Shown: in pieces, positions 1-64,000 of the stretch
How the letters are laid out: the number at the start of each line of letters is the position of its first letter
How positions within the stretch are numbered: the first letter of the stretch is position 1
Source: Alphaproteobacteria bacterium
Lineage (GTDB): Bacteria; Pseudomonadota; Alphaproteobacteria; CBDDJK01
DNA: 64,000 bases
Reading direction: 5' to 3'
Assembly: GCA_965229675.1 (NCBI GenBank)
Contig: OZ245897.1
Span: forward strand, 1,185,127-1,249,126
Position numbers and translations under genes: made by a program
The notes under the pieces: model-generated
Seen by the model: the letters and a program-made list of their open reading frames with translations, nothing else
The model's database searches: none
What the model was told of the DNA's origin: nothing

Positions 1-142
1 AAGATTGATGATTTTATTCAACAAGGTTTTAATATTGTGCGTGCGATCTCTCCAATCGAAGCGACACTTATGGGTGAAGCCAAACGGCTTGGCCTTTCAC
101 ACACAATCGACAATAAAGGCACAATTATTGCGATCAATTAAT
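1..142 (+). CDS. 3' end of an unidentified CDS entering the window (frame 1, stop TAA at 140-142)
   Basis: Open frame from position 1 to TAA at 140-142 (…KIDDFIQQGFNIVRAISPIEATLMGEAKRLGLSHTIDNKGTIIAIN*). No family recognised. Confidence 0.3.
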
Positions 143-171
143 CTATTGTAAAACCTATAATAGTTATATCA

Positions 172-555
172 TTAATGCGTTATGCATATTTCCGAGCGGG
201 TTAAAAAACGCATGCCAGTTCCATTATCAAGGCTGAACATTCCACCAACCCCTTTAACAGCATCGATAATTAAATCGGTGTGTTTCCAGCGTTCATATTG
301 ATCACCATTCATATAAAACGGCAAATTACCAATTTCACCAACTAACACATCATGAGGGCCTGTTTGATATTCTGCTTTTGGAAAGCACATGGGTGCCGAT
401 CCGTCACAACAACCACCAGATTGATGAAATAGCAAATCATCACCATAACGCACTTTTAGCTGATTGATAAGATCCAGTGCCGCTTCTGTAGCACTGACGG
501 TCATAACTTTTGCTTCATTGCTTTCGTCTTTACTTGTCGATTGATTTGGATGCAT
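172..555 (-). CDS. DUF779-family protein, typically paired with aldehyde dehydrogenase
   Basis: 127 aa with GGCCDGS and PMCFP motifs. It sits immediately downstream of the aldehyde dehydrogenase gene on the same strand, the arrangement DUF779 genes are known for. Confidence 0.55.
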   Translation of the reverse strand: MHPNQSTSKDESNEAKVMTVSATEAALDLINQLKVRYGDDLLFHQSGGCCDGSAPMCFPKAEYQTGPHDVLVGEIGNLPFYMNGDQYERWKHTDLIIDAVKGVGGMFSLDNGTGMRFLTRSEICITH

Positions 556-636
556 TTCTATATCTCCCTTACATATAATCGTGTTAGCAGGGTCGCTTAA
601 TGAAATTTAAACAACCCTGCTAAAATGTATTTTTGC

Positions 637-2169
637 TTAAAAGAATCCAAGCGCATTATCGCTGTAAGAAACAAGTAAATTCTTGGTCTGGCGATAATGA
701 TCAAGCATCATTTTATGATTTTCACGTCCAACCCCTGACTGTTTATAACCACCAAAGGCTGCATGCGCAGGATAAGCATGGTAACAGTTCGTCCAAACCC
801 GACCTGCTTGAATGCCGCGTCCTATTCTGAATAATAGATTTGAGTTACGAGACCACACACCAGCCCCAAGCCCATAAAGCGTATCATTGGAAATCGCCAA
901 GGCTTCGGCTTCATCTTTAAAGGTAGTAACCGATACGACAGGCCCAAAAATTTCTTCTTGAAAAATCCGCATTTTATTATGACCTTTGAAGACAGTGGGT
1001 TCAATATAATTACCATTTTCCAAGCCGCTAATCTTGGCAACATTTCCCCCTGCAAGCACTTCTGCGCCTTCCTCACGACCAAGCTTGAGGTAAGAAGAAA
1101 TTTTCTCCATCTGTTCGGTGGAAGCTTGCGCACCAATCATTGTGGTCATTTCCAATGGGTTGGCTTGCGTTACTTTATTTACACGTTCAATCGCTCGCTC
1201 CATAAATTTATCATAAATGCTTTCTTGGATAAGTGCGCGCGATGGGCAGGTGCAAACTTCCCCTTGATTGAGGGCGAACATTGTAAAGCCTTCAAGGCAT
1301 TTATCAAAAAATGCATCATCTTGATCCATCACATCTTCAAAGAAGACATTCGGAGACTTACCACCAAGTTCCAAGGTAACAGGAATGATATTCTGTGCTG
1401 CATATTGCATGATAAGACGACCTGTTGTTGTTTCTCCTGTAAAAGCAATTTTTGCAATACGATTGCTGGAAGCAAGCGGTTTTCCAGCTTCCAGTCCAAA
1501 ACCTTGAACAACATTTAAAACACCTGCGGGCAGGACATCAGCAATCAAATCCAATAATACGCAGATGGAAGCTGGCGTTTGCTCGGCAGGTTTAATCACA
1601 ACACAATTGGCTGCCGCTAAAGCTGGCGCAAGTTTCCATGTTGCCATTAAAATTGGAAAATTCCATGGAATAATTTGTCCTACTACGCCCAAAGGTTCGT
1701 GAAAATGATAGGCATAGGTACTATTATCAATTTCACAAATTGATCCTTCTTCAGCCCGAATAACCCCTGCGAAATAACGAAAATGATCGACTGCGAGTGC
1801 AATATCGGCGTTAATGGCTTCGCGAATAGGTTTCCCGTTGTCGATTGTTTCGGCTGCGGCAAGTAAATTGGTGTTGTCTTCAATAATTTGTGCAATCCTG
1901 TTTAGCATGTTGGAACGTTCAGCAAGTGAAGTTGCTCCCCATGCATCCTTAGCAGCATGCGCTGCATCAATTGCAAAATTTACATCATCCGCATTTGAAC
2001 GTGCGATCTGGCAAATAATTTCACCTGTAACAGGGGATGGATTATCAAAATATTGTCCTGATTTAGGTTCTTCCCAACGACCATTGATGAAATTACCATA
2101 TTTAGCCTTAAAAGGAAATGGAACGCCTAAATGCGATGTATCTAAGGCTTTTGAAGGTTGAATGCTCAT
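637..2169 (-). CDS. NAD(P)+-dependent aldehyde dehydrogenase
   Basis: 510 aa with the ALDH signatures [14 protein letters not shown] (catalytic Glu) and GEVCTCPSR (catalytic Cys) and the GxxxxG NAD-binding region. Confidence 0.9.
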
Positions 2170-2299
2170 ATTTAAAACTCCTCTTTTTTAAATAATTAGA
2201 TTTAAAATACTGAATTATACTCCCTCACAAAACCCAGTGTGTATAGGGAATTATGTGGAGTCAAGAGTTTTTTTAATTTTATGAAAAAACTGAATTATA

Positions 2300-2887
2300 T
2301 CAAAGCGGTAAACGGCTGGTGAGTGCGGCGCGGAGGGTGCCGTCATCTAAATAATCTAACTCTCCGCCAATTGGTACACCGTGGGCTAGCCGTGTGATTT
2401 TAAGATTAAGTGGCTCAACCATATCGCTAATATAATGGGCTGTCGTCTGTCCGTCCACAGTAAGATTGGTGGCTAATATTAATTCTTGAATGGTGCCTGC
2501 TTGCAATCTTGTTAGCAATTTATCAAGATTTAACTCTTCAGGACCAATGCCGCCAAGCGCAGATAATGAGCCACCTAGCACATGATAAAGCCCGTGATAT
2601 CCCCCTGCGCGTTCCAATGCCCACAGATCGCCAACTTCCTCCACAACGCATAAAATTTGATGATCGCGCCCGTGATCTTCACAGATTGAACACGGGCTTT
2701 GATTGTCAATATTACCACAAATTTCGCATGGGGTAATCACGGCCGAAACATGCGATAACGCATCAATCAATGGATTTAATAAACGGTCTGGTCGTTTAAT
2801 GAGCGCAAGTGCAAATCGCCTTGCCGAACGCGGACCAAGCCCTGGCATTCGTGACAATAATTTAACCAATTGATCTAGCTCTTTCAT
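2300..2887 (-). CDS. recR: Recombination protein RecR
   Basis: 195 aa with a C4 zinc finger (CEICGNIDNQSPCSICED) followed by a Toprim domain (ILCVVEEVGDLWALE). Confidence 0.9.
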   Translation of the reverse strand: MKELDQLVKLLSRMPGLGPRSARRFALALIKRPDRLLNPLIDALSHVSAVITPCEICGNIDNQSPCSICEDHGRDHQILCVVEEVGDLWALERAGGYHGLYHVLGGSLSALGGIGPEELNLDKLLTRLQAGTIQELILATNLTVDGQTTAHYISDMVEPLNLKITRLAHGVPIGGELDYLDDGTLRAALTSRLPL

Positions 2888-2898
2888 GGGTTTGTTTT

Positions 2899-3930
2899 CT
2901 AATGTGATGCTCTGGTTAATCGGTCATTAATGGCAAGTGCCAATATTTGATCGGTTGGATCATCTGTTTTGGCAATAATCGGAGCAACCGCAATCGCTGA
3001 AACCTGTTGTGGTTGATCCAGCTTATGTAAATAATGAAAAAGATTCGCCGCAGCTTCAATCAACTTTCCTTGAGGCGATAAGTTTTCACTTAAAGTAGCG
3101 TCATGGTTATGATCTTTTCCAAAGCCAAGCCAAGCTTCCCCAGCATTTGGTGCCTCTGCATTTAATCGTAATGGCGTTGCAGGCGCATAATGACGTAACA
3201 TCTGACCTGGACTTTTAAAAGAATTGCATTCAGCATTTTTAATATCAAGGGGTGGGAGGGCAATCTTAAAGCCTAATAAAGTTTCAAATTGTGATAGCGG
3301 CTGGGTTCCAGCACGTAGCAGGCATGGTGCATTATGGTCTGTTAAATCGATGATTGTACTTTCCAAGCCCGCTTCACAATTTCCGCCATCCAAAATAAGT
3401 GGAAGCTGATCCCCAAAATCAGCCACAACATGCGCCGCACGGGTGGGACTTAAACGCCCACTTGGATTCGCACTTGGTGCGGCAATTGGCTTTCCAAAGG
3501 CGCGAATAAGATCACGCGCACCTTTATGGGCTGGCATACGCACCGCAATCGATTTTAATCCAGCCGTAACAAGATTGGAGATTGGCGCACCCTCTTTCAA
3601 TGGTAACACCAATGTCAACGGCCCTGGCCAACCTTGTGCCATAATGCGTTTAGCAGATTGTGATACATCAATAATGGGAGCCAACATATCAAGATCACTG
3701 ATATGGATAATTAATGGATTAAAGGCAGGGCGACCTTTAACTTTATATATTTCTGCAATCGCTTGATCGTTTGTCGCATCACCGCCAAGCCCATAGACCG
3801 TTTCAGTAGAAAAAGCGACAATTCCCCCCTGCTTTAACAGCTGGACAGCCTTGTTTATACCAATAGCATCAAATTTACAGATTTCGGTCATGAATACGCC
3901 AGATGATTGGATAAAGCAGTCCACCCGCAA
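2899..3930 (-). CDS. tsaC: L-threonylcarbamoyladenylate synthase, Sua5/YrdC type with a Sua5 C-terminal domain
   Basis: YrdC-fold motif GGIVAFSTETVYGLGGDATN. At 343 aa the length indicates the Sua5 form. The likely true start is the internal Met at 3891 (MTEICKF), which reduces the overlap with the upstream rhomboid gene. Confidence 0.8.
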   Translation of the reverse strand: MRVDCFIQSSGVFMTEICKFDAIGINKAVQLLKQGGIVAFSTETVYGLGGDATNDQAIAEIYKVKGRPAFNPLIIHISDLDMLAPIIDVSQSAKRIMAQGWPGPLTLVLPLKEGAPISNLVTAGLKSIAVRMPAHKGARDLIRAFGKPIAAPSANPSGRLSPTRAAHVVADFGDQLPLILDGGNCEAGLESTIIDLTDHNAPCLLRAGTQPLSQFETLLGFKIALPPLDIKNAECNSFKSPGQMLRHYAPATPLRLNAEAPNAGEAWLGFGKDHNHDATLSENLSPQGKLIEAAANLFHYLHKLDQPQQVSAIAVAPIIAKTDDPTDQILALAINDRLTRASH

Positions 3931-4564
3931 TCAACCCGCCAATATGTGCCTGCCAAGCAATCTGCCCCATTTTGCCTACTCCCCCTTCCATAAGTATTGA
4001 AAGGCCATTAAACACAAGAAAGACAATTAGCATCATTAACGCATTGCGGCGATTGGCAAATAGGGATTCAACAGGCGGATTATGGTTGCGTCGTCGCCAA
4101 AGAATAGGCTGCAATAACGCCCCTAATAGGCCGCTAACGCCACCACTTATCCCAATTGCAGGTGCATAAGGATCACTTGCAAGATAGGTATAACATAGCC
4201 CACCACCAATGACCGAACCAACAAGCAAAAACAACCAATTTAGTGGCGATAAGCGTCTTGCAAGTGGGCTACCAAACGCCATCAAAAATCCACAATTTAT
4301 TAAAAGATGAAATAAATCACCATGCAATAATCCATGTGTTGCTAACGGTAAAATTGAGGTGAAAACGTTAAATAATTCTGGATTACGTACCTGTTCAGGG
4401 ATCAGCAACATGCTTTCAAAAATCATTAAATGAATAGCCCCTAACCAGCTTGACCAATCTGGGGCAGATAGTCTTAACATGAATTGCACCCCATAAATTA
4501 TGATCAGAACCAGCACAGAATATTTAACAATTTCAGGCAAATTAAAGATTGGTTGAGGCTTCAT
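3875..4564 (-). CDS. Rhomboid-family intramembrane serine protease
   Basis: Multi-TM protein with the GxSG catalytic motif (GISGGVSGLLGA) and the downstream catalytic His in AHIGGLIAGG. The start MKPQPIF at 4564 overlaps the azlD stop in an ATGA arrangement. Confidence 0.75.
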   Translation of the reverse strand: MKPQPIFNLPEIVKYSVLVLIIIYGVQFMLRLSAPDWSSWLGAIHLMIFESMLLIPEQVRNPELFNVFTSILPLATHGLLHGDLFHLLINCGFLMAFGSPLARRLSPLNWLFLLVGSVIGGGLCYTYLASDPYAPAIGISGGVSGLLGALLQPILWRRRNHNPPVESLFANRRNALMMLIVFLVFNGLSILMEGGVGKMGQIAWQAHIGGLIAGGLLYPIIWRIHDRNL

Positions 4565-4920
4565 GACACCAATCCCCCCCATTGAAACAAGACAAAACAA
4601 ATAAAGCCCGTTGCTAACCCAAGCACCACCGATTTTTTTGTTACATACCAGACCGCAAAAGACAGCATAACAATCATTGCGCGGATTAACATGGCTTCAA
4701 AATCTATTGCCGTATCCATCTGGTTACTCGGCATGATTAGCACCCGAATAAGTAAAGCGGCCACCATCGCATAGGCAACGGCTGAAATCCATTGAAACAA
4801 ACGACTTTGTTCATCAATTCGTCCACAAATTGCCGCCCCGATCATCCGCCAACTTGTGGTGCCGATGATGGCCGCGAGTAAATAACTCCATAAAAGAATG
4901 GGATCAGAATGATCAATCAT
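4561..4920 (-). CDS. azlD: Branched-chain amino acid exporter small subunit AzlD
   Basis: Small hydrophobic protein directly downstream of AzlC with a 1-nt ATGA-type overlap, the typical azlCD operon layout. Confidence 0.6.
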   Translation of the reverse strand: MIDHSDPILLWSYLLAAIIGTTSWRMIGAAICGRIDEQSRLFQWISAVAYAMVAALLIRVLIMPSNQMDTAIDFEAMLIRAMIVMLSFAVWYVTKKSVVLGLATGFICFVLFQWGGLVS

Positions 4921-5657
4921 TAATTTTTACCTAAATTTGAAGCGAAAAACGCAATGGTTCCCCCACCAACCCCTGCAACAAAAATTGACCAATTGCCAAT
5001 GAACGGATAAAGGCCAAGCCCGCCAATAATACCAATTAAAACAGCAATCATATTCATCTTTTGACGTGGGTTAAGGATAAGCAACATCAAATAAAGTGGG
5101 GTAATAAATACGATGGCACCAACGATGGGTTCAGGCAAAACGCCACCTGAAAAATATCCTAACATTGTGCCACTTATGCCAGCGAAAAATAGCAAGGAAA
5201 CAAAGCCAATATAATAAGGCAATAGGAACATGCGCGGGATATAATCACGCACCAGCATAATCGCCGTCCATCCCGTTACCGCAAGAAAATGTGATAGGAT
5301 GAAGCGTACCAACCAGCTCAAGCGGCGTTCCCCCATAATCACTGTAATTCCAGTAACCGTGATGGGAAGCAAGCGCATATTAGCAAAGGATACCGCCAAT
5401 AAAGAGAACAAAAATCCAACTTTCAGGGATGCCATTTCATTCATGGCAACTTGTCCTGGCAAAGCCCAGATTAAGACCGCACCATTAAACGCAAACCACC
5501 AAGGAAGCCCCAATTCATGGGCCATTGCCCCAAACCCAGTCATTGATGCACCGATTCCAAGGGCAGGCACTCCAAAGCAATGCCCCATTCCAGCAATGAA
5601 CGCAGCCTTGTTATCGGCAATTTGGCTTAGCCGATTCAAAAAACGTTCAGAAGTCAT
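4920..5657 (-). CDS. azlC: Branched-chain amino acid exporter AzlC family
   Basis: 245 aa polytopic membrane protein with AzlC-family composition and N-terminal region, paired with azlD. Confidence 0.65.
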   Translation of the reverse strand: MTSERFLNRLSQIADNKAAFIAGMGHCFGVPALGIGASMTGFGAMAHELGLPWWFAFNGAVLIWALPGQVAMNEMASLKVGFLFSLLAVSFANMRLLPITVTGITVIMGERRLSWLVRFILSHFLAVTGWTAIMLVRDYIPRMFLLPYYIGFVSLLFFAGISGTMLGYFSGGVLPEPIVGAIVFITPLYLMLLILNPRQKMNMIAVLIGIIGGLGLYPFIGNWSIFVAGVGGGTIAFFASNLGKN

Positions 5658-5690
5658 GGGTTACAGTTAAAAGGGTTTGCTTAATCTGTT

Positions 5691-7640
5691 TTAAGACGCT
5701 GTTTCAAGGGGGCGTGTCATGAAGGCACTTAGCCGCTTTGCAAATGCCTGTGAATCAACAGGTGGCTCCCCATCAATAATCCGTGCTTGGTCATGTAGCA
5801 TCAAAACAATATCACGTGCTTGATCTTGCTGATCTGTAACCAAGGAAGTTAAATGAAGAATCAAAGGATGATTAGGATTAATTTCCATCTGTTTTAAACT
5901 TTGCTGATCAAGCTGTTTATGTTGCTTTAGCAAGCGTTCCAAATGTAAATCAGGTCCAAACTCACTTGCAACCAAACAAGCAGGCGATTCCGTTAAGCGG
6001 GTTGATAATTTAACATCACTGATATGTTCTTTTAGTTCAGTTTTCATAAAATCAAGCACCGCCTTTTGTTCATCACTTATTTCGGATTTTTTAGCTTCGC
6101 TTTTCTGTTCCTCTTTTGTTGAATCGATTTGATCGGTTTTCGTATCCTGTTCCATATCATCCAAATCCGCACCAGCACGTGTTACTGATTGCAGTTTGAT
6201 GCCATCATATTCGCCAACATAACCGACCCAAAATTCATCAACTGGATCTGTGAATAGTAAAACATCAATAGATTTTGCTTTAAACCCTTCAAGATGCGGA
6301 CTTGCCATAAGGCTGGCTTCATCCTCGCCACTGATATAATAAATTGCTTTTTGCCCCTTGACCATTGCTTCTTTATAAGCTTCCAATGATAGCCATTTGG
6401 ACTTATCGGATTGTATTGATTTAAACCGCACAAGATTTAGCAAACGCGCTTTATCTTCGGCAAAATCGCAAAGCCCTTCTTTCACAACAACCCCAAATTT
6501 TTCCCAAAATTGGTTAAAGCCTTCTTCATCTTCCTTGGCGCGTTTGGTCAAAAGATCAAGCACACGCCCAACCAGATTCTTACTGATTTTACTAATCACA
6601 GGGTTATTTTGTAACATCTCGCGCGAAACGTTTAGCGGTAAATCTTCAGAATCAACAACCCCGCGCATAAACCGCAACCAAGAGGGCAGTAATTGTTCGC
6701 ATTGATCGGTAATAAAAACTCGTTTTACATAAAGCTTAACCCGATTCAAACGCTCTGGATTAAACAGGTCAAACGGACGCTCGCTTGGAATATATAAAAG
6801 GGCTGAATATTCCAACATGCCTTCGGCGCGAAAATGGATATTGCCCCAAGGCTCGTCAAAGCCATGTGAAACATGACGATAAAATTCTTTATGCTGTTCT
6901 TCATCCATCTTTGAAGGAGCTAATGTCCAAGGCGCAGCACCACGATTAATTTGTTCATTTTCATCACCTTCTTCCCCGTCACTGATATGAAGACGGATAG
7001 GAAAGGCAATATGGTTAGAATAGGTGGTTACAATATGCTTGATGCGTTCTGCTTCAAAAAATTCGCTAGCATCTTCCTTAAGTTTCAAACGAATGATCGT
7101 GCCATGATCAGGGCCTTGTTTTTCAGGTGAGACTTTAAAGCCTGTTTTACCATCGCTTTGCCATTGATTAGACTTGCCTTCCCCCGCTTTGGTGGAAATA
7201 ACAGTCACTTCATCTGCAACCATGAAAGAGGCATAAAATCCAACCCCAAATTGACCAATTAAATTGATATCCTTTTTAGCATCACCGCTAACCCCAGCCA
7301 TAAATTCGCGTGTACCAGAGCGTGCAATCGTCCCAAGATTTTCTGTCAATTCCTTAGCACTCATGCCAATGCCGTTATCTTCAACGGTTAAAATACCTGC
7401 TTCTTTATCAACATGCAGAGTAATTCCTAATTCTTGACCATCCTTAATCAATTCGGGTTTAGAAATTGCCTGATAGCGCAAACGGTCACAAGCATCAGCA
7501 GCATTAGAGATTAATTCACGCAGAAAAATCTCGCGTTCAGAATAAAGCGCATGCGTTACAATATCCAGCAACCTTCCAACTTCAGCCTGAAATTCTTGGC
7601 TATGTTCTGTTTGTTTTTTCTGTGCCTTTTTTGCCATCAT
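5691..7640 (-). CDS. htpG: Molecular chaperone HtpG (Hsp90)
   Basis: 649 aa with the GHKL ATPase N-domain motifs LRELISNAADA and GQFGVGFYS and the charged linker of Hsp90. Confidence 0.95.
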   Translation of the reverse strand: MMAKKAQKKQTEHSQEFQAEVGRLLDIVTHALYSEREIFLRELISNAADACDRLRYQAISKPELIKDGQELGITLHVDKEAGILTVEDNGIGMSAKELTENLGTIARSGTREFMAGVSGDAKKDINLIGQFGVGFYASFMVADEVTVISTKAGEGKSNQWQSDGKTGFKVSPEKQGPDHGTIIRLKLKEDASEFFEAERIKHIVTTYSNHIAFPIRLHISDGEEGDENEQINRGAAPWTLAPSKMDEEQHKEFYRHVSHGFDEPWGNIHFRAEGMLEYSALLYIPSERPFDLFNPERLNRVKLYVKRVFITDQCEQLLPSWLRFMRGVVDSEDLPLNVSREMLQNNPVISKISKNLVGRVLDLLTKRAKEDEEGFNQFWEKFGVVVKEGLCDFAEDKARLLNLVRFKSIQSDKSKWLSLEAYKEAMVKGQKAIYYISGEDEASLMASPHLEGFKAKSIDVLLFTDPVDEFWVGYVGEYDGIKLQSVTRAGADLDDMEQDTKTDQIDSTKEEQKSEAKKSEISDEQKAVLDFMKTELKEHISDVKLSTRLTESPACLVASEFGPDLHLERLLKQHKQLDQQSLKQMEINPNHPLILHLTSLVTDQQDQARDIVLMLHDQARIIDGEPPVDSQAFAKRLSAFMTRPLETAS

Positions 7641-7681
7641 GACCCTCTTTTTAAAATTATGTTAATTGCAATCTGTTACCG

Positions 7682-7710
7682 ATATAGGATTGAAATAATA
7701 GGTTTCAAGG
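7682..7710 (-). promoter_or_regulatory. RpoH (sigma-32) type heat-shock promoter upstream of htpG
   Basis: Minus strand reads CCCCTTGAAA-N14-CCTATAT, about 40 nt upstream of the htpG ATG. This fits the alphaproteobacterial RpoH consensus CTTG-N17-CYTATNT and the E. coli CCCTTGAA −35 box. Confidence 0.5.
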
Positions 7711-9009
7711 GGCGGTTTTACTTACAGGGAGGGTGACCTCAATGACGTGTTCGGGTTCAAAAATTAGTTTTAAGTCAACGCGCTCGCCTTCCTCAATAGG
7801 ACGCTGCAATTCCATCAACATAATATGTGCCTTATGCGGGTGAAGATCAACTATTTGTCCACCATCAATGGCAATCCCATCTTTAAGTTCACGCATTTTC
7901 ATAATTTGATTTTCCATGACTGTTTCATGAAGCTTAGTTTTTTTAACAAAATCAGCCCTAACTTCAATTAAGCGGGCTGGACTGCTTCCTTTATTTTCAA
8001 TTGTAATATAGGCTGCGGCCATTGAACCTGCTGGCTGGCGTACCCAACCATCTTTGACCGTTAATTCTGTTTTTGCAAATACGGACTGACCGATCACTGC
8101 TAAATAGCCAATAAACACAACCAGCATAATAAAACCAGCCCATCTTGGCAGTTGGCCTTTTTTAAACCATAACACCGCCCCAACAAATAAGGTGGCGGCG
8201 ATCATCCACGGCACATCACGATGAAGGAATTGTGCATCCATCTCAAGAACACCGAACAGGCTTGCAACCCCAGGGATTGCAAGGGAGTTAAAGCCATTTG
8301 ATCCCAAAATATTTGCAATTGCCATATCGCTTTGTCTTTTCAAAATTGCTGAAAGGGTTGCGACTAATTCTGGAAGGCTGGTGCCAAATGCGACTAAGGT
8401 TAGCCCTATAATCCCTTCTGATACGCCAACGGCTCTTGCTAATTCTGCACCATAAAGAACGACCATATGCGCCCCTCCAAGTAAGCCGACAAGACCAATG
8501 ATCGCAAAGAGGACGCTGATCAAAAGTGTGGAGGGGGCTTCTGTGTCCTTCTCATCCTCACCATCTTGATCAAAACGTAACGCATAAAAGAAATAGCCAA
8601 TTAAACCAGCAAGCATGATCCCTCCTGCCCATGGGTTTAAGGCGCCTAAATAAACAAAACCAGCAAGCACAAAGGTTGATACTACCATCAAACCATTGTC
8701 ACGCATCACAGAATGAACTGCCCCTGATAAAGGCATAATTGCTGCGCCAAGGCCCAGAACCAGTAACAGGTTCATAATGTTACTGCCGATGATATTGCCA
8801 ACAGCGATGGCATCTTTGCCGCCAATATTTGCCTCAACCCCAATAAATAATTCTGGCGCAGAGGTACCAAATCCCATCACCACCAAACCGATTAAAGCAG
8901 GCGATACACCAAGGCGATTGGCAAGCCCTAAGCCGCCGCGCACCAATATATCACCGCCGCCAATTAATAAAATCAACCCCAAAATTGTTAAGAAAATTGT
9001 TAATAGCAT
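7705..9009 (-). CDS. CaCA-family Na+/Ca2+ exchanger (YrbG-like) fused at the C-terminus to a PCu(A)C copper-chaperone domain
   Basis: Residues 1 to about 320 carry two alpha-repeats (GTSAPELFIGV and GTSLPELVATL) across roughly 10 TM segments. Residues from about 325 onward match the PCu(A)C/DUF461 pattern: V.DGWVRQP…AAYITIENKG, then the H(M)x10M and HxM copper motifs (HETVMENQIMKM, HPHKAHIMLM). The ORF is continuous with no internal stop. Confidence 0.7.
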   Translation of the reverse strand: MLLTIFLTILGLILLIGGGDILVRGGLGLANRLGVSPALIGLVVMGFGTSAPELFIGVEANIGGKDAIAVGNIIGSNIMNLLLVLGLGAAIMPLSGAVHSVMRDNGLMVVSTFVLAGFVYLGALNPWAGGIMLAGLIGYFFYALRFDQDGEDEKDTEAPSTLLISVLFAIIGLVGLLGGAHMVVLYGAELARAVGVSEGIIGLTLVAFGTSLPELVATLSAILKRQSDMAIANILGSNGFNSLAIPGVASLFGVLEMDAQFLHRDVPWMIAATLFVGAVLWFKKGQLPRWAGFIMLVVFIGYLAVIGQSVFAKTELTVKDGWVRQPAGSMAAAYITIENKGSSPARLIEVRADFVKKTKLHETVMENQIMKMRELKDGIAIDGGQIVDLHPHKAHIMLMELQRPIEEGERVDLKLIFEPEHVIEVTLPVSKTAP

Positions 9010-9010
9010 G

Positions 9011-10231
9011 TTACACCTCGTCTAATGCATGTTCCAGATCAGCGATTAAATCGCCAACCGCTTCAAGACCCGTTGAAAAGCGAAGTAGCCCATCAACAAT
9101 TCCTTGTTTCTTTTTTTTCTGATCGGATAATTTACTATGCGTTGTCGTTGCAGGATGCGTCATTAGGCTTTTTGCATCACCAAAATTATTTGAAATATCA
9201 ATCAAATTCAGGCGATTCAGCACATTAAACGCATCTTGCTGATTGCCATCCTTCAAAATAAAGCTAATCACTGTGCCAAAATTGGTCATTTGTTGCTTAG
9301 CTAAACCATATTCGGGGTGACTGGCAAGCCCTGGATAGCATACAGATTGGATTTTAGGATGCTGTTCAAGAAATTCCGCGATGGTTTTTGCCGAATGGCT
9401 CATTGCATCAATGCGAAGCTTCAAAGTCTCCAATCCTTTTTCTAAGATCCAGCCATTAAAAGGGCTAAGGCCAGGTCCTGTATGGCGGATAAATGGTCGC
9501 AAATAATCTTCAATAAAGTCATTGCTTGAAATAACCACGCCGCCAAGGCAACGCCCTTGTCCATCAATATGTTTTGTGGATGAATAGGTTATAATATCTG
9601 CACCAAGCGATAATCCAGCCTGCGTACCAGGCCCTGCCATCCCACCATCCAGCACAACCCATGCGCCATGATTATGGGCAATTTTACTAATTTTGCGAAT
9701 ATCCAACACATGCAACATTGGATTAGTTGGGCTTTCAAAAAAAGCAAGTTTGGCACCAGATTTTTTGAACGCAGTTTCCCATTGGCTAAGGTCTCTTCCA
9801 TCAACAAAAATAGTTTCAATGCCAAAACGCGGTAGAATTTCTGATAAAATATAGGTGCAGGAATAAAATAATTGGTTTGCCGCAACTAATTTATCGCCTG
9901 ACTTTAAACAGCTTGCTAAAACTGCAAAGATTGCTGACATGCCTGTTGCCGTGGCGATACAGGCATCCCCGCCTTCAAGCACAGCCATTTTTCGTTCAAA
10001 CACGGAAAGGATTGGATTGGCATAGCGTGAATAAATGTAATTATCGGTTTCTCCACGAAAGGCTGCCGCCGCCTCTTCCGCACTGTCATAAACAAAGCCT
10101 GAGTTCATAAAGATGGGTTCATTGGTCTCTTTATAGTGGGTGCGTTTATAACCACCACGAACAAGATAGCTTTGAGGTTGCCAATTTTTTCTATTCATTG
10201 GTCGGCCTTTGCCATCCATTGACAAGCCCAA
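9011..10231 (-). CDS. metZ: O-succinylhomoserine sulfhydrylase (PLP-dependent, Cys/Met metabolism family)
   Basis: 406 aa Cys/Met-metabolism PLP enzyme (SSTKHIDGQG with the lysine, FSTGLEAVGDLIADL C-terminus). The likely true start is MNRKNWQ at about 10198. Confidence 0.8.
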   Translation of the reverse strand: MGLSMDGKGRPMNRKNWQPQSYLVRGGYKRTHYKETNEPIFMNSGFVYDSAEEAAAAFRGETDNYIYSRYANPILSVFERKMAVLEGGDACIATATGMSAIFAVLASCLKSGDKLVAANQLFYSCTYILSEILPRFGIETIFVDGRDLSQWETAFKKSGAKLAFFESPTNPMLHVLDIRKISKIAHNHGAWVVLDGGMAGPGTQAGLSLGADIITYSSTKHIDGQGRCLGGVVISSNDFIEDYLRPFIRHTGPGLSPFNGWILEKGLETLKLRIDAMSHSAKTIAEFLEQHPKIQSVCYPGLASHPEYGLAKQQMTNFGTVISFILKDGNQQDAFNVLNRLNLIDISNNFGDAKSLMTHPATTTHSKLSDQKKKKQGIVDGLLRFSTGLEAVGDLIADLEHALDEV

Positions 10232-11423
10232 CGGATAACCATAAACCCATCACACCCCAGCTTGAAAATAAGCTACTTGTTGAAATAACAGGCCATAATT
10301 CAGCCAAAAGCAGCGCAAATGCCCCAATAAATTGACAATCTTGACGCCAATCCCGCCAATTTTGTATGCTTTTTGCGAATAAGAAATAAATCATTGCTAA
10401 AAATAAGCAAAGACCGATCAGGCCATTTTCAACCCATAGCTCCAAATAAATATTATGTGGATGGGTCAGACATGGCTCCGTTGCATAATCAGGTTTTTGA
10501 CAATAAAGGCGATAATGCTTTGTGCCGATTCCAAAAATCCAATGATCTTTGGCAATTAATAATGTGTTTTGATAAACATTACCGTAATCAGAGGCTTTAA
10601 AATCAGCAAGTTTTGCAACTGTATTTTGAATTTGACGATTTTTAACTGCATCATCATTGATAAAAATTGCCCCTAACACCACCGCATGAATTGCAAGGAT
10701 TGAAAGAATAATCATACGATAACGCATTTCAAACAAAAGGATTATAACAAACAAGCCAAATCCTGATAATAATAATGGGCTACGCTCTCCGCTAACAACA
10801 ACGCCAATAAAAGGGATCAGCATCACTGCCACAAGCAATAAACGGATTAGATTAGTGCGTGTTTTAAAAAAATAAGCGGTTGCCCAGCCAAACGATAAGA
10901 GTGCAAATGGATAAAGAACATTGCCAAAAATGGGTGAATTAAACCATGCGGTTAGGCGGATTGAACTGTGAGGCAGGCTTCCAAATAAATCTTGCCCGAA
11001 ACCATATTGAATTAAACCGTCTATGGCTAAAATCATTCCTGAAAGCACTAACACAGGGTAAAACCAGCGTTCAACCAAAGGGTTTTTTATCAACCAATGG
11101 CTAATCGCCATGGCAAATAAACCATAACGGATGAAAGGTAATGCGCGTTCCAAACCAAATAAGGGCTGTTCTGCAAATAAACAGCGGATGATCATCCACC
11201 CCCATAATCCCAAAAATGCTAAAAACCATTTTTGCTTAACCCATGCAAAATCTTTTTGAAGCGAACTATGGATTAGAAACAAAAACCCAATAAGGGATAA
11301 GGTTACATCGGCAGGGGCGCGCCCAACCGCCATCATTGCTGGAAATAGGACAAACAAACCAACAGCGACCTGATTAAGCCGCTTTAAAAGCAAAGAAGTA
11401 TTAGCAGTTATAGCGAAATTCAC
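10191..11423 (-). CDS. O-antigen ligase / Wzy_C-family polytopic membrane protein
   Basis: About 12 TM segments with the periplasmic-loop motif H..HN.YLE..VENGLIG (THPHNIYLELWVENGLIGL) typical of the WaaL/O-antigen polymerase family. Confidence 0.6.
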   Translation of the reverse strand: MNFAITANTSLLLKRLNQVAVGLFVLFPAMMAVGRAPADVTLSLIGFLFLIHSSLQKDFAWVKQKWFLAFLGLWGWMIIRCLFAEQPLFGLERALPFIRYGLFAMAISHWLIKNPLVERWFYPVLVLSGMILAIDGLIQYGFGQDLFGSLPHSSIRLTAWFNSPIFGNVLYPFALLSFGWATAYFFKTRTNLIRLLLVAVMLIPFIGVVVSGERSPLLLSGFGLFVIILLFEMRYRMIILSILAIHAVVLGAIFINDDAVKNRQIQNTVAKLADFKASDYGNVYQNTLLIAKDHWIFGIGTKHYRLYCQKPDYATEPCLTHPHNIYLELWVENGLIGLCLFLAMIYFLFAKSIQNWRDWRQDCQFIGAFALLLAELWPVISTSSLFSSWGVMGLWLSVGLVNGWQRPTNE

Positions 11424-11942
11424 TTAATCAAATTCAGGGCGTGCCAAGGGCGGGCGTGGCCATGCCAAAACAGCATCTTTAATCACTTCAAACCACAAGG
11501 TCATTTGCGCTTGATCAATTTCTTCCACTGGTTTTATAAATGCTTCATCTATTAGATTCAAATGACTGCGAATCAATTCTGCTTGTAAATTAAACCATGG
11601 AGCTGGCACCCGATCAAATGCAATTGCTTTTTTACCTGGTTCTAGCGAAGCCCATTTAATCTCACTGCCATGTAGGGTAGGAGGCGGTAAGGCTTTACTT
11701 TCCATTCGTTCCACCGATTGCAAGATAAAATCATGCATCGCATCACGAAAAGCAGTATATTGTGGCTTGATTAATTCTTCCCATTCGGGTTGTTCTTGTG
11801 CGCGTTTGTGAAGGGTTTTACTGATCACTTCAAGGCGTAAATATTCTGCTAAATCCACCTGTTCTTCTGCATTAGTGGTGTCATTCACAAAAGATAATAG
11901 CAACATTACAGCTATTAACTTATAAAATTTAATCTTTATCAT
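11424..11942 (-). CDS. Hypothetical exported protein with an N-terminal signal peptide
   Basis: 172 aa starting MIKIKFYKLIAVMLLLSFVNDTTNA. Its ATG overlaps the TGA of the hydrolase gene fragment (ATGA). The first 8 codons are duplicated at 14718-14741. Confidence 0.5.
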   Translation of the reverse strand: MIKIKFYKLIAVMLLLSFVNDTTNAEEQVDLAEYLRLEVISKTLHKRAQEQPEWEELIKPQYTAFRDAMHDFILQSVERMESKALPPPTLHGSEIKWASLEPGKKAIAFDRVPAPWFNLQAELIRSHLNLIDEAFIKPVEEIDQAQMTLWFEVIKDAVLAWPRPPLARPEFD

Positions 11943-12275
11943 GGTATTTCATTTCCTAAAAAATCAATGATTGGCTTAATTTGATCCTCGTAAAACAAAG
12001 AAGGCGCATGCCCACAACCATCCAATGCTAAATAGCGCACTTTATACCCTGTCTCAACCATTTTACATGCTGTTTCATTCGATAATAAATCTGATTCGAT
12101 CCCACGAATCAACAAGATAGGCATGGTTGCATGTTTCCAAAATGGCCATAGATCAAGATCACTTTTCGCTAAATCTTTAAAATTATCTGAAAGTGCAGGA
12201 TCATAACTGCGAACATAACCGCCATCAGGATGTGGTTTAAGGCTAATCTCAGCTATAAATTTCCAGTCTTCATCG
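11920..12275. repeat. Copy 1 of a 356-bp direct repeat (about 95% identical to 14719-15074)
   Basis: Aligned by eye, the two copies sit at a constant offset of 2799 bp from 11920/14719 to 12275/15074 with a handful of mismatches, then diverge. Confidence 0.85.
11939..12275 (-). pseudogene. 3' fragment of the alpha/beta-hydrolase gene (truncated duplicate of 14738-15074)
   Basis: The 61-aa ORF MPILLIRGIESDLLSNETACKMVETGYKVRYLALDGCGHAPSLFYEDQIKPIIDFLGNEIP is nearly identical to the C-terminus of the 296-aa hydrolase at 14738-15628. DNA identity extends over about 356 bp. Confidence 0.85.
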
Positions 12276-12376
12276 ACAGCACATACGCACCAAGAATATC
12301 TGATTTGTCGGCATCTTAGACGAAAAGATCAATAATTTTAATGGACTCTTTTATAATAATTCTAAATTTTATCGCA

Positions 12377-14118
12377 TTAAAACTTAAAGTCAATTTGTAA
12401 CTTAGCGGTGTTATGTGCTTCGCTATCATTAAAACTAGGATTATGGGTAAGGTCAACTGCACCCATTAGCCTATCATTCAAACTATTAAATTTTAATCCC
12501 ATGCCAAAGATTTGTCCACTTGTATCGGTGAAATTCGATTTCAAATAAGGACTGGCGATGCCGATATTTTGCTGATTATTAGCATTGACATTGAAGCCAT
12601 AGGCAATAAGACCAGACAGATTATATTCACTATAATCATTGCGTCCAACAACACCAGATGATTCTAATGTTCCAGACCATCCAATATCATCGGATGCAAT
12701 AAGCACGCCACCGCCAATATTGAACGCCCCACTATCGCCATTGGTTTTATCGGTGAAATCATGCAAATAATCTGTTTTGAAAAATGGCTGAATGGTAGCA
12801 TCACCCGATGTCGTGCGATAGGAAATTTCAATCCCCGGTCTCAGTTGTCTAGTATTACTGGTTTCGCTATCGACCACTGTTCCATCACTTTCGCTATAGC
12901 CATCATTTTTCTTGCGGGCGAATAAAAAACCAAGGCGTGGTTTTAATTCTAATCCCTGATTAGCTAAAGGCGTAAATTTACCTTCGGCCAGAATATCAGC
13001 GAACCAGTTTATAGAGTTTGTGTTACTGGTCACCGTTTCATTATCGCGGTTTTGATTAATAGAACCATGAGCATAACCTGCCATGGCAGTAATGGATAAA
13101 TCAGGTCGCACACGATAAAGTGCATAGGGTGTTATTGACTTGCTTGTTTCGTCATAATCACCATCGTTAAAATTGGTGGTAAGGTTGGTTTCGCTATACC
13201 CTACGCTTACGCCAGCGGTTAGGCGATCATTATAACGATAATCCCCACCTAAATTATAGCCCCAAACATCACCAGAATAAGCCCCATCAGCACTATCATT
13301 ATCAACATTTGACTGATTGGCCTGCCCCCAAATTGTGAAACGGCGATTATCCAGCTCTAGTCTTTGTTGATCTGGCATACCAGTGGTATCCCCATCTGTG
13401 GACAAAATTAAATCATTGCTGTTAAATGATAATTTATTAAATAATTCACGCAAATCGCCTTGACGATAGGTAAGTTCATCATTTGCCGACAAGGAAGTTG
13501 CAAAACCTGTATTTTGTGTGGTTAACGCACCAATACCAGCAGACAAATTACTTAAATGGCTTTGCACATTATTGACCGTCACATTGGTCTGTGAACGCGA
13601 AATAGACGCAAACATATTGGTTCGTGAAGATATATAATGGGCAGAATCACCCGGAACACTACATGTTGCCGAAACGCTGTAAGAAAAATTCAAATTATTA
13701 AGGGCACTGATCATAAAACTGCTGCCCTCTTTCTCAATTGTATATGAATATGCTTGACTATCTTTTCGGTTCAATGTGAGGACTGCTATCTCATCTCCAT
13801 CATTTATAAAATCATTTGTATCTGTATAATAAATAGCTACATCAACCGAAGCTGCGCTCGAACTGTCATCTCTGGGACGCTCTACTGTAAACGTAATCCT
13901 CTCCCCGACAAACAACCCCCGATCATTATAAAAAACACGCAGATAATAATACTGACCATCAAAACCATTTTCAATAAAATCAGGTTCAGAAGTGAAGTTA
14001 GCACACCCCTCCGATATGGCCCAAGCGGGATTAGGTAGGGAAGTTACCCCCCCCCGCAAATCAGGGCGGTTAACGCCAATTTGGCAAAATTTTTCTTCAA
14101 ATGGTTAAAGCTAAGCAC
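12377..14118 (-). CDS. Autotransporter (type Va) outer-membrane protein whose signal-peptide coding region is interrupted by a +1 frameshift in a G9 homopolymer (candidate phase-variable gene, currently OFF)
   Basis: The C-terminal ~280 aa form an autotransporter beta-barrel ending KLQIDFKF with a terminal aromatic residue. The annotated frame 12377-14059 has no signal peptide. A second frame starts at GTG 14118 with a GAGG ribosome-binding site 7 nt upstream and encodes MLSFNHLKKNFAKLALTALICGGG before hitting TAA directly after the G9 tract (plus-strand C run 14047-14055). A G10 or G7 tract would fuse this signal peptide in frame to …VTSLPNPAWA|ISEG (AxA cleavage site). Confidence 0.7.
14047..14055 (-). 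repeat. Homopolymeric G9 tract (C9 on plus strand), a slipped-strand mispairing site within the autotransporter 5' coding region
   Basis: Nine consecutive C residues on the plus strand. Frame analysis shows the tract separates the signal-peptide frame from the mature-protein frame. Confidence 0.8.
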
Positions 14119-14158
14119 CCAAAAACCTCAATTTTAAATTATATTCACAAAGCGCAAA

Positions 14159-14731
14159 ATGCAGGCTATGATCAAGAAGTCAAGAAAAAATCATTTAACT
14201 AAGGTATTGATGATCATGTTCTACGATTCCTATATCAATCCATTGAATAACGCAATTATCTTTATTGTTCAACTGATAAATAATTGCCCAGTCTATATGT
14301 CTGCTGATAGGTCTTTGCAAAATAGCAAGCGCACTATTGTTATGGTGGAGTCGAATAAACTTCTGGAATTATGGCGAAACGATCCACTTACGCGTCATGC
14401 TGAAATTGCTTACGGAAATCCTGAAAGCTGGTGTAAAGATTATAAATATCATAATGCAGAACAAGGATTTTTAGCGGGCAAAGACAATCCCGTTCCGCTT
14501 GCCGAAATTTCCTATCAGGAATTATCCGAAGCCTATCACAAAAAGAGAGTGACAAGCAGGTTGTTTCAACAAAACCCAAAGAAAATATCTTGTATTTCCT
14601 TTACCAATGGCATTACAAGAACAATCTGGCTTTTATCAAATGGTGCAAGCCATTTTCCTGTTGAATTATATGATTTTAGTGAAGCCGAAAAATTGGCTAA
14701 CATTATGCAAACAGAAATTTATAAAATTTAA
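14159..14731 (+). CDS. Hypothetical protein with a C-terminal ParB/sulfiredoxin-like motif
   Basis: 190 aa, transcribed divergently from the autotransporter. The C-terminal region ISFTNGITRTIWLLSNGASHFPVEL resembles the ParB/Srx-fold signature (DGxHRxxAhxxxGxxxhPV). The last 12 nt overlap the start of repeat copy 2. The exact start is uncertain. Confidence 0.4.
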   Translation: MQAMIKKSRKNHLTKVLMIMFYDSYINPLNNAIIFIVQLINNCPVYMSADRSLQNSKRTIVMVESNKLLELWRNDPLTRHAEIAYGNPESWCKDYKYHNAEQGFLAGKDNPVPLAEISYQELSEAYHKKRVTSRLFQQNPKKISCISFTNGITRTIWLLSNGASHFPVELYDFSEAEKLANIMQTEIYKI

Positions 14732-15074
14732 TCTTTATCATGGTATTTCATTTCCTACAAAATCAATGATTGGCTTAATTTGATCCTCGTAAAACAAAGA
14801 AGGCGCATGCCCACAACCATCTAATGTTAAATAGCGCACTTTATACCCTGTCTCAACCATTTTACATGCTGTTTCATTCGATAATAAATCAGATTCGATT
14901 CCACGAAGCAACAATACAGGCATGGTTGCGTGCGCCCAAAATGGCCATAGATCAAGATCACTTTTCGCTAAATCTTTAAAATTATCTGAAAGTGCAGGAT
15001 CATAACTGCGAACATAACCGCCATTAGGATGCGGTCTAAGGCTAATCTCAGCCATAAATTGCCAATCTTCATCG
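14719..15074. repeat. Copy 2 of the 356-bp direct repeat (the 3' end of the intact hydrolase gene plus the first 8 codons of the downstream exported-protein gene)
   Basis: See copy 1. It contains the intact hydrolase stop and the ATGA junction. Confidence 0.85.
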
Positions 15075-15628
15075 CCGCGAATGCCAAATGGTTGATAAAT
15101 CTCCCGAATATGGGCGATAGCTTCATCATAATTTTTGAAATGCCATGGAATTGCACAATATTCAGCAATGCGTTTTAACGCATTCTGTTCCAAAAAAGGC
15201 CCAACATCATTCAAAACCAAGCGGCGAATTGACCAATCTTGTTCGCTTTCACCTGCCGTCATACAATGCGCCAAGGCAATCAACCCACCCATTGAGGTGC
15301 CAACCCAATCAATCTCTCCTGCAAGAACGCCAGCATGGCGTAACATAAGTTGAATATCCGATAAATATTGCGGAATCGCATAATCTGCTGAATTTGTTAA
15401 AATATCACTTCTTAGCCTACCTGCCATATCAGGGCATAGGACGCGAATATCTTTATCGACAATTAACTGTTGCGCCAAACGATCAAAATCACGGCCATTG
15501 CGGGTAAGCCCATGAACGCAAACAATAATATGCTTTGCCTCAATCGCTCCCCAATCGGAATAAACCAGTCGATGCACTCCCTTTGAATCAGGGCATTCAA
15601 CAACGCCTTCACGAAAAATTGGGGGCAT
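14738..15628 (-). CDS. Alpha/beta-hydrolase fold protein
   Basis: 296 aa with the HG oxyanion region (VCVHGLTRNGRDF) and a GTSMGG nucleophile elbow (GxSxG). The start overlaps the stop of the upstream binding-protein gene by 1 nt. Confidence 0.75.
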   Translation of the reverse strand: MPPIFREGVVECPDSKGVHRLVYSDWGAIEAKHIIVCVHGLTRNGRDFDRLAQQLIVDKDIRVLCPDMAGRLRSDILTNSADYAIPQYLSDIQLMLRHAGVLAGEIDWVGTSMGGLIALAHCMTAGESEQDWSIRRLVLNDVGPFLEQNALKRIAEYCAIPWHFKNYDEAIAHIREIYQPFGIRGDEDWQFMAEISLRPHPNGGYVRSYDPALSDNFKDLAKSDLDLWPFWAHATMPVLLLRGIESDLLSNETACKMVETGYKVRYLTLDGCGHAPSLFYEDQIKPIIDFVGNEIP

Positions 15629-17418
15629 TATGGTTTAATCCACCAGCTGGTAAAATCAGCCCCCATGCGTGAAAATCGTTCAGGAAAACCAATGCGTGAT
15701 GACCAAGCCAATCGTTCGGTATCTGCATAATAATGCGGGATCATCAAAAAGCTCCATTGCAAAATTCGGTCAAGCGCACGCACATGGGTAATAAGGGATT
15801 CACGGCTATCCGCCACGATTAATTGTTCAATCAACTGATCAATTGCTGGATTTTGAATCCCCATAACATTACGCCCACCCTTAATTGTTGCACTTTGCGC
15901 CCCCCAATATTCACGCTGTTCGTTCCCAGGTGAATTGCTTTGGGCGATGCCATGGACGATCATGTCAAAATCATGGTTCCGAAGCCGTTCAATATATTGT
16001 GCGCTATCGACTATCCTTAAATTAATTGCCCCGCCTAATCGTTCAACCCCACGCACCAAGGCTTGGCTATGAGGAACAAGGCTGTCTGAAGATAGCATGA
16101 GTTCAAACTCCAATAGCTTACCTGTTTCTTGATGGGTTAGTTTGCCGTCTTGAACAATCCAACCAGCCTCCTTTAACAGCATCGCGGCTTTTCGCAGATT
16201 ATTACGATCCAGCCCACTGCCATCTGATACAGGTGGGCTATAAGCTTCGGTAAAGACCCGCTCTGGTAGGCTATCACGCAATGGTTCAAGCAAAGCTAAT
16301 TCTTCAGGACTTGGTAAACCTTCTGCCGCCAATTCTGAATTATCAAAATAGCTATCAATGCGTTTATAAGCTTCATACATTAAATTACGATTAACCCATT
16401 CAAAATCCCATACATAGCTTAACGCTTCGCGCACACGGACATCTTTGAATATGTCGCGGCGTAAATTAAACGCAAAACCTTGCATTTGTGCAACGCGTTC
16501 ATGGGTAAATTCATCGCGTTGAATGTCGCCGCGCTTCACCGCCTCAACTTCAAATGCAGTTGCCCATTCTTTGGCACTATTTTCACGCCAAATATCCAAT
16601 TTTCCTGCTTTGAATGCTTCGCGTGAGATGGTGCGATCCCGATAATAATCATAACGGACAATATCAAAATTATAAAATCCACGATTAACGGGTAAATCTT
16701 TTCCCCAATAGTCCTTTACCCGCTCATATTCTATATATTTGCCTGCTTCAAACCGCTTTATACGATAAGGGCCAGAAGAAACATAGGGGGTAAGGGTGGT
16801 TTTGGTAAAATCACGCCCCTGCCAATCCTGTTTGGAAAGAATCGATAATTGTCCAAGAATCATCGCCATTTCAGGATTGGGACGATTTAAAGAAAATCGA
16901 ACAATATGGCTGGTTTCAGCCTCCACCATGCTAACATCACCATAATAAAAACGATAAAGCGGTGCGCCTTGTTCAACAAGCATATTGAATGTCCATACAA
17001 TATCTTCGGCAAGGATTGGGTTGCCATCATGGAAACGTGCTTCATCACGCAATTTAAACCGAATGGTTTTTTGATCCTTGCTAATATCAACCCATTCAGC
17101 TAAATTGCCATAGCTTCCTGATGGTTCATCACGATTAGCCACCAATAAATTATCAAAAATAAGCCCCAATCCTGTTGCCGCATCACCTTTAATAATAAAG
17201 GGATTTAGGTTATCGAATGATCCAATCGCCTCCAGTCTTACCGTGCCGCCCTTTGGTGCATCTGGATTAACATAAGGGAAATGGGTGAAATCTGGGGGCA
17301 ATTCGGGTTTGCCATGGGTTGCAATGCTAAATGAAGGGTCGGCGAAACTTGGATGCATGATTGTTTGCAACAAACCCACCATGATAAAAATGATTATGGA
17401 AACTCTGCTGATTAACAT
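15628..17418 (-). CDS. ABC-transporter substrate-binding protein, family 5 (oligopeptide/YejA-like)
   Basis: 596 aa with a signal peptide (MLISRVSIIIFIMVGLLQTIMHPSFA) and SBP_bac_5 composition and length. No permease or ATPase genes are adjacent. Confidence 0.7.
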   Translation of the reverse strand: MLISRVSIIIFIMVGLLQTIMHPSFADPSFSIATHGKPELPPDFTHFPYVNPDAPKGGTVRLEAIGSFDNLNPFIIKGDAATGLGLIFDNLLVANRDEPSGSYGNLAEWVDISKDQKTIRFKLRDEARFHDGNPILAEDIVWTFNMLVEQGAPLYRFYYGDVSMVEAETSHIVRFSLNRPNPEMAMILGQLSILSKQDWQGRDFTKTTLTPYVSSGPYRIKRFEAGKYIEYERVKDYWGKDLPVNRGFYNFDIVRYDYYRDRTISREAFKAGKLDIWRENSAKEWATAFEVEAVKRGDIQRDEFTHERVAQMQGFAFNLRRDIFKDVRVREALSYVWDFEWVNRNLMYEAYKRIDSYFDNSELAAEGLPSPEELALLEPLRDSLPERVFTEAYSPPVSDGSGLDRNNLRKAAMLLKEAGWIVQDGKLTHQETGKLLEFELMLSSDSLVPHSQALVRGVERLGGAINLRIVDSAQYIERLRNHDFDMIVHGIAQSNSPGNEQREYWGAQSATIKGGRNVMGIQNPAIDQLIEQLIVADSRESLITHVRALDRILQWSFLMIPHYYADTERLAWSSRIGFPERFSRMGADFTSWWIKP

Positions 17419-17486
17419 GATATGCCTCTTTTATCTGCATTCGCCAGATTAGATTTATGTTTCTTTAAAAGCTGGCGATAGGCGGC

Positions 17487-17560
17487 TGGAGCGGGTGAAG
17501 GGAATCGAACCCTCGTATTCAGCTTGGGAAGCTGATGTTCTACCATTGAACTACACCCGC
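17487..17560 (-). tRNA. tRNA-Gly (anticodon CCC)
   Basis: Reverse complement reads GCGGGTGTAGTTCAATGGTAGAACATCAGCTTCCCAAGCTGAATACGAGGGTTCGATTCCCTTCACCCGCTCCA. It has a 7-bp acceptor stem, a D-loop AGTTCAATGGTAGA, the anticodon loop CTTCCCAAG (anticodon CCC), the T-loop GGTTCGATTCC, discriminator U and an encoded CCA. Confidence 0.9.
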
Positions 17561-17632
17561 AATTGATCTATGATTTTTATCAATTTATAAATTCTCAACT
17601 CTTGTAACCGATCAATCACGCTTAGGCAAGCC

Positions 17633-18535
17633 ATGGACTTAGACAAAAAACAAATGCTTACTGCTTATCTGTTGCTTGTGGGTGCAACCTTAATGTGGAG
17701 TGCCCATGCGATTGTTGGCAAGTTAGCTGTTGGTACCTTATCCCCCCTAACCTTGGTCACATTGCGTTGGGCGTTTGTTGCACCGTTCGTTACGCTGATT
17801 ACTTGGCATAAGCTTAAACAACATAAATCGCTGATTCCTTCTATCATTCCATTCGCGCTTGGTATGGGTACCGTTGGCTTCACCAGCTTTAACGGACTTT
17901 TTTATATGGCAGCCCATACGACCAGCGCAATCAATATTGGTATTACGCAAGGTTCAGTTCCTGTATTTGTCTTGATTATCAGTCGTTTATTGTTCAAACA
18001 TCCGCTTCATGCCGCTTCGGTCATTGGAATTTTAATCACGCTTGGTGGGGTTATTCTGGTTGCAAGTGGTGGGTCGTGGGAACAGCTTAGCACCTTTAAT
18101 ATTGCGCTTGGCGATGGGCTTATGATCCTAGCCTGTCTTTGCTATGCGCTTTATACCAATGGATTATTTAAACGCCCTGCAATGGACGGTTTAACCTTTT
18201 TTGGCATTGCGGCATGGGGCGGATTAATCAGTTCCCTCCCGTTTATGGCTTATGAAGCGGCAACCAACCAAATGTTGCTTCCTGACAGCCAATCAGATTG
18301 GTTTTTACTTGGCTTTATTGCATTAATGCCATCTTTTCTTGCACAATTTTTCTTCTTAAAAGGTGTGGATGCACTTGGCCCTTCGCGTGCTGGAATTTTT
18401 TTAAACCTTGTCCCTATTTTCGCGGCGATTATGGCTGTAACCTTTTTAAATGAAGCCTTATACACCTATCACATTATTGCATTAATCTTGGTAATGGGTG
18501 GAATTTATCTGGCTGAATATCGCCATCATCGCTAG
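17633..18535 (+). CDS. DMT-superfamily transporter (EamA/RhaT family)
   Basis: 300 aa with 10 predicted TM helices in two EamA-type halves. Confidence 0.7.
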   Translation: MDLDKKQMLTAYLLLVGATLMWSAHAIVGKLAVGTLSPLTLVTLRWAFVAPFVTLITWHKLKQHKSLIPSIIPFALGMGTVGFTSFNGLFYMAAHTTSAINIGITQGSVPVFVLIISRLLFKHPLHAASVIGILITLGGVILVASGGSWEQLSTFNIALGDGLMILACLCYALYTNGLFKRPAMDGLTFFGIAAWGGLISSLPFMAYEAATNQMLLPDSQSDWFLLGFIALMPSFLAQFFFLKGVDALGPSRAGIFLNLVPIFAAIMAVTFLNEALYTYHIIALILVMGGIYLAEYRHHR

Positions 18536-18547
18536 AAAGATATAAAT

Positions 18548-19285
18548 CTAATAATCCGCTTTGATAAAATAAAGTCCATGCGCAGGGGCGGTGGCACCAG
18601 CCGCAATGCGTGATTTTGCTTCTAACATGGTTTGAATGGCATCGGGGAGATGCTTGTGGTGACCGATTTCAGCCAAGGTGCCAACCATATTACGCACCTG
18701 ATGATGAAGGAAGGAGCGCGCAGAAAACCCAAAAATTATCTGTTCGCCTTGCTGTTCAAGCGTTACCGCATCCAATGTTTTCATTGGTGATTTTGCCTGA
18801 CAATGTGATGCACGAAAGCTCGTAAAATCATGGTGGCCAAGCAAATATTGTGATGCTTTGCGCATTGCCTCAAGATCCAAAGGCCGCATAATATGCCACA
18901 CCCGATTAGCGTGTAGCACCGATGATGCAGGGCGATTTAATATGCGATAACAATAATGTCGCTTAATCGCCGAAAAACGCGCATGAAACTGTTCGGTTAC
19001 TTTTATAACCTCAACAACACGCACAGGCATATCAAGTAACCAAGCATTAAGGGCACCAAAAATTTCTTGTTCTGTGGTCGGACGCTTAACATCAACATGA
19101 ACCGACATTGCCAAGGCATGCACGCCTGCATCGGTGCGCCCAGCAGCAAATAATTGAACTTCTTCTTGACAAAATCGATGGATAGCCTGTTCTAATAAGG
19201 CTTGGACGCTGGTTCCCTCTTTTTGTTTTTGCCAGCCAACCAGCCCCGTTCCATCATATTCAATGCGTAGGTGCCAGCGTTGCAT
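18548..19285 (-). CDS. truA: tRNA pseudouridine(38-40) synthase TruA
   Basis: 245 aa starting MQRWHLRIEYDGTGLVGWQKQ with the catalytic Asp motif (AAGRTDAGVHA). Confidence 0.9.
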   Translation of the reverse strand: MQRWHLRIEYDGTGLVGWQKQKEGTSVQALLEQAIHRFCQEEVQLFAAGRTDAGVHALAMSVHVDVKRPTTEQEIFGALNAWLLDMPVRVVEVIKVTEQFHARFSAIKRHYCYRILNRPASSVLHANRVWHIMRPLDLEAMRKASQYLLGHHDFTSFRASHCQAKSPMKTLDAVTLEQQGEQIIFGFSARSFLHHQVRNMVGTLAEIGHHKHLPDAIQTMLEAKSRIAAGATAPAHGLYFIKADY

Positions 19286-20225
19286 TCGCCCCTACTGCAT
19301 CCATGGGTTTCGTCCCAATTTCATTTAAATTAAATGGAACAGTTTGATAAATTTGATTAATCCAATTTGCAAAAAATAAATGCGCATGGCTGCGCCATAC
19401 ATTAGGCGGGTTGTGTGATGGGTTGTCTTGTGGAAAATAACCATAAGGAAGATCAATCGCCTTTTGTTCGGCAATATCCCGTTCATATTCCCCCTTCAAG
19501 GTTAAATGATCATATTCAAGATGGTTGAACATACAAATATGATTGATCGCCTTAGCTTCAACCAAACAAAGCCCCGTCAAGTCAGAATCAATCAATAATT
19601 CTAATTCTGAATGCATGATAATATCTTCTTTATTGGTTTGTGTATGGCGCGATACAGGGATTCGTAATTCATCTGAAAACCCACGTAATAAAGGATTCTC
19701 ACGATGGTAGGTTTTATGCGGAAACACCCCAAACGCTTTTTTTGTCAAAGGATGCTTTGGGATTTGATAAAAATGATAAAGGGCGGCTTGTGCGCCCCAG
19801 CAAATATCCAGCGTACTATGGACATTGGTTTGCGTCCAATCAAAAATATCGCAAAGTTCTTGCCAATATTTTACAGCTTCAAAAGGCATAGTTTCAACGG
19901 GCGCACCCGTAATAATCATCCCGTCAAATTTCTTATCTTTAATTTGCGACCAAGGTTTATAATAACTGTTTAAATGATGGGAAGAGACGTTTCCAGGCAC
20001 ATAGCTTTCCGTCATGATTAATGTTAATTCAATCTGCAACGGAGTTGCGCCAATCAATCGTGCCAATTGCAACTCAGTCATTTCTTTAAGCGGCATTAAA
20101 TTAAGTAATGCAATTTGTAATGGGCGAATATCCTGACGGATTGCAACATGCTCGTGCATTACAAACAGCCCTTCTTTGGTTAATTGCTCCCCAACGGGCA
20201 GGTTATCTGGAATTTTAATCGGCAT
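19260..20225 (-). CDS. metA: Homoserine O-acyltransferase (MetA family: O-succinyl or O-acetyl)
   Basis: 321 aa starting MPIKIPDNLP…ALLNLMP, matching MetA-family N-terminal and core motifs. Confidence 0.85.
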   Translation of the reverse strand: MPIKIPDNLPVGEQLTKEGLFVMHEHVAIRQDIRPLQIALLNLMPLKEMTELQLARLIGATPLQIELTLIMTESYVPGNVSSHHLNSYYKPWSQIKDKKFDGMIITGAPVETMPFEAVKYWQELCDIFDWTQTNVHSTLDICWGAQAALYHFYQIPKHPLTKKAFGVFPHKTYHRENPLLRGFSDELRIPVSRHTQTNKEDIIMHSELELLIDSDLTGLCLVEAKAINHICMFNHLEYDHLTLKGEYERDIAEQKAIDLPYGYFPQDNPSHNPPNVWRSHAHLFFANWINQIYQTVPFNLNEIGTKPMDAVGANATLAPTH

Positions 20226-20234
20226 GGCTTGGTT

Positions 20235-20894
20235 TTATGGCATTCTGCGTGACAATTCAAGCTGATTAAACTGTCTTATAAAGGTTTGCTTAATGGTTTC
20301 ATTGGGCTGATCAAACGCGATAATTTTCGGTTCAAATAAATCAATTAAGGCTTGAGGCGGATATTTCCAAATTGTGCGAACCTCTTTTGCTTCAAAACCT
20401 GCAATCGTTAAGGCTTCCAGTGCTGCTGCATAAAGATCAGCGCGTTTAACTTGTTTTTTCAAAGCTTCAGAAAGGGTGGGTGGCAATGAAAATCGTCGAT
20501 GTATGGCTTCCAACAAGTGGTCTTCAAGCTGCGTGTAAGCAATCCCAACCGCCGCTTTGAACGGAGAAATCAAATCACCAATCACATATTCAGGCGCATC
20601 ATGTAATAGGGCAACCATCCTATATTCGGTTGAAGCTTTAGGATTTAGATGGCTAAAAATAGCTTCCACCAGCAGGCTATGCGCTGCAACTGAAAAACAA
20701 TGCGCTCCCTTTGTTTGCCCATTCCAGCGGGACATTCGGGACAATCCATGCGCAATATCTTCAAGTTCAATATCAATTGAAGCGGGATTAAGAAGGTCAA
20801 GTCGCCGACCGCTTAACATTCTTTGCCAAGCCCGCATAGGTTTAGGGGGTTTAGTTGGAGGAAAAGCTGAAGATTTTAAGGTAGGTTTGACCAT
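20235..20894 (-). CDS. HD-domain phosphohydrolase (YfbR-like 5'-deoxynucleotidase family)
   Basis: 219 aa with the HD motif region HSLLVEAI…ALLHDAPEYVIGDLISPFK. Confidence 0.65.
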   Translation of the reverse strand: MVKPTLKSSAFPPTKPPKPMRAWQRMLSGRRLDLLNPASIDIELEDIAHGLSRMSRWNGQTKGAHCFSVAAHSLLVEAIFSHLNPKASTEYRMVALLHDAPEYVIGDLISPFKAAVGIAYTQLEDHLLEAIHRRFSLPPTLSEALKKQVKRADLYAAALEALTIAGFEAKEVRTIWKYPPQALIDLFEPKIIAFDQPNETIKQTFIRQFNQLELSRRMP

Positions 20895-21800
20895 TTAAGG
20901 ACTATTTTGCGCTTTAAGCTTATTTTGTGCTTTAGTAATGCGCCGATGCGTTATAACCTCCAATCCTAATAGGCTTTTAAAACGGTCAATTGCATCCTTA
21001 ACTGACCATTCAGCAACGCGCATATCACGTGCATTCGCATGAAGCATCGTTTCATGGTTCACCATAATTCCAACATGCCCTTGCCAAAAAATTAGATCAT
21101 TTGCCTTATAATCTCCATCTTCAACTGATCCACCGCATTTTTGCTGTAGATCACTATCACGCGGCAAAGGAATCCCACAAAGCCAAAATGCTTGTTGAAT
21201 GAGTTGAGAACAATCATAACCAGCATGGCTACCTCCCCCCCATAAATAAGGATAATTAATAACCTGTTGTGCCTTTTTAAAAGGTTCTTTTTGCCAACTG
21301 CCAATGATTGACAAATTTTGTGCATGGCAATAACCAATTTGGGATTCAGAAATTTTACAAACTGCCCAAGCCTGCCCTTCTTTGTCAAAAATCCGCTCGC
21401 TTGCATTCAAAAGTGCTGTCATGGGCGCATAATATAAAGCTTGTGATTTAATATTCGCGTCCTCGTAAATAAAACATCCTGCTGAATGGACATAATGGCT
21501 TGGCGGGACAGTCGCATCATTTTTTGAAGAAAGTAGGCTAGCATCTATGTAGCCAACATAACGATCACGCAGGCTTTGAACCCATGCCACCCCTTCTTTT
21601 TGTTCAAAGCAATGCACGGCTTCGCCCAAAACAAAGGTTGTAATTCGCCCGCCTGTTAATGCTGCATTTCCAAACACTGGACATTGGGAAGCAACGATAA
21701 AATGTAAGGTTGGCGTAACATAACGGTTTGCTATAAATTGCCCCTTAAGTGCCTTATCGCATAAATCGGGTCTGAATGCGTGTAAACGTTCATCAATCAT
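20895..21800 (-). CDS. NlpC/P60 (C40) family peptidoglycan peptidase with an N-terminal accessory domain
   Basis: The C-terminal catalytic region is GYDCSQLIQQAF…HVGIM…H (Cys-His-His triad spacing of the C40 family). Confidence 0.7.
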   Translation of the reverse strand: MIDERLHAFRPDLCDKALKGQFIANRYVTPTLHFIVASQCPVFGNAALTGGRITTFVLGEAVHCFEQKEGVAWVQSLRDRYVGYIDASLLSSKNDATVPPSHYVHSAGCFIYEDANIKSQALYYAPMTALLNASERIFDKEGQAWAVCKISESQIGYCHAQNLSIIGSWQKEPFKKAQQVINYPYLWGGGSHAGYDCSQLIQQAFWLCGIPLPRDSDLQQKCGGSVEDGDYKANDLIFWQGHVGIMVNHETMLHANARDMRVAEWSVKDAIDRFKSLLGLEVITHRRITKAQNKLKAQNSP

Positions 21801-21815
21801 ATCATTGATCCTTCT

Positions 21816-23189
21816 TTAATCATTGGTAATTGTGGCGATTAAATCTGCAACATCGTTAATTGTAGCCTGTGCTTTATTTTTATTTTTTTCACGTGCAGGG
21901 GGTTCCCAAATTGTTTTGAATCCTAGTTTCAATGCTTCTTTTTTACGCAATTCAGCCTGAGAAACCGAACGAATTTCCCCTGACAAACCAATTTCCCCAA
22001 ACATCGCCATATCAGGCTCCAACGCTACTTCTAATGCTGATGAAATAATGGCAGAAGCCACAGCTAAATCCGCCGCAGGTTCGTTAATTCTAAGCCCACC
22101 TGCCACATTCAAATAAACATCGCGTCCAACCAGATTTAAGCCGCCACGGGTTTCCAACACCGCAAGCAACATTGCTAAACGATTAGCATCCCAACCAACC
22201 ACTGCACGCCGTGGTGTGGCAAGCGGACTTGGTGCGATTAAAGCTTGAATCTCAACCAGCATTGGGCGTGTTCCTTCAATTCCTGCGAAAACAGCAGCCC
22301 CTGGGATGCCTGCTTGCCGCTCTGCTAGAAAAAGAGCTGAGGGATTGTTGACCTCCATCAACCCTTCTGCGGTCATATCAAATACCCCAATTTCATTTGC
22401 AGCTCCAAACCGATTTTTGATCGACCGCAGAATGCGATATGCATGACCGCGCTCGCCTTCAAAATAAAGCACAGTATCAACCATATGTTCCAAAATACGC
22501 GGGCCAGCTATCGCACCATCCTTGGTCACATGACCAACCAATAATAACGCAATTCCCTCGGATTTAGCGGTACGAATTAATTCTTGCGCACTGGCACGGA
22601 CTTGCGTAACCGAACCAGGGGCTGATTCAATCCCATCTACATACATGGTTTGAATAGAATCGATGACCGCAATGGCGGGAGCAGTTGCTGCTTTCAATGC
22701 TGCTTGAATTTCCCCCACATGGGTTGCAGTTGCCAGCATCACGTCACTTTCTTGTACCCCAAGTCGTTTGGCGCGCATACGGATTTGCTCTATTGCTTCC
22801 TCTCCGCTGATATACAGGCATTGTGCATCGCCACTTAATCCAGCGCAGCGTTGTAAAAGCAAAGTTGATTTACCAATTCCAGGATCGCCACCAATCAAGA
22901 CGGCTTGTCCTGCAATCAGCCCGCCGCCTAAAACACGATCAAATTCTTCTGAACCACTGTTAAGGCGTGGTGGCACTTCATCCGAACCTGTTAAGGGAAC
23001 AAATTCTATGCCACGCTGTTTTTGCTGCCTTGATTTTGCCCCAGATGACCTTGATTTTCCGCCCACTGGTGGGGCTTGTTCAACAATTTCTTCTTGCAGG
23101 CTATTCCACGCATCACAAGCATCACATTTACCCTGCCAACGGCGATAAACACTTCCGCATTCTTGACAAATATAATGAACTGAAGCCAT
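21816..23189 (-). CDS. radA: DNA repair protein RadA/Sms
   Basis: 457 aa with an N-terminal C4 zinc finger (CQECGSVYRRWQGKCDAC), Walker A (GGDPGIGKST), the KNRFG motif and a Lon-like C-terminal domain. Confidence 0.9.
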   Translation of the reverse strand: MASVHYICQECGSVYRRWQGKCDACDAWNSLQEEIVEQAPPVGGKSRSSGAKSRQQKQRGIEFVPLTGSDEVPPRLNSGSEEFDRVLGGGLIAGQAVLIGGDPGIGKSTLLLQRCAGLSGDAQCLYISGEEAIEQIRMRAKRLGVQESDVMLATATHVGEIQAALKAATAPAIAVIDSIQTMYVDGIESAPGSVTQVRASAQELIRTAKSEGIALLLVGHVTKDGAIAGPRILEHMVDTVLYFEGERGHAYRILRSIKNRFGAANEIGVFDMTAEGLMEVNNPSALFLAERQAGIPGAAVFAGIEGTRPMLVEIQALIAPSPLATPRRAVVGWDANRLAMLLAVLETRGGLNLVGRDVYLNVAGGLRINEPAADLAVASAIISSALEVALEPDMAMFGEIGLSGEIRSVSQAELRKKEALKLGFKTIWEPPAREKNKNKAQATINDVADLIATITND

Positions 23190-23195
23190 AATTAT

Positions 23196-23318
23196 TTATG
23201 GATAGGTATAATTCTCTTCCGTGGGGACAGGATTCAACGCAGATTTTTTACCACAACCCGTAACAAATCCACCCATGAGCCCAAGCATAAGCAACAAGAC
23301 TAAACTATGCTTTAACAT
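23196..23318 (-). CDS. Candidate small lipoprotein (40 aa), unannotated
   Basis: MLKHSLVLLLMLGLMGGFVTGCGKKSALNPVPTEENYTYP: an n-region, a hydrophobic core and the lipobox FVTGC, followed by a 19-aa mature peptide. The ATG is embedded in the last codons of the response-regulator gene. It is below the cutoff of the ORF track. Confidence 0.4.
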   Translation of the reverse strand: MLKHSLVLLLMLGLMGGFVTGCGKKSALNPVPTEENYTYP

Positions 23319-23688
23319 GTTGCTGAATTACTTCATTTAAGACCGCAACCGTTACTGGTTTGGTAAGGTAAGCATCCATCCCCGCTTCCATGCAATCATC
23401 GGATGTGTATTCATTCGCACTTGCCGTAAGAGCTATAATTTTTGGTTGTTCAATATCTTTCATTGCGCGAATATGGCGGGTTGCCACAACACCATCCATA
23501 TTAGGCATCATTAAATCCATTAGCACAATGTCAGCACTTTGTTGTTGTAACCAATCAACTGCTTCTTGACCGTCATTAACAACTGTTGGTTGCATGGATA
23601 ATTTTTCCAGCATTTTCCTAATCATTAGCTGGTTGACTTTATTATCTTCAACAACAAGAATTGATAAAGTTTCAGGGGAATTATTCAT
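23305..23688 (-). CDS. Single-domain response regulator (CheY-like receiver)
   Basis: 127 aa with ILVVEDN…DIVLMDLMMPNMDG…KIIALTA, showing the receiver-domain Asp pocket and the conserved Thr/Lys. No output domain or kinase gene is adjacent. Confidence 0.8.
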   Translation of the reverse strand: MNNSPETLSILVVEDNKVNQLMIRKMLEKLSMQPTVVNDGQEAVDWLQQQSADIVLMDLMMPNMDGVVATRHIRAMKDIEQPKIIALTASANEYTSDDCMEAGMDAYLTKPVTVAVLNEVIQQHVKA

Positions 23689-23753
23689 AGTAATCCTTTG
23701 TTAATTTTTATTTTCTATTCTCTATTTTTTATTGCCAAATAATTTATCAAACT

Positions 23754-24236
23754 TCAAGCTTTTTTAAGCAAGATCAAAATAAACAAACCAACCATAGCGG
23801 TTGAAATGGCACTGTCAGCTATATTAAAAGCAGGCCAGTGATAGCCTTGCCAATGTATATCAATAAAATCAACAACAGCGCGATAACGAACACGGTCAAT
23901 TACATTGCCAATCGCGCCGCCAATTGCAAGTCCTAAATATAATTTTAAAAAGATGGAGCCATCGCGCGCCCGCACCAACCATGCCAATAAAACAAGAATA
24001 ATGATAATCGCAATCAAAGCCAATATAACCGTTCCAGTTAGGGAATTAGCCTGAAACAAGCCGAAGCTTACACCATAATTTAATACCAGCACTAAATTAA
24101 AAAAAGGCGTAACTTCCATCGGTAACATGCCATTTTTTGCTAATGACAACGCCCAAGCCTTTGTCAACCAATCCAGTACGATCACGGATAGGCCAAGTAA
24201 GGATGCAATCAATAAATGACGATTATGCATGGTCAT
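23754..24236 (-). CDS. lspA: Lipoprotein signal peptidase (signal peptidase II)
   Basis: LspA motifs (NYGVSFG, FNIADSAI). The start is taken as MTMHNRH at 24236. The longer track ORF, up to 24335, would run 80 nt into ileS, whose stop is at 24256. Confidence 0.85.
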   Translation of the reverse strand: MTMHNRHLLIASLLGLSVIVLDWLTKAWALSLAKNGMLPMEVTPFFNLVLVLNYGVSFGLFQANSLTGTVILALIAIIIILVLLAWLVRARDGSIFLKLYLGLAIGGAIGNVIDRVRYRAVVDFIDIHWQGYHWPAFNIADSAISTAMVGLFILILLKKA

Positions 24237-24255
24237 AAAAACTGATTGTCGATGT

Positions 24256-27141
24256 CTATGCCGCTTTTTTAAGAACAGTATGGCATCTTGCGCAAACAGG
24301 AGTTTGAACGTCAAAATCGGGTTCGCCTTCATCACGGTCTTGATGAATTGTCCAACAGCGTGGGCATTTATGGCCTTTGGCGGGTTTAAATCTTACGGCT
24401 AAGCCCGTTATTTCTTCATGCTGCCAATTTCCTTTTTCTGCATGGCCTTTTTCAATCGACACCTCAGATAAGATTGCAAGTTCTTTCATAAGCTCGGCTT
24501 GATCCAGCAGGCAATCAAATTTTTGTGTTTTGGAATCGATAACAAGCTGGATGGAAGCTTCAAGGGAAGAACCAATGATTTTATCCGTACGTTTTTGTTC
24601 CAGCAAGCCGTTGATTGCACGCCTTGCTTCCAATGCCGCCTCCATCAAAGATTGCCCTTTAAATTCTGTTGGCAAATGCGATAAATCAGGAAATTGTGTT
24701 AGATGAACGGAGGCAGGATACATAACGCCATCTGCTTCAAGTTGCGATAGGCGTTCTTGATAGGCCTCTTCTGCTGTAAAAACTAAAATCGGTGCAAGCC
24801 ATTTTGTTAGGCAAGAAAAGATTAAATCCAGCATCTGATAACACGCTTGTAACCGCTTTGCATCAGTACCATCGCAATAAAGGCTATCTTTACGGACATC
24901 AAAATAAATTGCTGATAAATCAACAGTGCAAAATTGTAATAATTGCCTAAACACTGCACCAAAATCATAATGCTCCATCGATGCATGAATATTGGTGTCA
25001 ATCTGCTTTAATCGCCATGCAATCCATTGTTCAAGCAATGGCATTTCATCAATTGTCATTGGTTTGGCTTGCGGGCGATTAGCAAGATTACCCAATAGCC
25101 AGCGTAACGTATTACGAAACCGCCGATAATAATCGGAAATTTGCTTTAATGTATCCTGACCAATACGAACATCGCCAAAATAATTTTCACACACAACCCA
25201 TAGACGGAGAATATCAGCTCCCATCTTTTCATTGACTTCTTGCGGAAACACTTGATTTTTTAAGGATTTTGACATTTTTCGACCATCTTGCGCCAACACG
25301 AAACCATGGGTAAGAATGGCCTTATAAGGGGGTGTGCCGCGTGTGCCACATGCCTCCAGCAAAGAGGAGTGAAACCAACCACGATGCTGATCCGACCCTT
25401 CCAAATAAAGATCGGCTGGCCATGCTAAGTCCCCTTGATCATCACTGCGTGGTTCAAGACAAAAAGCATGGGTTGAGCCTGAGTCAAACCACACATCAAC
25501 AACATCGGTAACCTGTTCATATTCGGCTGGATCATATTCTGATCCAAGAAAATGTTCAGGCGGTAAGGCAAACCACGCATCCCCACCTTGTTCTTTAAAA
25601 GCATCAATAATGCGTTGATTTACCTGCGGATCGCGCAATGGTTCCCCTGTTTTTTGATTAACGAAAATTGCAATCGGAACCCCCCAAGCACGCTGTCTTG
25701 AGATGCACCAATCAGGTCTATGTTCAATCATGCCATAAAGGCGTGTCCGCCCCTGCTCAGGGTAAAATTTCGTTTCATCAATCCCTGAAAGTGCTTTTTC
25801 GCGTAACTGATCATGGGATAAGGAAATAAACCATTGCGGTGTGTTTAAAAAGATTAAGGGGGCTTTTGATCGCCAGCTATGAGGATATTGATGGCGTAAG
25901 CTGGATTTAGAAAACAGGCTATTGGCGGCAATTAATGCTTTAATAACGGATCCATTCGCATTGCCCTCTTTGCCATTTTCATCTAACACAACACAACCGC
26001 CTAATAACGGCAAATCATCGCGATAACGGCCATTTTTTAAAACTGTGGTTGGAATTTCCAAACCATTCGCCATGCCAAGATGCCAATCATCGCTTCCATG
26101 GCTAGGGGCAATATGGACAAAGCCAGTTCCTTGATCATCGGTTACAAACTCAGCTTCCAATAACGGCGTATCTTGATCATAGCCTTGGCCACGCCATGGA
26201 TGGGCGGCAATCGTTCCTGCTAATTGCGCACCGTCAAATTGATCGATGACCCTATAATTGGTGATTTTTGCCTCGTTCAGCACGGCTTTAAGCCTTGAAG
26301 CGGCAAGCACATAACGCCCGCCCGTTTGAACAAGCGCATCTTCTTCCACGCCTTCAACCTTAATCAAAACATAACGAAATGCTTTATGATAAGCAATCGC
26401 GCGATTGGCAGGGATTGTCCATGGTGTCGTTGTCCAAATTAAGATATTTGCATCTTTTAAGCGTTCAGCCCCTTCGACAATTTTAAACGCAACAGTGATG
26501 GTCGATGATTTATGATCATAATATTCTTGCTCTGCCTCAGCCAACGCAGTTTGTTCAACAACAGACCACATGATTGGGCGTGATCCACGATAAAGCGCAC
26601 CTGACATTAAGAATTTATGAATTTCGGCAGCAATAATTGCCTCCGATTCAAAGCGCATCGTGCTGTAAGGATGTTCCCAATCACCAAAAACACCAAGCCG
26701 TTTAAATTCCTCGCGCTGGACATTCAACCAATGCGTAGCAAATTCACGGCATTGTTGACGAAATTCAAGAATAGGCACCTCGTCTTTATTTTTGCCTTTA
26801 GCACGATATTCCTCTTCAATTTTCCATTCAATCGGCAGGCCATGGCAATCCCATCCTGGGACATAATTTGCATTATAGCCTGTCATCTGCCGTGAACGGT
26901 TGATAATATCTTTTAAAATTTTATTTAAAGCTGTGCCAATATGAATATTACCATTGGCATAAGGGGGACCATCATGAAGAATATATTTAGGTCTATCCTT
27001 GCTTTCTTCACGCAATTTACCCCAAAGATTTTGTGATTGCCACCATTCAACCAAATTAGGCTCGCGGGTTGGCAAATTTGCCTTCATCGAAAAACCGCTT
27101 CCAGGTAAACGAATGGTTTGCTTATAAGATTTTGCTGTCAT
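24256..27141 (-). CDS. ileS: Isoleucine--tRNA ligase
   Basis: 961 aa class-I aaRS with PYANGNIHIGTA (HIGH) and KMSKS, and a C-terminal Zn-binding cluster (CPRCW…CARCH). Confidence 0.95.
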   Translation of the reverse strand: MTAKSYKQTIRLPGSGFSMKANLPTREPNLVEWWQSQNLWGKLREESKDRPKYILHDGPPYANGNIHIGTALNKILKDIINRSRQMTGYNANYVPGWDCHGLPIEWKIEEEYRAKGKNKDEVPILEFRQQCREFATHWLNVQREEFKRLGVFGDWEHPYSTMRFESEAIIAAEIHKFLMSGALYRGSRPIMWSVVEQTALAEAEQEYYDHKSSTITVAFKIVEGAERLKDANILIWTTTPWTIPANRAIAYHKAFRYVLIKVEGVEEDALVQTGGRYVLAASRLKAVLNEAKITNYRVIDQFDGAQLAGTIAAHPWRGQGYDQDTPLLEAEFVTDDQGTGFVHIAPSHGSDDWHLGMANGLEIPTTVLKNGRYRDDLPLLGGCVVLDENGKEGNANGSVIKALIAANSLFSKSSLRHQYPHSWRSKAPLIFLNTPQWFISLSHDQLREKALSGIDETKFYPEQGRTRLYGMIEHRPDWCISRQRAWGVPIAIFVNQKTGEPLRDPQVNQRIIDAFKEQGGDAWFALPPEHFLGSEYDPAEYEQVTDVVDVWFDSGSTHAFCLEPRSDDQGDLAWPADLYLEGSDQHRGWFHSSLLEACGTRGTPPYKAILTHGFVLAQDGRKMSKSLKNQVFPQEVNEKMGADILRLWVVCENYFGDVRIGQDTLKQISDYYRRFRNTLRWLLGNLANRPQAKPMTIDEMPLLEQWIAWRLKQIDTNIHASMEHYDFGAVFRQLLQFCTVDLSAIYFDVRKDSLYCDGTDAKRLQACYQMLDLIFSCLTKWLAPILVFTAEEAYQERLSQLEADGVMYPASVHLTQFPDLSHLPTEFKGQSLMEAALEARRAINGLLEQKRTDKIIGSSLEASIQLVIDSKTQKFDCLLDQAELMKELAILSEVSIEKGHAEKGNWQHEEITGLAVRFKPAKGHKCPRCWTIHQDRDEGEPDFDVQTPVCARCHTVLKKAA

Positions 27142-27290
27142 GGATGCTATAAATTATCCCTTTCTTGGATTGATAAATGCTAAACTTCTTTTGAAAAGTC
27201 AAGATAGTAAACAAGAGATGTTTTTTAACATTTTTTTAATGTATATTAAAAAATTAACTACATAAAAAATGGGTTATTGCATTTTGGCTC

Positions 27291-28394
27291 ATGATCGCCT
27301 ATATGCAAAGCATCTTTATTAAAGGAATTAAAGCAATGGAAGAAATAGATTTCGCTACCCGCGCAATTTTAGGGGGATTAACCCTAGGCTTAATCTTTGG
27401 TGCTGCAACCATGGTTAGTAAATTTTGTTTACGCACCATGATGATCACCAATAATGCAGAAGAGCGGGCGAAACAGACACGCCTTTGGGTGATTTCAGTA
27501 ACGCTTTCACTTATAGGCATTCAAGCTTTAATTCATTTTTATGGCTTAGACCTTGAGGGGAGTATTTATCGCACGGAAATTTTAGCCCCAATCGGGCTGT
27601 TGATTGGCGGATTGTTATTTGGTTCGGGCATGGTTTTGGCCAGAGGCTGCCTTGCCCGTCATCTGGTTTTAGGCGGAACGGGTAATATCAGAAGCTGGGT
27701 TGTTTTGCTGGTTGCTGGTTTAAGTGCTTATGCAACTGCCCGTGGGATATTTGCGTATGCTCGATTATCTGTTGAAGATAGCTGGCAAATTCTCCACGAT
27801 CCTGAACTTTATCGTAATTGGATTGGTATGTTCTTGCTTGCCGCACTGGGTTTTGTGTTATTCCGTGCGCGCAAAAGCCTGTTTCATGGAAAAGATAGGT
27901 TAAAAGATATCATTGCGGCTATTTTAATTGCTGGCGCAGTGATTGGTGGTTTTTATGTCACTGCTTTTTATGGATTTGATGAATTTGACCCACAACCCGT
28001 AACATCGTTACGATTTACGTTACCCATCGGCGATAGCCTTGTTTATCTGATTACCCACACAGGGGCTAGCGCAAGTTTTCCCATCGCAGTGATTGGGGGT
28101 GTGTTTATCGGCAGTTTGGTAAGTGCTTTATCAACACGTCAATTCGTATGGCAAAGTTTTGAAGATGTTCGTTCCACCTTGCGTTATTTAATTGCGGCAG
28201 TGATGATGGGTGTTGGTGGCATCATGGCACTTGGTTGCACGATTGGGCAAGGTTTGGTTGGGCTATCCACCCTTTCAACCTCCGCACCGCTTGCAGTGAT
28301 TGGAATTTATGCTGGGGCTAGGATAACCATTCGCTATATCCGTTTTGAAAATTCAAAACTTGAGATTACTGCCTTAAAAACAAGCGTTGCTTAA
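27291..28394 (+). CDS. YeeE/YedE-family sulfur-compound (thiosulfate) transporter
   Basis: 367 aa with two repeats, each carrying the conserved Cys motif (GSGMVLARGC and MALGCTIGQG). The likely start is MEEIDF at 27336. Confidence 0.7.
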   Translation: MIAYMQSIFIKGIKAMEEIDFATRAILGGLTLGLIFGAATMVSKFCLRTMMITNNAEERAKQTRLWVISVTLSLIGIQALIHFYGLDLEGSIYRTEILAPIGLLIGGLLFGSGMVLARGCLARHLVLGGTGNIRSWVVLLVAGLSAYATARGIFAYARLSVEDSWQILHDPELYRNWIGMFLLAALGFVLFRARKSLFHGKDRLKDIIAAILIAGAVIGGFYVTAFYGFDEFDPQPVTSLRFTLPIGDSLVYLITHTGASASFPIAVIGGVFIGSLVSALSTRQFVWQSFEDVRSTLRYLIAAVMMGVGGIMALGCTIGQGLVGLSTLSTSAPLAVIGIYAGARITIRYIRFENSKLEITALKTSVA

Positions 28395-28402
28395 GTAAGT
28401 TT

Positions 28403-28795
28403 TTAAAGCAGTTTATGCGCCTCAAGCACATTGCGGGCAACACGAAAACATTCCAAGCCCTGAGGCACACCACAATAAATGGCAATAACATGGATGATTG
28501 CACGAATTTCTTCAACGCTCACACCATTATTTATGGCTCCACGGCAATGAATTTCCCATTCCTGCATCTTCCCCAACGCACCGATCATTGAAAGATTCAT
28601 CATGGAACGGGTTTTTGCGTCAATCACATCATCTCCCCAACCAAATCCCCAACACCAAGCGGTCATTGCCTGTTGAAAGGGTTTTGTGAATGAATCGGCC
28701 GCTTCCAAGTTTTTTTGTACATAATCTGCACCCAATGTTGCTTTACGTTGTTCCAATCCTTTTAAAAATAAATCTTCATCAAACAGATTTTCCAT
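28403..28795 (-). CDS. Carboxymuconolactone-decarboxylase (CMD/AhpD-like) family protein
   Basis: 130 aa with the CMD-family pattern (…HCRGAINNGVSVEEIRAIIHVIAIYCGVP). Confidence 0.65.
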   Translation of the reverse strand: MENLFDEDLFLKGLEQRKATLGADYVQKNLEAADSFTKPFQQAMTAWCWGFGWGDDVIDAKTRSMMNLSMIGALGKMQEWEIHCRGAINNGVSVEEIRAIIHVIAIYCGVPQGLECFRVARNVLEAHKLL

Positions 28796-28819
28796 AATAT
28801 ATTTCCTTTCATAAATTAA

Positions 28820-29911
28820 TTATAAACTTACGGATTCACGTATCCATTGGTGCAATGCGGCCAGTGAATGTTCTGAATTTACGCCGCCTTTGGGATCAAT
28901 GATCAATGGGCCTGGTCGATAACCCCGTGAACTTAATCCTTTTTGTACATTTTCTACCAGATGGATGTCTTCTTCAACCGTTGTTTCACGGTCTTGGATT
29001 GCAAGTTTACGGATGACCGCATCCTCCACCCCATTTTGGCTATACCATCCACGCCACACAACGCAAGAATTATGGGAGATTGGTCGCCAATGATAGGTGT
29101 TTAGCACATTCCCAGGATAGACTTGAAATGAAAACATTGGCCATAAAAACCAGCTTGAATATTCATCTGAATGCGGTATTGAAAGGTCAATTGGATAGGT
29201 CATATTTTCAATGCGTTGGCATTCGGTCGTATGGCGCAGGCAATAGCCTTGCGGTTGAATATCATATGTTTCAGGCTTAACCACCCCTTTTGCAAAAGTT
29301 GGATGGTTAATAGGGCAATGATAACATTCCGAATAATTTTCAATTGATAATTTCCAGTTACATTTTTCAGGGATTTCCACCCATTCCAACGGCATAAGCT
29401 GCTGCCAATTAGGGACGAATGCCGCAACCTCCTCATACACATTCGGGAACCATTCCGCCATTGGGCTTGCATTGGGGTCAAGATTAACAAAAACGAAGCC
29501 TAAGAATAATTCTGTTTTAACCTGTTGTAGGCATATATCCCCACGATCTAATCCCTCAACTGCTTTTAAATTGGGCGCCGCCCGCAACGCCCCTGTTAAT
29601 TCATACGTCCAAGCATGGTAGGGACAAACAAGGGTGCGTGCATTCCCTGAACCTTCCACCAATGGATGCGCACGATGTTGGCATACATTATAAAAAGTGC
29701 GGATGACTTCATCTTTTCCTTTGATTGAAAACAGGCTTTCCCCTGCAATCTCGAATGTATAATAATCGCCAATATTTTTTAAATCTGAACTATGAAACGC
29801 AAATTGCCAGCTATTGGCAAATAGCCCCGTTACCTCTTTGTCAAATATATTTGGATCGGTATAATAACGTGGATCCAGTGCGTGGATAAGAGCAGTTGAA
29901 TTTTGCATCAT
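28820..29911 (-). CDS. Rieske [2Fe-2S] non-haem-iron oxygenase alpha subunit (quaternary-amine demethylase-like)
   Basis: Rieske motif CQHRAHPL…CPYHAWTY plus a mononuclear-iron catalytic domain. At 363 aa it is the size of CntA/Stc2/GbcA-type N-demethylases. No reductase partner is adjacent. Confidence 0.7.
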   Translation of the reverse strand: MMQNSTALIHALDPRYYTDPNIFDKEVTGLFANSWQFAFHSSDLKNIGDYYTFEIAGESLFSIKGKDEVIRTFYNVCQHRAHPLVEGSGNARTLVCPYHAWTYELTGALRAAPNLKAVEGLDRGDICLQQVKTELFLGFVFVNLDPNASPMAEWFPNVYEEVAAFVPNWQQLMPLEWVEIPEKCNWKLSIENYSECYHCPINHPTFAKGVVKPETYDIQPQGYCLRHTTECQRIENMTYPIDLSIPHSDEYSSWFLWPMFSFQVYPGNVLNTYHWRPISHNSCVVWRGWYSQNGVEDAVIRKLAIQDRETTVEEDIHLVENVQKGLSSRGYRPGPLIIDPKGGVNSEHSLAALHQWIRESVSL

Positions 29912-30792
29912 GTTTCCTCCAAATATAGCCCTAATTCTTGGCGATGATGATGAAATTTTTCCACACGCTTTACAATATCAGGGGTGCTTTTAGAAATCAC
30001 AAAAGAGAGCAAAACCTCCAACAACGCAATGATTGCAACCGAAGAAGGAAAAAATTGCGGTGTATCAACCGCAATTACAAATCCATGATCTGCCATGCGT
30101 ATAATCGGGCTTGCATGGCTATCAGATAAGGCGATGATCGTCATGGATTGTTGGCGTGCCAAGGTTACAGTTTCAATAACTTCTTTTCGATAAGGGCGGG
30201 TGGTTAAAGCGATCAAAACATCATTTGCATCAGCCCACGCAATTTCATCAACTGCAATGGAACCTGCTTGCGGGATTGTATGAAATTGAACCATCCCCGT
30301 TGACGCAAGATAGGTGAAATTTTGTGCCAGTGAGTGATTGACCCCCACGCCAAGTGTGAAAACATTGCGTGCCTTCCAAATAGATTCAGCAGCCAATAGC
30401 AAAGCTTGTTCATCAATTTGTGAAAATGTTTGTTCAATATTTTTCATGGAGGCCGCAATCATCTCCCCATAAATGCGTCCCATATCCCCTGATTTAAGGC
30501 GATCTTGTAACCAGCGCGCACGATCAGGAAACCCTGAATTGCCGTTTACAAGTGCTTCCCGATAAGGTTCACGAAACGCTTCATACCCGTCAAATCCAAG
30601 AAAATTTGCCAAGCGAACAAAACTATTCGGTTTGACCTTTGCCGCTTTTGCAATTTGGCGCATGCTGGATACCCCCACCTCATTAGGATGATCCATCACA
30701 AACCGCGCCGCCTTTTTAAGTTCTGGCGTCAGCGCATCAAATTGCTCAGTTAATAATTGTTTTGAAACATTTGTGTTTTTCATAGTTGACAA
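29908..30792 (-). CDS. MurR/RpiR-family transcriptional regulator (HTH_6 plus SIS domain)
   Basis: 294 aa with an N-terminal HTH (VSSMRQIAKAAKVKPNSFVRLA) and a C-terminal SIS sugar-isomerase-like domain. It is divergent from the DMGDH-like gene. Confidence 0.8.
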   Translation of the reverse strand: MSTMKNTNVSKQLLTEQFDALTPELKKAARFVMDHPNEVGVSSMRQIAKAAKVKPNSFVRLANFLGFDGYEAFREPYREALVNGNSGFPDRARWLQDRLKSGDMGRIYGEMIAASMKNIEQTFSQIDEQALLLAAESIWKARNVFTLGVGVNHSLAQNFTYLASTGMVQFHTIPQAGSIAVDEIAWADANDVLIALTTRPYRKEVIETVTLARQQSMTIIALSDSHASPIIRMADHGFVIAVDTPQFFPSSVAIIALLEVLLSFVISKSTPDIVKRVEKFHHHRQELGLYLEET

Positions 30793-30830
30793 TTGTACAT
30801 TTGTTTTATTATGATGTCGAGTGAAAAATA
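30785..30830 (+). promoter_or_regulatory. Candidate sigma-70 promoter (TTGACA-N17/18-TATGAT) with an embedded ACAATTGT palindrome upstream of the DMGDH-like gene
   Basis: TTGACA at 30785-30790 and TATGAT-like at about 30809-30814. The perfect 8-bp palindrome ACAATTGT at 30789-30796 overlaps the −35/spacer. It lies in the divergent intergenic region next to the RpiR regulator. Confidence 0.35.
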
Positions 30831-30869
30831 AATCTTAAATTCACTCACCTTAAATTTATTGGGGGCAAA

Positions 30870-33305
30870 ATGTCAAACACACTACCAAGCCAAGCAAAAT
30901 GTGTGATTGTAGGTGGCGGTATTATGGGGGTTGGGCTTGCCTATCACCTAGCGCATGCTGGCTGGCAGGATGTCGTATTGATTGAAAAGGCAGAATTAAC
31001 TTCTGGTTCAACATGGCATGCGGCGGGGCAAATTACCCAATCAACTTCCAGCTTTGGCCTTGGTAAATGTGTTGATTATAATTTGCAGCTTTACTCAGGT
31101 GGGCTTGAACGTGAAACAGGGCAAGCGGTAACGTTTCATGGTTGTGGTTCACTTCGCCTTGCTTATAGTGAAGATGAGTTAGATTGGTTAAAACATACGC
31201 TTTCGGTTGGACGCTCCCTTGGGTTTAATATGGAGCTTGTTGATCCACAACGTATTAAACAACTTCATCCATTTTATAAGCTTGATGGCGTATTGGCGGC
31301 ATTACATACGCCCGATGATGGCCATGTTGACCCAACCAATGTCACAATGGCAATGGCAACAGGAGCGCGCCAACAAGGGGCAAAATTATTTCGTCATTGC
31401 CGTGTGCTTAATATTACGCAACTTGAAGATGAGGGATGGCGCATAGAAACTGAATTAGGCACCATTGATTGCGAGCATGTGGTAAATGCCGCTGGTACTT
31501 ATGCACGGCAAATCGGTGAATGGTCAGGGTTGCAATTACCAATGACTTCAATGACCCATCATTATCTGGTTACTGAAGAAGTTCCTGAATTTAAAGACTT
31601 AACCACGGAATTGCCTGTGATCCGTGATGATCGTATGGTCTCTGGTTATATTCGTATGGAGCAAAAAAAGGGACTGATTGGCATTTATGAAAAAGAAAAC
31701 CCAAATAGCGTATGGGAAGAATTTTGTCCATGGGAAGCAGAAAACGAGCTTTTTGCCGCCGATTATGATCGGATTATGCCATGGCTTGAACAGGCAATGG
31801 ATCGTATGCCCGTTTTGGCACCGCTTGGTATTTTACGCGAAGTTCATGGGGCAATCTCCCATCCTCCTGATGGCAATCCGTTGATTGGCCCTGCCCCCAA
31901 TGTTCGCAATTATTGGTGTTGTTGTGGAACGCAAATTGGTATTGGTTGGGGGCCTGGTCTTACTCGTGAATTGGCACGATGGATGGTAAACGGTGCCGCC
32001 GATATTTCGATGCGTGAATATGACCCACGCCGATTTGGTGATTATGCAAAACCAGCTTGGCAAGTGTTAAAAGCAAAAGAAGATTATTGTCTGCGCCATG
32101 AAATTCCTTTTCCACATTTTAATCGGCTTGAAGGTCGCCCAATCAAGCCATCAGGATTATATGAAATCTTAAAAGAAAAAGGGGCGGTTTACGAGGAAGT
32201 CTATGGCCATGAACGCCCGCGCTGGTTTGCAGGCGATGGGATTGAACAACGCGATTATTACAGCTTTCGCCGAAATGAAGTTTTTTCGCGCATAGCCCGT
32301 GAAGTAAAAGGCGTGCAAACTTCCGCTGGTATCATGGATATTTCTGCATTCACCAAAATCGAGGTTAGTGGGACTGATGCAGCAGCAATGCTTGAACCTT
32401 TAGTTGCCAATCGCTTGCCTAAAAAAACAGGTGGAATTGCGCTAACCCATATTTTGAATGAAGCAGGACGCATTGAACTTGAAACGACCCTTATTCGTCT
32501 TGAGGACACACGCTATTATTTTGTATGTGCCGCCTTTTTTGAACAAAGATTGCTTGACCATCTTGAAGCGCATCGCAAGACATTTGATATAACGATCGTC
32601 AACCATTCTCAAAATTGGGGTGCGCTTGCCCTGAATGGCCCTTGCGCCCGCCAGATATTAGGGGCTTGTACCGATGCTGATCTATCAAATACAGGTTTTC
32701 GTTGGTTGAGCGCACAGCAAATTTCAATCTGTGGTCATGCCGTTTGGGCGTTTCGTATATCTTATGCGGGTGAATTGGGTTGGGAATTACATGTGCCGAA
32801 CCAAGTAATAGCAGAAGTTTATGCAGGTTTAGAACAAGCAGGAAGACCACTTGGCATGGTTGATTATGGTAGCTTTGCCATGAATAGTATGCGAATGGAG
32901 AAGGCTTTTAAAGGCGCAGGAGAACTGACCAACGAAGTGACATTACCTGAAGCGGATGTTATGCGTTTTGTTGATCAAAATAAATCATTTATTGGGAAGC
33001 AAGCAACCCTATCTAATCCACCAAAATGGATATGTGCCTATCTTGAAATTGAAGCGGACGGCATCGAAGACGGTAACGGAGGTGAATCGGTACTAATCAA
33101 TGATCAGGTAATCGGTTCGGTTTCCAGCATTGCTTATGGTCATCGTGTAAATAAATTATTGGCTTTTGCTTATATTAAACCAGAGAGCTATATTAAAGGG
33201 CAAGCGGTGACGGTTATCATTGCAAATAAACCACGCGCAGGAATGATTTTAGGTGACGAGGCGGCTTATGACCCTGAAAGCAAATTGCCAAGAACAGAAG
33301 GCTAA
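30870..33305 (+). CDS. Dimethylglycine/sarcosine-dehydrogenase-like FAD oxidoreductase with a C-terminal GcvT-type folate-binding domain
   Basis: 811 aa. The N-terminal is a DAO-type FAD fold (VIVGGGIMGVGLAYHLAHAGW). The C-terminal ~350 aa form an aminomethyltransferase (GcvT) domain. This is the same architecture as DMGDH, SardH and the HpbA-type N-methyl-amino-acid demethylases. Confidence 0.8.
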   Translation: MSNTLPSQAKCVIVGGGIMGVGLAYHLAHAGWQDVVLIEKAELTSGSTWHAAGQITQSTSSFGLGKCVDYNLQLYSGGLERETGQAVTFHGCGSLRLAYSEDELDWLKHTLSVGRSLGFNMELVDPQRIKQLHPFYKLDGVLAALHTPDDGHVDPTNVTMAMATGARQQGAKLFRHCRVLNITQLEDEGWRIETELGTIDCEHVVNAAGTYARQIGEWSGLQLPMTSMTHHYLVTEEVPEFKDLTTELPVIRDDRMVSGYIRMEQKKGLIGIYEKENPNSVWEEFCPWEAENELFAADYDRIMPWLEQAMDRMPVLAPLGILREVHGAISHPPDGNPLIGPAPNVRNYWCCCGTQIGIGWGPGLTRELARWMVNGAADISMREYDPRRFGDYAKPAWQVLKAKEDYCLRHEIPFPHFNRLEGRPIKPSGLYEILKEKGAVYEEVYGHERPRWFAGDGIEQRDYYSFRRNEVFSRIAREVKGVQTSAGIMDISAFTKIEVSGTDAAAMLEPLVANRLPKKTGGIALTHILNEAGRIELETTLIRLEDTRYYFVCAAFFEQRLLDHLEAHRKTFDITIVNHSQNWGALALNGPCARQILGACTDADLSNTGFRWLSAQQISICGHAVWAFRISYAGELGWELHVPNQVIAEVYAGLEQAGRPLGMVDYGSFAMNSMRMEKAFKGAGELTNEVTLPEADVMRFVDQNKSFIGKQATLSNPPKWICAYLEIEADGIEDGNGGESVLINDQVIGSVSSIAYGHRVNKLLAFAYIKPESYIKGQAVTVIIANKPRAGMILGDEAAYDPESKLPRTEG

Positions 33306-33310
33306 AATAT

Positions 33311-34417
33311 ATGAAAATCACCCGCATCACTGTTTATCAAAAAGATTTACCGTTAGCCGAGCCTTATTGGCTATCGGGTGGGCGTTTGAAATTTGAGGTT
33401 TTGGACGCAACCTTTGTAAAGATTGAAACAGATGAAGGGCTGACTGGTTGGGGCGAGGGTACGCCTTGGGGGCATACCTATGTTCCCGCCCATGGCCCTG
33501 GTATTCGTGCTGGGATCAAAACCATGGCACCATGGATTATGGGTAAAGACCCACGCCAAATTTTGGAAATAGAACGCGCAATGGATTTAGCCCTGCCTGG
33601 CCATCTTTATGCAAAATCACCAATTGATATGGCAATATGGGATATTAAAGGGCAAGCCGCAGGTCAACCGATTGCAGCCATGATGGGTTCTGCTTCTTTT
33701 ACGCCAAAGCCGATTGCCGCCTCAATTGGTGCAAAGACTGTTGAAGAAACAAGGCGGGTGATGGATGGATATCGCGCGCGGGGCTATGTCAATCATTCTG
33801 TGAAGGTTGGCGGTAATGTTGCGGTTGATATTGCACGCATCCGTGATGTTGAAGCGCACCGCCCGTCCGATGAAACCATTCTTTATGATGTTAATCGGGC
33901 ATGGACACGCCAACAGGCCTTGCGTGTGATGAAAGCGACTGAAAATTTAGGAGTGATGTTTGAACAACCAGGGGAGACACTGGCGGATATTGCCGCCATT
34001 CGTGCGCTTCATAGTGCGCCTGTTTCCATTGATGAAACGCTGGTCACGTTACAAGATGCAACCCGTATCGCAACGGATGGTATTGGTGAAGTTTTTGGCA
34101 TTAAGCTTAATCGCGTTGGTGGCCTTACCAAGGCGGCACGGATGCGCGATATTGCCTTGGCGCATGGGATTGATTGCTATGTGATGGCAACAGGTGGTTC
34201 GGTCTTGGCAGACACAGAAGCCTTGCATCTTGCCGCAACCATTCCTGATCATAATCTATTGGGGGTTTGGGCTTGCCAAGATATGATCACTGCTGAAATT
34301 GCTGATGGGGCTGGCTCTCGTGCAACAAAGGGGCATTTAACCCTTGAATCCAAAGCAGGGCTTGGGGTTCACCCCGATGAAAAGACTTTAGGAAGCCCTG
34401 AGGCAGTCTATCAATGA
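33311..34417 (+). CDS. Enolase-superfamily MR/MLE enzyme (candidate betaine or amino-acid epimerase, HpbD-like)
   Basis: 368 aa with an N-terminal capping domain and a barrel domain with metal-ligand and Lys acid/base positions (KVGG…DVNRAW…DET). It overlaps the next paralogue by 4 nt. Confidence 0.7.
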   Translation: MKITRITVYQKDLPLAEPYWLSGGRLKFEVLDATFVKIETDEGLTGWGEGTPWGHTYVPAHGPGIRAGIKTMAPWIMGKDPRQILEIERAMDLALPGHLYAKSPIDMAIWDIKGQAAGQPIAAMMGSASFTPKPIAASIGAKTVEETRRVMDGYRARGYVNHSVKVGGNVAVDIARIRDVEAHRPSDETILYDVNRAWTRQQALRVMKATENLGVMFEQPGETLADIAAIRALHSAPVSIDETLVTLQDATRIATDGIGEVFGIKLNRVGGLTKAARMRDIALAHGIDCYVMATGGSVLADTEALHLAATIPDHNLLGVWACQDMITAEIADGAGSRATKGHLTLESKAGLGVHPDEKTLGSPEAVYQ

Positions 34418-35508
34418 AAATCACCCGCCTTAATTTATGGTATGTCCCTTTAACCAGCCATGAAGCCTATCATATGGCAGAGGGTAAAAGCTGCACAACA
34501 GTTGAAAGCGTTATATTAAAGATTGACACCGATACAGGGCTTTGTGGATGGGGGGAGGTCTGTCCGATTCCGCATTACCTACCTGCTTATGCAAGGGGGA
34601 TTGTACCAGCCGTTAAAGAACTATCCCCCATTTTACTTGGCGCAGAATTGGTTGGGGTGGAAGCGTTAATGGCCAAGATTGATGCTTATTTAATAGGTCA
34701 TGCTTATGCTAAATCCCTGATTGATATAGCATTATGGGATTTGACCGCCAAGCAAGCCAATCTTCCTTTATATATGTTTCTTGGCGGTCGCCAGAATGAA
34801 AGCCTACCGCTTTATCATTCCGTAACGTGCATTGAACCTCAGATTATGGTTGAACATGCACGTAAGGCCTATGAAACGGGTATTCGTCAAATTCAAGTAA
34901 AGCTTGGCGCAGATCAAAATTGGCGTAAAGATGTTGAACGATTAACAAAGATTAGAGAGGCAATGCCAGCCGATGTTTTGGTCTATGGCGATTGGAATTG
35001 CGGTGCAGATAAGCTAACTGCCATTCGCGTTGGTCGCGCGGTTCGCCATCTTGATATTATGTTGGAACAGCCTTGCGAAACAATCGAACAATGCGCTGAT
35101 GTTCGTAACGCAACAGGCCTTGCCATGAAATTTGATGAAAATGCGCATGATATTCCAAGCCTGTTAAAAGCAAGCCAGCTAGGTTGTATGGATGCAGTTG
35201 CGATTAAAACGTCCAAATTCGGTGGAATCAGCCGTGTGCGGCGTGCGCGTGATCTTTGCGTTGAGCTTGGTGTTAAATTATGTATTGAAGACACATGGGG
35301 TAGCGACATTGCCACAGCCGCCGCCCTGCATCTTGCCACCGCTACCCCAGCAAAATTTATTTTGAATGTATGCGATTTATCGCATTATGTCAGCCCACGC
35401 TTGGATGAGGCCGCACCAACCCGCCATCAAGGGCGCATTACCCCACCGCAAGGGATTGGGCTTGGCGTTACCCCACAGCTTTCTAATCCTGAAATTGTCA
35501 TTGAATAG
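34414..35508 (+). CDS. Second enolase-superfamily MR/MLE paralogue
   Basis: 364 aa with the same fold, and divergent rather than a recent duplicate. Confidence 0.7.
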   Translation: MKITRLNLWYVPLTSHEAYHMAEGKSCTTVESVILKIDTDTGLCGWGEVCPIPHYLPAYARGIVPAVKELSPILLGAELVGVEALMAKIDAYLIGHAYAKSLIDIALWDLTAKQANLPLYMFLGGRQNESLPLYHSVTCIEPQIMVEHARKAYETGIRQIQVKLGADQNWRKDVERLTKIREAMPADVLVYGDWNCGADKLTAIRVGRAVRHLDIMLEQPCETIEQCADVRNATGLAMKFDENAHDIPSLLKASQLGCMDAVAIKTSKFGGISRVRRARDLCVELGVKLCIEDTWGSDIATAAALHLATATPAKFILNVCDLSHYVSPRLDEAAPTRHQGRITPPQGIGLGVTPQLSNPEIVIE

Positions 35509-35518
35509 GTAGGCAATA

Positions 35519-36877
35519 ATGACCTTAGATTTAACAAATTATCCAACTGAAAATCCTGAATGGGTTGCTGAAACGCACGCTAATCATTATCTGCAAAGCT
35601 GGTCAAAACAAGGTGGAAAGCCACTGGTGATTACGGGGGGGAGTGGTTCTTGGTTTTGGGATCATACAGGCAAACGCTATCTTGATTTTCAATCCCAACT
35701 GGTGAATATGAATCTTGGTCACCAACATCCTAAAATCATTCAAGCGATTAAAGAACAAGCTGATCGCTTATGTTATATTGGACCTGCCATGGGTTCAGAT
35801 GTGCGTTCTGAACTTGCCGCTTTGATGACGGAGATCACGCCGTCAAACCTCACCTCAACCTTTTTCACAACGGGCGGTGCGGCCGCAAATGAATTAGCCA
35901 TTCGTCTTGCCCGTCATTATACAGGACGCAATAAAATTATTGCCCGCTATCGTTCTTATCATGGGGCAACGGGCGGGGCGTTAAGTCTTAGTGGGGATCC
36001 ACGCCATCATCTAACCCGTGTTGATATGCCAGGGGTTGTGCGGATGCTGGATCCTTATTGTTACCGCTGTCCGATGAACCACCGTAAACCTGCTGATTGT
36101 CCTGTTTGTTCAGGCGAACCGCATTTGGAAGAATTATTACAATATGAAAATCCGCAAACTGTTGCCGCTATTATTATTGAAACGGTGGTTGGCACAAACG
36201 GGATTATTGTTCCCCCTGATGGCTATTTACAATCAATTCGCAAAACCTGTGATAAATATGGGATTTTGATGATTACCGATGAAATTATGGCAGGGTTTGG
36301 CCGCACAGGCAAATGGTTTGCGGTTGATCATTGGGGGATTGAACCTGATATTTTAACTTCGGCGAAAGGTATTAATTCTGGTTACGTACCACTTGGAACG
36401 ATGAGCGTATCAGAAACATTAGCGCATTGGCTTAAAGATCATCAATTGCCAGGTGGTTTGACCTATGCAGGGCATCCGCTAGCCTGTGCATCAGGTGTTG
36501 CGGCTATTCGTGCTATGGCGGAAGAAGGAACCCTTGAACATGCAACCAAGATGGGGGATTTGATGCGTAAGGAATTAAAAAAACTTGCAAAGCACCATCC
36601 TTCCATCGGGGATATTCGTGGACTTGGTCTGTTTAACGGAATTGAATTGGTCAAAGATCATAAAGAGCGAACACCGCTAGTTCCCTTTGCCGCCAAGGGT
36701 GCCACAGCCGAACCCATGACAAAATTAATGGCAGCTGCCATGGATAAAGGGCTTTATTTAAGCGGATTTTCCAATGTAATACGCCTAACCCCACCTTTGA
36801 ATATTACAAAAGTAGATTTAATGACGGGACTTAGCATTTTAGATGATGTGCTAACCATTGCAGATGAATATATTTAA
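35519..36877 (+). CDS. Class-III (omega) PLP-dependent aminotransferase
   Basis: 452 aa with the fold-type-I class III pattern, DEIMAGFGRTGKWFA (PLP Asp and the Lys region TSAKG). Confidence 0.8.
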   Translation: MTLDLTNYPTENPEWVAETHANHYLQSWSKQGGKPLVITGGSGSWFWDHTGKRYLDFQSQLVNMNLGHQHPKIIQAIKEQADRLCYIGPAMGSDVRSELAALMTEITPSNLTSTFFTTGGAAANELAIRLARHYTGRNKIIARYRSYHGATGGALSLSGDPRHHLTRVDMPGVVRMLDPYCYRCPMNHRKPADCPVCSGEPHLEELLQYENPQTVAAIIIETVVGTNGIIVPPDGYLQSIRKTCDKYGILMITDEIMAGFGRTGKWFAVDHWGIEPDILTSAKGINSGYVPLGTMSVSETLAHWLKDHQLPGGLTYAGHPLACASGVAAIRAMAEEGTLEHATKMGDLMRKELKKLAKHHPSIGDIRGLGLFNGIELVKDHKERTPLVPFAAKGATAEPMTKLMAAAMDKGLYLSGFSNVIRLTPPLNITKVDLMTGLSILDDVLTIADEYI

Positions 36878-36978
36878 TAGGATATGAGGTTGAATTATTG
36901 ATCGGTTAAACTTATATCAGGCTAAATCATGATGATAGTTCTATCTTAAGAAAATTCAAAAAATGGGAAACCCACACA

Positions 36979-37557
36979 ATGTTTATTTATACTGAACAAA
37001 CGCCTAATCCCGAAACGCTAAAATTCTTACCTGGGGTAACCGTGATGGGAACCGATTCTGCCGTGGAATTTAAAGATTCAGAAGCTGCTTTTCAAGCTTC
37101 TCCGCTTGCAGGGACTTTGCTTGAGCTTGATGGGGTTGCAGGTGTGTTTTTTGGCAGTGATTTTATCTCCGTCACCAAAGAAACGGATCAGGAATGGTAT
37201 GTCATTAAACCTTCTGTGTTGGGTGTGATGATGGAACATTTTACAACTGAACGCCCTCTGTTCATTGATCAATCTTCCGCACATATAAAACCCGAAAACG
37301 CCCCACAATATGCCGAAGAAGATGCAGAAATTGTTGAAAAAATTGAACAATTACTTGAAACAAAAGTGCGTCCAGCCGTTTCCCAAGATGGTGGCGATAT
37401 TGTGTTTCATGGATTTGAACGCGGGGTTGTCTATCTTGCAATGCGCGGTGCTTGTGCGGGCTGTCCAAGCTCCACCGCTACTTTAAAGATGGGGATTGAA
37501 AATTTATTAAAACATTATATTCCCGAAGTCACCGAAGTTCGACCCAGTACAATTTAA
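36979..37557 (+). CDS. NifU/Nfu-type Fe-S cluster scaffold/carrier protein
   Basis: 192 aa with an Nfu N-terminal domain and a C-terminal NifU-like domain carrying CxxC (GACAGCPSS). Confidence 0.75.
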   Translation: MFIYTEQTPNPETLKFLPGVTVMGTDSAVEFKDSEAAFQASPLAGTLLELDGVAGVFFGSDFISVTKETDQEWYVIKPSVLGVMMEHFTTERPLFIDQSSAHIKPENAPQYAEEDAEIVEKIEQLLETKVRPAVSQDGGDIVFHGFERGVVYLAMRGACAGCPSSTATLKMGIENLLKHYIPEVTEVRPSTI

Positions 37558-37620
37558 ATCATGACAATTTAAATCATATCTTTACTTTGAATTGAATGAA
37601 AAAAATGCTAAACAATTAGC

Positions 37621-38901
37621 ATGGCTTCATTATTCAAACAAATCACTGAAATCACGATTTTCCTGATTTTAGTTGCAGTTGGGGTTTACTGGCTTTTTCC
37701 AACCTTAGAGCAAACTCTGCTCGCCAATATTTATATTAATGGCATTATTCTTTTTGTGTTATTGATTGGTATCTTGCTGGTTTATAAAACCATGTATGAT
37801 TTGATTGCTGCGCAACGCTGGAGCGATCAATTTCGTGAACTTGATGCCGTTCATACCGAAGATCAATCAGAAGCAATGACGCTTGTTGCGCATAGCCCGC
37901 GCCTGATCCGTTCAACGGCTACTTTGCTTAACCAACGCCTTCAAGAAATAGGTTATGTTCAATTAAATTCAACGGGAATGCGTGCCGTGCTTGAAGGCTT
38001 ATCAATCCGCCTTGATGAAACACGTGAAACTTTGCGCTATGTTGTTGGTTTACTTGTCTTTTTGGGGTTACTTGGGACATTTTGGGGATTGATGCAAACC
38101 ATCTATTCTGTAGGGGGCGTGATTGACAATTTATCAGCAGATGGTGATTTGGCAGGAAGTGCGCTTGGGGGCAGTTTTGAATTATTAAAAGAAGGGTTAA
38201 GACAGCCGTTAAATGGTATGGGAACAGCCTTTTCATCTTCGCTTTTTGGTTTGGCAGGCTCCCTTTTACTTGGCTTTTTTGCCTTACGCGTTTCACAAGC
38301 ACAAAATCGCTTTTATCAAGAATATGAAGAATGGTTATCTGGTTTGACCCGTTTGTCAGGGGCAATGGTTGGTGAAGGTGATACATCAGGCATGGGGCTT
38401 GCGCTATCTTTGCTTGAACAAACCGCAGATTCCATTGACCGTTTGCAAAAAATCATCAGCCGTTCTGAAAGCCATCAAGCGGAGCTTTACACCCATATTG
38501 GTAATCTTAACCAGCGTTTGGGAACGCTTGTGGATTCGCAAAAAATTGAGCATGAATTAATGCGTAAGCTTGCTGAAGGTCAGCTAAGCACCCGCCAACT
38601 GCTGGAACGCATGCTGGAACAAGATGGCATAACAGAAGGAAATGAAGGCACTTCCACAAGCATTAAAGCATTGGAGCAAGTGTTGATACGCCTATCCGCA
38701 GAACAAAGGCAAGAACAAGAGCGCAACACGCAGTTAATCCGTGATGAATTACGATTGGTGGCGCGGACTATTTCAAACTCACTTGGGACTGTCGTCAATG
38801 CACGCCCCATCCCTTCAAAAGCTGCCATTGAAACAGAAACACAAGAAGGGGAACGGATGCCGCCCCCGCTTACTATTCCAGACCGTCAAGATAATAGTTA
38901 A
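37621..38901 (+). CDS. MotA/TolQ/ExbB-family proton-channel protein with a ~200-aa C-terminal coiled-coil tail
   Basis: 426 aa with a 2+2 TM topology. TM3/TM4 carry the family motifs GLLGTFWGLMQTI and GMGTAFSSSLFGLAGSL. After TM4 comes a long charged, heptad-rich region (QEYEEWL…ELRLVART). Confidence 0.6.
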   Translation: MASLFKQITEITIFLILVAVGVYWLFPTLEQTLLANIYINGIILFVLLIGILLVYKTMYDLIAAQRWSDQFRELDAVHTEDQSEAMTLVAHSPRLIRSTATLLNQRLQEIGYVQLNSTGMRAVLEGLSIRLDETRETLRYVVGLLVFLGLLGTFWGLMQTIYSVGGVIDNLSADGDLAGSALGGSFELLKEGLRQPLNGMGTAFSSSLFGLAGSLLLGFFALRVSQAQNRFYQEYEEWLSGLTRLSGAMVGEGDTSGMGLALSLLEQTADSIDRLQKIISRSESHQAELYTHIGNLNQRLGTLVDSQKIEHELMRKLAEGQLSTRQLLERMLEQDGITEGNEGTSTSIKALEQVLIRLSAEQRQEQERNTQLIRDELRLVARTISNSLGTVVNARPIPSKAAIETETQEGERMPPPLTIPDRQDNS

Positions 38902-38935
38902 TCATTCATAATCCCCTGCGCATAGAAATAAGCCC

Positions 38936-40060
38936 ATGCTGATCAGACGCCATCGCCAACAAACCGATATTTGGCCAGGATTTGTTGATTCTCTTTCAGC
39001 ATTGATTATGGTCATTATCTTTTTATTGATGATTTTTGTTGTCGCACAATTTTTTCTTGGGGAAACTTTATCAGGGCGCAATCGCGAAGTCGGGATACTC
39101 AATCAGGAACTATCAAAATTAGCTGAAATTTTAGCATTAGAAGAGCGCAAAACAGAAAGCCTTTCTAACCAGCTTACTAATTTACAACAGGAATTAACCG
39201 CCAGCCTCAACGAAAATAAAAATTTAAAAACAACATTGGAAACTACCCAACAAGCATTGCAAGCCACCACCTCAGAATTAGATGAAATGACAAAATCGTT
39301 TCTTGCGCTTGAGGCGAATGTCCGTGCGCTTGAAGCAAAACGCGATGATTTAATTAATGATATTGCAAGCCGCGATCAAAGATTAGAGGAAGCTGAACGC
39401 CAGCAAATCAAGGATCAAGCAGAATTATCCTTATTAAACCAACAAATGCAAGCCTTACGCGAGCAATTAGGCCGCTTGGAGCAATTATTATCAGAGGCTG
39501 AACAACGCAACAAAGAAGCAAATGCACAAATTGTTGATTTGGGGAAACGGTTAAATGTTGCATTGGCAACCAAGGTCAGCGAGCTTGCACAATATCGTTC
39601 AGAATTTTTTGGTAAATTACGTGAAATTTTAGGTAAGCGTGAAGATATTAAAATCGTTGGGGATCGGTTTGTATTTCAATCGGAAGTTTTATTTGATCAA
39701 GGTGCTGCCGAGCTTGGCGTTGAAGGGCAATTACAATTAGCGCGGTTATCCAAGACTTTAAAAGAAATTACCGATAGCATTCCAGCCGACTTAAAATGGA
39801 TTTTGCAGGTTGAAGGCCATACGGATACAATCCCCATTCAAACCACAGCTTTTCCTTCAAATTGGGAATTATCGCTTGCGCGTGCCTTATCGGTTGTGCG
39901 CTTTTTAATTGGTCAGGGCATTGCACCAGAACGCCTATCTGCCGCAGGGTTTGGGGAGTTTCAACCCCTTAATCCAGCCGATACGCCAACCGCCCACAGG
40001 CAAAACCGCCGTATTGAGTTAAAACTTACAGATCGTGCAGAAACTGATAAAAGAGAATAA
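38936..40060 (+). CDS. MotB/OmpA-family protein: MotB-like TM with the conserved Asp, a ~200-aa coiled coil, and a C-terminal OmpA-like peptidoglycan-binding domain
   Basis: The N-terminus IWPGFVDSLSALIMVIIFLLMIF matches the MotB/ExbD/TolR plug and TM with the protonatable Asp. The C-terminus (VLFDQGAAEL…HTDTIP…NRRIEL) is an OmpA_C-like domain. Confidence 0.65.
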   Translation: MLIRRHRQQTDIWPGFVDSLSALIMVIIFLLMIFVVAQFFLGETLSGRNREVGILNQELSKLAEILALEERKTESLSNQLTNLQQELTASLNENKNLKTTLETTQQALQATTSELDEMTKSFLALEANVRALEAKRDDLINDIASRDQRLEEAERQQIKDQAELSLLNQQMQALREQLGRLEQLLSEAEQRNKEANAQIVDLGKRLNVALATKVSELAQYRSEFFGKLREILGKREDIKIVGDRFVFQSEVLFDQGAAELGVEGQLQLARLSKTLKEITDSIPADLKWILQVEGHTDTIPIQTTAFPSNWELSLARALSVVRFLIGQGIAPERLSAAGFGEFQPLNPADTPTAHRQNRRIELKLTDRAETDKRE

Positions 40061-40062
40061 AA

Positions 40063-41643
40063 TTACTCAGCCGTGCCTAATTCAGCTTTACGGTTTTTAA
40101 TATATTCCTGCAATTTTCCATCAATCATTGAATCCAATTCAGGGGCTTGATAGGTTTCAAGTGCCTGCTTCCATGCCTTATTTGCACGCGTACTCATATC
40201 AAGCTCACCTTCTTGTAGCCATTGTTCATAGCTATTATGATCCATCAAAGGCGAACGATAAAAAGCAGACTCAAAGTTACGAAGCGTATGATTGCATCCA
40301 AGATAATGACTGCCAGGACCAACCTCTTCAATTGCATCCATTGCCTGCCCTTCTTCCGTAAAATCAGGGCCATTAGCAAAGCGTACCATCATCGCTGCTT
40401 GATCAGCATCCATCATAAATTTTTCATAACTCATCACCAGCCCGCCTTCCAGCCAGCCTGCGGTATGTAGCATGAAATTCACGCCGCCTAATAATGCAGT
40501 TTGTAGCGTATTTGCAGATTCAAATGCAGCTTGTGCATCAGGAATTTTTGAACCACATAACCCACCACCAGAACGAAATGGAATGCCAAGACGGCGTGCA
40601 AGCTGTCCTGCGCCATAAAGCACCCATGACGCTTCAGGTGTACCAAAAGTTGGTGCGCCTGATTGCATTGAAATTGAGGCCGCAAATGTTCCAAACACCA
40701 CGGGCGCACCTTTTCGAACAATTTGGGTAAGTGCCGCCCCACTTAAAACTTCTGCATAGATTTGAGCAAGCGTGCCTGCGGCGGTTACAGGACTCATCGC
40801 CCCTGAAAGAATAAAGGGGGAGACAACACAGGCTTGATTATTGCGCGCATAAACTTTTAATGCGCCAAGCATCATATTATCCCACACCATCGGACTGTTG
40901 GCATTGATCAAGTTTAACATCACACAATTTTGATCAACAAAGTCTTCACCAAAGACAATTTTACAAAGTTCAACGCTATCTTGCGCGCGTTCAGGAGCCG
41001 TCACTGACCCCATGAATGGCTTATCACTGTAACGAATATGCGAATAAACCATATCAAGATGGCGGACATTCACAGGAATATCAACAGGTTCGCAAACCGT
41101 TCCCCCTGAATGTTGCAATCCGGGGGAGAGATAAGCAAGTTTCACAAAATTTTCAAAATCTTTAAGGGTGGCATAACGCCGTCCTCCATCTAAGTCCCTT
41201 ACAAAAGGTGGACCATAGGCTGGCACAAGTACAATATGCTCCCCACCAATCATCACGGAACGTTGCGGGTTTCGGGCATGTTGCATAAATTCCTTGGGTG
41301 CATTATCTTGAATCAGGCTTTGGCAAAGCCCTTCAGGAAAACAAACGCGCGAGCCATTAACCTTACATCCCGCATCGCTGAGTAGGCTTAAAACTTCTTC
41401 ATCTTCACGAAAATCAATGCCATATTGGCTTAAAATTCGATTGGCATTGCCTTCAATCTGATCAAGCTGGGCTTCAGTTAATAAAGTAAAAGGTTCAAAT
41501 TGACGTTTAACAATCGCTCCGCCACTGGCGGCAGCCTTTGCTGTTTCTTGACGCGCAGCTTGACGTCCTGCTCTTCCGCCACCAGAGCGTCCCCCACCAG
41601 CACGGCGTTTCGTTTCAGCATGTTCACTCGATTGTTGTTCCAT
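40063..41643 (-). CDS. MttB-superfamily methyltransferase (non-pyrrolysine; quaternary-amine:corrinoid/THF methyltransferase-like)
   Basis: 526 aa TIM-barrel MttB-family member with no in-frame amber codon, and an RGG-rich N-terminal extension (RRAGGGRSGGGRAGRQAARQ). Confidence 0.7.
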   Translation of the reverse strand: MEQQSSEHAETKRRAGGGRSGGGRAGRQAARQETAKAAASGGAIVKRQFEPFTLLTEAQLDQIEGNANRILSQYGIDFREDEEVLSLLSDAGCKVNGSRVCFPEGLCQSLIQDNAPKEFMQHARNPQRSVMIGGEHIVLVPAYGPPFVRDLDGGRRYATLKDFENFVKLAYLSPGLQHSGGTVCEPVDIPVNVRHLDMVYSHIRYSDKPFMGSVTAPERAQDSVELCKIVFGEDFVDQNCVMLNLINANSPMVWDNMMLGALKVYARNNQACVVSPFILSGAMSPVTAAGTLAQIYAEVLSGAALTQIVRKGAPVVFGTFAASISMQSGAPTFGTPEASWVLYGAGQLARRLGIPFRSGGGLCGSKIPDAQAAFESANTLQTALLGGVNFMLHTAGWLEGGLVMSYEKFMMDADQAAMMVRFANGPDFTEEGQAMDAIEEVGPGSHYLGCNHTLRNFESAFYRSPLMDHNSYEQWLQEGELDMSTRANKAWKQALETYQAPELDSMIDGKLQEYIKNRKAELGTAE

Positions 41644-41765
41644 CCTATCCCTCTTAAAAAATAATTAAATCTAACCCATCAATAAATTAAGGCAACATAA
41701 CCAATAATTCGGATAACGACTTATCCAATGGATTTTGCGCCATTATTCAGTAATAGTTGCTTATT

Positions 41766-43265
41766 TTAAGCAGAACCAGGGAAGTTTAATTGTGCGCCAG
41801 CGCGAATCCCTGTTGGCCATCTGGAAGAAACCGTTTTAAGGCGGGTGTAAAAATTAATTCCTTCTGGTCCATAAATTGGATTAGAGCCAAAGAAAGACTG
41901 TTTCCAGCCGCCAAAAGAGTGGTACGCAACAGGAACGGGAATTGGCACATTGATTCCAACCATGCCAACTTCAATATGATTAGCAAAATTACGTGCCGCA
42001 TCGCCATCACGGGTAAAAATGGCAACTCCGTTGGCATAATGGTGATTATGGATCAAGGAAACAGCATCGTCAAATGAATCTACGCGAACGGTTGATAGAA
42101 CTGGGCCAAAAATCTCTTCACGATAAATTGACATGTCTGGTGTAACCCGATCAAATAAACTGCCTCCCATGAAGAACCCATCTTCATAGCCCTGCATTTT
42201 AAAATCACGCCCATCAACAACCAGTTCTGCCCCTTCTTTCACACCTTGATCAATATAATCTACAACCCGATCATAATGTTGCTTGGTTACTAAAGGCCCC
42301 ATTTCAGCAACCTTATCAGTAGCAGGGCCAATTTTTAAACTTGAGACACGCGGAGCTAGCTTATCAATAAGCCGATCAGCCGTTTCTTGACCAACAGGAA
42401 CAGCAACCGAAATTGCCATGCACCGTTCGCCAGCCGAACCGTAACCCGCACCAATCAAAGCATCTGCAGCTTGGTCTAAATCCGCATCTGGAAGAATGAC
42501 CATGTGGTTTTTCGCTCCACCTAAGGCTTGCACCCGCTTATGATTTGCGGTTCCTGTTTGATAGACATAGGCGGCAATCGGCGTTGAGCCAACAAAGCTA
42601 ACCGCTTTAATATCTGGATCGGTTAAAATCGCATCTACAACCTCTTTATCACCATTAACCAGTTGTAAGACATTCGGCGGGAAGCCAGCTTCAATAAATA
42701 ATTCATAAAGCAATAATGGCGTGGATGGATCGCATTCTGAAGGTTTTAAAATAAAACTATTGCCGCAAACAATGGCAAGAGGGAACATCCATAACGGCAC
42801 CATCGCAGGAAAATTAAATGGTGTAATTCCAGCACAAACGCCCATCGGCATCCGCAAAGTGTAGCTATCAACCGCAGGCCCAACATTTCTGGAATACTCA
42901 CCTTTAAGCAGATGAGGAATACCGCAGGCAAATTCAACATTTTCAATCCCGCGTTGAACTTCGCCTAGCGCATCTTCATAAACTTTGCCATGTTCTTCAC
43001 CAAGTAGCTTTGCAAGCTTATCTTGATTTTTAACCAGCAATTCACGGTAAGCCATCATCATACGTGCTTTTTTGGCAGGTGGCACCTCGCTCCATTCAGG
43101 AAAGGCTGCTTTGGCTGAAGCCACAGCTTGCCGTAATTCATCCGCACTGCATAAGCCTAAACTTGCAGTCTGTTGACCCGTTGCTGGATTATGAACTGCG
43201 GAAACACGCCCACTTGCAGTATGAAACACAGCCCCATCAATCATGCTATGAATTGGCTTGGTCAT
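41766..43265 (-). CDS. mmsA: CoA-acylating methylmalonate-semialdehyde dehydrogenase
   Basis: 499 aa ALDH-superfamily protein with an MMSDH-type N-terminus and catalytic Cys (GERCMA) and no catalytic-Glu ELGG motif, consistent with the CoA-acylating subgroup. Confidence 0.8.
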   Translation of the reverse strand: MTKPIHSMIDGAVFHTASGRVSAVHNPATGQQTASLGLCSADELRQAVASAKAAFPEWSEVPPAKKARMMMAYRELLVKNQDKLAKLLGEEHGKVYEDALGEVQRGIENVEFACGIPHLLKGEYSRNVGPAVDSYTLRMPMGVCAGITPFNFPAMVPLWMFPLAIVCGNSFILKPSECDPSTPLLLYELFIEAGFPPNVLQLVNGDKEVVDAILTDPDIKAVSFVGSTPIAAYVYQTGTANHKRVQALGGAKNHMVILPDADLDQAADALIGAGYGSAGERCMAISVAVPVGQETADRLIDKLAPRVSSLKIGPATDKVAEMGPLVTKQHYDRVVDYIDQGVKEGAELVVDGRDFKMQGYEDGFFMGGSLFDRVTPDMSIYREEIFGPVLSTVRVDSFDDAVSLIHNHHYANGVAIFTRDGDAARNFANHIEVGMVGINVPIPVPVAYHSFGGWKQSFFGSNPIYGPEGINFYTRLKTVSSRWPTGIRAGAQLNFPGSA

Positions 43266-43297
43266 TTTATCTCCCCCTTTCTCTAATCCAATGTGAA

Positions 43298-43798
43298 TCA
43301 GGCTTTTTTACTGCTTGTTGTTGCAGTAGATGCCACTGCACTGGAAGAACCAACAGAGGCACTTTCATCGGTTTTAGGTGATTTTGTTGAACTTTGGTTA
43401 TAATTTTTATGCTTTAACTGACCATTAATTTGTGCGCCTTCATGAACTTGCAGCAGCTCATAAAGTATATCCCCCTGAATTTTAGCAGAAGGATGCAAGA
43501 CAATCCTACGTGCGGTTATATTACCGTTGACACTACCAGAGATTGCCGCCTCCTCCGCTTCAATGCTACCGATCACATGGCCACTTTCCCCAATTGTTAG
43601 AATATTAGAGCGCACATTACCTTCAATTGAACCATCAATCTGCAAATCCCCATCATTATCCAAATCACCTGAAAGGCGGAAATTCGCCGCTAAAACAGAA
43701 AGTGGCACATCTGCCTTTGCTGATTGTGATGAAAATTTAGGATCCATTGTTGTCATGCCCTTCGGATTGGTTTGTGGTTTTTGTGATTTTGTAAACAT
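43298..43798 (-). CDS. bacA: Bactofilin (DUF583) cytoskeletal protein
   Basis: Beta-helical repeat region (LSGDLDNDGDLQIDGSIEGNV…HVIGSIEAEEAAISGSVNGNITARRIVL) and a Ser/Thr-rich tail. The start MFTKSQ has an AGGCAGGA ribosome-binding site. Confidence 0.75.
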   Translation of the reverse strand: MFTKSQKPQTNPKGMTTMDPKFSSQSAKADVPLSVLAANFRLSGDLDNDGDLQIDGSIEGNVRSNILTIGESGHVIGSIEAEEAAISGSVNGNITARRIVLHPSAKIQGDILYELLQVHEGAQINGQLKHKNYNQSSTKSPKTDESASVGSSSAVASTATTSSKKA

Positions 43799-45089
43799 AG
43801 CGTCCTGCCTTAATAAATGGTTCTGGGTCAATATGTTGACCGTTCATAATAATTTCAAAATGCAAATGCGGGCCAGTTGAGCGACCAGTGCTACCAAGTG
43901 TACCAATCACATCTCGGTAGGCAACTTCATCTCCACGCTTAACCTTCATTTGCTTTAAATGGCCATAGCGTGTGGTAATTTTACACCCATGGTCAATTTC
44001 AATACGCTTTCCATATCCTGTATTACGATCCGACTTTACAACTTTTCCAGCGGCCGCAGCATAAATATTGATCCCTGGCCACCCCCCAAGATCAAGCCCT
44101 GCATGCATTGCAGGCCTTCCATTAATTGGGTCTTTACGCTGTCCAAAACGGCTGGTCACATGATAATAATCAACAGGCGCGCTTAGTGGCAAACAAGATA
44201 GCAATCTATCCATTGCTTCCAATTTAGCCAGATCAAAATCCATTTCTTGCTGTTGTTCAAATAAAGCTAAAGCCGAACCTGTTAAGCCATCATAATTTGC
44301 CATTTTATCTGGCGTGTCACCACCTGCCGCAGGATTAACGCCTACCAACGTCAATAATTTTGTAAGGCTAACCCCTGTCCTTTTTAAGACTTGCTCACGG
44401 CTATAAAGGTCTTGCTTCACAAACCCATGAAATTGATTGGTTAGATTCGCCTGAAGCGTATAAAGTTCATCAAGGCGATTGACCTGTTCGTCAACAGCAC
44501 CAGCCATCGCGACAGGATCATCTTCATCCGATTCAACAGATACCAATGCGTTTAAACCTTTAAGCGATTCAAGCATTTGACCACGCGCTTGTTGTTCTGC
44601 TGATAATTGATCATTTAAATTTTTCACCTGTGCAAATAGGTGATCACGCGATTTAACCATTTGCTCCGCCAATAGCTGGTCACCCTCAAGATCAATCTCC
44701 AACCGCATCATAAACGCATCCAACGTATTGCGCAGTGCCTTCATTGCATCGCCATCCGATGTTTCTATCTTATCAGACTCATTTAACTGATCGGTTAAGC
44801 GTTGATTTAACTGGGTTTGATGATGGCGCATATCCTGAATAAGATCATTATAAGCAACGCGTCCTTCTTGGATAATTTGATCACGAGCCGCAATTTCCGT
44901 TGATTGATAGCCAGCATAAAGAGTAATGACCAGCGCAAAACCAACGATAGATACGGCAAGCGCACTGAATAAAATTTGAACAGGGACACTAAGACGCAGA
45001 TAACGCATCTTACCATCACGGCGCAGAATAACCTCTCGCTCATGATATATTTTTTTCAAAAAAACAGTGATGGCGTTTGAAATACGCAA
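43737..45089 (-). CDS. Bitopic M23 (LytM-type) metallopeptidase with a coiled-coil linker, LmdC-like
   Basis: 450 aa with an N-terminal cytoplasmic tail, one TM, about 250 aa of coiled coil, and a C-terminal M23 domain (HAGLDLG…HLHFEI). Its stop overlaps the bactofilin start. Confidence 0.8.
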   Translation of the reverse strand: MRISNAITVFLKKIYHEREVILRRDGKMRYLRLSVPVQILFSALAVSIVGFALVITLYAGYQSTEIAARDQIIQEGRVAYNDLIQDMRHHQTQLNQRLTDQLNESDKIETSDGDAMKALRNTLDAFMMRLEIDLEGDQLLAEQMVKSRDHLFAQVKNLNDQLSAEQQARGQMLESLKGLNALVSVESDEDDPVAMAGAVDEQVNRLDELYTLQANLTNQFHGFVKQDLYSREQVLKRTGVSLTKLLTLVGVNPAAGGDTPDKMANYDGLTGSALALFEQQQEMDFDLAKLEAMDRLLSCLPLSAPVDYYHVTSRFGQRKDPINGRPAMHAGLDLGGWPGINIYAAAAGKVVKSDRNTGYGKRIEIDHGCKITTRYGHLKQMKVKRGDEVAYRDVIGTLGSTGRSTGPHLHFEIIMNGQHIDPEPFIKAGRYVYKITKTTNQSEGHDNNGS

Positions 45090-46234
45090 AAAAATCTCCA
45101 GCCGTAGAATTATTTATTTAAATTTAAACAGACTAAATATTTTAATGATTTCGCCCTAAAACACAAGCCTATAATGATTAAATTTTAACAACCATATAAT
45201 AAAACCTAAGCAATGAAACAGTGAAACAAACTGTTTAAAAGAAAACGACCCAAGAAATATTGCTTTTTTTACTTGACTTTTAAATTTTAATAGTGTTGTA
45301 TCATAAATAGCGGCTTTGTTAAGGCGTTTGACTGGAGAGAGAGTTTTAATAATCCAGCTCAAATGTTCTGATTGTTGGAGGTCGTTTATAATAGCAACAG
45401 AATTTGTTGTTATTTTAATCAAGTTGCATCTTAAGCTTCCCAGAAGGGATGCCGGAGGCGGGTTGATTAGCTTGATGATAGAGAGAGGATAGAAGTTCAT
45501 CGCTTGCATCTATAATTAAAGCAAAAAATATTTTGATTTTTATTTAACGGCAAGAATTAGCCGCAAAATCAAAGTAACTTGGCTTATAGTATGTTGTAGG
45601 AAATGATCTTTGTCATTGTTTTGGATTCTTTTGGGTCAATTTGACTTTAAAGAATTTTTTAATCTTCTTTTTTAATCATGAGCTTAATCAACATCAAATA
45701 ATTTTGATAAATTATTTGGTTCCATTCTGGTAACCCGTAGGGAAATCCTAGATAATTTATCGAAGTTGACATATATGATCGACTGGCCATATGGTTCCAG
45801 TCTGTCTTTCTGAATTGGAGTTGAGAGGCCAGTTTGAAAAGTCAATCATATAAATTGTTAAGGCATGTTTATTAGGAATTTGATTGCCTGTCTGCTTCGA
45901 TTGATATCTTTTTCTTTTTCCTTCTTTTAATTGCCAGATATCGGAATTAAACCCGCCATTTTACCATATATGTCGATTGCGACAGTTATTTATGGTAGCA
46001 TTTGATTGAGTGGCCTCCATGATTTTCATCAGGACGTTGGGTGGATATTTGATCAAAAAAACTAGTCTTTTTTATGCGCTATAAAGCTGGAGTGTTTTCA
46101 GCAAAAATGATTGTCAGTTTTGCGTTTTGAAAATACGAAAAAATAAACTGAGTGGAGTGTTTTTTTTACTAAACAATGTTTAGATAAAAACGCTTTAAAA
46201 AACGAGAACGTTTTTACGAAAAGAGAGAGAAAAA

Positions 46235-47125
46235 ATGGCTAGAGAAATCAATTTAAATTCATCCCAGCGGGATGTTTTACTTCAACTGCGCAATGTTGAT
46301 CGGCTTGCGGATCGTACTAATGAACGCCTTAGTACTGGCGAAAAGGTCAATTCAATTACCGATGATGCAATTGCTTATTTTCAGGCTTTTGCCTTGGATG
46401 GGCGTGCAGAATTGCTTACAGGTAAAAAAACTGAAATTGATCAGGGCGTATCAGCAATTTCAGCATCGATTGATGCAATTGAATCAGTCAATGATTTGCT
46501 GGATACGATGAAAGGCATTGCAGAATCTATTGCAACGCAAACTACGGCTGAGAAAGTAAGTTCAACCGAACAATTTAATGAAATTGGCAATCAGATATCT
46601 AGTTTGATTGAGGATGCGTCTTATAATGGTATCAATTTACTTAATTCAACGGCAAATTCATTGGATGTTTCTTTTTCAGACCGTGCAGGTTCGGAGCTAA
46701 ATTTAGCAGGCGCAGATCTAAATTCAACTACGGTTAGCGATGCTGCCCTCTTTGAGAATGTTGCGTTTGATTCTAACTTAGATTTCTTGGGCGTTTCAAC
46801 ATTAGGCGTGAATATCCAAGGATTTTCAGTTGCAACCACCAGTGATATCGATACAATTACACAAAGTATAGATGACGCAGTTTCAAGACTTCAAAGCTTG
46901 GCAAATTCTTATGGAAGCTATGTTTCTGTGCTTGAGTCGCGCTCTGAATTTACAGAAAATTATATTTCAACCTTGGAAGAGGGAGCGGATAAGCTAACAT
47001 TAGCGGATCTTGATGAAGAATCGGCCAATTTAACGGCGTTGCAAACCCGTCAAGAGCTTAGTGTTGAAACGCTAGCAATTTCTGGTGAGATGGAGCGTTA
47101 TACATTGAAATTATTAACCGATTAA
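46235..47125 (+). CDS. Flagellin (short, Caulobacter-type, about 30 kDa)
   Basis: 296 aa whose N-terminal (…RLSTGEKVNSITDDAIAYF…) and C-terminal (…LTALQTRQELSVETLAISG…) helical segments match the conserved flagellin D0/D1 regions, with an FNGxxLL-like core (YNGINLLNS). No other flagellar genes are in the window. Confidence 0.7.
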   Translation: MAREINLNSSQRDVLLQLRNVDRLADRTNERLSTGEKVNSITDDAIAYFQAFALDGRAELLTGKKTEIDQGVSAISASIDAIESVNDLLDTMKGIAESIATQTTAEKVSSTEQFNEIGNQISSLIEDASYNGINLLNSTANSLDVSFSDRAGSELNLAGADLNSTTVSDAALFENVAFDSNLDFLGVSTLGVNIQGFSVATTSDIDTITQSIDDAVSRLQSLANSYGSYVSVLESRSEFTENYISTLEEGADKLTLADLDEESANLTALQTRQELSVETLAISGEMERYTLKLLTD

Positions 47126-47172
47126 GCTAAACAAAATCCGTTTTTTAATCATTTTTATGTAAAGGGCGGATT

Positions 47173-49005
47173 ATGTGTGGCATTATTGGGATCGTTGGTA
47201 ACAAGCCCGTTAGCGAACGCTTGCTGCAGGGCTTGCGGCGGCTTGAATATCGCGGTTATGATTCAACGGGCATGGCGTGTCTTAGCGATGGTAAGATTGC
47301 GCTTAGAAGGGCGGAGGGGAAAATCTCCGCCCTAGAAGCCGTATTAAACGATCATCCAATGGATGGGCTTGATGGGATTGGCCATACCAGATGGGCAACC
47401 CATGGCCCGCCCACGCTTAATAATGCCCATCCGCATTGTACCGATCAATTGGCCTTGGTGCATAATGGCATTATTGAAAATTTTGATGTGTTGCGGGATT
47501 CTTTAAGCGCACAAGGAATTACCTATCAATCTGAAACAGATAGCGAGGTGGTTGCGCATTTAATCAGCAATCAGCTAAAGCAAAATAACGACCCGATTAT
47601 GGCGGTGCAGGCCGTTTTGCCACAGCTACAAGGTGCATTTGCCCTAGCCATCTTATTTGCGGATCATGACGGACTATTGATTGGCGCAAGGCGTGGCAGT
47701 CCGCTTGCCATTGGCTATGGCGAGGGGGAGATGTATCTGGGTTCAGATGCGATGGCCTTAGCCCCTTTCACGGATCGTATGAGCTTTCTTGAAGAAGGCG
47801 ATTGGGTCGTCCTAACCCGTGATAAAGCAAACCTGTTTGATAAAAATAATCAACCTGTTGAACGGTCGATTATCACCCATCGCTTAGGATTTGGTGCGGT
47901 TGAAAAAGGCAATTATCGGCATTTCATGGAAAAAGAAATCCATGAACAGCCAGGGGTGTTATCTGAAACCTTGCAAAGCCTTGTGCTTCAAGATTCAATG
48001 TCGCTTTATCTTCCTGATTTTCCCTTCACAGTTGATCGACTTCCTAAAATAACTGCCAGTGCGTGCGGTACCGCCTTTTATGCGTGTATGGTCGCCAAAT
48101 ATTGGGTTGAACAATTATCAGGCATCGCGGTTGAGGTCGATATTGCCTCCGAATTGCGCTATCGCAACTTGCCGCTTCCTCAAGATGGGGTGGCTTTATT
48201 TGTTAGCCAATCTGGTGAAACTATGGATAGTTTGGAAGCATTACGCCACGCAAAAACACAGCAGCAGAAAATCCTGTCCATTGTCAATGTTCCGCAAAGC
48301 ACCATTATGCGCGAATCCGATTATGCGTTACTGACCCATGCAGGGCCTGAAATTGGTGTCGCCTCAACCAAGGCCTTTACGACCCAGCTAATGGTGTTGG
48401 CATGCCTTGCCATCCAGCTTGGGCGGGTGACCAACCGCCTATCTGCCGATCATGAACAAAGATTGGTGAAATCGCTAATTGAACTCCCTGGCTTGATGCA
48501 AGAATTATTGGTGCGTTGGCAAGAAATTGGCGAGCTTGCAGGGCTATTGGCCGATGCGCGCGCTGTCTTTTATATGGGGCGTGGGCGATGCTATCCAATC
48601 GCGCTTGAAGGTGCCTTAAAATTAAAGGAAATCAGCTATATCCACGCAGAAGGCTATGCGGCAGGCGAGATGAAACATGGCCCTATCGCGCTTATTGATG
48701 ACCAGCTTCCCGTGGTGATGTTAGCCCCATCAGGCCAGCTTTTGGAAAAATTATCCGCAAATGTTCAGGAAATCGTTGCGCGTAAAGGCAAAGTGATTTT
48801 AATCGCAGATAAGCAAGCCGCCGATTATATCCATCGCCAAACCACACCAGAAGCAACCTTAATCATGCCAACCCTTTCCGAATCCTTATTTGCGCCAATG
48901 CTTTATTCATTACCGATGCAAATCTTAGCCTATGAAACCGCCCTCATCAAAGGCACAGACATCGACCAACCCCGCAACCTTGCAAAATCCGTTACCGTGG
49001 AGTAG
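47173..49005 (+). CDS. glmS: Glutamine--fructose-6-phosphate aminotransferase
   Basis: 610 aa starting MCGIIG (the N-terminal Cys nucleophile) with two SIS domains and the C-terminus …AKSVTVE. Confidence 0.95.
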   Translation: MCGIIGIVGNKPVSERLLQGLRRLEYRGYDSTGMACLSDGKIALRRAEGKISALEAVLNDHPMDGLDGIGHTRWATHGPPTLNNAHPHCTDQLALVHNGIIENFDVLRDSLSAQGITYQSETDSEVVAHLISNQLKQNNDPIMAVQAVLPQLQGAFALAILFADHDGLLIGARRGSPLAIGYGEGEMYLGSDAMALAPFTDRMSFLEEGDWVVLTRDKANLFDKNNQPVERSIITHRLGFGAVEKGNYRHFMEKEIHEQPGVLSETLQSLVLQDSMSLYLPDFPFTVDRLPKITASACGTAFYACMVAKYWVEQLSGIAVEVDIASELRYRNLPLPQDGVALFVSQSGETMDSLEALRHAKTQQQKILSIVNVPQSTIMRESDYALLTHAGPEIGVASTKAFTTQLMVLACLAIQLGRVTNRLSADHEQRLVKSLIELPGLMQELLVRWQEIGELAGLLADARAVFYMGRGRCYPIALEGALKLKEISYIHAEGYAAGEMKHGPIALIDDQLPVVMLAPSGQLLEKLSANVQEIVARKGKVILIADKQAADYIHRQTTPEATLIMPTLSESLFAPMLYSLPMQILAYETALIKGTDIDQPRNLAKSVTVE

Positions 49006-49007
49006 TG

Positions 49008-49223
49008 CTGTGGGTACGCAAGATTGCCTACCATTTTCGTAAAAAGTTGCTCTATTTAATTGAATCATTCTGGTTGTATGCAAAAAGAAGGCTGGCTAAA
49101 TTTAATGGATTAACGGATGAAAAATTCTATCTCCACCTCAAAGAATGCGAATGGAGATTTAATAATAGACAAGGAAATGTTTATAAGATATTGTTAAACG
49201 AATTTAGAAAAAATCCACTCTAA
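49008..49223 (+). mobile_element. 3' remnant of an IS1595-family (ISXO2-like) transposase gene
   Basis: About 70 aa (…IESFWLYAKRRLAKFNGLTDEKFYLHLKECEWRFNNRQGNVYKILL…) matching the conserved C-terminal tail of IS1595 transposases (…EGFWSLLKR…HLPLYLAEFCFRYNNRK…). It begins immediately after the glmS stop, and the DDE core is absent. Confidence 0.55.
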
Positions 49224-49225
49224 AA

Positions 49226-49936
49226 TTGTCTAGACCCATGAAAATTATTTATTATTCCAGTTTACTCTTCTATCTTTTATTGGGAGTACCTTCTTATTCT
49301 GCTGATTTTAATAAAGGATTAACTGCTGCTCAAAATGGAGACTTCGCAACGGCGTTGAAGGAATGGAAACCTCTTGCTGAACAAGGAGATGCATATGCAC
49401 AGTATAATCTAGGAGTGGCGTACGACAACGGAGATGGTGTTCCCCAGGATTATAAAGAAGCAGTTCGATGGTACAGACTTGCTGCGGAACAGAGACATGC
49501 AAATGCACAGTATAATCTAGGAGTGGCGTACGACAACGGAGATGGTGTTCCCCAAGATTATAAAGAAGCAGTTCGATGGTACAGACTTGCTGCGGAACAG
49601 AGACATGCAAATGCACAGTATAATCTAGGAGTGTCGTACACCAAAGGAGAGGGAGTTCCCCAAGATTATAAAGAAGCAGTTCGATGGTACACGCTTGCTG
49701 CTGAACAAGGAGAGGCAGATGCACAGAATAATTTGGCAAATCGTTACTATTACGGGGAGGGTGTTATTAAAGATATTGTTTATGCACATATGTGGAAAAA
49801 TATTTCTGCTTCAAATGGAATTGATGAAGCAAGAGAAGACTTAAAAGCATTTGAAAAGGAAATGACCTCATCCCAGAAAGAAGAAGCACAAAGACTTGCT
49901 AGAGAATGTGTAAAGAAGGACTACAAGGGTTGTTGA
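49226..49936 (+). CDS. Secreted Sel1-like repeat (SLR/TPR-like) protein
   Basis: 236 aa with a signal peptide (MSRPMKIIYYSSLLFYLLLGVPSYSA) and at least 4 Sel1 repeats (AQYNLGVAYDNGDGVPQDYKEAVRWYRLAAEQ…). Confidence 0.8.
   Translation: MSRPMKIIYYSSLLFYLLLGVPSYSADFNKGLTAAQNGDFATALKEWKPLAEQGDAYAQYNLGVAYDNGDGVPQDYKEAVRWYRLAAEQRHANAQYNLGVAYDNGDGVPQDYKEAVRWYRLAAEQRHANAQYNLGVSYTKGEGVPQDYKEAVRWYTLAAEQGEADAQNNLANRYYYGEGVIKDIVYAHMWKNISASNGIDEAREDLKAFEKEMTSSQKEEAQRLARECVKKDYKGC
49397..49720 (+). repeat. Three tandem 108-bp repeats encoding the Sel1 units
   Basis: The units starting at 49397 and 49505 differ by about 1 nt. The unit starting at 49613 is divergent. Confidence 0.8.
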
Positions 49937-50008
49937 ACCTTTCTGAGATTATAATCCCTCAAACATTTTAACCAAAGTCTTATCAACTACCTTCAAACTA
50001 AAATCTGA

Positions 50009-50302
50009 CCTTACCTCGGTCATCAAGGCAATATCAGTCAAGCATTTGAGGTTGATGGATATCATAAAGAAAATCAAATAGTGTTAGAAATTGAATCGGG
50101 ACGCGCGTATACTAATCATCAATTTATAAAAGATATTTTTGAGGCAAGTGTGATGGTTGATGTGAAATATTTAGTTCTTGCTGTAAGAACGATTTATAAT
50201 GGGCATGAAGATTATAAAAAAATTACTGATTGGTTAGATACATTATTTATTACAAATAGAATAAAATTGGATCTAAAAGGAATTTTGGTGATAGGTTATT
50301 AA
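50009..50302 (+). pseudogene. C-terminal fragment of a BamHI/BglII-like type II restriction endonuclease
   Basis: The frame opens after TGA at 50006-50008 and reads …FEVDGYHKENQIVLEIESGRAYTNHQF…DVKYLVLAV…GILVIGY. This aligns by eye with the BamHI catalytic core (IDVY…MEFETGN…DLAIILMP…FIFIGF). The N-terminal ~85 aa and any methyltransferase gene are absent. Confidence 0.45.
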
Positions 50303-50391
50303 CTGACAACTAAAATTATTATCCAATTTGAAACCTTCCATAACAGTGGACTAGCACTATTTGTTTTAACCCTTAACCAAGGAATGATGCG

Positions 50392-51069
50392 ATGCAATTA
50401 GGGATAATAGGGGGAATTGGTCCAGCAGCGACCGATTATTATTACAGGAAGCTTATCAGTAAGTTTGCCACAGAACATGAGTCGCTGGACATGACCATCG
50501 TTCATGCGGACACCCCAACCCTGCTTGATAATTTGGAAAAAGGTAACATTGATGCGCAAGTTGAAATTTATACCCGCCTTACCAATAGGCTTGCGTCAGC
50601 AGGGGCAAGTTGCGTTGCCGTTACCTCGATTGCAGGGCATTTTTGTATCGAAACATTTGCTACAAATTCACCGCTTCCCGTGATTAATATGCTGTCTTGT
50701 GTTGAAGATGAAGTTGCAAGGCGCGGATATAATAAAATCGGCATAATCGGCACAAAGACTGTGATGGAGTCAAGATTCTATTCTGGCATATCCTCCGCTG
50801 AGGTGGTGATTCCCAGCGGGACTTTATTGGATGAAGTGCATCTTGCTTATATTGACATGGCAAAAGCAGGCGCGGTTAATGATGCACAACGCAGCATTTT
50901 TGATCATGCTTGCCATCAGTTTTTTAGTGAAATGAAAACTGATGCTGTGATGTTAGGGGGAACAGACCTCGCCCTTGTCTATTCAAAACAAACAAGCGAT
51001 TTTGAATTAATTGATTGCGCAGAAATCCATGTTGACGCATTATTTAACCATTTTAAAACCAATAAATGA
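50392..51069 (+). CDS. Asp/Glu/hydantoin-racemase superfamily protein
   Basis: 225 aa starting MQLGIIGGIGPAATDYYYRKL, with two Cys-containing half-sites typical of the family. Confidence 0.7.
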   Translation: MQLGIIGGIGPAATDYYYRKLISKFATEHESLDMTIVHADTPTLLDNLEKGNIDAQVEIYTRLTNRLASAGASCVAVTSIAGHFCIETFATNSPLPVINMLSCVEDEVARRGYNKIGIIGTKTVMESRFYSGISSAEVVIPSGTLLDEVHLAYIDMAKAGAVNDAQRSIFDHACHQFFSEMKTDAVMLGGTDLALVYSKQTSDFELIDCAEIHVDALFNHFKTNK

Positions 51070-51110
51070 TCTTTCGTACCAAGCTTATATAGAATATGAG
51101 ATAGAAAAAA

Positions 51111-52124
51111 ATGCAAAACACAGTAGCCCTATCTTTAGAAGAATTATCAGCAATAATTGACGCATGTTTAAGGCATAATGGGTCGGATGCGGTGAATGCG
51201 GCGGCGATTACAAGGAATATGGTGTGGGCAGAGGCAAGTGGTAGTGTATCGCACGGTATATTCAGATTGCCTGGCTATATTGCCTCCTTAAAAAGCGGTA
51301 AGGCGAATGGAAAGGCGAACCCTCAAACAGAAATTTTAACCCCCTCCATCATCAAGGTCGATGCTAATCATGGCTTTGCACCGCTAGCGCAGGAGGTAGG
51401 ACATCAACAGCTTGCCCCAATGGCAAAAAAGCAAGGAATCGCTGCTTTATCCATCCGTAATTGCTTTCATTTTGCAGCCCTTTGGGTGGAAATAGAAAGG
51501 CTGACCAATGAAGGGCTTTGTGCCTTTGCAACCACGGCCGCGACACCGATGGTTGCGCCAGCAGGTGGGATCCATCCTTTCTTTGGGACGAATCCAATTG
51601 CGTTTGGCTGGCCACGTAAAGATAAACATGCCGTGATTTTTGATATGGCTACGGCCGCAACCGCACGCGGTGAATTATTAATTGCCGCCCGTGATGGTCA
51701 CCAAGCCCCCGCTGGTGCTGGGCTTGATAAAGATGGGCAACCAACCACAGACCCACACGCAATTTTGGATGGGGCGCAGCTACCTTTCGGGGGGTATAAG
51801 GGGTCTGCCATTGCCATGATGGTTGAGTTGTTAGCAGGCGCTTTGATCGGTGATCTGTTCAGCTATGAATCGGGTGCGGTGGATAATAATGATGGCGGCC
51901 CGCCCCTTGGCGGAGAATTGATTATCGCCATGAATCCTGCCCGTTTCAGCGATATAGATTTTGACGCACATGCTGAAAACTTCTTTGCCGAACTTACCAA
52001 ACAAGCCGCCATTCACCTCCCTGGTAGTAACCGCTATGCCATGCGTGAAAAAAACAAACATGGGGGCGTTACAATCCCCAAATCACTTTATAATGAAGTT
52101 ATGACCTTAACAGGCCATTCTTAA
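51111..52124 (+). CDS. Ldh_2-family (malate/L-lactate dehydrogenase type 2) oxidoreductase, e.g. ketimine/pyrroline-2-carboxylate reductase-like
   Basis: 337 aa with an Ldh_2 family N-terminus (…SHGIFRLPGY…) and a His-rich active region. Confidence 0.65.
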   Translation: MQNTVALSLEELSAIIDACLRHNGSDAVNAAAITRNMVWAEASGSVSHGIFRLPGYIASLKSGKANGKANPQTEILTPSIIKVDANHGFAPLAQEVGHQQLAPMAKKQGIAALSIRNCFHFAALWVEIERLTNEGLCAFATTAATPMVAPAGGIHPFFGTNPIAFGWPRKDKHAVIFDMATAATARGELLIAARDGHQAPAGAGLDKDGQPTTDPHAILDGAQLPFGGYKGSAIAMMVELLAGALIGDLFSYESGAVDNNDGGPPLGGELIIAMNPARFSDIDFDAHAENFFAELTKQAAIHLPGSNRYAMREKNKHGGVTIPKSLYNEVMTLTGHS

Positions 52125-52159
52125 TTTTTTGTTAGCCGTAAACTTGGCTATAGAATATC

Positions 52160-53677
52160 TCATTTAAATAACTCCCCTTGTTGGCGTTGAGGTGCTTTTT
52201 TATTAAGCGTTCGTGGCAGGCCTGATTTGCGGCCGCCATGTTTATGAACGATTTTTCGTGCAACTTCTTTGTGGGTAAGGTTATTTTTGCGCAGTCCGTA
52301 AAGTTGATCAGCGGCGGCTTTTCGTGCAGCTTTTTCTTCAACAATCGGCATTGGATACCCATTCATTTGTGATGCTGTGCGCCATGGTGTATGAATATGG
52401 CTTTGTTCCATGTCGCGTAATTCTGGTAACCATTTGCGAATAAACACCCCTTCTGGATCATGATCAACCCCTTGTTTAATTGGGTTATAAATTCTGATGG
52501 CGTTAATCCCCGTTGTGCCTGATTGCATTTGCACTTGGCTATAATGAATGCCAGGTTCATAATCGGTAAATAGGCTGGCCAGATGCAAGGCAGGCTTACG
52601 CCAATCTAACCATAGATGATAGCTTGCAAAGCTCATCACCATTGCGCGCATACGAAAATTAAGCCAACCCGTTTTGGTTAAGGCACGCATGCACGCATCC
52701 ACCATCGGATAGCCTGTTAGCCCTGCTTTCCATGCTTCAAAATAGGCTTGGTTAAATTCATCATCTCTTAAGCCATCATAAGCAGGGTGCATATTTTCAA
52801 ATTCAATGCGTGGCTCGTCTTCTAGTTTTTGGATAAAATGGCAATGCCAGCGTAACCTACCTGAAAAAGAGCGCATTGCGCTTGACCATTTTCCCTTCAT
52901 GCCACGCTGAATTTGTTTGATTTCATGACTGCGTTGCTCGCCCATCTGAAATACTTCACGAATAGACAATGCCCCAAAGGCAATATGCGCAGATATCCGC
53001 GAACAGCTTTCAAAAGCGGTGACGGGCGATGACATTTCTTTGGTATAGCCCTCACCACGTTTTGTTAAAAAGCTATTCAATAGCTTTAACCCTTCCTGCC
53101 GCCCGCCTTTTTGTATGTCTTCCATTTGCGGATCATATAAACCAAGCTTAGCGGCAGAAGGGAGCTGATCTGATTCCATATTCACGGCTTTAAGCTTGGT
53201 TGGCGGCGGTAAAATAGGTTGTTTCATTTTATGATACCAGTGCGTAGCCCATCCGTCACGATCTTGTAAGCAGCGTATAACCCCATATTGTGTTGGCTCG
53301 TGCCATGGAATCTGGTGGGCGTTACACCAATCTTTAACCGCTTTATCGCGGGCATAAGTCCAGCCGTTCCAAGTTTCTTGATGTGACCATAGCGCATGAA
53401 TTGGCGTTTGGCTATGGATGGCGGTTAGCACCTTTGATGCGTCACCAATTCTAATGATTAAGTTTTGCCCTATTGCACTTAAAGCTTGATCAAGCTCCGT
53501 CAAACAATCGGTTAAAAAAGCATAATGCCGAAGACTCATATCGGGCTGTTGCCATAATTCTGGTTCAAGAATATAAAGTGGCACTACAGGCATTTGATCG
53601 CCTGCTTGCTTAATTGCGCCAATAAGGGCGGCATGATCGTTAATCCGCAAATCCCTTTTAAACCAAACAATGATCAT
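52160..53677 (-). CDS. Cryptochrome/photolyase-family protein (DNA photolyase-like)
   Basis: 505 aa with an N-terminal photolyase alpha/beta domain (IVWFKRDLRINDHAAL) and a C-terminal FAD-binding helical domain. Confidence 0.75.
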   Translation of the reverse strand: MIIVWFKRDLRINDHAALIGAIKQAGDQMPVVPLYILEPELWQQPDMSLRHYAFLTDCLTELDQALSAIGQNLIIRIGDASKVLTAIHSQTPIHALWSHQETWNGWTYARDKAVKDWCNAHQIPWHEPTQYGVIRCLQDRDGWATHWYHKMKQPILPPPTKLKAVNMESDQLPSAAKLGLYDPQMEDIQKGGRQEGLKLLNSFLTKRGEGYTKEMSSPVTAFESCSRISAHIAFGALSIREVFQMGEQRSHEIKQIQRGMKGKWSSAMRSFSGRLRWHCHFIQKLEDEPRIEFENMHPAYDGLRDDEFNQAYFEAWKAGLTGYPMVDACMRALTKTGWLNFRMRAMVMSFASYHLWLDWRKPALHLASLFTDYEPGIHYSQVQMQSGTTGINAIRIYNPIKQGVDHDPEGVFIRKWLPELRDMEQSHIHTPWRTASQMNGYPMPIVEEKAARKAAADQLYGLRKNNLTHKEVARKIVHKHGGRKSGLPRTLNKKAPQRQQGELFK

Positions 53678-53695
53678 ATAATATTCCTATTGATT

Positions 53696-54406
53696 TTAAG
53701 GCAAAATGACACTGCCATCCCATGCAAAACATTGCCCCGATTGATCGGGGGTTAAGTTCTTTATCACTTCCAATAGCCTAGTGGCCGTATAAGTAGGGGT
53801 AAAAAGTTTTTCTTCTGGCACATTCGCTTGAAAGGGTTTGGAAAGCTTACTATCAACTGTCCCTGGATGAAGGCCAACAATCATTGCTTGTTTATTGCGC
53901 CTTGCGGTTTCAATCGCAGCATTTTTGATGATAATATTAAGGGCGGCTTTGGAAGCACGATAGGCATACCACCCGCCAAGATGATTATCAGATATGCTGC
54001 CAACCCGTGCGGAAAGGGCGGCAAAAATAGCAGGCTGTTCCTTATTCAATTTAGGAATAAAATATTTTGCGATTAGTGCGGGGGTAATCGTATTCACAGC
54101 AAACAGATGATGGAATTTTTCTGCTGATAAGTCTTTAAGGGATTTTTCTGGCATGATGTCATGGTCATGCAATATTCCCCCTGCAAAGATTACCAAATCC
54201 AACGGCTGATTGTGGGAGGCAAGATTAGCAGCCGCTTCAATCGATGCCTCATCTTTATAATCTATTGAATTGGCTCCCGTTCTTGAAAATGCAAAAAGAT
54301 TAGCATTTGGATAGTTTTGTTTAAGAACGTCAACAAACGCACCACCAATCGCGCCAGAAGCCCCAATAATTGCAATGGTTTGCGGCTTAAAGCGCATTAC
54401 AAACAT
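53696..54406 (-). CDS. Short-chain dehydrogenase/reductase (SDR)
   Basis: 236 aa with the Rossmann motif IAIIGASGAIGGAF and the catalytic YxxxK (YRASKAALN). Confidence 0.8.
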   Translation of the reverse strand: MFVMRFKPQTIAIIGASGAIGGAFVDVLKQNYPNANLFAFSRTGANSIDYKDEASIEAAANLASHNQPLDLVIFAGGILHDHDIMPEKSLKDLSAEKFHHLFAVNTITPALIAKYFIPKLNKEQPAIFAALSARVGSISDNHLGGWYAYRASKAALNIIIKNAAIETARRNKQAMIVGLHPGTVDSKLSKPFQANVPEEKLFTPTYTATRLLEVIKNLTPDQSGQCFAWDGSVILP

Positions 54407-55392
54407 GTTTTAAGCGTATTCGCAAGATTATAAGCAGCCATAAATGCGCCCTCAACCCGTCCGCCTTGACACCAATCGCCACAAGTAGCAAGTTGCTGAT
54501 TTTGATCAATGAATATTGGGCTTTGTTTGCCCCCCTTGTTATTGTTGGGCGCATTATTGGCGTAACGCCAGCCATGAATTGTTTTATAATCAGCATCACT
54601 AACATCATGGCCAATGATATTGGAAGTTTCCGCCAATAGATGGCGCATCACTTGTTCACGATCATCATTGATATGTGCTTCTGCATAAATGTTGGACGCA
54701 TGTACCATCAAGGTAAATTCTTTACCACGATCAGGCTTACTGCTGTTGATTGCAATCCAGCTTAAATCAGAATGCTCAATATGCGCGGCATCAAAAGAAA
54801 GCTGAAGCGGTTTTTGAAATCCCAACATTAACGAAAAACAAGCACGCATTTCAATTTCTTTAATCACGCCGTAATGACTAAAAGAGGCAGGTAGTAAATC
54901 ACAGACTTGAGGGGCGGGTATTGTGACAAGCACCCAATCAAATTCACCGTAAGGCTCACCAGCCTCGTCAGTTAAAACCCATTTATCTTTTCGTGTAATT
55001 TGGGCAATGCGTGTGTTGATATGCACATCAAGCGGTTCTGCAAGCATCCGTGCAATTGCATTCATTGCTGGTGTACCAACATAGCGGGGTTCTTCTTTGC
55101 CCCAATCCCTACGCTCGATGATCTGATTCCCGTCAAATTTAGCATAGCGGGCATTCCATCGTTTGATGATGCCTTGGTTGATTAAGGGTTCAATGAAGTT
55201 TTGAAATTCAGGGGTTCGCGCCGTAAAATATTGAGCACCATGATCAAAAAAATAAGGCTCTGCACGGCGGGTGGACATACGTCCGCTAACCCCACGTGCT
55301 TTTTCAAAAAGGGTAATGTTTGCATATTGCTTTAAATGATGTGCGGCCGTTAAACCCGCCAAGCCTGCTCCGATGATTGCTATGTTGGTCAT
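54397..55392 (-). CDS. NAD(P)/FAD-dependent oxidoreductase (renalase/amine-oxidase-like)
   Basis: 331 aa with the dinucleotide-binding motif IAIIGAGLAGLTAAHHL…FEKARGVSGRM. Confidence 0.7.
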   Translation of the reverse strand: MTNIAIIGAGLAGLTAAHHLKQYANITLFEKARGVSGRMSTRRAEPYFFDHGAQYFTARTPEFQNFIEPLINQGIIKRWNARYAKFDGNQIIERRDWGKEEPRYVGTPAMNAIARMLAEPLDVHINTRIAQITRKDKWVLTDEAGEPYGEFDWVLVTIPAPQVCDLLPASFSHYGVIKEIEMRACFSLMLGFQKPLQLSFDAAHIEHSDLSWIAINSSKPDRGKEFTLMVHASNIYAEAHINDDREQVMRHLLAETSNIIGHDVSDADYKTIHGWRYANNAPNNNKGGKQSPIFIDQNQQLATCGDWCQGGRVEGAFMAAYNLANTLKTCL

Positions 55393-55835
55393 AATTTAAG
55401 TCCTGAAAGCACAAGACATAGAATAACAATGCTGGTAACGATGCAACGGGTTTTAAAATAATTATGGGTAAGGCTTGCCTGTTTAAATAGCCGATAATCA
55501 ATCCATAGCAGCAAAATAAAAGTAGCGATAAGAAGAAAAAGCATCGCTTTTAAGCTAAGGCTTAAATAACCCAACCATAAAATAATTGCGATCAAATTGC
55601 TGATCAAAGGCAAAGCGCGATTCCACACACCTTCAATAAAAAATTGTTGTCCCCAATGTGCGCCTGCTAAAAAACTGGCGATGATTAGCGCATAAATGCC
55701 AAGGATTTCTTCAGTCTCAAAGCCAATCAACTCACCAATAATAGGAAGTTCATTTATATTAAATAATAAGAAAACTACACAACCAACAAAGGGAAGTGCG
55801 CCTGCATAAGTTAAAAAATGATAGAACCTATTCAT
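55389..55835 (-). CDS. Small integral membrane protein (DUF3429-like) often found in photolyase operons
   Basis: 148 aa with 4 TM helices, translationally coupled to the FAD oxidoreductase gene. Confidence 0.5.
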   Translation of the reverse strand: MNRFYHFLTYAGALPFVGCVVFLLFNINELPIIGELIGFETEEILGIYALIIASFLAGAHWGQQFFIEGVWNRALPLISNLIAIILWLGYLSLSLKAMLFLLIATFILLLWIDYRLFKQASLTHNYFKTRCIVTSIVILCLVLSGLKL

Positions 55836-55849
55836 GATCTATATTTTTT

Positions 55850-57097
55850 TTAAGGCGTAATATGAAATTTGATAGAATCCACGCATGCTTCAGCAAGGGT
55901 GATTGCACCCTCAAGGCTAGGGTTTGTTACATGAACACAGCCTGCACGGGCAGTATGGTCGTTTGGTTGTGTCATTTTACTCCCCTTTGAAACTGCTAGA
56001 TGAATAAAACTGATATTGGGGTTGGCAAGCGATTGTTCAACCCCTGAAATATAAGAAAGCATCCCTTGTTGTTCGGGAAAGAAATAACGAATAGCAACCG
56101 CTTGTTTAAATTCTGGTTTCAATGATTGAGGATTAGGGATTTCACCGCAAGCCAATTCACATAAGATGCGGATAAAATCCACCCCAACACCAAGCGGGAC
56201 GGTGTGGCTGGATAAATACCCACCCGAAGCGCGTAACGCGACCTCAATCACTTTAGCCCCTTTGGGGGTTAAGACCATATCGCCTTTTACCACGCAATGA
56301 TCACCACCAAGCGCAAGCCCTGCTTCAAGTGCCAAATTTGCAATATCATTTTCTTGTGCTTCAGGAAGGTTCGGCGGGAACGATCCCCCATCCTCAATTA
56401 TAAACGGGGCGAATTGTTGCAATCGTGCATAATTTCGTTCGGCAGTGATGATCGGGTAAGGTTTGCCGCCAATAATAAACCCCTCGGTTGAATATTGTGT
56501 CCCTTGTAGATATTCTTCAACCATCGCCCGCTTTGTAGGAGAGGCATTGATAGCCAATTCCAACGCCCATTTAATTTTTTTAGGTGCAATGTTTTTATTT
56601 TCTTCGTTACTAAAAACCCAATGCGTGACCCCACGCGCACCACGACTATCAACAGGTTTTATAATGAAATCAGGATAATTGCGGGCGAATTGTTGAACTT
56701 CCTCAATAGTGTGCACAGCTTGAAATGCTGCCGTGGGGATGGAATGTTCAATAAATCTTTGTTTCATCAATAATTTATCGGCAGATAGGCTGGCCGCTTC
56801 ATAACTTATGCCCGACAATTCAAGGGTAGCAGCAAGAGCGGCAACAGTTTTTGGCACATCGGCGGCATGAGATAATACCCCGTCAATTTGCCCGCCTGCT
56901 TGCCTAAAATTTAAGGCGGCTTCACAATTGGCCGCTTCATCATAGGTAGAAAACACCATCGGATAATCGGCAACAAGCAACCCAGGGGCTTCACAATTCC
57001 CATCCGAAACAATCAGGCGATAGCCAAGCTTTCGTGCGTGAAGAAGAGCTGGTACGCTTTCTCGCCCGCCGCCAACAAACCATAAGACTTTACTCAT
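55850..57097 (-). CDS. ATP-grasp domain protein (carboxylate-amine ligase family)
   Basis: 415 aa with a pre-ATP-grasp Rossmann-like N-terminus and central ATP-grasp motifs (…[13 protein letters not shown]…). It overlaps rnhA by 4 nt. Confidence 0.55.
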
Positions 57098-57543
57098 GCG
57101 ATTTTGCTTTGCGCTTCAATTGCCGTGCGTGCCAATTGATCAACCCGTTCATTTTCTGCATGTCCTGCATGGCCTTTGACCCATCGCCATTCGATCTGAT
57201 GCTGCTGGTTAAGCGCATCCAACCGCTGCCACAGATCAATATTTTTAACAGGCTTCTTATTGGCAGTTTTCCAGTTTTTTGCCTTCCATTGCGCCAACCA
57301 TTGGGTAATGCCCTGTTCAACATAACGGCTATCTGTCCATAAAGTAACATCACTTGCCCATTTTAATTGGCTTAAAGCTTCAATCGCGGCCAATAATTCC
57401 ATTCGATTATTAGTCGTCATGGGTTCTGCGCCTGATAATTCGCGCTCAACCCCTTTGAACCGTAATAATGCCCCCCAGCCACCAGGCCCTGGATTGCCTG
57501 AACATGCACCGTCAGTATAAATTTCTACGCGCTTTTCTTCCAT
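57094..57543 (-). CDS. rnhA: Ribonuclease HI
   Basis: 149 aa with [20 protein letters not shown] and the DEDD catalytic residues. Confidence 0.9.
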
Positions 57544-57548
57544 AAGCC

Positions 57549-58547
57549 CTATAATCCATAATCCTGCTTGCCAACAACATGGCGGTGAAACTGTAAATAA
57601 TGGTAAAACACCAACGGGTCATGCGGGGTTACTAACGCATCAGCTGGCGTATTCAACCAATCATAAAGGCGGGTCATCAAAAAACGAAAGGCAGCCCCGC
57701 GTGCAAAAAGGCAAAAATAAGTTTGTTCTGTTTTGGTTAAAGGCCGCATCGATTGATAGCCCTCTATCATCGCTTTAGCTTTGGTTAGGTTGAAGCTGTA
57801 ATCTTTTTCAAAACACCAGCTATTTAGGCAAATTGCCAAATCATAGGCATGAAAATCAGTACAAGCGAAATAAAAATCAATTAGCCCAGAAAGCTGATCT
57901 TTTAAAAAAAATACATTATCAGGAAATAAATCAGCATGGCAGGTGCCAAAAGACAGGTCTGGCTGTTGTTCTGGCCAATGATGCGTAAGATAAGCAATTT
58001 CTTCAACAATCATATCACTGAGCCCTGTTTTGACTGTATTTGCTTTTGAAGCACATTGATCAACCAGCTTTTGCCATCCTTGTGGATTAAGGGCGTTTGG
58101 GCGCATTCCTTCAAAATCTTTGCACGCAAGGTGTAATTGTGCAAGATTACTGCCAAGCTGCCTGCAATGTTCTGCTTGTGGTCGCCTTTTGCAAAGTCCA
58201 TTTAAAAAGCTGGTAAGTAAGGCTTTTCGCCCACCAAGCGATTGCAAATCTTGCCCTTGGCGGTCTTTGATTGGGCGGGGGACTTGAACCCCGCGTTCTG
58301 CCAAATGCTGCATTAAGGCAATGAAAAAGGGTAAATCCTCCTCCTTAACACGCTTTTCATAAAGGGTTAGGATATAATGCTGTTCATTTACACCAGAAGT
58401 TGAGGGCTGTTCAGTGGTAAGCAGGTAATTTGTATTTTCAACCCCCTCGGCAATTCCTTTTGCTGAAACCAGCGTTCCGACTTGGTAGCGGGTTAAAAAA
58501 TCCGCAATTTCTTCCTCCTCCAAAAACGTATAAACGGCCACGCCCAC
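57549..58547 (-). CDS. thrB: Homoserine kinase type II (ThrB, aminoglycoside-phosphotransferase fold)
   Basis: 332 aa APH-fold kinase with a Brenner motif (CHADLFPDN). It lies in the conserved ispH-thrB-rnhA arrangement of Alphaproteobacteria. Confidence 0.75.
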
Positions 58548-58554
58548 TCATCCT

Positions 58555-59520
58555 TTAAGCAAGAGCAAGTGGCAATTTAAACGATACGGTTTCATCTGGT
58601 CCTTCAAGTTCTTCAATCGTTAAGTTATAACGCTGATGACATGCATCTATGACTTCTTGCACCAGATTTTCAGGCGCAGAAGCCCCCGCCGATAATCCCA
58701 TCACTTTGATCTTTTTTTCAAGTAGCCAATCCCAGTCAATCTCATCAAATTGACGAATAAGTTTCGTATGGCTACACCCTGCTTGCTTTGCAACATCCAC
58801 CAACCGCATGGAATTAGATGAATTGGGTGCACCAACCACAAACACACAGTCACTTTGCTCGGCAAGTCGAACGACTGCCTGCTGGCGATTGGTGGTTGCA
58901 TAACAAATATCTTCATGCTTTGGCCCGCTAATATCAGGAAATTTTGCCTTTAAAGCGGTAATAATATCTGCGGTGTCACTAACCGAAAGAGTCGTTTGTG
59001 TTGCATAGGCAAGCCCTTTTTTAATTACCTCTGGCGGTGGATTGAACGCTTCAACATCATGCACATGCTCAATTAAAGTCATTGCACCTTCAGGCAATTG
59101 TCCCATTGTTCCTTCAACTTCAGGATGGCCGCGATGCCCAATCAAGATAATATGACGCTGCTGGTCATGATGGCGTTCAACCTCGCGATGGACTTTTGAC
59201 ACCAACGGGCATGTTGCATCTAGCCATAACAAATTCCGTGCTTCCGCATCTTGCGGCACCGATTTTGCCACCCCATGTGCTGAAAAAATTACGGGGCAAT
59301 CAGGATCAACCTCCGCCAGATCATCAATGAAGATTGCTCCCTTTTGTTCTAATGCCTGAACAACATGGCGGTTATGAACGATTTCATGGCGAACATAGAC
59401 AGGCTTACCAAATTTAACCAACGCTTGTTCCACAATTTCAATTGCACGAACAACGCCCGCACAAAAGCCACGCGGATTGGCAAGTTTTAATCTCAAATGC
59501 GGTAGGGTAGCAACAACCAT
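58555..59520 (-). CDS. ispH: 4-hydroxy-3-methylbut-2-enyl diphosphate reductase
   Basis: 321 aa with three conserved Cys (FCAGV, ATCPLV, ICYAT) and the IspH/LytB fold. Confidence 0.9.
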
Positions 59521-59549
59521 CCCACAATCCTTAATAAGGAAAAATTAAC

Positions 59550-60761
59550 TTATTCAAGCGCATCACAAGCACGCTTTAAGCGCATCATGGCTTCTTCAAG
59601 CATTTCCATTGATACGGCATAGGAAATCCTAAAATAAGGCTCTAATCCAAATGCTGCCCCTTGAACACAGGCCAAGCCTTCCTTCTCTAACAGATAAGTA
59701 ACAACATCTGTGTCATTTGAAAGTTGCTTGCCATCGGGTGTTTTTTTACCAATTAACCCTTCACAGCAAGGATACACATAAAACGCCCCTTGTGGACGGA
59801 TAACGCTTAAGCCCTCCATCTTATTCAGCTGATCAACAACAAAATCGCGCCGTTTTAAGAATTGTTGATTATGGGTTTTGATAAAATCTTGGGTTCCATC
59901 CAAGGCCTCAACCGCTGCAAATTGCGCAAAAGTGGTTGCGGAAGTCACCGATTGTGAATTAAGCGTTGTCATGGCTTTAATCAGCGCACGATCCCCCGCC
60001 GCATAACCAAGTCGCCAACCTGTCATGCAATAGGCTTTGGCAAATCCATTTAAGGTTAATGTGCGTGATTTTAATTCTGGAACAACCTCAGCCAATGTTG
60101 AAAAGCGAAACCCATCATAGACCACATGCTCATAAATATCATCGCTTAAAATCCGCACATGGCTATATTCAGATTTCAAAAGAACCTGACCTAAAGCCTT
60201 AAGCTCTTCTGGTGTATAAGCTGAACCCGTTGGATTACAAGGGGAGTTTAAAACCAACCATTTTGTTTTTGATGTAATCGCATCGCTAAGCTGTTGCGGG
60301 GTGAGTTTAAATTGATTGGCTTCGCTACAGGCTATAAAAACAGGCTCTCCGCCCATCAATAGGGTAATATCTGGGTAGCTAACCCAATAAGGTGCGGGGA
60401 TAATTACCTCGTCTCCAGTTTCAATCGTTGCCATCAATGCGTTAAAAATAATCTGCTTGCCGCCCACCGCAACACAAATTTCATCAGGATCATAATCCAA
60501 ATTATTTTCACGTTTAAATTTATCGGCGATTGCACGGCGAAGCTGGGGGATTCCAGCAGGAGGGGCATAGCGGGTTTTTCCTTGTGCCAAGGCCTCATTT
60601 GCCGCTTTTACAATATGCTCAGGCGTATCAAAATCAGGTTCACCTGCCGCCAACGGGATCACATCCGCACCTTCCGCCTTAAGCTGGTTGGCCTTTGCCG
60701 TAACGGCAACGGTTGGCGACGGTTTAATTCGCCCCATTCGCTGTGCTATAAATTCAGCCAT
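59550..60761 (-). CDS. Class-I PLP aminotransferase (aspartate/aromatic aminotransferase family)
   Basis: 403 aa, GEPDFDTP…, with the Lys region SKSxxxxGxRxG (NGFAKAYCMTGWRLG). Confidence 0.8.
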   Translation of the reverse strand: MAEFIAQRMGRIKPSPTVAVTAKANQLKAEGADVIPLAAGEPDFDTPEHIVKAANEALAQGKTRYAPPAGIPQLRRAIADKFKRENNLDYDPDEICVAVGGKQIIFNALMATIETGDEVIIPAPYWVSYPDITLLMGGEPVFIACSEANQFKLTPQQLSDAITSKTKWLVLNSPCNPTGSAYTPEELKALGQVLLKSEYSHVRILSDDIYEHVVYDGFRFSTLAEVVPELKSRTLTLNGFAKAYCMTGWRLGYAAGDRALIKAMTTLNSQSVTSATTFAQFAAVEALDGTQDFIKTHNQQFLKRRDFVVDQLNKMEGLSVIRPQGAFYVYPCCEGLIGKKTPDGKQLSNDTDVVTYLLEKEGLACVQGAAFGLEPYFRISYAVSMEMLEEAMMRLKRACDALE

Positions 60762-60781
60762 TTTCTTTTGCCCTTTAAAAC

Positions 60782-61798
60782 TTACTGATTAAGATCAACA
60801 ACGACTCTGCCTTGAACCTCACCTTTAAGCAGCTTATTCGCATAATCGGGGGTTTGATCAAGGGAGATTTTTGTTACCATCTCTTCAAGATGGTCTTTTG
60901 GCATCAATTCAGCCAGTCGTTTCCAACAAGCAATGCGGGTTGGGGTTGGACACATCACACTATCAACTCCGATTAGCCTTACCCCCCTTAATAAGAAAGG
61001 TAAAACAGTTCCTGACATTTGATTTCCACCAGCAAGCCCAATGGCGGCAACGGATCCACCATAAACGGTTTGGGCTAACACACGACCAAGCATTTCCCCG
61101 CCAACCGCATCAATCGCACCTGAAAAGGCTTCTTTTTCCAATGGGCGTTTAACAGGTTCGCTAAGGGCTTCGCGGGGAATAATCTCGCTACAACCAAGTT
61201 GCTTTAAATAGGCTTCTGATTGAGGCTTGCCCGTAACCCCCGCAACCTTATAGCCCAAACGTGATAGTAATGATACAGCGAATGAACCAACGCCGCCCGT
61301 TGCGCCCGTAACCAACACGGGAAGCGATGCGCTATTAGGGGATAATCCTTGTTGTTCCAACAAATGAATTGCTAACATCGCAGTAAAGCCTGCCGTCCCA
61401 ACGGTCATGGATTCAAATTCTGATAAGCTTGTTGGCAATGGCACAAGCCATGACCCATCAACACAAGCAAGCTGGCTAAGTCCGCCTTTATGAAATTCCC
61501 CAACGCGCCAACCCGTTAGTACAACCTTATCGCCCGCTTTATAATCTTCATGCGCAGAATCAGTCACTGTGCCGACAAAATCAATCCCGGGAACATGGGG
61601 GTAGGATCGCACCAGCTTCCCAATCCCTTTAATCACCATCCCATCTTTATAATTTAAAGTGGAATAGGCAATCTCAACCCATACAGGCTTGGTAATTCCA
61701 GATTTTTCATGGGGAGATAAAAAATCACGATCAATCGTTTCAATCGCAGAGGAGACTTTTCCATCCTCCGACTCACGCAAAATTAAGGCTTTGGTCAT
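60782..61798 (-). CDS. MDR-superfamily NADPH:quinone/enoyl reductase (YhdH/AcuI-like)
   Basis: 338 aa with a GroES-like N-domain and the Rossmann motif VTGATGGVGSFAV. Confidence 0.75.
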   Translation of the reverse strand: MTKALILRESEDGKVSSAIETIDRDFLSPHEKSGITKPVWVEIAYSTLNYKDGMVIKGIGKLVRSYPHVPGIDFVGTVTDSAHEDYKAGDKVVLTGWRVGEFHKGGLSQLACVDGSWLVPLPTSLSEFESMTVGTAGFTAMLAIHLLEQQGLSPNSASLPVLVTGATGGVGSFAVSLLSRLGYKVAGVTGKPQSEAYLKQLGCSEIIPREALSEPVKRPLEKEAFSGAIDAVGGEMLGRVLAQTVYGGSVAAIGLAGGNQMSGTVLPFLLRGVRLIGVDSVMCPTPTRIACWKRLAELMPKDHLEEMVTKISLDQTPDYANKLLKGEVQGRVVVDLNQ

Positions 61799-61928
61799 TA
61801 TTTTCTTTCTTAAATTTTGATAAAAATTATTAGATCATTCATTAATAATTTAACATTAAATCTCCATTTATATTTTTTCAAGAATAAATAGGAGGTGATT
61901 ATGTGTAATTCTATTAAGCTTTCTTGTT

Positions 61929-64000
61929 TTAAAACTTATTGGAGCGTGGAAAACCAGGGGGGGGCATTCTTCCAGTTTGCGCACGTTTGCCAACATAACC
62001 AATCAGGTTTTTTTCAACGCGTTCGCGCTCACCAATTTTCCAACTCAGCCCATCCTCGTAGGTAAAACATTTCAAATCACTCAAATGACCATCGCGATAT
62101 TTTTGCAAACGCACCCCACGCCCTTTTGTCATCTGTGGCAATTCGGCTAGGGCAAAGATCAATAATTTCCTGCCATTTCCAATGACGGCGATATGATCGC
62201 CAATTGCTTCACGTACACAAGCAAGCTCTGCTCCCTTTGAAAGATTCATAACCTGCCGTCCATTCCTTGTTTGTGCAATCACATCCATTTCATTAACAAT
62301 AAAGCCATAACCATCATCGGAAGCAAGAATAAGCCGTTCGCCTTCTTTTCCTGTAACTGCACGCATAGCAACCAGCGTTTGATCTGCATCAATCTCTACC
62401 ATCAAACGATAAGGTTCCCCCATCCCACGCCCTGATGGGAGTTTATCTGCGGCAAGTGTAAATACACGGCCATTGCTAGCAAATAAAATTAGTTTATCAG
62501 TTGTATAGCACGGAACAACGAATTGGGCGCGATCTCCTTCTTTATATTTAATTTGATCAAGTTCAGTCGCATTTAGATGCGATTTAAAACTGCGGATCCA
62601 GCCCTTCTGTGAACAAATAATTGTAACAGGTTCTTTTTCGATTAAAGCCTCACTTGAAAAATCAACTGTAACATTTTGCGGCAGAACCCGTATTGTGCGG
62701 CGGGCAGATAATTCAGGCTGTTTTTTGTAAAAAGCTTGTATTGCTTTTAATTGATCAGATACTTCCTGCCATTGCAAATTTGGATCATCGGCGGTTTTCA
62801 TCAACTCTTCTAATTCCTCTTGTAACTCTTTACTTTCCTGTTTAAGTGCCATTTCTTCCAATTTGCGCAAGGCGCGTAACCGCATATTTAAAATTGCCTC
62901 CGCTTGCAAATCATCCAATTTAAAGCGTTCCATCAAAACAGGTTTGGGCGAATCTTCTTCACGGATAATCGCAATAACTTCATCCAGATTTAAATGACAG
63001 ATCAAATACCCTTTTAATAAATGCAGGCGTTTTTCAATATGATGTCTGCGATAAGCGATGGCGCGTAATAAAATTTGACGGCGATGATCAACAAATTCTT
63101 GCAAGCAGCGTTTAAGATCAATCAATGCAGGTGCGCGTCCTTCTTCAACCAATACATTCATATTAAGTGAAAATCGGGTTTCCAATTCACTTTGGCGATA
63201 TAAAGCTTCCATCAATAGTTCAGGTTCAACATTGCGTGATTTTGGAATAAGGACAATCCGCACTTGATCGGTGGATTCATCGCGAATATCCTCCAGCAAA
63301 GGATTTTCCTTGCTTAAGGCTAATTCCGCCAAACGTTCCAATAATTTTGACTTTTGTACCTGATAAGGAATTTGATCAATCACCAGTTCATAGCCACCGC
63401 CTTTTAAGCGTTCCACCTGATAATTAGCACGTAGGCGAAAACTTCCCTTTCCCGTGCTATAAGCCTTCAGCAGCGATTCATCATCCTCAACCAATAAGCC
63501 ACCCGTTGGAAAATCTGGCCCTTTAATGAAGTGTAACAGTTTATCAATACCGCAATTAGGATGTTTTATTAAATGTAGGCAGGCCGCCAATAATTCAGGT
63601 AAATTATGGGGTGGAATGTTGGTTGCCATTCCAACTGCAATTCCTGTTGCACCATTGGCAAGCAGATTGGGATAGGCAGCTGGAAGAATTAGTGGCTCTT
63701 CCCCCTCATTATCATAGGTCGGGCGAAAATCAACGGTGTCCTGATCAATGGATTCAAGCAAAAATAATGCAGTTTGGGTCAAGCGCGCTTCGGTGTAACG
63801 CATGGCCGCAGGATTATCACCATCAATATTGCCAAAATTTCCTTGGCCTTCTACCAACGGGTAACGCACCGCAAAATCTTGCGCCAAGCGCACCATTGCA
63901 TCATAAATGGCTTGATCACCATGTGGATGAAATTTCCCCATAACATCGCCAACGATACGGGCGCATTTTTTAAAGCCGCTAGCAGGATCAAGCTTTAATG
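61929..64000 (-). CDS. parC: DNA topoisomerase IV subunit A (type IIA topoisomerase A subunit), N-terminus beyond the window
   Basis: The frame is open to the window edge. It contains GKFHPHGD, the catalytic Tyr region, and a beta-pinwheel C-terminal domain. The projected length of about 750 aa favours ParC over GyrA. Confidence 0.7.

Follow-up and report, generated by a model that had tools for sequence, protein, structure and literature searches.

The gene described here joins, in one uninterrupted frame, an antiporter of the YrbG/NCX type, from the CaCA superfamily, to the mature part of a PCuAC copper chaperone (Table 1), and this CaCA-PCuAC fusion is an undescribed architecture, very rare and seen in one narrow lineage only. 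It is probably the product of a lineage-specific fusion between an ordinary antiporter and a mature PCuAC, which would have a polypeptide and an export route in common while following separate mechanisms, and it has the look of an accident of evolution, the last membrane helix of the antiporter having come to replace the export signal of the chaperone. A mechanistic coupling of the two halves through copper, which an earlier note on this DNA had suggested, is not supported. In what follows, the window is the whole stretch of DNA that was analysed, 64 kb in length, and all coordinates refer to it.

Table 1. Features of the fusion locus, in window coordinates.
Feature	Position	Strand	Basis or remark
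Whole fusion ORF	7705..9009	minus	434 aa + stop codon, ATG start, uninterrupted
CaCA (YrbG/NCX-type) antiporter core, residues 1-309	8083..9009	minus	Pfam, TIGR00367, NCX_Mj match, AlphaFold
Alpha-1 repeat signature GTSAPEL, residues 48-54	8848..8868	minus	ion ligands T49, S50, E53
Alpha-2 repeat signature GTSLPEL, residues 209-215	8365..8385	minus	ion ligands T210, S211, E214
TM10, residues 289-311	8077..8145	minus	AlphaFold helix; KKGQLPR loop just before
Junction Q308-S-V-F-A312 / K313	8071..8088	minus	antiporter homology ends, mature-PCuAC homology starts
PCuAC domain, residues 313-434 (Pfam match 318-424)	7708..8073	minus	Pfam, PDB 2k6w/9rez/9yah, AlphaFold + Foldseek, alignment
Predicted Cu(I) ligand H361	7927..7929	minus	invariant alignment column
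Predicted Cu(I) ligand M372	7894..7896	minus	invariant alignment column
Predicted Cu(I) ligands H395-I-M397	7819..7827	minus	within invariant HIMLM; alignment
SD-like GAGGTG	9014..9019	minus	in last codons of upstream metZ-like gene, 5 nt 5' of fusion ATG
Upstream metZ-like gene, Cys_Met_Meta_PP family	9011..10231	minus	stop codon 1 nt ahead of fusion ATG
Downstream gene htpG	5691..7640	minus	begins 64 nt past fusion stop codon

One Gene, Three Alleles

The earlier note had taken the frame for a single gene of two domains, and this is confirmed, Pfam finding Na_Ca_ex twice and PCuAC once in the same chain. Neither a stop codon nor a frameshift occurs at the junction, and the same holds for all three fusion alleles, each of which encodes 434 aa with an identical junction; they lie on independent contigs, three in number, and come from two data sets or more (one 2.47-Mb NCBI contig, whose protein is identical to that of the window, and two contigs of the ENA assembly ERZ25074195). 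The allele of the window differs from either of the others by 31-35 synonymous changes, and dS among the alleles is about 0.1. Because the three alleles share their length and their junction, the fusion is not an assembly error.

The supposition that two adjacent genes have been merged by an error of sequencing or assembly, or that a hidden internal start produces the PCuAC separately, was prompted solely by the extreme rarity of the architecture and has no positive support; given the repetition of the same frame and junction in alleles so well separated at synonymous sites, it is extremely improbable and may be considered effectively refuted already. An internal start or a frameshift remnant at the junction was also rejected: the other two frames are closed, with no signal-peptide-like ORF across the junction, and no SD-like sequence lies upstream of M295, the sole in-frame Met of TM10. 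Promoter and terminator scans gave matches at chance level only.

An Ordinary Antiporter

The first 309 residues form a complete YrbG-like core with both alpha-repeats, and in this the reading of the earlier note stands. Pfam PF01699 (Na_Ca_ex) matches in two stretches (E 6.7e-53), and the cut-off of the NCBIfam family TIGR00367, “calcium/sodium antiporter”, is passed (215.4 bits against 179.65); with 174.9 bits, the protein stays below the cut-off (432) of NF008005, the narrower equivalog model of E. coli YrbG. A PDB sequence search returned NCX_Mj (E 6e-32, residues 4-304), with an end-to-end alignment to NCX_Mj 5-297, and AlphaFold builds ten helices with pLDDT above 90 (residues 2-33, 37-62, 66-91, 98-120, 126-149, 162-193, 198-223, 227-251, 259-282 and 289-311). 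The alpha-repeats, the ten helices and the ion residues are common to this half and to the YrbG/NCX_Mj-type antiporters (CaCA, TIGR00367, PF01699), and alphaproteobacterial proteins annotated as “calcium/sodium antiporter” are 40-46% identical to it.

The columns of both repeat signatures are invariant in the antiporter alignment. Taking as reference the twelve ion-coordinating positions of NCX_Mj (A47, T50, S51, E54, S77, N81, A206, T209, S210, E213, S236 and D240), the corresponding set in the fusion protein is G46, T49, S50, E53, S76, N80, A207, T210, S211, E214, S237 and N241, all of which except G46 are invariant across an alignment of 79 sequences that includes 77 unfused relatives. The Asn that stands for D240 of NCX_Mj is invariant in the unfused relatives too, and eukaryotic NCX also carries Asn at this position. 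Compared with the 77 unfused relatives, the ion site has acquired neither Cys nor Met nor His and, judged by its residues, the site is the canonical Na+/Ca2+ set of NCX/YrbG. The predicted activity of this half is that it keeps exchanging Ca2+ for Na+.

A Chaperone Domain With Its Copper Ligands

The C-terminal part falls squarely within the PCuAC family, and the diagnostic copper ligands that had been read from it are indeed conserved. With 105.9 bits (E 1.3e-30) the match to PF04314 lies far above the family cut-off, 29.4, and takes in all but the last of the 109 profile positions (1-108); a PDB sequence search finds the Thermus PCuAC 2k6w (E 9e-18, residues 319-430). When the C-terminal 148 aa are modelled by AlphaFold, pLDDT reaches 91-95 over the PCuAC domain, and Foldseek places this model with 9yah, 2k6w and 3zja (E 1e-10 to 3e-11, target-normalised TM-scores 0.86-0.92); the predicted fold is the cupredoxin-like beta-sandwich. 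The domain is 31-38% identical to stand-alone proteins over the alignment as a whole, and in local matches up to 44%.

The copper motif of the fusion protein, H361-x10-M372-x22-H395-x-M397, agrees with the published form of the PCuAC Cu(I) site, HXnMX21/22HXM (PMC13006917; motif also in PMC7558416). Its four ligands are invariant in 23 sequences, the fusion protein and 22 stand-alone PCuACs, and in all three alleles. Fold, Cu(I) motif and HIMLM core are shared with the known PCuAC chaperones, such as Thermus TTHA1943, Rhodobacter PccA, Bradyrhizobium PcuC and Neisseria AccA. In contrast to the stand-alone proteins, the fused domain hangs covalently on a polytopic membrane protein, carries no separate signal peptide, lacks the His/Met-rich C-terminal tail that is present in its closest stand-alone relatives, and has replaced the PGG turn before HxM (conserved in at least 90% of cases elsewhere) with PHK or PRE, depending on the allele. 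The tail, however, is also lacking in functional PCuACs, for example the Thermus protein, and is dispensable in AccA (PMC13006917).

The Junction and a Probable Route of Export

The aligned unfused antiporters, 77 in number, end at about positions 306-310, at the residue aligned with Q308, beyond which the fusion protein goes on for 125 residues more, and mature stand-alone PCuACs start at positions aligned with 308-313 of the fusion. For this reason TM10 overlays the signal peptide of the PCuACs, aligning with its h-region, with essentially no linker; the PCuAC has neither an N-terminal signal peptide nor a start of its own, and it is TM10 that fills that position. These comparisons come from separate alignments of antiporters and PCuACs, as joint MAFFT alignments put the PCuACs onto the antiporter part and were discarded.

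Since TM10 stands where a PCuAC would have its signal peptide, the PCuAC domain should be periplasmic, which is also where the earlier note had put it. Homology to the 10-TM CaCA topology, in which the C-terminus is extracellular (PMC3667879), points the same way, as does the loop between TM9 and TM10, KKGQLPR, with its positive-inside charge pattern. The V at -3 and the A at -1 (V-F-A312) agree with the signal-peptidase I rule, and from these residues a cleavage after V-F-A312 is suggested. The full-length AlphaFold model, built on an alignment of two fusion sequences and 77 unfused antiporters, has a confident transporter and a PCuAC part of pLDDT 28-65 with no confident placement, so that no inference about the docking of the PCuAC can be drawn from it.

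A Fusion Confined to One Lineage

Known members of the fusion are confined to a single cluster of at least 96% identity. Outside this cluster, an exhaustive HMMER scan of 1.84 billion representative proteins gave no other CaCA-PCuAC fusion in its 150 best matches, nor was there one in the best 120 of 5.8 billion clusters, and no description of the architecture was found in the literature searched, in keeping with the impression of the earlier note that it was not a described one. Two metagenome contig scans gave no further fusion alleles, and a junction-spanning protein search returned stand-alone PCuACs only, oddly missing P0001. Some long or odd matches were rejected as fusions, P0167 being a triple PCuAC, and P0180, P0194 and P0006 antiporters with a repeated half.

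Unequal Selection on the Two Halves

The antiporter part has a pairwise omega of 0.03-0.06 (about 0.04), against 0.28-0.56 pairwise and 0.44 pooled in the PCuAC part (residues 310-434), a difference in constraint of about ten-fold (Fisher p = 1.3e-5). Some purifying selection nonetheless still acts on the PCuAC part, which has 13 synonymous and 21 nonsynonymous changes (p = 0.019 against neutrality). The neighbouring genes, compared in the same strain pairs, have an omega of 0.03 to 0.29 where the differences suffice, and the PCuAC part lies above most of them. On account of this roughly ten-fold weaker constraint, together with the loss of the PGG turn, the PCuAC part may be losing its function.

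Probable Origin and Meaning of the Fusion

The fusion would have arisen when a YrbG/NCX-type antiporter gene was extended in frame, from the point where the antiporter naturally ends, by the mature portion of a PCuAC gene that would have lost its signal peptide. As TM10 runs from the cytoplasm to the periplasm, it would now do the work of that peptide, driving the Sec-dependent translocation of the 122-residue PCuAC domain, which would afterwards remain attached through some 4 linker residues or be set free by signal peptidase I, cutting after V-F-A312. We infer that the domain binds Cu(I) by means of H361, M372, H395 and M397, that it remains tethered or is cleaved, and that it is not coupled to the antiporter; it would serve the assembly of cuproenzymes, as other PCuACs do, and the two activities would have a common polypeptide and export route and no common mechanism.

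The earlier note had gone further, supposing that the antiporter had gained a role in copper handling, with the chaperone docked at its periplasmic mouth. The protein would then be a single machine, analogous to YcnJ, whose CaCA core would move or gate copper or be regulated by it, either because the exchanger exports or imports Cu(I) and hands it straight to its own PCuAC or takes it from there, or because the Cu(I)-loaded PCuAC gates the flux of Ca2+/Na+. The very short covalent link, with about 4 residues from TM10 to the first beta-strand, would keep the Cu site close to the transporter at its membrane face and is favorable to this idea, as are the intactness of the gene in three alleles and the existence of periplasmic Cu-binding domains fused to permeases, such as YcnJ (PMC7558416). 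What argues against coupling is the canonical ion site, identical in kind to that of the unfused relatives and with no soft Cys, Met or His ligand; the distribution in a single lineage, the architecture having been found once among the best-ranked matches from billions of proteins; and the unequal constraint, strong on the antiporter half and not on the PCuAC half, which is not the pattern expected of a co-adapted pair. Nor are there cox, sco, copA or other copper genes within the 64 kb window, and at the loci examined the CaCA and PCuAC families have no gene-neighbourhood link, the nearest stand-alone PCuAC genes having as neighbours those of Nramp, CDF, HMBD and NicO, not antiporters. Coupling is, in sum, quite improbable. 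In a milder reading there would possibly be one gene with two products, TM10 serving as a signal peptide within the chain and the chaperone being freed by signal peptidase I after VFA312.

A different question is whether the chaperone is of any use at all, as a recent accidental fusion could have left the PCuAC drifting and unneeded (for example, with another copy of pcuAC), a decaying passenger of an antiporter that alone is functional. This agrees with an omega that exceeds those of the antiporter and of most neighbouring genes, with a near-invariant PGG that now differs from allele to allele, with the missing tail, and with the restriction to one narrow lineage. However, all three alleles retain the four Cu ligands and the HIMLM core, neither a stop nor a frameshift has appeared despite their divergence, omega is below 1, the predicted PCuAC fold is a confident one, and the tail is absent or dispensable in proteins that do function. 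Moreover, chaperones of the periplasm often change more quickly in evolution than the cores of transporters do. Decay is accordingly the unlikely course, although one to be taken seriously, and the fusion of an ordinary antiporter with a PCuAC that travels by its last helix is preferred.

If the PCuAC domain is functional, the fusion illustrates a simple evolutionary path by which a secreted metallochaperone, deprived of its signal peptide, is nevertheless exported to the periplasm by the final in-to-out helix of a transporter unrelated to it. The case also calls for caution in “Rosetta-stone” inference, given that two well-known domains in one chain need not share a function. Were coupling true, the CaCA superfamily would be extended to copper handling, with its first copper-linked member, and this would bear on how a periplasmic PCuAC obtains Cu(I), for which a direct transfer of Cu from CopA2-type ATPases to such chaperones remains to be established (PMC7558416).

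Comparison With Known Systems

PCuAC is likewise a module in the DUF1775(YcnI)-PCuAC fusions (PMC8424229), in PmoF (PDB 6p16, 6p1g) and in the tandem PCuACs (such as the triple P0167), but in these the partners bind copper, whereas in the present protein PCuAC is paired with a Na+/Ca2+ exchanger, for which no role in copper handling is known. In YcnJ of Bacillus subtilis (CopC-CopD), a periplasmic/extracellular copper-binding domain is also carried on a polytopic membrane protein (PMC7558416); its CopD, however, is a permease for copper, and CopC is paired with CopD in many lineages, in contrast to a CaCA core that has Na+/Ca2+ ligands only and is so fused in one lineage. No copper-type ligands were found in the ion site, no recurrence of the pairing among the best-ranked matches and no adjacency at the nearest PCuAC loci, any of which would make the fusion YcnJ-like.

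For the route of export, an alphaproteobacterial precedent is offered by FbcH, the cytochrome b-c1 polyprotein of Bradyrhizobium, in which the last TM helix works as a signal sequence within the chain and the periplasmic domain that follows it is cut off. Cleavage is demonstrated there, whereas in the fusion protein it is suggested only by V-F-A after TM10.

Genomic Setting

The position of the SD-like GAGGTG, in the end of the metZ-like gene, suggests that translation of the fusion ORF may be coupled to that of the gene upstream. The base composition is native in both halves of the fusion gene. For the ancestral unfused state, a genome contig scan yielded just PCuAC or antiporter loci unrelated to this one; around htpG in the nearest relatives, whose HtpG is 63% and 59% identical, synteny with the fusion locus is lacking, and no adjacent yrbG-pcuAC pair was seen at these or at the nearest PCuAC loci. 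The nearest named relatives of the HtpG encoded in the window, at about 54% identity, are those of Marivibrio, Hwanghaeella and Aestuariispira.

An antiporter continued into a PCuAC domain

The gene, whose coordinates the earlier note had given correctly and without strand, is a single uninterrupted ORF of 434 codons, with its ATG 1 nt past the stop codon of a metZ-like gene of Cys/Met metabolism, an SD-like GAGGTG 5 nt upstream, and htpG 64 nt downstream. The order Wzy_C, metZ-like, fusion, htpG is common to the window and two related contigs, and the base composition is native in both halves. The single-chain architecture proposed in that note was borne out by Pfam, which matches Na_Ca_ex twice (E 6.7e-53) and PCuAC at residues 318–424 (E 1.3e-30), covering virtually the entire PCuAC profile.

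The first half passes the NCBIfam model TIGR00367 “calcium/sodium antiporter” (215 bits, cut-off 180) and scores short of the cut-off of the NCBIfam equivalog model for E. coli YrbG. NCX_Mj, a CaCA-type Na+/Ca2+ exchanger of solved structure, aligns end to end with residues 4–304 (E 6e-32), and a full-chain AlphaFold model, built on an alignment of 77 unfused antiporters and two fusion sequences, shows ten helices whose pLDDT exceeds 90. At the positions of the twelve NCX_Mj ion ligands the protein has G46, T49, S50, E53, S76, N80, A207, T210, S211, E214, S237, and N241.

In the second half, the Thermus PCuAC aligns with residues 319–430 (E 9e-18), and a separate AlphaFold model of the C-terminal 148 residues, based on an alignment that includes 22 stand-alone PCuACs, gives the domain a pLDDT of 91–95 and target-normalised TM-scores of 0.86–0.92 against AccA, Thermus PCuAC, and Streptomyces ECuC. 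The motif H361-x10-M372-x22-H395-x-M397 is consistent with the published HXnMX21/22HXM (PMC13006917; PMC7558416), and neither its four ligands nor the HIMLM core varies in a 23-sequence PCuAC alignment, which upholds the family assignment made previously. The closest stand-alone relatives of the fused domain carry a His/Met tail, which it does not have; tail-less PCuACs can be functional (PMC13006917).

Unfused antiporters stop at the position that Q308 occupies in the fusion (YVLAAQG and stop, against YLAVIGQ). In the PCuAC alignment the last antiporter helix, TM10 (R289 to G307), superposes on the h-region of the signal peptides of stand-alone proteins, and mature PCuAC sequence starts at positions 308–313; the join is therefore seamless, a complete antiporter leading directly to a mature PCuAC, and TM10 stands where the signal peptide would be. 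Since the C-terminus lies outside the cell in the 10-TM topology of CaCA proteins (PMC3667879) and the loop KKGQLPR precedes TM10, homology predicts export of the PCuAC domain to the periplasm, where such domains normally reside, as had been expected. The residues past TM10, Q-S-V-F-A↓K, conform to the signal peptidase I rule for positions -3 and -1, and the chaperone may thus be set free; against cleavage are the hydrophobic stretch of ~18 residues, long for a cleaved signal, and the helix, which the AlphaFold model carries on to residue 311.

Rarity and lineage

Among the top matches to the full-length protein in 5.8 billion clusters, its own cluster was the sole fusion, the others being antiporters of ~305 aa and at most 46% identical. 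A junction-spanning query retrieved only stand-alone PCuACs (147–203 aa, at most 44% identical), in a word-index search whose negatives alone are not reliable, as it missed P0001, a close relative ~89% identical over that stretch. HMMER, run exhaustively and without an index on 1.84 billion representatives, agreed: its best 150 matches, among which a fusion should outscore those with a single domain, held no further one. Two metagenome scans gave none either; this rarity holds for fusions above ~171 bits, below which very divergent ones could escape detection. The longer HMMER matches were ruled out as fusions. One of them, P0167, has 511 aa and three tandem PCuAC domains with Gly/His/Met-rich linkers between them; the others are three CaCA antiporters (P0180, P0194, P0006) that repeat their first half near-exactly, with three Na_Ca_ex stretches each, for which tandem duplication or faulty assembly may account.

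No mention of PCuAC/DUF461 together with CaCA/YrbG was found in the literature searched, and this new combination of two well-known parts appears to be undescribed, as the earlier note supposed. HtpG places the window in Alphaproteobacteria, its nearest sequences being 63% (an unclassified MAG) and then 58–59% identical, and its nearest named relatives, at ~54%, Marivibrio, Hwanghaeella, Curvivirga, and Aestuariispira; comparative evidence is limited because this lineage is poorly sampled.

Origin and meaning of the fusion

The most economical account, and the probable one, is a lineage-specific in-frame fusion. Its likeliest mechanism would be a deletion that began at the antiporter stop codon and took in the signal-peptide region of a pcuAC gene lying downstream, an ancestral arrangement not observed, and the product would be an ordinary Ca2+/Na+ antiporter bearing a periplasmic Cu(I)-binding domain, either tethered or released, that probably still serves cuproenzyme maturation. 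That the fusion is an artefact is highly improbable: its 90%-identity cluster has three members, one identical to the window protein on a 2,467,266-bp NCBI/ENA contig and the others on 137 kb and 203 kb contigs of ENA assembly ERZ25074195, all of 434 aa and with the same junction. The window allele differs from each of the others by 31–35 synonymous changes, so the frame has been kept through real divergence, and neither of the other two frames is open across the junction or holds a relic signal peptide, in agreement with the one unbroken gene read earlier.

The main rival, in which the PCuAC domain is a drifting passenger, seems rather unlikely. Over the three alleles, 32 synonymous and 4 nonsynonymous changes fall in the antiporter part (omega about 0.04), against 13 and 21 in residues 310–434 (omega about 0.44), a difference in constraint (Fisher p = 1.3e-5) that still leaves the PCuAC part under neutrality (p = 0.019); in neighbouring genes divergent enough for an estimate, omega lies between 0.03 and 0.29. 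Fourteen of the ~20 variable PCuAC residues fall in the two ligand-bearing loops, where variation clusters at residues 355–402 with the Cu(I) ligands invariant, and among these positions is the PGG turn, conserved as a rule, for which the window allele has PHK and the two others PRE. True mechanistic coupling of the two halves, as had been suggested, is improbable, as the ion-ligand positions other than G46 are invariant in a 79-sequence alignment with 77 unfused relatives and none of the twelve has gained Cys, Met, or His. The window has no copper or cytochrome-oxidase gene among its 55 larger ORFs (mostly assigned by direct Pfam matches, 7 only via counterparts in contigs L001 and L005, 2 without match), and the two closest stand-alone PCuAC loci viewed lie among the metal-transporter genes Nramp, CDF, HMBD, and NicO, in neither case next to an antiporter. 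The earlier interpretation is partly supported, in its architecture and the expected periplasmic location; the copper role that it gave the transporter is not.

Strain variation and surroundings

Most genes of the window are 100% identical to those of L005, and the divergent tracts (Table) are a recombination mosaic among co-occurring strains. Where the strain-specific insertion lies, the abhydrolase gene of the two related contigs directly adjoins a 172-aa gene. The window allele also has extra histidines ahead of H395, H390 and H392, which are reminiscent of the AccA “track” and are Arg in the other alleles. Taken together, the last three ORFs of the table point to a breakdown of methylated amines or glycine betaine like that of marine Alphaproteobacteria.

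Table. Features of the window and their positions
Feature	Position	Strand	Remarks
Divergent tract vs L005	~7000-9000		~2 kb; exactly fusion gene and first third of htpG
Fusion ORF	7705-9009	-	
Cluster of allelic variation	7819-7950		
Wzy_C, divergent vs L005	10191-11423		93%, with gaps
Strain-specific insertion	11939-14737		vs two related contigs
61-aa ORF	11939-12124		resembles duplicated C-terminal end of abhydrolase at 14738-15628
Autotransporter beta-domain ORF	12377-14059	-	PF03797, E 1.3e-28
PFIN “plasmid fertility inhibition factor” ORF	14159-14731	+	PF22162, E 2.5e-34
EamA and SBP_5, divergent vs L005	15.6-18.5 kb		95%
Dimethylglycine-dehydrogenase-like gene	30870-33305		DAO+GCV_T
MttB-family methyltransferase	40063-41643		
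Aldehyde dehydrogenase	41766-43265

Follow-up and report, generated by a model that had tools for sequence, protein, structure and literature searches.

An islet of foreign DNA separates two overlapping genes, encoding an alpha/beta-hydrolase and an exported 172-aa protein, in the 64,000-nt stretch of an alphaproteobacterial contig analyzed here (the window). It carries an autotransporter gene and an Osa-like gene, and at each end lies a direct copy of the junction between the hydrolase and 172-aa genes, both of which remain unbroken. This structure probably (probability about 0.6) arose when a circle that bore the repeat segment and the cargo integrated through homology (Campbell-type), either in situ or in a donor lineage whose finished allele was then imported. 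The islet would then be a cleanly resolved natural gene gain without a mobility enzyme. The case is clear, though rather ordinary, and does not overturn current understanding; its value is that of a well-documented example and a testable system for RecA-driven loop-out and loop-in.

Repeat geometry and the empty site

A repeat search and direct comparison identified two direct repeats of 356 bp (copies A and B, Table 1) that align without gaps at an offset of 2799 bp, with 18 mismatches (94.9% identity). Similarity drops abruptly at either end, the start and end positions coincide in both copies, and the longest identical runs are 89, 63, 63, and 39 nt. With three extra bases (11917-11919 AAC against 14716-14718 AAT) the repeat grows to 359 bp and 19 mismatches (BLAST E = 1.8e-163). 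Each copy comprises the last 112 hydrolase codons and their stop, the ATGA overlap, and the first eight codons of the 172-aa gene. The unique DNA between the copies has a GC content of 38.7%, compared with 42.7% for the window, and its junction on the autotransporter side lies 101 bp downstream of the autotransporter stop. The whole repeat-cargo-repeat structure spans only 3.2 kb. A preliminary description made from the letters of this DNA had already given repeats of about 95% identity at a constant 2799-bp offset, their hydrolase and 172-aa gene content, and an autotransporter and a divergent 190-aa ORF between them, and our comparison and domain searches agree with it on each point.

Table 1. 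Features of the islet and its flanks, in window coordinates
Feature	Position	Strand	Remarks
Intact 172-aa exported-protein gene	11424..11942	-	Start codon shares ATGA with the stop of the hydrolase fragment
Repeat copy A	11920..12275		Extends to 11917 if the mismatch at 11919 is tolerated; xenologous, from a third lineage
Hydrolase 3' fragment	11939..12275	-	112 codons + stop; within copy A
Unique inserted DNA	12276..14718		2443 bp; missing from all relatives
Autotransporter ORF as assembled	12377..14059	-	560 aa; small beta-sandwich passenger, linker, PF03797 beta-barrel ending FKF
Autotransporter leader	14044..14129	-	N-terminal part of signal peptide, in the wrong frame
G9 homopolymer	14047..14055	-	Reads as C9 on the + strand; leader and ORF would be in one frame with G10 or G7
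Osa/PFIN-family fertility-inhibition gene	14159..14731	+	Likely start ATG at 14210; C-terminus cut by the junction
Remnant start of 172-aa gene at copy B	14703..14741	-	MIKIKFYK, then 4 antisense PFIN codons, then stop
Repeat copy B	14719..15074		Resident copy, part of the intact hydrolase gene
Intact alpha/beta-hydrolase gene	14738..15628	-	296 aa; 93% identical to P0001

The hydrolase fragment within copy A is open over its 112 codons, with no stop or frameshift, but the 5' 184 codons are missing and M51 is the first codon at which translation could start. Upstream of the 172-aa gene it supplies 337 bp of native-type sequence. Since a copy of the gene junction came with the unit, the resident hydrolase remains whole and the 172-aa gene keeps this upstream sequence and the ATGA overlap; an incoming junction copy from a foreign lineage would thus have let both translationally overlapping genes survive the insertion. 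The 172-aa protein has no match in Pfam or NCBIfam. Promoter and terminator scans gave hits at chance level only, and Rfam and ARAGORN found only a tRNA-Gly(CCC) gene (17487-17560), unrelated to the junctions and 2.4 kb away.

In all three close relatives (L001, L003, and L004, which come from one metagenome), the hydrolase gene is followed directly by the 172-aa gene with no insert, and the more distant L002 (51% identical) has an empty site too. The ATGA overlap joins the two genes in the empty-site relatives. The proposal that the genes were once adjacent is therefore borne out, and the comparison with related genomes that had been suggested for it yielded a single-copy empty site in four of four relatives. 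Positions 2303-22611 of the window are colinear with L004 and identical to it over long stretches. Since L004 is nearly identical yet lacks the islet, the event is very recent relative to L004, and the alignments date the insertion to after a very recent split from that lineage.

No other copy of the insert, the autotransporter gene, or the PFIN gene was found in the window or in L001-L004. A scan of genomes with the hydrolase alignment returned only relatives of at most 48% identity (Hwanghaeella, Pacificispira, and Rhodospirillales MAGs), and these contained neither a 172-aa homologue nor the cargo genes. The 172-aa protein alignment, run against genome and metagenome contigs, picked up no relative. 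Between the source genome and L004, imports by recombination (1-2.7 kb, at 4-9% divergence) are frequent. There is also a second gene-content difference, at 154-2302, which likewise has a divergent flank and no mobility gene. Together, the frequent imports and this second difference make homologous gain plausible in this strongly recombining population, in which the islet is a presence/absence polymorphism.

No recombinase, transposase, or T4SS domain was found with Pfam in the scanned window ORFs of at least 150 aa, a scan that for 2.3-10.2 kb rests on the Pfam labels of the syntenic genes in L001 and L004. The insert ORFs and the scanned ORFs of this size beside the element also contained no tyrosine or serine recombinase. 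The ends of the insert carry no inverted repeats at the minimum length of 30 nt; in place of short identical att core repeats there are repeats of 356 bp with 18 mismatches. We rejected a transposon with target duplication, given the lack of a transposase domain and of terminal inverted repeats of at least 30 nt and the 356-bp length of the duplication.

Cargo genes

The divergent 190-aa ORF matched the Pfam family PFIN (PF22162) at 2.5e-34 and 118.7 bits (cut-off 27) over profile positions 1-116 of 118, and it matched PDB entries 4ovb and 4o7k ("Protein osa") at 7e-6. Its homologues, with identities of 30-47% (47% for the nearest), occur on 66 plasmid records, beside a coupling-protein gene in a Paraburkholderia plasmid, and in ICEhin1056. 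We assign it by these matches to the Osa/PFIN fertility-inhibition homologues of plasmid/ICE type. Function has been established in this family only for Osa, FiwA, and ICE1056Fin, which block rival conjugation via the coupling protein, and Osa-type genes have been described as fast-moving accessory genes (PMC5696584). The islet gene shares with these three the PFIN match above threshold and the match to the Osa crystal-structure sequences, but it is chromosomal, outside a conjugative element, 30-47% identical, C-terminally shortened, and known from sequence. A literature search for PFIN or PF22162 found no paper, and PADLOC and NCBIfam returned nothing useful for the cargo genes.

The last four codons of the PFIN gene and its stop (IYKI, stop) are read from inside copy B, and alignment with homologues indicates that about 10-15 C-terminal residues are missing. 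This shortened C-terminus, completed by antisense repeat sequence, marks an illegitimate junction. The plasmid-type PFIN gene, the lower GC content, and the lack of anything alike in the relatives support a foreign origin of the DNA between the repeats. Composition is a weak signal here: the GC content of the PFIN gene is 3.7 SD below the window gene mean, while the autotransporter and the codon-usage scores fall within about 1.4 SD.

The second cargo gene is predicted to encode a type Va autotransporter, with a beta-domain (PF03797) detected by Pfam at 1.3e-28. Its nearest homologue is 67% identical, the paralogue in L005 is 5'-truncated, and plasmids hold essentially no homologues (one weak match). 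As assembled, the ORF has no in-frame signal peptide; one is encoded upstream in another frame, across a G9 run. The leader consists of GAGG (14129-14126), a GTG start (14118-14116), 24 codons encoding MLSFNHLKKNFAKLALTALICGGG, and TAA (14046-14044). Signal peptides of the homologues P0247 and P0248 end in QAWA followed by VSS.C, and the corresponding residues here are PAWA and ISEGC. No homopolymer in the 64 kb is longer than the G9 run, and it is the sole run of at least nine, where about 0.1 would be expected by chance.

Contingency loci include phase-variable outer-membrane protein genes with homopolymeric tracts. The islet gene resembles them in having a G run in the signal-peptide region of an outer-membrane protein gene, where gain of one G or loss of two would restore the frame; the difference is that its tract length is known from a single assembly. 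A long homopolymer lies in the 5' coding region and its length sets the reading frame, and the autotransporter is a candidate on/off (phase-variable) surface protein. The frame break could also be a homopolymer sequencing error or a fixed pseudogene; the G-run length, like the islet structure, rests on the assembly. The earlier reading of the cargo as a surface-protein gene has to be qualified on two points: the signal peptide of the autotransporter is out of frame as assembled, and the other gene is of an anti-conjugation type. In the cargo, an anti-conjugation gene of plasmid type accompanies this candidate on/off surface protein. If both genes are active, the islet would change the cell surface, and plasmid traffic may be limited as well.

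Origin of the repeat copies

Copy B differs from L004 at 5 of 356 positions and at none of the next 740 bp, which identifies it as the resident orthologue. Copy A is of foreign origin. Over the same 356 bp it differs from B at 18 sites, from L004 at 19, from L001 at 22, and from L003 at 20, and its sequence matches none of the sampled strains. Nineteen sites separate the B/L004 pair from the L001/L003 pair, and copy A keeps the shared, ancestral base at every one of them, siding with L001/L003 at 9 and with B/L004 at 10; the two classes are interleaved along the segment. Private changes in copy A number only 5-6 (synonymous against non-synonymous 3 to 3, too few for statistical power). Because of the shared states at these interleaved sites and the few private changes, copy A represents a third, unsampled lineage near the common node; it arrived with the cargo and was not copied from B.

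Copy A is donor-like and copy B resident-like over nearly their whole length, and reciprocal chimerism is not clearly visible. Any crossover inside the repeat would have to fall in the leftmost 40-100 bp, where the only site that fits a donor/resident switch near the left end is 11959/14758 and a dimorphic patch at 11847-11946 blurs the reading. At the left end of copy B, positions 14731 and 14745 have the bases of A, not those of L004. Left of copy A, dense differences from L004 run on for another 73 bp (11847-11919), which is better accounted for by a longer imported donor tract than by crossing over within the repeat. This 73-bp patch is dimorphic in the population, with L004 identical to L001 there, and it may be an import of L004's own.

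Mechanism of gain and its alternatives

In the reading that we favor, a 2.8-kb foreign unit (copy A, the autotransporter gene, and the Osa-like gene) would have entered at the junction of the two overlapping operon genes. A single crossover between the 356-bp homology on a circle and the chromosomal copy would loop the circle in as repeat, cargo, and repeat, without an integrase or transposase. Two illegitimate junctions would earlier have fused the homology segment to the cargo, one cutting the 3' end of the Osa-like gene and the other falling 101 bp past the autotransporter stop. The unit may have entered this lineage directly, or it may first have entered an unsampled donor lineage, with flanking crossovers later bringing the finished allele here.

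The preliminary description had proposed Campbell-type integration as well. The architecture (two direct copies with the same ends), the single copy in relatives, and the derivation of one copy from the incoming molecule all agree with that proposal, but the crossover switch is not clearly visible and the circle, which we infer, was not found. We found neither a circular form nor a donor genome nor a second integrated copy, and a 2.8-kb circle would have no replication gene; both points count against the Campbell reading.

Homology-facilitated illegitimate recombination, which we regard as unlikely, survives best among the alternatives. A linear donor carrying the cargo, copy A, and the start of the 172-aa gene would be anchored by homology on the 172-aa gene side, and its PFIN end would be joined by microhomology to the sister chromosome at a fork, giving a duplication rather than a deletion from a donor that never had two copies. 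Such an event would suit the donor-like tract, which starts at about 11847 and runs unbroken across copy A and on into the cargo, and the right-hand junction, which cuts the PFIN coding region and has 2-3 nt that may be microhomology (AAT or AA before TTATAAAA). However, the exact coincidence of both repeat boundaries follows from a circle with no added assumption, the bases of B at 14731 and 14745 are those of A rather than L004, and a fork-bridging event is needed in addition.

The long, slightly divergent duplicate at a gene 3' end also recalls site-specific elements. In e14 and phage 21 at icd, the element carries a slightly divergent duplicate of the target 3' end and a complete gene remains; their integration depends on an integrase and a defined core site, and it is the element's copy that ends up in the functional gene. 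A decayed prophage, ICE, or IME of this kind, with its integrase and most of its length later deleted, is quite unlikely here, even though the PFIN gene has a homologue inside ICEhin1056. The insert is merely 2.4 kb, neither it nor the scanned window ORFs contain a recombinase, and the sole tRNA gene is 2.4 kb off. Opposite to the icd case, the 3' end of the intact gene is still the resident one, and what has been displaced as a fragment is the foreign copy. Truncation of the PFIN gene also falls exactly on the repeat boundary, a feature that an att site would not call for.

It is very improbable that the structure is an assembly or consensus artefact, in which a contig mixing co-occurring strains shows A/B divergence or an arrangement not present on one molecule. 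The three close relatives do stem from a metagenome with several closely related strains. Yet copy A is unlike every sampled strain, the structure is only 3.2 kb long, and both novel junctions are sharp, one of them making a continuous end of the PFIN ORF. Collapsed or duplicated contig ends, which the preliminary description had named as grounds for dropping its reading, are ruled out because the copies differ by 5%, at 18 sites.

Duplication in place (by a staggered break, or in tandem with filler) followed by divergence, which had been that description's alternative, and an ancestral filled site precisely lost in the relatives are both hardly credible and were rejected: direct repeats do flank the insert, and recombination between them would restore a clean empty site, but at 9 of the 18 A-B differences A has the L001/L003 base where B has that of L004 (nine exact reversions), A's private branch (half synonymous) is the shortest of three, unlike that of an old pseudogene, and loss would require two or three independent events although no relative has A-type sequence and L004 shares an identical clonal frame with the source genome.

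The favored Campbell-type integration has close counterparts. In the insertion-duplication produced by suicide vectors and plasmids there are likewise direct homology copies with identical ends, an intact and a truncated gene, a single-copy empty site, no dedicated recombinase, and reversibility by recombination between the repeats. The islet differs in being natural, with only 356 bp of homology that is 5% divergent and stems from another lineage, an inferred circle, and an unclear crossover point. Compared with e14 and phage 21, the islet has the same divergent 3'-end duplicate, but its functional gene retains the resident 3' end and no integrase was found. One might picture a self-propagating, integrase-free cassette that loops out as a circle of 2799 bp by RecA and re-enters naive genomes of the population by a single crossover or flanking homology, leaving the operon unharmed and spreading a phase-variable adhesin-like autotransporter together with an Osa-like suppressor of rival conjugative elements, but we think this rather unlikely.

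For ISVsa3/ISCR units, a circle and its target have a segment in common; homologous recombination brings the circle in and leaves that segment on both sides of the cargo (PMC8386438). The entry mode proposed here is the same as for these IS-linked circles, except that the shared segment is an ordinary gene junction rather than an insertion sequence and no transposase is available to make the circle. At the islet's site we found no alternative cassettes, only the empty state in the four relatives. The minimal mobile elements of Neisseria (Saunders and Snyder) are outlined in PMC3787668 as variable content between conserved genes, exchanged by homologous recombination in the flanks. Unlike the islet, these elements are not known to be flanked by a long duplicate of the neighboring gene. 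In common with them, the islet shows variable content among very close relatives, no mobility genes, and divergent flanking tracts.

Repeat pair and the uninterrupted site in relatives

The preliminary description of two direct repeats, each holding the same portion of the hydrolase gene and of the 172-aa exported-protein gene, was borne out. A repeat search found two direct copies whose starts are 2799 bp apart, and base-by-base comparison of copies A and B (see table) gave 18 mismatches and no gaps over 356 bp (94.9% identity), the longest identical runs being 89, 63, 63, and 39 nt. BLAST extended the match by three bases (AAC at 11917-11919, AAT at 14716-14718) to 359 bp with 19 mismatches (E = 1.8e-163), and similarity was lost sharply at both flanks. 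On the minus strand, each copy holds the final 112 codons of the alpha/beta-hydrolase gene, the stop codon, the ATGA overlap, and the initial 8 codons of the 172-aa gene. The reading frame of copy A is open from end to end, with the 5' 184 hydrolase codons missing and no start codon before M51.

We searched for relatives of the flanking genes to find the site without the insert. A hydrolase homologue with 93% identity was found, and the 90% cluster of the hydrolase contained three full-length members on other contigs (L001, L003, and L004), all from the ENA metagenome assembly ERZ25074195. All three carry an SBP_bac_5 gene, the hydrolase gene, and the 172-aa gene in this order, the latter two overlapping at ATGA, and the two contigs that reach further (L001 and L004) continue with Wzy_C, Cys_Met_Meta_PP, and Na_Ca_ex genes. 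L004 is colinear with positions 2303-22611 of the window at ~98% identity, and L001 and L003 match at ~94-95%. A 172-like gene also directly follows the hydrolase gene in the distant relative L002 (51% identical). Because the two genes adjoin in all four contigs, they were adjacent ancestrally; the proposal that they were once contiguous thus holds, and the comparison favors insertion. Scans of genome and metagenome contigs with the 172-aa protein returned no relative, and the genome scan with the hydrolase returned only relatives of at most 48% identity, the best named ones belonging to the Rhodospirillales.

Positions of the repeats, cargo features, and window/L004 comparison segments
Feature	Position	Strand	Remarks
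DUF779 gene	172-555		in 154-2302 segment
Aldehyde dehydrogenase gene	637-2169		in 154-2302 segment
Stretch identical to L004	2360-7083		one mismatch
Block divergent from L004	7083-9053		about 4%
Stretch identical to L004	9053-10392
Block divergent from L004	10392-11442		8.6%; O-antigen-ligase-like (Wzy_C) gene
Stretch identical to L004	11442-11847
Block divergent from L004	11847-12275		7.7%
Repeat copy A	11920-12275
Autotransporter ORF	12377-14059	-	PF03797 beta-domain, 1.3e-28; C-terminus FKF
Autotransporter leader	14044-14129	-	out-of-frame signal peptide; 24 codons enter G9 tract and end at TAA
G9 tract	14047-14055	- (C9 on plus strand)	frame break between leader and ORF
PFIN ORF, 190 aa	14159-14731	+	Pfam PFIN "plasmid fertility inhibition factor", PF22162, 2.5e-34
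Repeat copy B	14719-15074	minus-strand coding	inside intact 296-aa hydrolase gene
Stretch identical to L004	15038-15778
Block divergent from L004	15778-18514		4.7%
Stretch identical to L004	18514-22308		one mismatch

Origin of copy A and route of insertion

Over the 356 bp, copy A differs from copy B at 18 positions, from L004 at 19, from L001 at 22, and from L003 at 20; L001 and L003 differ from each other at 10. Copy B and L004 differ at five positions of the repeat, and the 740 bp that follow are free of differences. At nine sites copy A has the base of L001 and L003 where B and L004 share another, and at ten sites it has the base of B and L004 where L001 and L003 share another. These two classes of sites are interleaved along the segment, so copy A is not a mosaic. 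Its private changes number only 5-6, three of them synonymous, which together with the shared sites places it near the node common to both clades, with a short branch to itself. Judged from these substitution patterns, copy A derives from a third, unsampled lineage and arrived together with the cargo. This origin refutes the in-place duplication that had been offered as an alternative to integration, and it likewise excludes a duplicated contig end. Copying of A from B after the split from L004 is ruled out by the nine exact reversions needed, an old decaying pseudogene is rejected on the short private branch, and an ancestrally filled site is contradicted by the site pattern of copy A.

Integration of the Campbell type, in which a circle carrying the repeat segment and the cargo would recombine once with the chromosomal copy of that segment, is the reading we favor, at a probability of roughly 60%. 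It is suggested by the identical end points of the two copies, the pairing of one intact with one truncated gene, the foreign-lineage copy beside the cargo, and the lack of a recombinase. No integrase, transposase, or T4SS domain was found in the insert or in scanned window ORFs of at least 150 aa, with the 2.3-10.2 kb stretch judged by the Pfam labels of the syntenic L001 and L004 genes rather than by direct scan. The remaining window is ordinary chromosome (RadA, IleRS, GlmS, flagellin, IspH, and ParC), and Rfam, tRNA, promoter, and terminator scans gave nothing decisive. A tRNA-Gly(CCC) gene (17487-17560, minus strand) was located upstream of the SBP_bac_5 gene at a distance of 2.4 kb from repeat B and is associated with neither junction.

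The integration proposed in the preliminary description is supported by the repeat geometry and the foreign copy A, and two routes of arrival both fit the data. If the crossover took place in this genome itself, the point of exchange is expected within the leftmost 40-100 bp, since A is donor-like and B resident-like nearly throughout; site 11959/14758 alone fits such a switch. Alternatively, the finished allele would have been imported from a donor lineage by crossovers in the flanks. Three observations favor such an import: sequence differing from L004 reaches 73 bp past the left end of copy A (11847-11919); three sites near the left end of copy B (14731, 14745, and 14758) depart from L004 before 277 identical bases follow; and an import would be similar in kind to the other divergent blocks and to a second indel. 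Against import as the sole reading stands the patch 11847-11946 (the 5' end of the 172-aa gene and the last hydrolase codons), where two alleles are at odds with their flanks, one grouping the window with L003 and the other L001 with L004. Because L004 does not differ from L001 anywhere in 11826-11968, L004 may itself have imported the patch. These ~100 nt, covering the signal-peptide and N-terminal region and abutting the repeat boundary, are best read as a small recombination hot patch. Whichever route applies, copy B carries the base of copy A at three of the five sites at which it differs from L004, a hint of gene conversion between the copies or of heteroduplex repair.

One-ended homologous anchoring completed by an illegitimate joint at a replication fork needs more assumptions than Campbell-type integration, and we consider it improbable. 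Slightly less credit is due to an integrase-dependent element that has since decayed, comparable to e14 or phage 21 at icd: the scans for a recombinase came back empty, the insert is short, the repeat boundary is exactly where the PFIN gene is cut, and the functional hydrolase retains its own 3' end. An assembly artefact from strain mixing is very unlikely, as the junctions are sharp and copy A matches none of the sampled strains.

Cargo of the insert

The PFIN ORF, of the Osa/PFIN family, also matched the Osa crystal-structure sequences 4ovb and 4o7k (7e-6). Osa acts through the coupling protein to block rival conjugation systems, as do its homologues FiwA and ICE1056Fin, and their genes have been described as fast-moving accessory genes (PMC5696584). 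Homologues at 30-38% identity occurred in 66 plasmid records; examples adjoin a coupling-protein gene in a Paraburkholderia plasmid or lie within ICEhin1056. The best match in a search of 5.8 billion proteins was only 47% identical. Literature searches on the family and NCBIfam and PADLOC scans added nothing decisive. The C-terminus is ~10-15 residues shorter than in homologues, and the final four codons and stop (IYKI*) are antisense to the start of the 172-aa gene inside repeat B. The right-hand junction therefore cut the PFIN gene and is an illegitimate joint rather than an attachment site. The opposite junction lies 101 bp beyond the autotransporter stop.

The proposed comparison of base composition gave a divided result: GC is lower in the insert (38.7% versus 42.7% for the window) and low in the PFIN gene (35.1%, 3.7 SD below the gene mean), while the autotransporter is near-native in composition. 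Relatives of the latter are autotransporters of Thalassospira, Terasakiella, and unnamed alphaproteobacteria (31-46% identity), and a search for homologues on plasmids gave nothing decisive. The closest match was a 67%-identical paralogue at 3319-6303 of L005, a contig of low coverage from the metagenome that also yielded the close relatives. This paralogue lies between an MFS gene and ccmB and is 5'-truncated by IS3-type and IS1595-like fragments; its similarity to the window gene begins only past the passenger and ends at the stop codon.

As assembled, the autotransporter ORF has no signal peptide. Upstream of it, GAGG is followed after 7 nt by a GTG at 14118, from which 24 codons are read (MLSFNHLKKNFAKLALTALICGGG). 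A tract of G10 or G7 would give the reading ...CGGGVTSLPNPAWA followed by ISEGC, in agreement with the cleavage regions of two autotransporter homologues (P0247 and P0248). No homopolymer of any base in the 64 kb is longer than the G9 tract, and no other run reaches 9, with ~0.1 runs of at least 9 expected. By its architecture, the autotransporter gene is a candidate for phase variation, here in the off state; the tract length may be a homopolymer sequencing error, or the out-of-frame gene may be dead.

Consequences, known systems, and population context

The resident hydrolase would remain whole after such an insertion, and the 172-aa gene would retain 337 bp of native-type upstream sequence, including the ribosome-binding region. 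The overlapping gene pair, which an insertion would otherwise break, would thus tolerate this one. Recombination between the repeats would release a 2799-bp circle and restore the in-frame empty site.

The islet works like Campbell-type insertion-duplication. Circular ISCR-type units likewise integrate next to a resident copy by homologous recombination (PMC8386438), although the islet has no transposase. The presence/absence pattern, conserved flanking genes, and lack of mobility genes are those of Neisseria minimal mobile elements (PMC3787668), from which the long flanking duplication sets the islet apart. The points of interest are the clean assignment of a repeat copy as xenologous, the preserved overlapping gene pair, and the cargo.

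By sequence comparison, the window and L004 share a nearly identical clonal frame, differing via recombination imports of 1-2.7 kb; the insertion is thus very recent. This mosaic of identical kilobases and blocks at 4-9% divergence points to homologous recombination being very frequent in the population. At ~154-2302, between recR and hisS, an aldehyde dehydrogenase gene and a DUF779 gene make up a second difference in gene content; L004 lacks both. No long flanking repeats or mobility gene were found for this segment, and its hisS flank is only 87% identical. Elsewhere, a short stretch whose translation matches the C-terminus of an IS1595-like transposase (49059-49163) lies beside genes of atypical codon usage for a Sel1-repeat protein (49226-49936) and Ldh_2 (51111-52124); the match and 49226-52124 may be another acquired segment.

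Follow-up and report, generated by a model that had tools for sequence, protein, structure and literature searches.

The window, by which we mean the entire 64-kb stretch of DNA analyzed here, encodes on its minus strand an autotransporter whose reading frame is broken at a run of nine guanines. The bulk of the gene is an open reading frame (ORF) of 560 codons (12377–14059, minus strand), read directly from the sequence, which lies in the -1 frame relative to an upstream GTG start codon. Its product matches the Pfam family Autotransporter (PF03797) with an E-value of 1.3e-28 (bit score 100.8, cut-off 26). The match spans ORF residues 244–452, and the autotransporter beta-domain (12380–13330, minus strand) is predicted to extend past it as a barrel reaching the C-terminal Phe, so that the protein ends in an aromatic residue (IDFKF). 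From the N-terminus onwards, the ORF comprises the end of a signal peptide, a small passenger bracketed by cysteines, a helical linker, and the C-terminal beta-barrel.

An AlphaFold2 model built from 13 sequences was poor overall (pLDDT 56.6), with the barrel at pLDDT 65–80 and the passenger region below 50. The model is laid out as an N-terminal helix, a small beta-rich passenger, a long helix at residues 162–195, and the barrel. This helix directly precedes the barrel and holds an SRSQ motif that is invariant in the family, in a part of the model with low confidence. The best matches in a Foldseek search of the PDB were the barrels of EstA, AaaA, BrkA, EspP, NalP, and Hbp. The passenger, of approximately 125 aa, had no Pfam match. 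With its modeled barrel and helical linker, the locus is best described as a classical (type Va) autotransporter gene.

Upstream of this ORF lies a short leader ORF in another frame. A GAGG motif resembling a Shine–Dalgarno sequence (14129–14126, minus strand) is followed, after a 7-nt spacer, by a GTG codon (14118–14116), which is the first possible start because an in-frame TGA lies 12 nt 5′ of it. Read codon by codon on the minus strand, the leader DNA is GTG CTT AGC TTT AAC CAT TTG AAG AAA AAT TTT GCC AAA TTG GCG, continuing as TTA ACC GCC CTG ATT TGC GGG GGG GGG TAA. These 24 codons (14044–14118, minus strand) translate to MLSFNHLKKNFAKLALTALICGGG and cover the n-region (with its KK pair) and most of the h-region of a Sec-type signal peptide, before they end at a TAA (14046–14044) directly 3′ of the guanines. 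The guanine run itself (G9 at 14055–14047, minus strand; C9 on the plus strand), which reads GGG GGG GGG in the frame of the start codon, is the point of the frameshift and a candidate slippage tract.

The barrel-encoding ORF carries the complementary part. Running from its mechanical TTG start at 14059 to its stop at 12377, it opens with LRGGVTSLPNPAWAISEG and has neither an n-region nor an h-region of its own. Its opening stretch, VTSLPNPAWAISEG, comes without a start codon that carries its own leader, and the predicted signal-peptidase cleavage falls between 14018 and 14017 (VTSLPNPAWA/ISEG). A tract of ten or seven guanines would fuse both frames into one precursor, of 580 or 579 aa, respectively, and a tract of eight would lead to a stop five codons downstream. 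The location of the tract thus suits switching, as translation stops at once with G9, after five codons with G8, and runs through a single ORF with G10 or G7. A Sec leader on the same polypeptide as the passenger and barrel is accordingly absent from the G9 sequence and present in the G10 and G7 reconstructions.

Further upstream, a sigma-70-like promoter candidate (TTGATA-17-GATCAT; 14210–14238, minus strand) sits about 90–120 nt before the GTG. It is a weak candidate defined by consensus match only (9 of 12 positions), and because 13 such sites were found in the region, compared with 8.5 expected, we do not take it as evidence of function.

Ancestral reading frame and signal peptide

We aligned the G10-restored protein with 12 homologues. 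The restored leader aligns column for column with their signal peptides: a basic n-region, an h-region of Gly, Ala, Val, and Leu, the A32-x-A34 cleavage site, and then [IV]S-x-G-C39. A32, A34, and C39 are conserved within the resulting AxA/[IV]SxGC motif. Since the restored leader aligns with the signal peptides of the homologues in this way, the ancestral frame ran through the tract site in the 3n+1 register. Across the linker and the barrel, the gene keeps more than 70 invariant columns of the family and shows no further lesion.

The initial annotation of this DNA had described the GAGG ribosome-binding site, the GTG start at 14118, the TAA directly after G9, and a barrel frame devoid of its own start and signal peptide, all of which direct reading bears out. 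It had also proposed that G10 or G7 restores a single ORF with an AxA site, and here the frames and the homologue alignment agree with it. What did not survive is its description of the signal peptide as extended. Autotransporters with an extended signal peptide region (ESPR) have leaders of about 50–60 aa with a conserved N-terminal ESPR motif, which is represented by a Pfam family. The restored leader is 34 aa long (28 aa when counted from an internal TTG). Even at a threshold as lax as E ≤ 10, the first 261 aa of the restored protein matched neither the ESPR family nor any other in Pfam; we therefore rejected an ESPR-type leader. A lipoprotein reading (LTALIC/GGG) was rejected as well: the lipobox pattern does not accommodate the Ile that would occupy position -1, and the homologues use AxA/[IV]S. 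By its sequence, the restored leader is an ordinary Sec signal peptide with an AWA/IS site for signal peptidase I.

Homologues of this gene are few. The closest, P0002, is 67% identical, and the rest share 30–46% identity, the named ones coming from Thalassospira and Terasakiella. Searching for an orthologue in which tract lengths could be compared, the protein search recovered only the gene itself and the 67% homologue, and the sequence cluster of the gene has a single member. A protein scan of collections of genome contigs and metagenome contigs found no orthologue, and a plasmid collection contained no DNA match and, at the protein level, only a remote Azospirillum barrel. P0002 (locus L001, whose sample also yielded the sister strains) is uninformative on the tract because insertion-sequence remnants have replaced its 5′ end. 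Two contigs of related strains (L084 and L120, recovered via ileS and the hydrolase gene described below) have an empty site, with no cassette and no second tract.

A repeat-flanked cassette

The autotransporter gene resides in a strain-specific cassette of 2,440 bp (12276–14715), delimited by its flanking repeats and by the empty site in L120. The cassette contains only the frameshifted autotransporter gene and a divergent gene with a PFIN domain (plasmid fertility inhibition factor, PF22162; 14159–14731, plus strand; E = 2.5e-34, with the domain starting at residue 60). The true start of the PFIN gene is likely Met47 (about 14297), which would leave approximately 180 bp of upstream region common to the two genes.

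The repeats are direct and 359 bp long. Copy A (11917–12275) duplicates, in truncated form, the 3′ end of an alpha/beta-hydrolase gene, joined to the start of a 172-aa gene, and contains a 61-aa ORF (11939–12124). Copy B (14716–15074) comprises the 3′ end of this hydrolase gene in its intact form (14738–15628, minus strand) and also carries a duplicate of the first eight codons of the 172-aa gene. The two copies are 94.7% identical over the 359 bp, without gaps. In L120, a metagenomic relative with 94.4% identity, the hydrolase gene is directly followed by the 172-aa gene; both sides have the same neighboring genes and the cassette is absent. Because the same neighbors enclose an empty site in this relative, the sequences point to the autotransporter as a strain-specific accessory gene. 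The cassette could have entered through a single crossover of a circle bearing a homologous 359-bp piece; alternatively, it could stem from an older insertion that was later lost from the relative through recombination between the repeats.

This context lends weight to the view that the gene is a pseudogene, i.e., an accessory autotransporter of recent acquisition in which the loss of one base from a chance homopolymer destroyed the frame. Such a tract would be mutable, yet switching would not be maintained by selection, and the gene would be on its way out. Besides the location of the gene in a 2.4-kb cassette that lies between 359-bp direct repeats and is missing in a related population, the fate of P0002 fits this account, as the sole close homologue lost its 5′ end to insertion-sequence remnants. 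Many Campylobacter capC and capD copies have likewise been judged to reflect lineage-specific decay and not phase variation (PMC7168839). Against decay stand 1.7 kb without a second lesion and the integrity of the ribosome-binding site, start codon, leader, and cleavage site. The repeats speak to the same question: they differ by 5.3%, which, for repeats that started out identical when the cassette inserted, means that the ORF has long remained open, an argument that is void if the difference arrived with the foreign DNA. Taking into account the tract composition and the related genes described below, we consider decay a possible but rather unlikely explanation.

Tract composition and assembly reliability

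No other G/C homopolymer in the 64 kb reaches the length of the G9 tract; next come one G8 and three 7-mers, with 7-mers at 21235 and 35635, and the only other G/C run of at least 8 in the window lies in parC. The tract falls within the length range at which tracts are hypermutable in known systems (G/C runs of about 7–8 or longer). Dinucleotide shuffling of the window, repeated 100 times, gave a G9 or C9 run in 20 cases, and the window has one such run compared with 0.25 expected. The mere existence of the run is therefore unremarkable, and a chance origin, as decay would have it, is not rare; the unusual part is its location together with the break in the frame. Its codon usage is also unusual, which counts against decay: all Gly codons of the tract are GGG, compared with 25% GGG among the Gly codons of the window, and each of the 12 other Gly-Gly-Gly triplets that the window encodes uses at least one other codon.

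A break that falls on the longest G/C run of the window could also be a consensus or assembly miscall, in which case the true tract (or the mode of the population) would be G10 and the gene intact. The source is a single contig of 2,467,266 bp, and the contigs of the sister strains, whose names carry coverage tags, apparently come from a long-read metagenome assembly; in one of them, the essential gene ileS is clearly broken by a frameshift error. In nanopore data, calls of 8–9-mers, especially of cytosines, are an imperfect weak point, and runs of at least 10 are still problematic (PMC9262707).

We thus surveyed the window for comparable damage. Pfam checks of every overlapping or abutting same-strand ORF pair, and of most other ORFs, identified distinct, complete genes in all of the pairs, and the autotransporter was the sole broken gene among about 55 ORFs. 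A census of homopolymers (A/T runs of at least 7, G/C runs of at least 6) identified about 30 inside intact ORFs, including an A8, T8s, and a C8. The C8 (61957–61964) lies in frame in parC and codes for the PPP in the conserved C-terminal end of the protein, and two G/C 7-mers in housekeeping genes have equal length in a metagenomic strain with 96–98.6% identity. With some 30 other homopolymers in frame and no other broken gene, the assembly is not generally error-prone, and we rejected widespread homopolymer error on the basis of the intact ORF pairs and the census. A miscall confined to this tract is, in our judgment, fairly improbable. Moreover, even a G10 in the leader would stay prone to slippage, which would change the state of the gene (to ON) and not the nature of the locus. 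Together, decay and miscall carry about half of the probability.

Homopolymer tracts in related genes

Tracts also occur in relatives, toward the 5′ end as in the window gene, which counts against decay. P0003 (GCA_054033055.1, SRR33956860), the next full-length relative (35% identical), has a C10 at position -88 relative to the ATG and, at +300, an in-frame G8, the only runs of at least 8 in 13.4 kb. The C10 has equal length in two assemblies, which were probably built from the same data. P0004 (SRR34318152), which is 49% identical to P0003, has a C7 at the aligned upstream position, the only run of at least 6 in its 7.9-kb contig.

To extend this comparison across the family, we surveyed 30 de-duplicated loci, excluding the window, in a zone from -250 to +350 around the start of the autotransporter gene. 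G/C runs of at least 7 were 11-fold denser in this start zone than elsewhere in the loci (5 vs. 4; binomial p = 8.5e-4), and runs of at least 8 numbered two in the zone and none elsewhere (p = 0.01), values to be read with approximate start codons and phylogenetically related loci in mind. In the same zone of 58 neighboring gene starts (32.5 kb), there was no G/C run of at least 7. A majority of the distant family members, among them the cultured Terasakiella SH-1 and the Thalassospira types, had no long tract. Related autotransporters seem to share the tendency, mostly through poly-C located some 90 nt before the start codon. We also compared by eye the surroundings of the upstream C runs in P0003, P0004, and the Thalassospira-type loci, and rejected a common promoter motif for lack of a convincing shared architecture.

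Provenance of the locus

The ParC protein encoded in the window is at most 70% identical to that of any species representative, the best being the metagenome-assembled genome SGMAG-56 and the next Marivibrio halodurans (59%). IleRS and the hydrolase agree with ParC in placing the DNA in a marine alphaproteobacterial lineage. The SGMAG prefix denotes genomes from leaf metagenomes of Zostera marina (described in a preprint), and SGMAG-56 is assigned to this group by its prefix alone.

The initial annotation had put the tract forward as a candidate phase-variation switch of the kind classical in host-associated bacteria, with recent pseudogenization or a homopolymer sequencing error as alternatives. 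Its frames, ribosome-binding site and start, AxA site, and G10/G7 arithmetic hold, as described above; the extended signal peptide does not, and host association finds no support in the marine alphaproteobacterial affiliation given by the three proteins. The strain-specific cassette around the gene had gone unnoticed in that annotation.

A candidate slippage switch

Weighing these observations, our preferred reading is that the tract is a slippage switch that was sequenced in its OFF state, to which we assign somewhat less than an even chance. In the G9 state, translation from the GTG ends at the TAA directly 3′ of the tract, leaving the passenger and barrel without a start codon or signal peptide and hence without export. 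In the G10 or G7 state, the product is a single precursor with a normal Sec leader. Slipped-strand mispairing at the tract during replication would add or remove guanines at high frequency, so that the population would be a mixture of ON and OFF cells and the gene would act as a contingency (phase-variable) gene for a surface protein. The h-region may tolerate the gain or loss of a Gly residue, which would explain the persistence of the tract in the leader.

In this scheme, the geometry of the frames, the ancestral register, the undamaged rest of the gene, and the tendency of the family are read from the sequences, and we infer actual length variation, its reversibility, and selection for switching. 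Indirect support from the GGG codon choice and from the 5′ G/C tracts of related genes makes phase variation plausible. The points that we counted against a switch are the lack of an orthologue with another tract length in the collections searched, the single other G/C run of at least 8 in the window (in parC), the marine affiliation of the organism, the occurrence of a chance G9 in 20% of the shuffles, the status of the gene as a cassette-borne accessory, the truncation of P0002 by insertion sequences, and the distant family members without tracts.

A further possibility is recoding, by which a G9 template would still yield some full-length protein. Peptidyl-tRNA-Gly could slip by -1 on G GGG GGG with a slow UAA in the A site, making GUA the next codon and the product identical to the G10 protein; alternatively, RNA polymerase could stutter on the G run. 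The geometry would indeed permit perfect -1 re-pairing with a stop codon in the A site, and bacterial transcription is known to slip on long homopolymeric A/T runs. Ribosomes and RNA polymerase, however, slip poorly on G/C runs compared with A/U runs. The downstream sequence shows no stimulatory structure (MFE z-score of -0.41 against shuffles), the upstream sequence no stimulator resembling a Shine–Dalgarno element, and the arrangement is conserved in no relative, their ORFs being uninterrupted. On these three grounds we rejected a programmed -1 frameshift site, and we regard recoding of either kind as very improbable.

Comparison with known phase-variable systems

Returning to the proposed slippage switch, its closest parallels, by analogy, are Campylobacter CapC and CapD. 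In capC, a poly-G tract lies in the putative promoter, and in capD, it lies in the coding sequence; capC tract lengths range from G4 to at least 10, and G9 is common in CapC/CapD (PMC7168839). As with the window gene, the products are type Va autotransporters in which the barrel is conserved and the passenger divergent. The upstream tract of capC resembles those of P0003 and P0004, and the coding tract of capD resembles that of the window gene. In both settings, inactivated copies occur alongside intact ones, and lineage-specific decay competes with phase variation as an explanation. Apart from the Pfam barrel, the proteins have no detectable sequence relationship to the window gene. The organisms differ as well: Campylobacter, a host-associated member of the epsilonproteobacteria, has poly-G contingency loci that are well documented throughout its genome, whereas the organism here is a marine alphaproteobacterium.

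Meningococcal NalP is ON at C7, C10, and C13, within a tract range of C6–15 (PMC3723659), and for both NalP and MspA, length variation (6–15) and ON/OFF protein expression have been documented by sizing and immunoblot (PMC3723659; PMC5953494). In these systems, as proposed here, a G/C tract in the coding sequence switches the frame, and NalP shares the 3n+1 rule of the window gene. The nalP gene is often lost by recombination between flanking repeats (PMC3723659; PMC5953494), and the direct repeats of the window cassette would likewise allow such a loss. Switching has been demonstrated for NalP and MspA, whereas the window gene is known from one G9 sequence; moreover, the NalP passenger is a subtilisin-like protease, while that of the window gene is a domain of roughly 125 aa without an assigned function.

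A third parallel concerns the placement of the repeat within the leader. Helicobacter pylori oipA, hopZ, and sabA have CT dinucleotide repeats in the region encoding the signal peptide. There, a change of frame in the leader repeat abolishes the export of an otherwise intact outer-membrane protein, and the leader tolerates changes in length. These genes differ from the window gene in that the repeat is a dinucleotide, the products are porin-like proteins of the Hop family, and the organism is a host-restricted pathogen. By the length and placement of its tract, the window gene can be regarded as a putative member of the phase-variable class.

Implications

Beyond this single gene, a clade of autotransporters with small passengers in marine, probably surface-associated Alphaproteobacteria might be run as contingency genes with G/C homopolymer switches, a generalization that we put forward as doubtful but possible. 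Under such a scheme, the switch would have moved between the promoter (the C10 of P0003 and the C7 of P0004, at about -90) and the coding region (the G9 in the window leader and, within the passenger of P0003, the G8), with Campylobacter capC and capD as a parallel. The copy in the window moreover travels together with a plasmid-type PFIN gene in a small cassette between direct repeats.

Annotation pipelines will class a gene of this kind as a pseudogene, and a long-read assembly may show it in the wrong state; such loci are therefore easily lost or misread in metagenome-assembled genomes. If sequencing reads show a single tract length, the finding would be an ordinary frameshifted accessory gene; if real, it would be a known type of switch in an unusual ecological setting.

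Surface proteins that are turned on and off by homopolymers are textbook knowledge for Neisseria, Haemophilus, Campylobacter, Helicobacter, and Bordetella, where the usual interpretation is that it helps the bacteria cope with the immunity of their hosts. To our knowledge, slippage-based phase variation of surface proteins is essentially undescribed in environmental marine bacteria, and the present locus, if the proposed switch is true, would extend it to them. A bona fide case in a free-living bacterium, or in one living on plant or algal surfaces, would suggest that pressures other than those of a host, for which phage receptors, grazers, and cycles of attachment and detachment are candidates in the sea, select the same stochastic strategy. 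That tracts recur in related genes would speak for such a view of selection in the marine environment.

A repeat-flanked cassette carries the autotransporter

The frame-split autotransporter (12377-14059, minus strand) lies within a 2.4-kb cassette (12276-14715) bounded by a pair of 359-bp direct repeats, at 11917-12275 and 14716-15074, that are 94.7% identical. The cassette holds only two genes, the autotransporter and a gene with a “plasmid fertility inhibition factor” domain (PFIN gene, 14159-14731, plus strand; PF22162, Pfam E-value 2.5e-34), which together form a divergent pair. A metagenomic contig from a related population, L120, 94.4% identical to the window, provided the corresponding empty site (10001-11406): there, the alpha/beta-hydrolase gene is followed directly by the gene for a 172-aa protein that borders the cassette in the window. 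We compared the three versions of the repeat, namely the two window copies and that of L120, and found them roughly equidistant, with pairwise identities of 92-95%. Such similar distances point to one of two histories: foreign DNA with a homologous segment integrated through a single crossover, or the insertion is old.

The PFIN gene is chromosomal. When we queried a plasmid collection with the cassette DNA and with the autotransporter protein, neither returned a close match. Because the PF22162 domain begins only at residue 60, translation of this gene probably starts at Met47.

Differences from sister populations

Collinearity with the window ends at one common point in L120 and in a second contig from a related population, L084, between truA and the EamA gene (window ~18547, L084 19809, L120 7083). 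The contigs are 96-98.6% (L084) and 94.4% (L120) identical to the window, and ~18547 marks a rearrangement breakpoint relative to both populations. A tRNA-Gly(CCC) gene (17487-17560) lies ~1 kb from it, beyond the EamA gene. Two further differences were found in L084. Between ileS and lspA, it carries a 1.2-kb insertion with two small genes (12889-14124) that is absent from the window. In addition, a one-base insertion at 11940 divides the essential ileS into parts of 651 and 326 aa; at the 9.7x coverage of this contig, the split is probably an assembly error.

Other G/C tracts and repeats

The window contains another G/C tract at 61957-61964, a G8 that reads as C8 in the coding direction of parC; it is in frame, lies 36 nt before the stop codon and encodes PPP near the ParC C-terminus. 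For an essential gene, a G/C run of this length is unusual, and the tract is useful as an internal control for homopolymer calling. Among the parC-flank loci, that of a Defluviicoccus metagenome-assembled genome (L065) has a cluster of G/C runs, each 7-16 nt long, beside an N run (3145-3350). This cluster resembles an artefact of scaffolding or of low complexity, and we left it out of the background G/C-run frequency in the parC loci.

Tracts also occur at the locus of P0003, a relative of the autotransporter with 35% identity. On contig L082 (GCA_054033055.1), a C10 lies 88 nt upstream of the ATG (5573-5582), and the passenger contains an in-frame G8 (GGG GGG GGC, 5961-5968). The same gene on a Logan contig, L083, has its C10 at 10-19, just 9 nt after the contig start, as if the assembly had broken at the tract. 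Within the window, a Sel1-repeat gene (49226-49936) with 108-bp tandem repeats (49375-49732; DNA identity 85-92%) is potentially a further length-variable gene.

Upstream of a closer homologue, P0002 (67% identity, contig L001, 3319-4835), are IS3-type (rve) genes and a transposase remnant, itself frameshifted, that reaches into the called start of P0002. The first ~25 residues of the called 514-aa protein come from this transposase region, in another frame, and the copy therefore has no signal peptide.

Lifestyle suggested by catabolic genes

The window also encodes a gene cluster for the catabolism of methylated amines and osmolytes (30870-36877 and 40063-43265), including a DAO-FAO_M-GCV_T oxidase, an MTTB-family methyltransferase, aldehyde dehydrogenases, and a Rieske oxygenase. 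Judging by this gene content, the cluster would be more in keeping with a marine heterotroph than with a bacterium restricted to a host.

Follow-up and report, generated by a model that had tools for sequence, protein, structure and literature searches.

The pair of genes analyzed here, A and B, is located in a stretch of 64,000 nucleotides of alphaproteobacterial DNA (the window) and is probably an operon that encodes a vertically inherited housekeeping motor of the 5:2 ion-driven rotary superfamily, which forms a distinct alphaproteobacterial family with ZorAB as its nearest characterized relative by sequence. Roles as a flagellar stator or as a Zorya system are both unlikely for this pair. 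An envelope machine driven by the proton motive force, as put forward in the original prediction, fits all of the findings detailed below.

Organization of the A-B locus

Both ORFs are encoded on the + strand and are separated by an intergenic gap of 34 nt. The genes and the features identified within them are as follows.

37621 to 38901, + strand: gene A (ORF), 426 aa, TolQ/ExbB/ZorA-class channel (predicted rotor) subunit with four TM helices and a cytoplasmic helical tail
37648 to 37791, + strand: TM1 (aa ~10-27) and TM2 (aa ~37-57) of A, from hydropathy and AF2 helices 2-35 and 37-76
38041 to 38115, + strand: TM3 of A with the motif FLGLLGTFWGL, invariant in 66 sequences (block conservation 0.93)
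38218 to 38289, + strand: TM4 of A with the motif GMGTAFSSSLFGLAGSL, aligned to TolQ and ZorA (block conservation 0.95)
38386 to 38796, + strand: two long helices of the A tail (aa 256-335 and 343-392), from AF2, invariant columns and the ZorA1 profile, which covers the tail
38854 to 38883, + strand: Pro-rich C-terminal motif RMPPPLTIPD of A, confined to the sub-clade of the window and disordered in AF2
38936 to 40060, + strand: gene B (ORF), 374 aa, predicted stator subunit with an Asp18 TM helix, a coiled-coil stalk and a peptidoglycan-binding domain
38975 to 39055, + strand: TM helix of B (aa ~14-40), from hydropathy and an AF2 helix starting at residue 14
39056 to 39631, + strand: periplasmic coiled-coil stalk of B (aa 41-232) devoid of Pro, from AF2 and coiled-coil Pfam matches
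39647 to 40036, + strand: OmpA/MotB-type peptidoglycan-binding domain of B (aa ~238-367), Pfam OmpA at 59.6 bits

The upstream neighbor of A is nfuA, while B is followed at a distance of 2 nt by mttB, which is convergent as had been noted before. All neighbors of the pair carry housekeeping Pfam domains, and the GC content of the locus is unremarkable. The 52 annotated ORFs of the window include no Tol, Ton, gliding or flagellar motor genes, in agreement with the original prediction that the pair is not next to such genes. A small correction concerns a lone flagellin-family gene (46235-47125) 6.2 kb downstream. Pfam annotation revealed no tolA, tolB, pal or tonB within the window. Similarly, ZorC, D, E, F and G were found neither by PADLOC in the ten flanking genes nor among the Pfam annotations of the window, and the lack of ZorC/D/E-like genes following the pair, which had been noticed from the sequence, extends to related loci. 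PADLOC produced no credible match in the ten flanking genes, with just two marginal ones (E ~0.001, ~16 bits). Promoter and terminator scans of positions 36800-40300 yielded nothing beyond shuffled expectation. In the window, bactofilin and M23 endopeptidase genes are present 3.2 kb downstream of A-B, while in locus L001 they directly precede it. This gene pair was rejected as a family trait since it is absent near A-B in all 84 other loci, including those of the closest relatives of the window.

Gene A combines a TolQ/ExbB/ZorA-like channel with a cytoplasmic tail

Four hydrophobic segments (aa ~10-27, 37-57, 141-165 and 200-223) were apparent in A and, together with its Pfam match, bear out the four-TM channel of the MotA/TolQ/ExbB type proposed for this gene. 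The HMM comparison that had been suggested placed PADLOC ZorA1 (50.5 bits, covering aa 36-389) well ahead of Pfam MotA_ExbB (PF01618; 26.1 bits, just over the cut-off of 22.9) and NCBIfam TolQ (11.8 bits, cut-off 221), while the NCBIfam MotA models did not match A. This pattern is characteristic of the family, as the ZorA1 and ZorA3 models of PADLOC are matched by 66 of 66 members (best E 1.5e-16) and MotA_ExbB by just 22 of the 66. TM1 represents an extra helix compared to the three-TM proteins TolQ, ExbB and ZorA, and the ZorA1 profile alignment begins at aa 36.

When the AF2 model of A (pLDDT 76) was compared by Foldseek, the best matches were chains from 5:2 motors of solved structure, namely TolQ, ZorA and ExbB, with no MotA or PomA chain among the top 50. 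In profile comparisons with hhalign, A reached a probability of 60% against TolQ and of 2%, in the wrong register, against E. coli MotA. The sequence link to TolQ/ExbB spans just 19-23 columns, which counts against the motor interpretation. When the PDB was searched by sequence, the A profile gave coiled-coil noise only, and the core segment alone returned sub-threshold TolQ and ZorA matches that are useful as alignments only.

Closer examination of the channel helices revealed that Thr153 in TM3 (codon 38077-38079) matches the ion-path Thr of TolQ (GLFGTVWG) and Thr147 of ZorA, based on hhalign and phmmer alignments of the TM3 motif with TolQ and ExbB and on a phmmer alignment with Shewanella ZorA. 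The Ser-rich face of TM4 corresponds to the Thr of TolQ TM3 and to Ser184 of ZorA. Roles have been described for T147 and S184 of ZorA as well as for D26 of ZorB (PMC11946911). A channel domain with conserved polar residues on two inner TM helices, as defines the superfamily, is therefore present in A. In both proteins conservation is highest in the channel motifs, with values of 0.93-0.95 for TM3/TM4 of A and an invariant Asp18 in B.

Past TM4, AF2 models A as three helices (182-248, 256-335 and 343-392) followed by a disordered Pro-rich end. Conserved tail positions include L264, E266, Q267, A269, Q276, E283, L296, L313, Q321, R382 and T383. The coiled coil of about 200 aa anticipated for this region is roughly correct in extent, with ~170 aa being helical, and is qualified by a heptad periodicity that is only moderate (z=3.5). 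At 426 aa the A protein of the window is longer than the A proteins it was compared with (348-381 aa), and its Pro-rich pattern R-x-PP[PS]L-[KT]-x-P is shared with three relatives (P0002, P0003 and P0005) and missing from the 381-aa majority.

Gene B encodes a stalked peptidoglycan-binding subunit

The predicted TM motif FVDSLSALIMV with a protonatable Asp was found in B, where Asp18 (codon 38987-38989) sits at the cytoplasmic end of the sole TM helix and is invariant, as are W13, P14, G15 and V17, among 54 homologs. The B N-terminus exhibited no significant match to the MotB plug in Pfam or to TolR in hhalign (0.8% for the B profile), and in AF2 the TM helix runs straight into the stalk. Therefore, "MotB-type" as a description of this helix refers to the invariant Asp and its position.

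As had been proposed, B contains a coiled coil of close to 200 aa (aa 41-232, ~190 aa), for which the heptad periodicity is strong (z=8.3). In the AF2 model, helices 14-146 and 153-232 are interrupted by a break of low confidence at 147-152. If straight, a stalk of 190 aa would measure ~28 nm, compared to a quoted spacing from inner membrane to peptidoglycan of ~9 nm in E. coli (PMC11946911), and the hairpin in the AF2 model that would shorten it is of low confidence (pLDDT 59-63). This discrepancy counts against the geometry of the motor model favored here.

The OmpA-like peptidoglycan anchor of the original prediction is confirmed by the Pfam match listed above and by hhalign, which aligned the domain with the peptidoglycan-binding domain of E. 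coli MotB (96.7%, E 3e-10). Matches in the PDB were to MotB, PomB and MotS domains. Invariant residues comprise G-H-T-D (294-297), S308-N309-W310-x-L312-S313-x-x-R316 and N-R-R-I-E (357-361), and the N-x-x-L-x-x-x-R pattern among them equals the peptidoglycan-binding residues N152, L155 and R159 of ZorB (PMC11946911). The PADLOC ZorB3 model matched B with 78.5 bits, and both this score and that of ZorA1 for A are to be read knowing that PADLOC has no competing housekeeping models. Over aa 4-367, B scored 414.4 bits (cut-off 305) against the curated NCBIfam equivalog NF006543 (PRK09039.1-2), a family that does not appear in the original prediction. The length of B ranged from 321 to 445 aa among the sequences seen and is 627 aa in NF006542.

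A-B belongs to a large, vertically inherited alphaproteobacterial family

Even though the pair had been described as an orphan, it is part of a large and vertically inherited family in which the adjacency of A and B is near-universal. Thousands of full-length homologs of A with 42-66% identity were found, and the family is self-contained, as its 944 clusters at E<=1e-30 increase to just 3645 when the threshold is relaxed to E<=1e-3. Relatives of A occur in at least 577 species in a scan of GTDB representatives. In 81 of 83 loci B immediately follows A, and the two genes overlap by 4 nt in Lichenicola, which links A and B as a unit. Examination of the distribution and gene neighborhood across Alphaproteobacteria, as had been suggested, revealed a conserved housekeeping position (thiE/efp/IMPase ... 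ABC transporter/rpmE) in Rhodospirillales, Acetobacteraceae and Sinorhizobium meliloti. The S. meliloti pair shares this synteny and is 36% (A) and 44% (B) identical to that of the window over the full length. The spread over species, the self-contained family, the fixed position, the normal GC content and flanks free of defense genes together argue for a housekeeping character.

In 58 of 86 loci an additional gene, P, which is common in Rhodospirillales, lies directly upstream of A and has the same orientation. It encodes a protein with a Sec signal, a Pro content of 16-35% and a C-terminal OmpA-like domain. With its AxA-Q site, this protein seems to be cleaved and periplasmic rather than TM-anchored like TolA or TonB. 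P does not accompany A-B in the window, its closest relatives, L001 or S. meliloti. It was therefore rejected as a third component in the window and is not an obligatory part of the system.

NCBI and JGI records label members of the family "flagellar motor protein MotA" and "chemotaxis protein MotB", while NCBIfam PRK09039 carries the name "peptidoglycan-binding protein". A 2025 survey of MotAB homologs in mBio assigns proteins of this type to the "generic ion transporters" with unknown function and contains no discussion of the A-B family itself (PMC12505986). Our literature searches found no mechanistic study of the family beyond the work on Komagataeibacter hansenii described below.

Orthologs studied in Komagataeibacter hansenii

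Peptides derived from the primers used for K. hansenii "motA/motB" (MTRPTTY, AITVVK, QPLDNG and E[F/L]RLTDR*) match the Lichenicola A and B proteins, which identifies these genes as A-B orthologs. Komagataeibacter entries were not among the best 120 matches of the search seeded with Lichenicola A. The K. hansenii study is not mentioned in the original prediction. Compared to the K. hansenii/PRK09039 family, to which it belongs, the window pair differs by its longer A with the Pro-rich C-terminus, by its neighbors and by the missing upstream P.

K. hansenii has no flagellum, and overexpression of motA/motB in this species elongated the cells, increased colony spreading about threefold and loosened the cellulose, while GFP fusions were polar (PMC6570709, Jacek et al. 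2019). Disruption mutants were viable and produced denser cellulose (PMC7347698). The K. hansenii work defines no function for the pair, and the original prediction is therefore not refuted by orthology to a characterized pair of defined function, as it had itself proposed for such a case. Its data derive largely from plasmid overexpression and the polar GFP foci may be artefacts, which makes any assignment of a role weak; with this reservation the effects of gene dosage, which extend to the extracellular cellulose ribbon, lead us to favor, tentatively, a role in cell envelope organization, cell growth or division.

Proposed mechanism and alternative explanations

Homology predicts a 5:2 stoichiometry, ion flow and rotation for A-B, of which the AF2 models cover the monomers. 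In the mechanism that we propose, five A subunits would surround a dimer of B TM helices, and protons would pass between Asp18 of B and the polar face of TM3/TM4 of A (Thr153, Ser205-207). A dimeric coiled-coil stalk would carry the MotB-type domain of B at its tip, and this domain would anchor B in the peptidoglycan. With B fixed in this manner, proton flow would turn the A pentamer along with the bundle of conserved cytoplasmic tails. Either the A tail or the B stalk might then relay movement to a putative partner.

A more far-reaching version of this motor interpretation, which we consider possible though speculative, is that the family represents a sixth functional class of 5:2 motors, a core chromosomal ZorAB-like system that is a housekeeping relative, and possibly the ancestor, of the Zorya sensor. 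Such a system might sense the state of the envelope via its peptidoglycan-bound stalk and signal by rotation of the pentameric tail to an undiscovered partner in growth, division or polar organization.

A-B could also be a force transducer resembling Tol-Pal or Ton, in which a periplasmic partner, in most members P, links the inner membrane to the wall or outer membrane. TolQR and ExbBD have a housekeeping, envelope-related role and thus resemble A-B in this respect as well. A is TolQ/ExbB-like in its top fold matches and in the channel-helix motif GL(L/F)GT(F/V)WG, P is reminiscent of an extended spacer as in TolA/TonB joined to a domain like that of Pal and lies upstream in the majority of loci, and the cell elongation upon overexpression resembles a phenotype of tolQ/tolR overexpression cited in PMC6570709. 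On the other hand, TolQ and ExbB have three TM helices and no long tail, unlike the four TM helices and tail of A, while TolR and ExbD lack both the OmpA-type domain and the coiled coil, unlike B with its own peptidoglycan anchor. Genes for TolA, TolB, Pal and TonB are absent from the vicinity, P does not look able to occupy the motor in the manner of TolA and TonB, and its absence from the window, the closest relatives and S. meliloti means that the lineage of the window would have to have lost or relocated it. We consider this explanation unlikely.

Somewhat less plausible still is a static tether or scaffold between the inner membrane and the peptidoglycan that has lost ion conduction and uses the coiled coil as a spacer. 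The long stalk of B with its variable length suggests a spacer or ruler and the peptidoglycan-binding residues are conserved, but so is the cytoplasmic tail of A, and the ion-path elements (Asp18 of B and the Thr/Ser faces of A) are the most strongly conserved of all, which would not be expected had ion coupling been lost.

An auxiliary flagellar stator paralogous to MotAB, as implied by many database records, appears very improbable. A-B does share with MotAB/PomAB the four-TM N-in topology of A, the single Asp TM helix of B and the order of the two genes in the operon; the C-terminal domain of B is homologous to that of MotB and most similar to MotB, MotD and MotS domains. The flagellin-family gene 6 kb away and the increased colony spreading of K. 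hansenii point in the same direction. However, A is far closer to TolQ than to MotA in profile and fold comparisons and has a short cytoplasmic loop and, where MotA has its torque-generating domain, a ZorA-like tail, while B lacks a MotB_plug match. Moreover, the conserved neighbors are housekeeping rather than flagellar genes, and K. hansenii retains the orthologs without a flagellum or other motility genes.

The original prediction recognized the core architecture of ZorA/ZorB in the pair, and this likeness is real at the sequence level, with the ZorA models providing the best sequence match for A throughout the family and the ZorB models matching B. In both systems the rotor is TolQ/ExbB-like, has Thr and Ser that face the Asp of the stator and continues into a helical cytoplasmic tail, while the stator contains a MotB-type peptidoglycan-binding domain that carries the same N-x-x-L-x-x-x-R residues. 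Structures of ZorAB are those of EcZorAB (PDB 8QYD) and of the Shewanella system (8VVN). In ZorA, which has three TM helices, the tail measures ~500 aa and every truncation of it abolished Zorya defense, and the peptidoglycan-binding domain of ZorB is fused directly to its TM helix (PMC11946911). A, in contrast, has four TM helices and a tail of ~135-170 aa, and B has the stalk of ~190 aa between TM helix and domain that ZorB lacks.

The other reading put forward earlier, in which A-B senses phage as part of a Zorya-type system and its effectors have been lost or reside at another site, is the least probable explanation and was not borne out, as the vertically inherited family occupies a fixed housekeeping position in different alphaproteobacterial orders, unlike mobile and patchy defense islands, and as the locus in the window has normal GC content and lacks ZorC/D, E or F/G partners or any other credible defense match in its flanks.

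Significance of the A-B family

The 5:2 ion-driven motors with known output are of five kinds, which serve flagellar rotation, Ton uptake, Tol-Pal envelope maintenance, gliding and Zorya defense. A-B probably adds a further 5:2 motor family, which has hardly been characterized even though it is large, shows strong conservation and is inherited vertically throughout Alphaproteobacteria. Tractable species are among those that carry it, including Sinorhizobium meliloti, Azospirillum and Komagataeibacter. The database names given to the family are either wrong ("flagellar motor protein MotA") or vague ("peptidoglycan-binding protein"), and alphaproteobacterial matches to PADLOC-type ZorA/ZorB models that are not accompanied by effector genes should not be counted as defense systems. 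Finding the targets of the predicted rotating tail and the long stalk would extend the known uses of this type of motor by another one, and the same work on A-B could reveal the origin of the Zorya sensor.

The A-B locus and its neighbors

The two ORFs of the original prediction, the channel subunit gene A and the stator subunit gene B, were confirmed at their positions, on the same strand and separated by a 34-nt gap. The features of the locus are as follows.

36979-37557, Nfu/NifU-type Fe-S scaffold gene, 63 nt upstream of A
37621-38901, + strand, gene A, ORF of 426 aa
38854-38883, R-x-PP[PS]L-[KT]-x-P motif in the C-terminal extension of A (aa 412-421)
38936-40060, + strand, gene B, ORF of 374 aa
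40063-41643, convergent, MttB-family methyltransferase gene, 2 nt downstream of B

The base composition of the locus was that of the remaining window, and promoter and terminator scans of the locus yielded nothing exceeding chance.

Genes typical of methylated-amine/one-carbon compound use flank A-B (30870-36877 and 40063-43265). They include a DAO-GCV_T fusion of the dimethylglycine/sarcosine dehydrogenase type, two genes of the enolase superfamily, and genes for a class-III aminotransferase, MttB and an aldehyde dehydrogenase, a set that fits a marine heterotroph. Adjoining bactofilin and M23 endopeptidase genes (43298-43831 and 43737-45089, both - strand) are located 3.2 kb from A-B, and in L001, the locus of a relative that is 56% identical, bactofilin and M23 endopeptidase genes (5943-7911) immediately precede A-B on the same strand. 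This pairing is of the kind described for bactofilin-guided cell-shape systems; it was not found with A-B in 84 other loci. A lone flagellin-family gene (46235-47125, + strand, 296 aa, Flagellin_N and Flagellin_C domains) adjoins glmS and fell far under the cut-off of all NCBIfam flagellin models, and no other flagellar genes were present in the 64-kb window. Farther away, a gene amid chromosomal housekeeping genes (14159-14731, + strand) encodes 190 aa with a PFIN (plasmid fertility inhibition factor) domain (118.7 bits), and one ORF (7705-9009, - strand) encodes an unusual fusion, a Na/Ca exchanger membrane domain joined at its C-terminal side to a PCu(A)C copper chaperone domain.

The channel subunit A

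Hydropathy placed four TM segments in A (aa ~10-27, 37-57, 141-165 and 200-223), and an AlphaFold2 model built from 66 homologues (pLDDT 76) contained helices 2-35, 37-76, 117-172 and 182-248, followed by two long tail helices (256-335 and 343-392) and a Pro-rich C-terminus without ordered structure. A passed the Pfam MotA_ExbB cut-off of 22.9 bits narrowly (26.1 bits) and scored 11.8 bits against NCBIfam TolQ, while the PADLOC ZorA1 model reached 50.5 bits across aa 36-389. The ZorA1 and ZorA3 models of PADLOC were matched by all 66 family members (best E 1.5e-16) and Pfam MotA_ExbB by just 22 of them, so that the preference for ZorA models holds for the family as a whole.

Foldseek comparison of the model with the PDB retrieved TolQ (9DDM), ZorA (8VVN, 8QYK, 8QYD) and ExbB (5ZFP, 5SV0), with no MotA or PomA chains among the top 50 matches. 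Profile alignment with E. coli proteins gave 60% for TolQ, 52% for ExbB and 2% for MotA, the latter in the wrong register. The common core comprises TM3, in which FLGLLGTFWGL of A corresponds to GLFGTVWG of TolQ, and the Ser-rich GTAFSSSLFGL of TM4; these motifs were the best-conserved blocks of A (0.93-0.95), and the equivalent residues of EcZorAB, Thr147 and Ser184, touch the stator Asp26 (PMC11946911). Whereas TolQ, ExbB and ZorA are 3-TM proteins, A has one more N-terminal TM helix. The R-x-PP[PS]L-[KT]-x-P motif is conserved in the window protein and its homologues P0002, P0003 and P0005, and the extension that carries it is absent from the 381-aa majority of the family; in this sub-clade it may serve as a short docking motif.

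The stator subunit B

The protonatable Asp claimed for the TM helix of B stood up to alignment: W13-P14-G15-x-V17-D18, at the start of the sole TM helix near the N-terminus, was invariant across 54 homologues. In the AF2 model (pLDDT 82) this helix runs on to residue 146 and, after a low-confidence break (147-152), is followed by a second helix (153-232). The stalk (aa 41-232) contains zero proline and exhibits strong heptad periodicity (z=8.3 vs shuffles). A straight stalk would measure about 28 nm, compared with about 9 nm between inner membrane and peptidoglycan in E. coli (PMC11946911); a hairpin in the stalk was predicted with low confidence.

The peptidoglycan anchor was borne out as well. 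An OmpA/MotB-type domain spans residues 238-367 (59.6 bits in Pfam; PDB matches MotB, PomB and MotS) and aligned with E. coli MotB at 96.7% (hhalign), and the motifs G-H-T-D, S-N-W-x-L-S-x-x-R and N-R-R-I-E were invariant. The N-x-x-L-x-x-x-R of B is the pattern of the peptidoglycan-binding residues of ZorB mutated in published work (PMC11946911). B also scored 414 bits, above the cut-off of 305, against the curated equivalog NF006543 (PRK09039.1-2, 'peptidoglycan-binding protein'), while neither a match to MotB_plug nor a likeness to TolR was detected.

A conserved pair in Alphaproteobacteria

The A-B pair belongs to a large inherited family, and the description of the pair as an orphan had to be abandoned: when one genome per species was scanned, at least 577 species had a relative, and B followed A directly in 81 of 83 loci and slightly farther downstream in the other two. 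The best 80 of these species were Rhodospirillales, Acetobacteraceae, Azospirillum, Kiloniellales and Kordiimonas. Database relatives numbered at least 8000 each for A and B. An exhaustive HMM search over 1.84 billion representatives gave 944 clusters at E<=1e-30, and relaxing the threshold to E<=1e-3 raised the number to just 3645, so that the family is self-contained, without merging into the TolQ, ExbB or MotA families.

The usual gene order was thiE, efp, inositol monophosphatase, often a Pro-rich secreted OmpA-like gene, A, B, a convergent ABC transporter and rpmE. Since Sinorhizobium meliloti shares this order (thiE, IMPase, A, B, ABC transporter, rpmE), its A and B having full-length identities of 36% and 44% with the window proteins, the chromosomal position has been kept across alphaproteobacterial orders. 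The neighbors have been reshuffled in the window and in its nearest relatives, where only A-B remain together. The Pro-rich gene was located directly upstream of A in 58 of 86 related loci (e.g. 7066-7983 in locus L068), being the usual neighbor on that side in Rhodospirillales and Acetobacteraceae, and was missing in the window, L001 and S. meliloti. Its product, with a Sec signal and AxA-Q site, 16-35% Pro and an OmpA-like domain at the end, is a possible third component in the lineages carrying it. Separately, the S. meliloti locus L091 stems from a 3.72-Mb PLSDB record (CP090106.1) labelled 'plasmid pSymB'; as genes for ribosomal proteins, purE/purK and further core genes are found on it, it looks like the chromosome and the plasmid label is probably wrong.

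Relation to Zorya and flagellar motors

A-B lies within the known kind of 5:2 motors. The original prediction had offered two readings, an envelope machine driven by the proton motive force or a Zorya-like sensor whose effectors were lost or encoded elsewhere. Its architecture and its likeness to ZorAB hold, the latter across the whole family, and its remark that no effector genes follow the pair held for the ten flanking genes; the idea of a decayed defence system did not survive. Zorya is defined as ZorAB plus soluble effectors (PMC11946911). PADLOC returned no credible match among the ten genes flanking A-B, and the annotated neighbors across the 64-kb window were all ordinary metabolic or housekeeping genes; on these findings the locus falls outside the definition. 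Databases use the name 'flagellar motor protein MotA', which is unsupported because A lacks specific MotA likeness, B lacks the plug motif and the conserved neighbors are non-flagellar.

As a 5:2 motor, the pair would by homology assemble as A5B2, with a proton route along Asp18 of B and the polar face of TM3/TM4 of A. B would be held on the peptidoglycan while A would rotate together with its bundled cytoplasmic tails, and the conserved positions in the A tail suggest a specific partner for it.

Possible role of the family

Komagataeibacter hansenii has no flagella, and its sole 'motA/motB' homologues were studied by Jacek et al. (2019); the proteins have 348 and 321 aa, one with four TM helices and the other with one TM helix and an OmpA domain (PMC6570709). 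Because peptides translated from the primers match the A/B orthologues of Lichenicola (Acetobacteraceae), namely MTRPTTY (7/7), AITVVK, QPLDNG and the C-terminal E[F/L]RLTDR plus stop, these genes belong to the same family. Our literature search found no study of the family beyond this work, and a 2025 survey of MotAB homologues uses the group name 'generic ion transporters' for the non-flagellar relatives, many of which have no known function (PMC12505986). Overexpression in K. hansenii led to longer cells, about threefold more colony spreading and looser cellulose that had thicker fibres, and GFP fusions were polar; the authors themselves state that the partner receiving the energy is not known (PMC6570709). 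Disruption mutants were viable and produced denser cellulose (review PMC7347698). The A-B family is already catalogued in databases, where it is misnamed, and is hardly characterised; the K. hansenii phenotypes weakly indicate functions in the envelope, growth or division.
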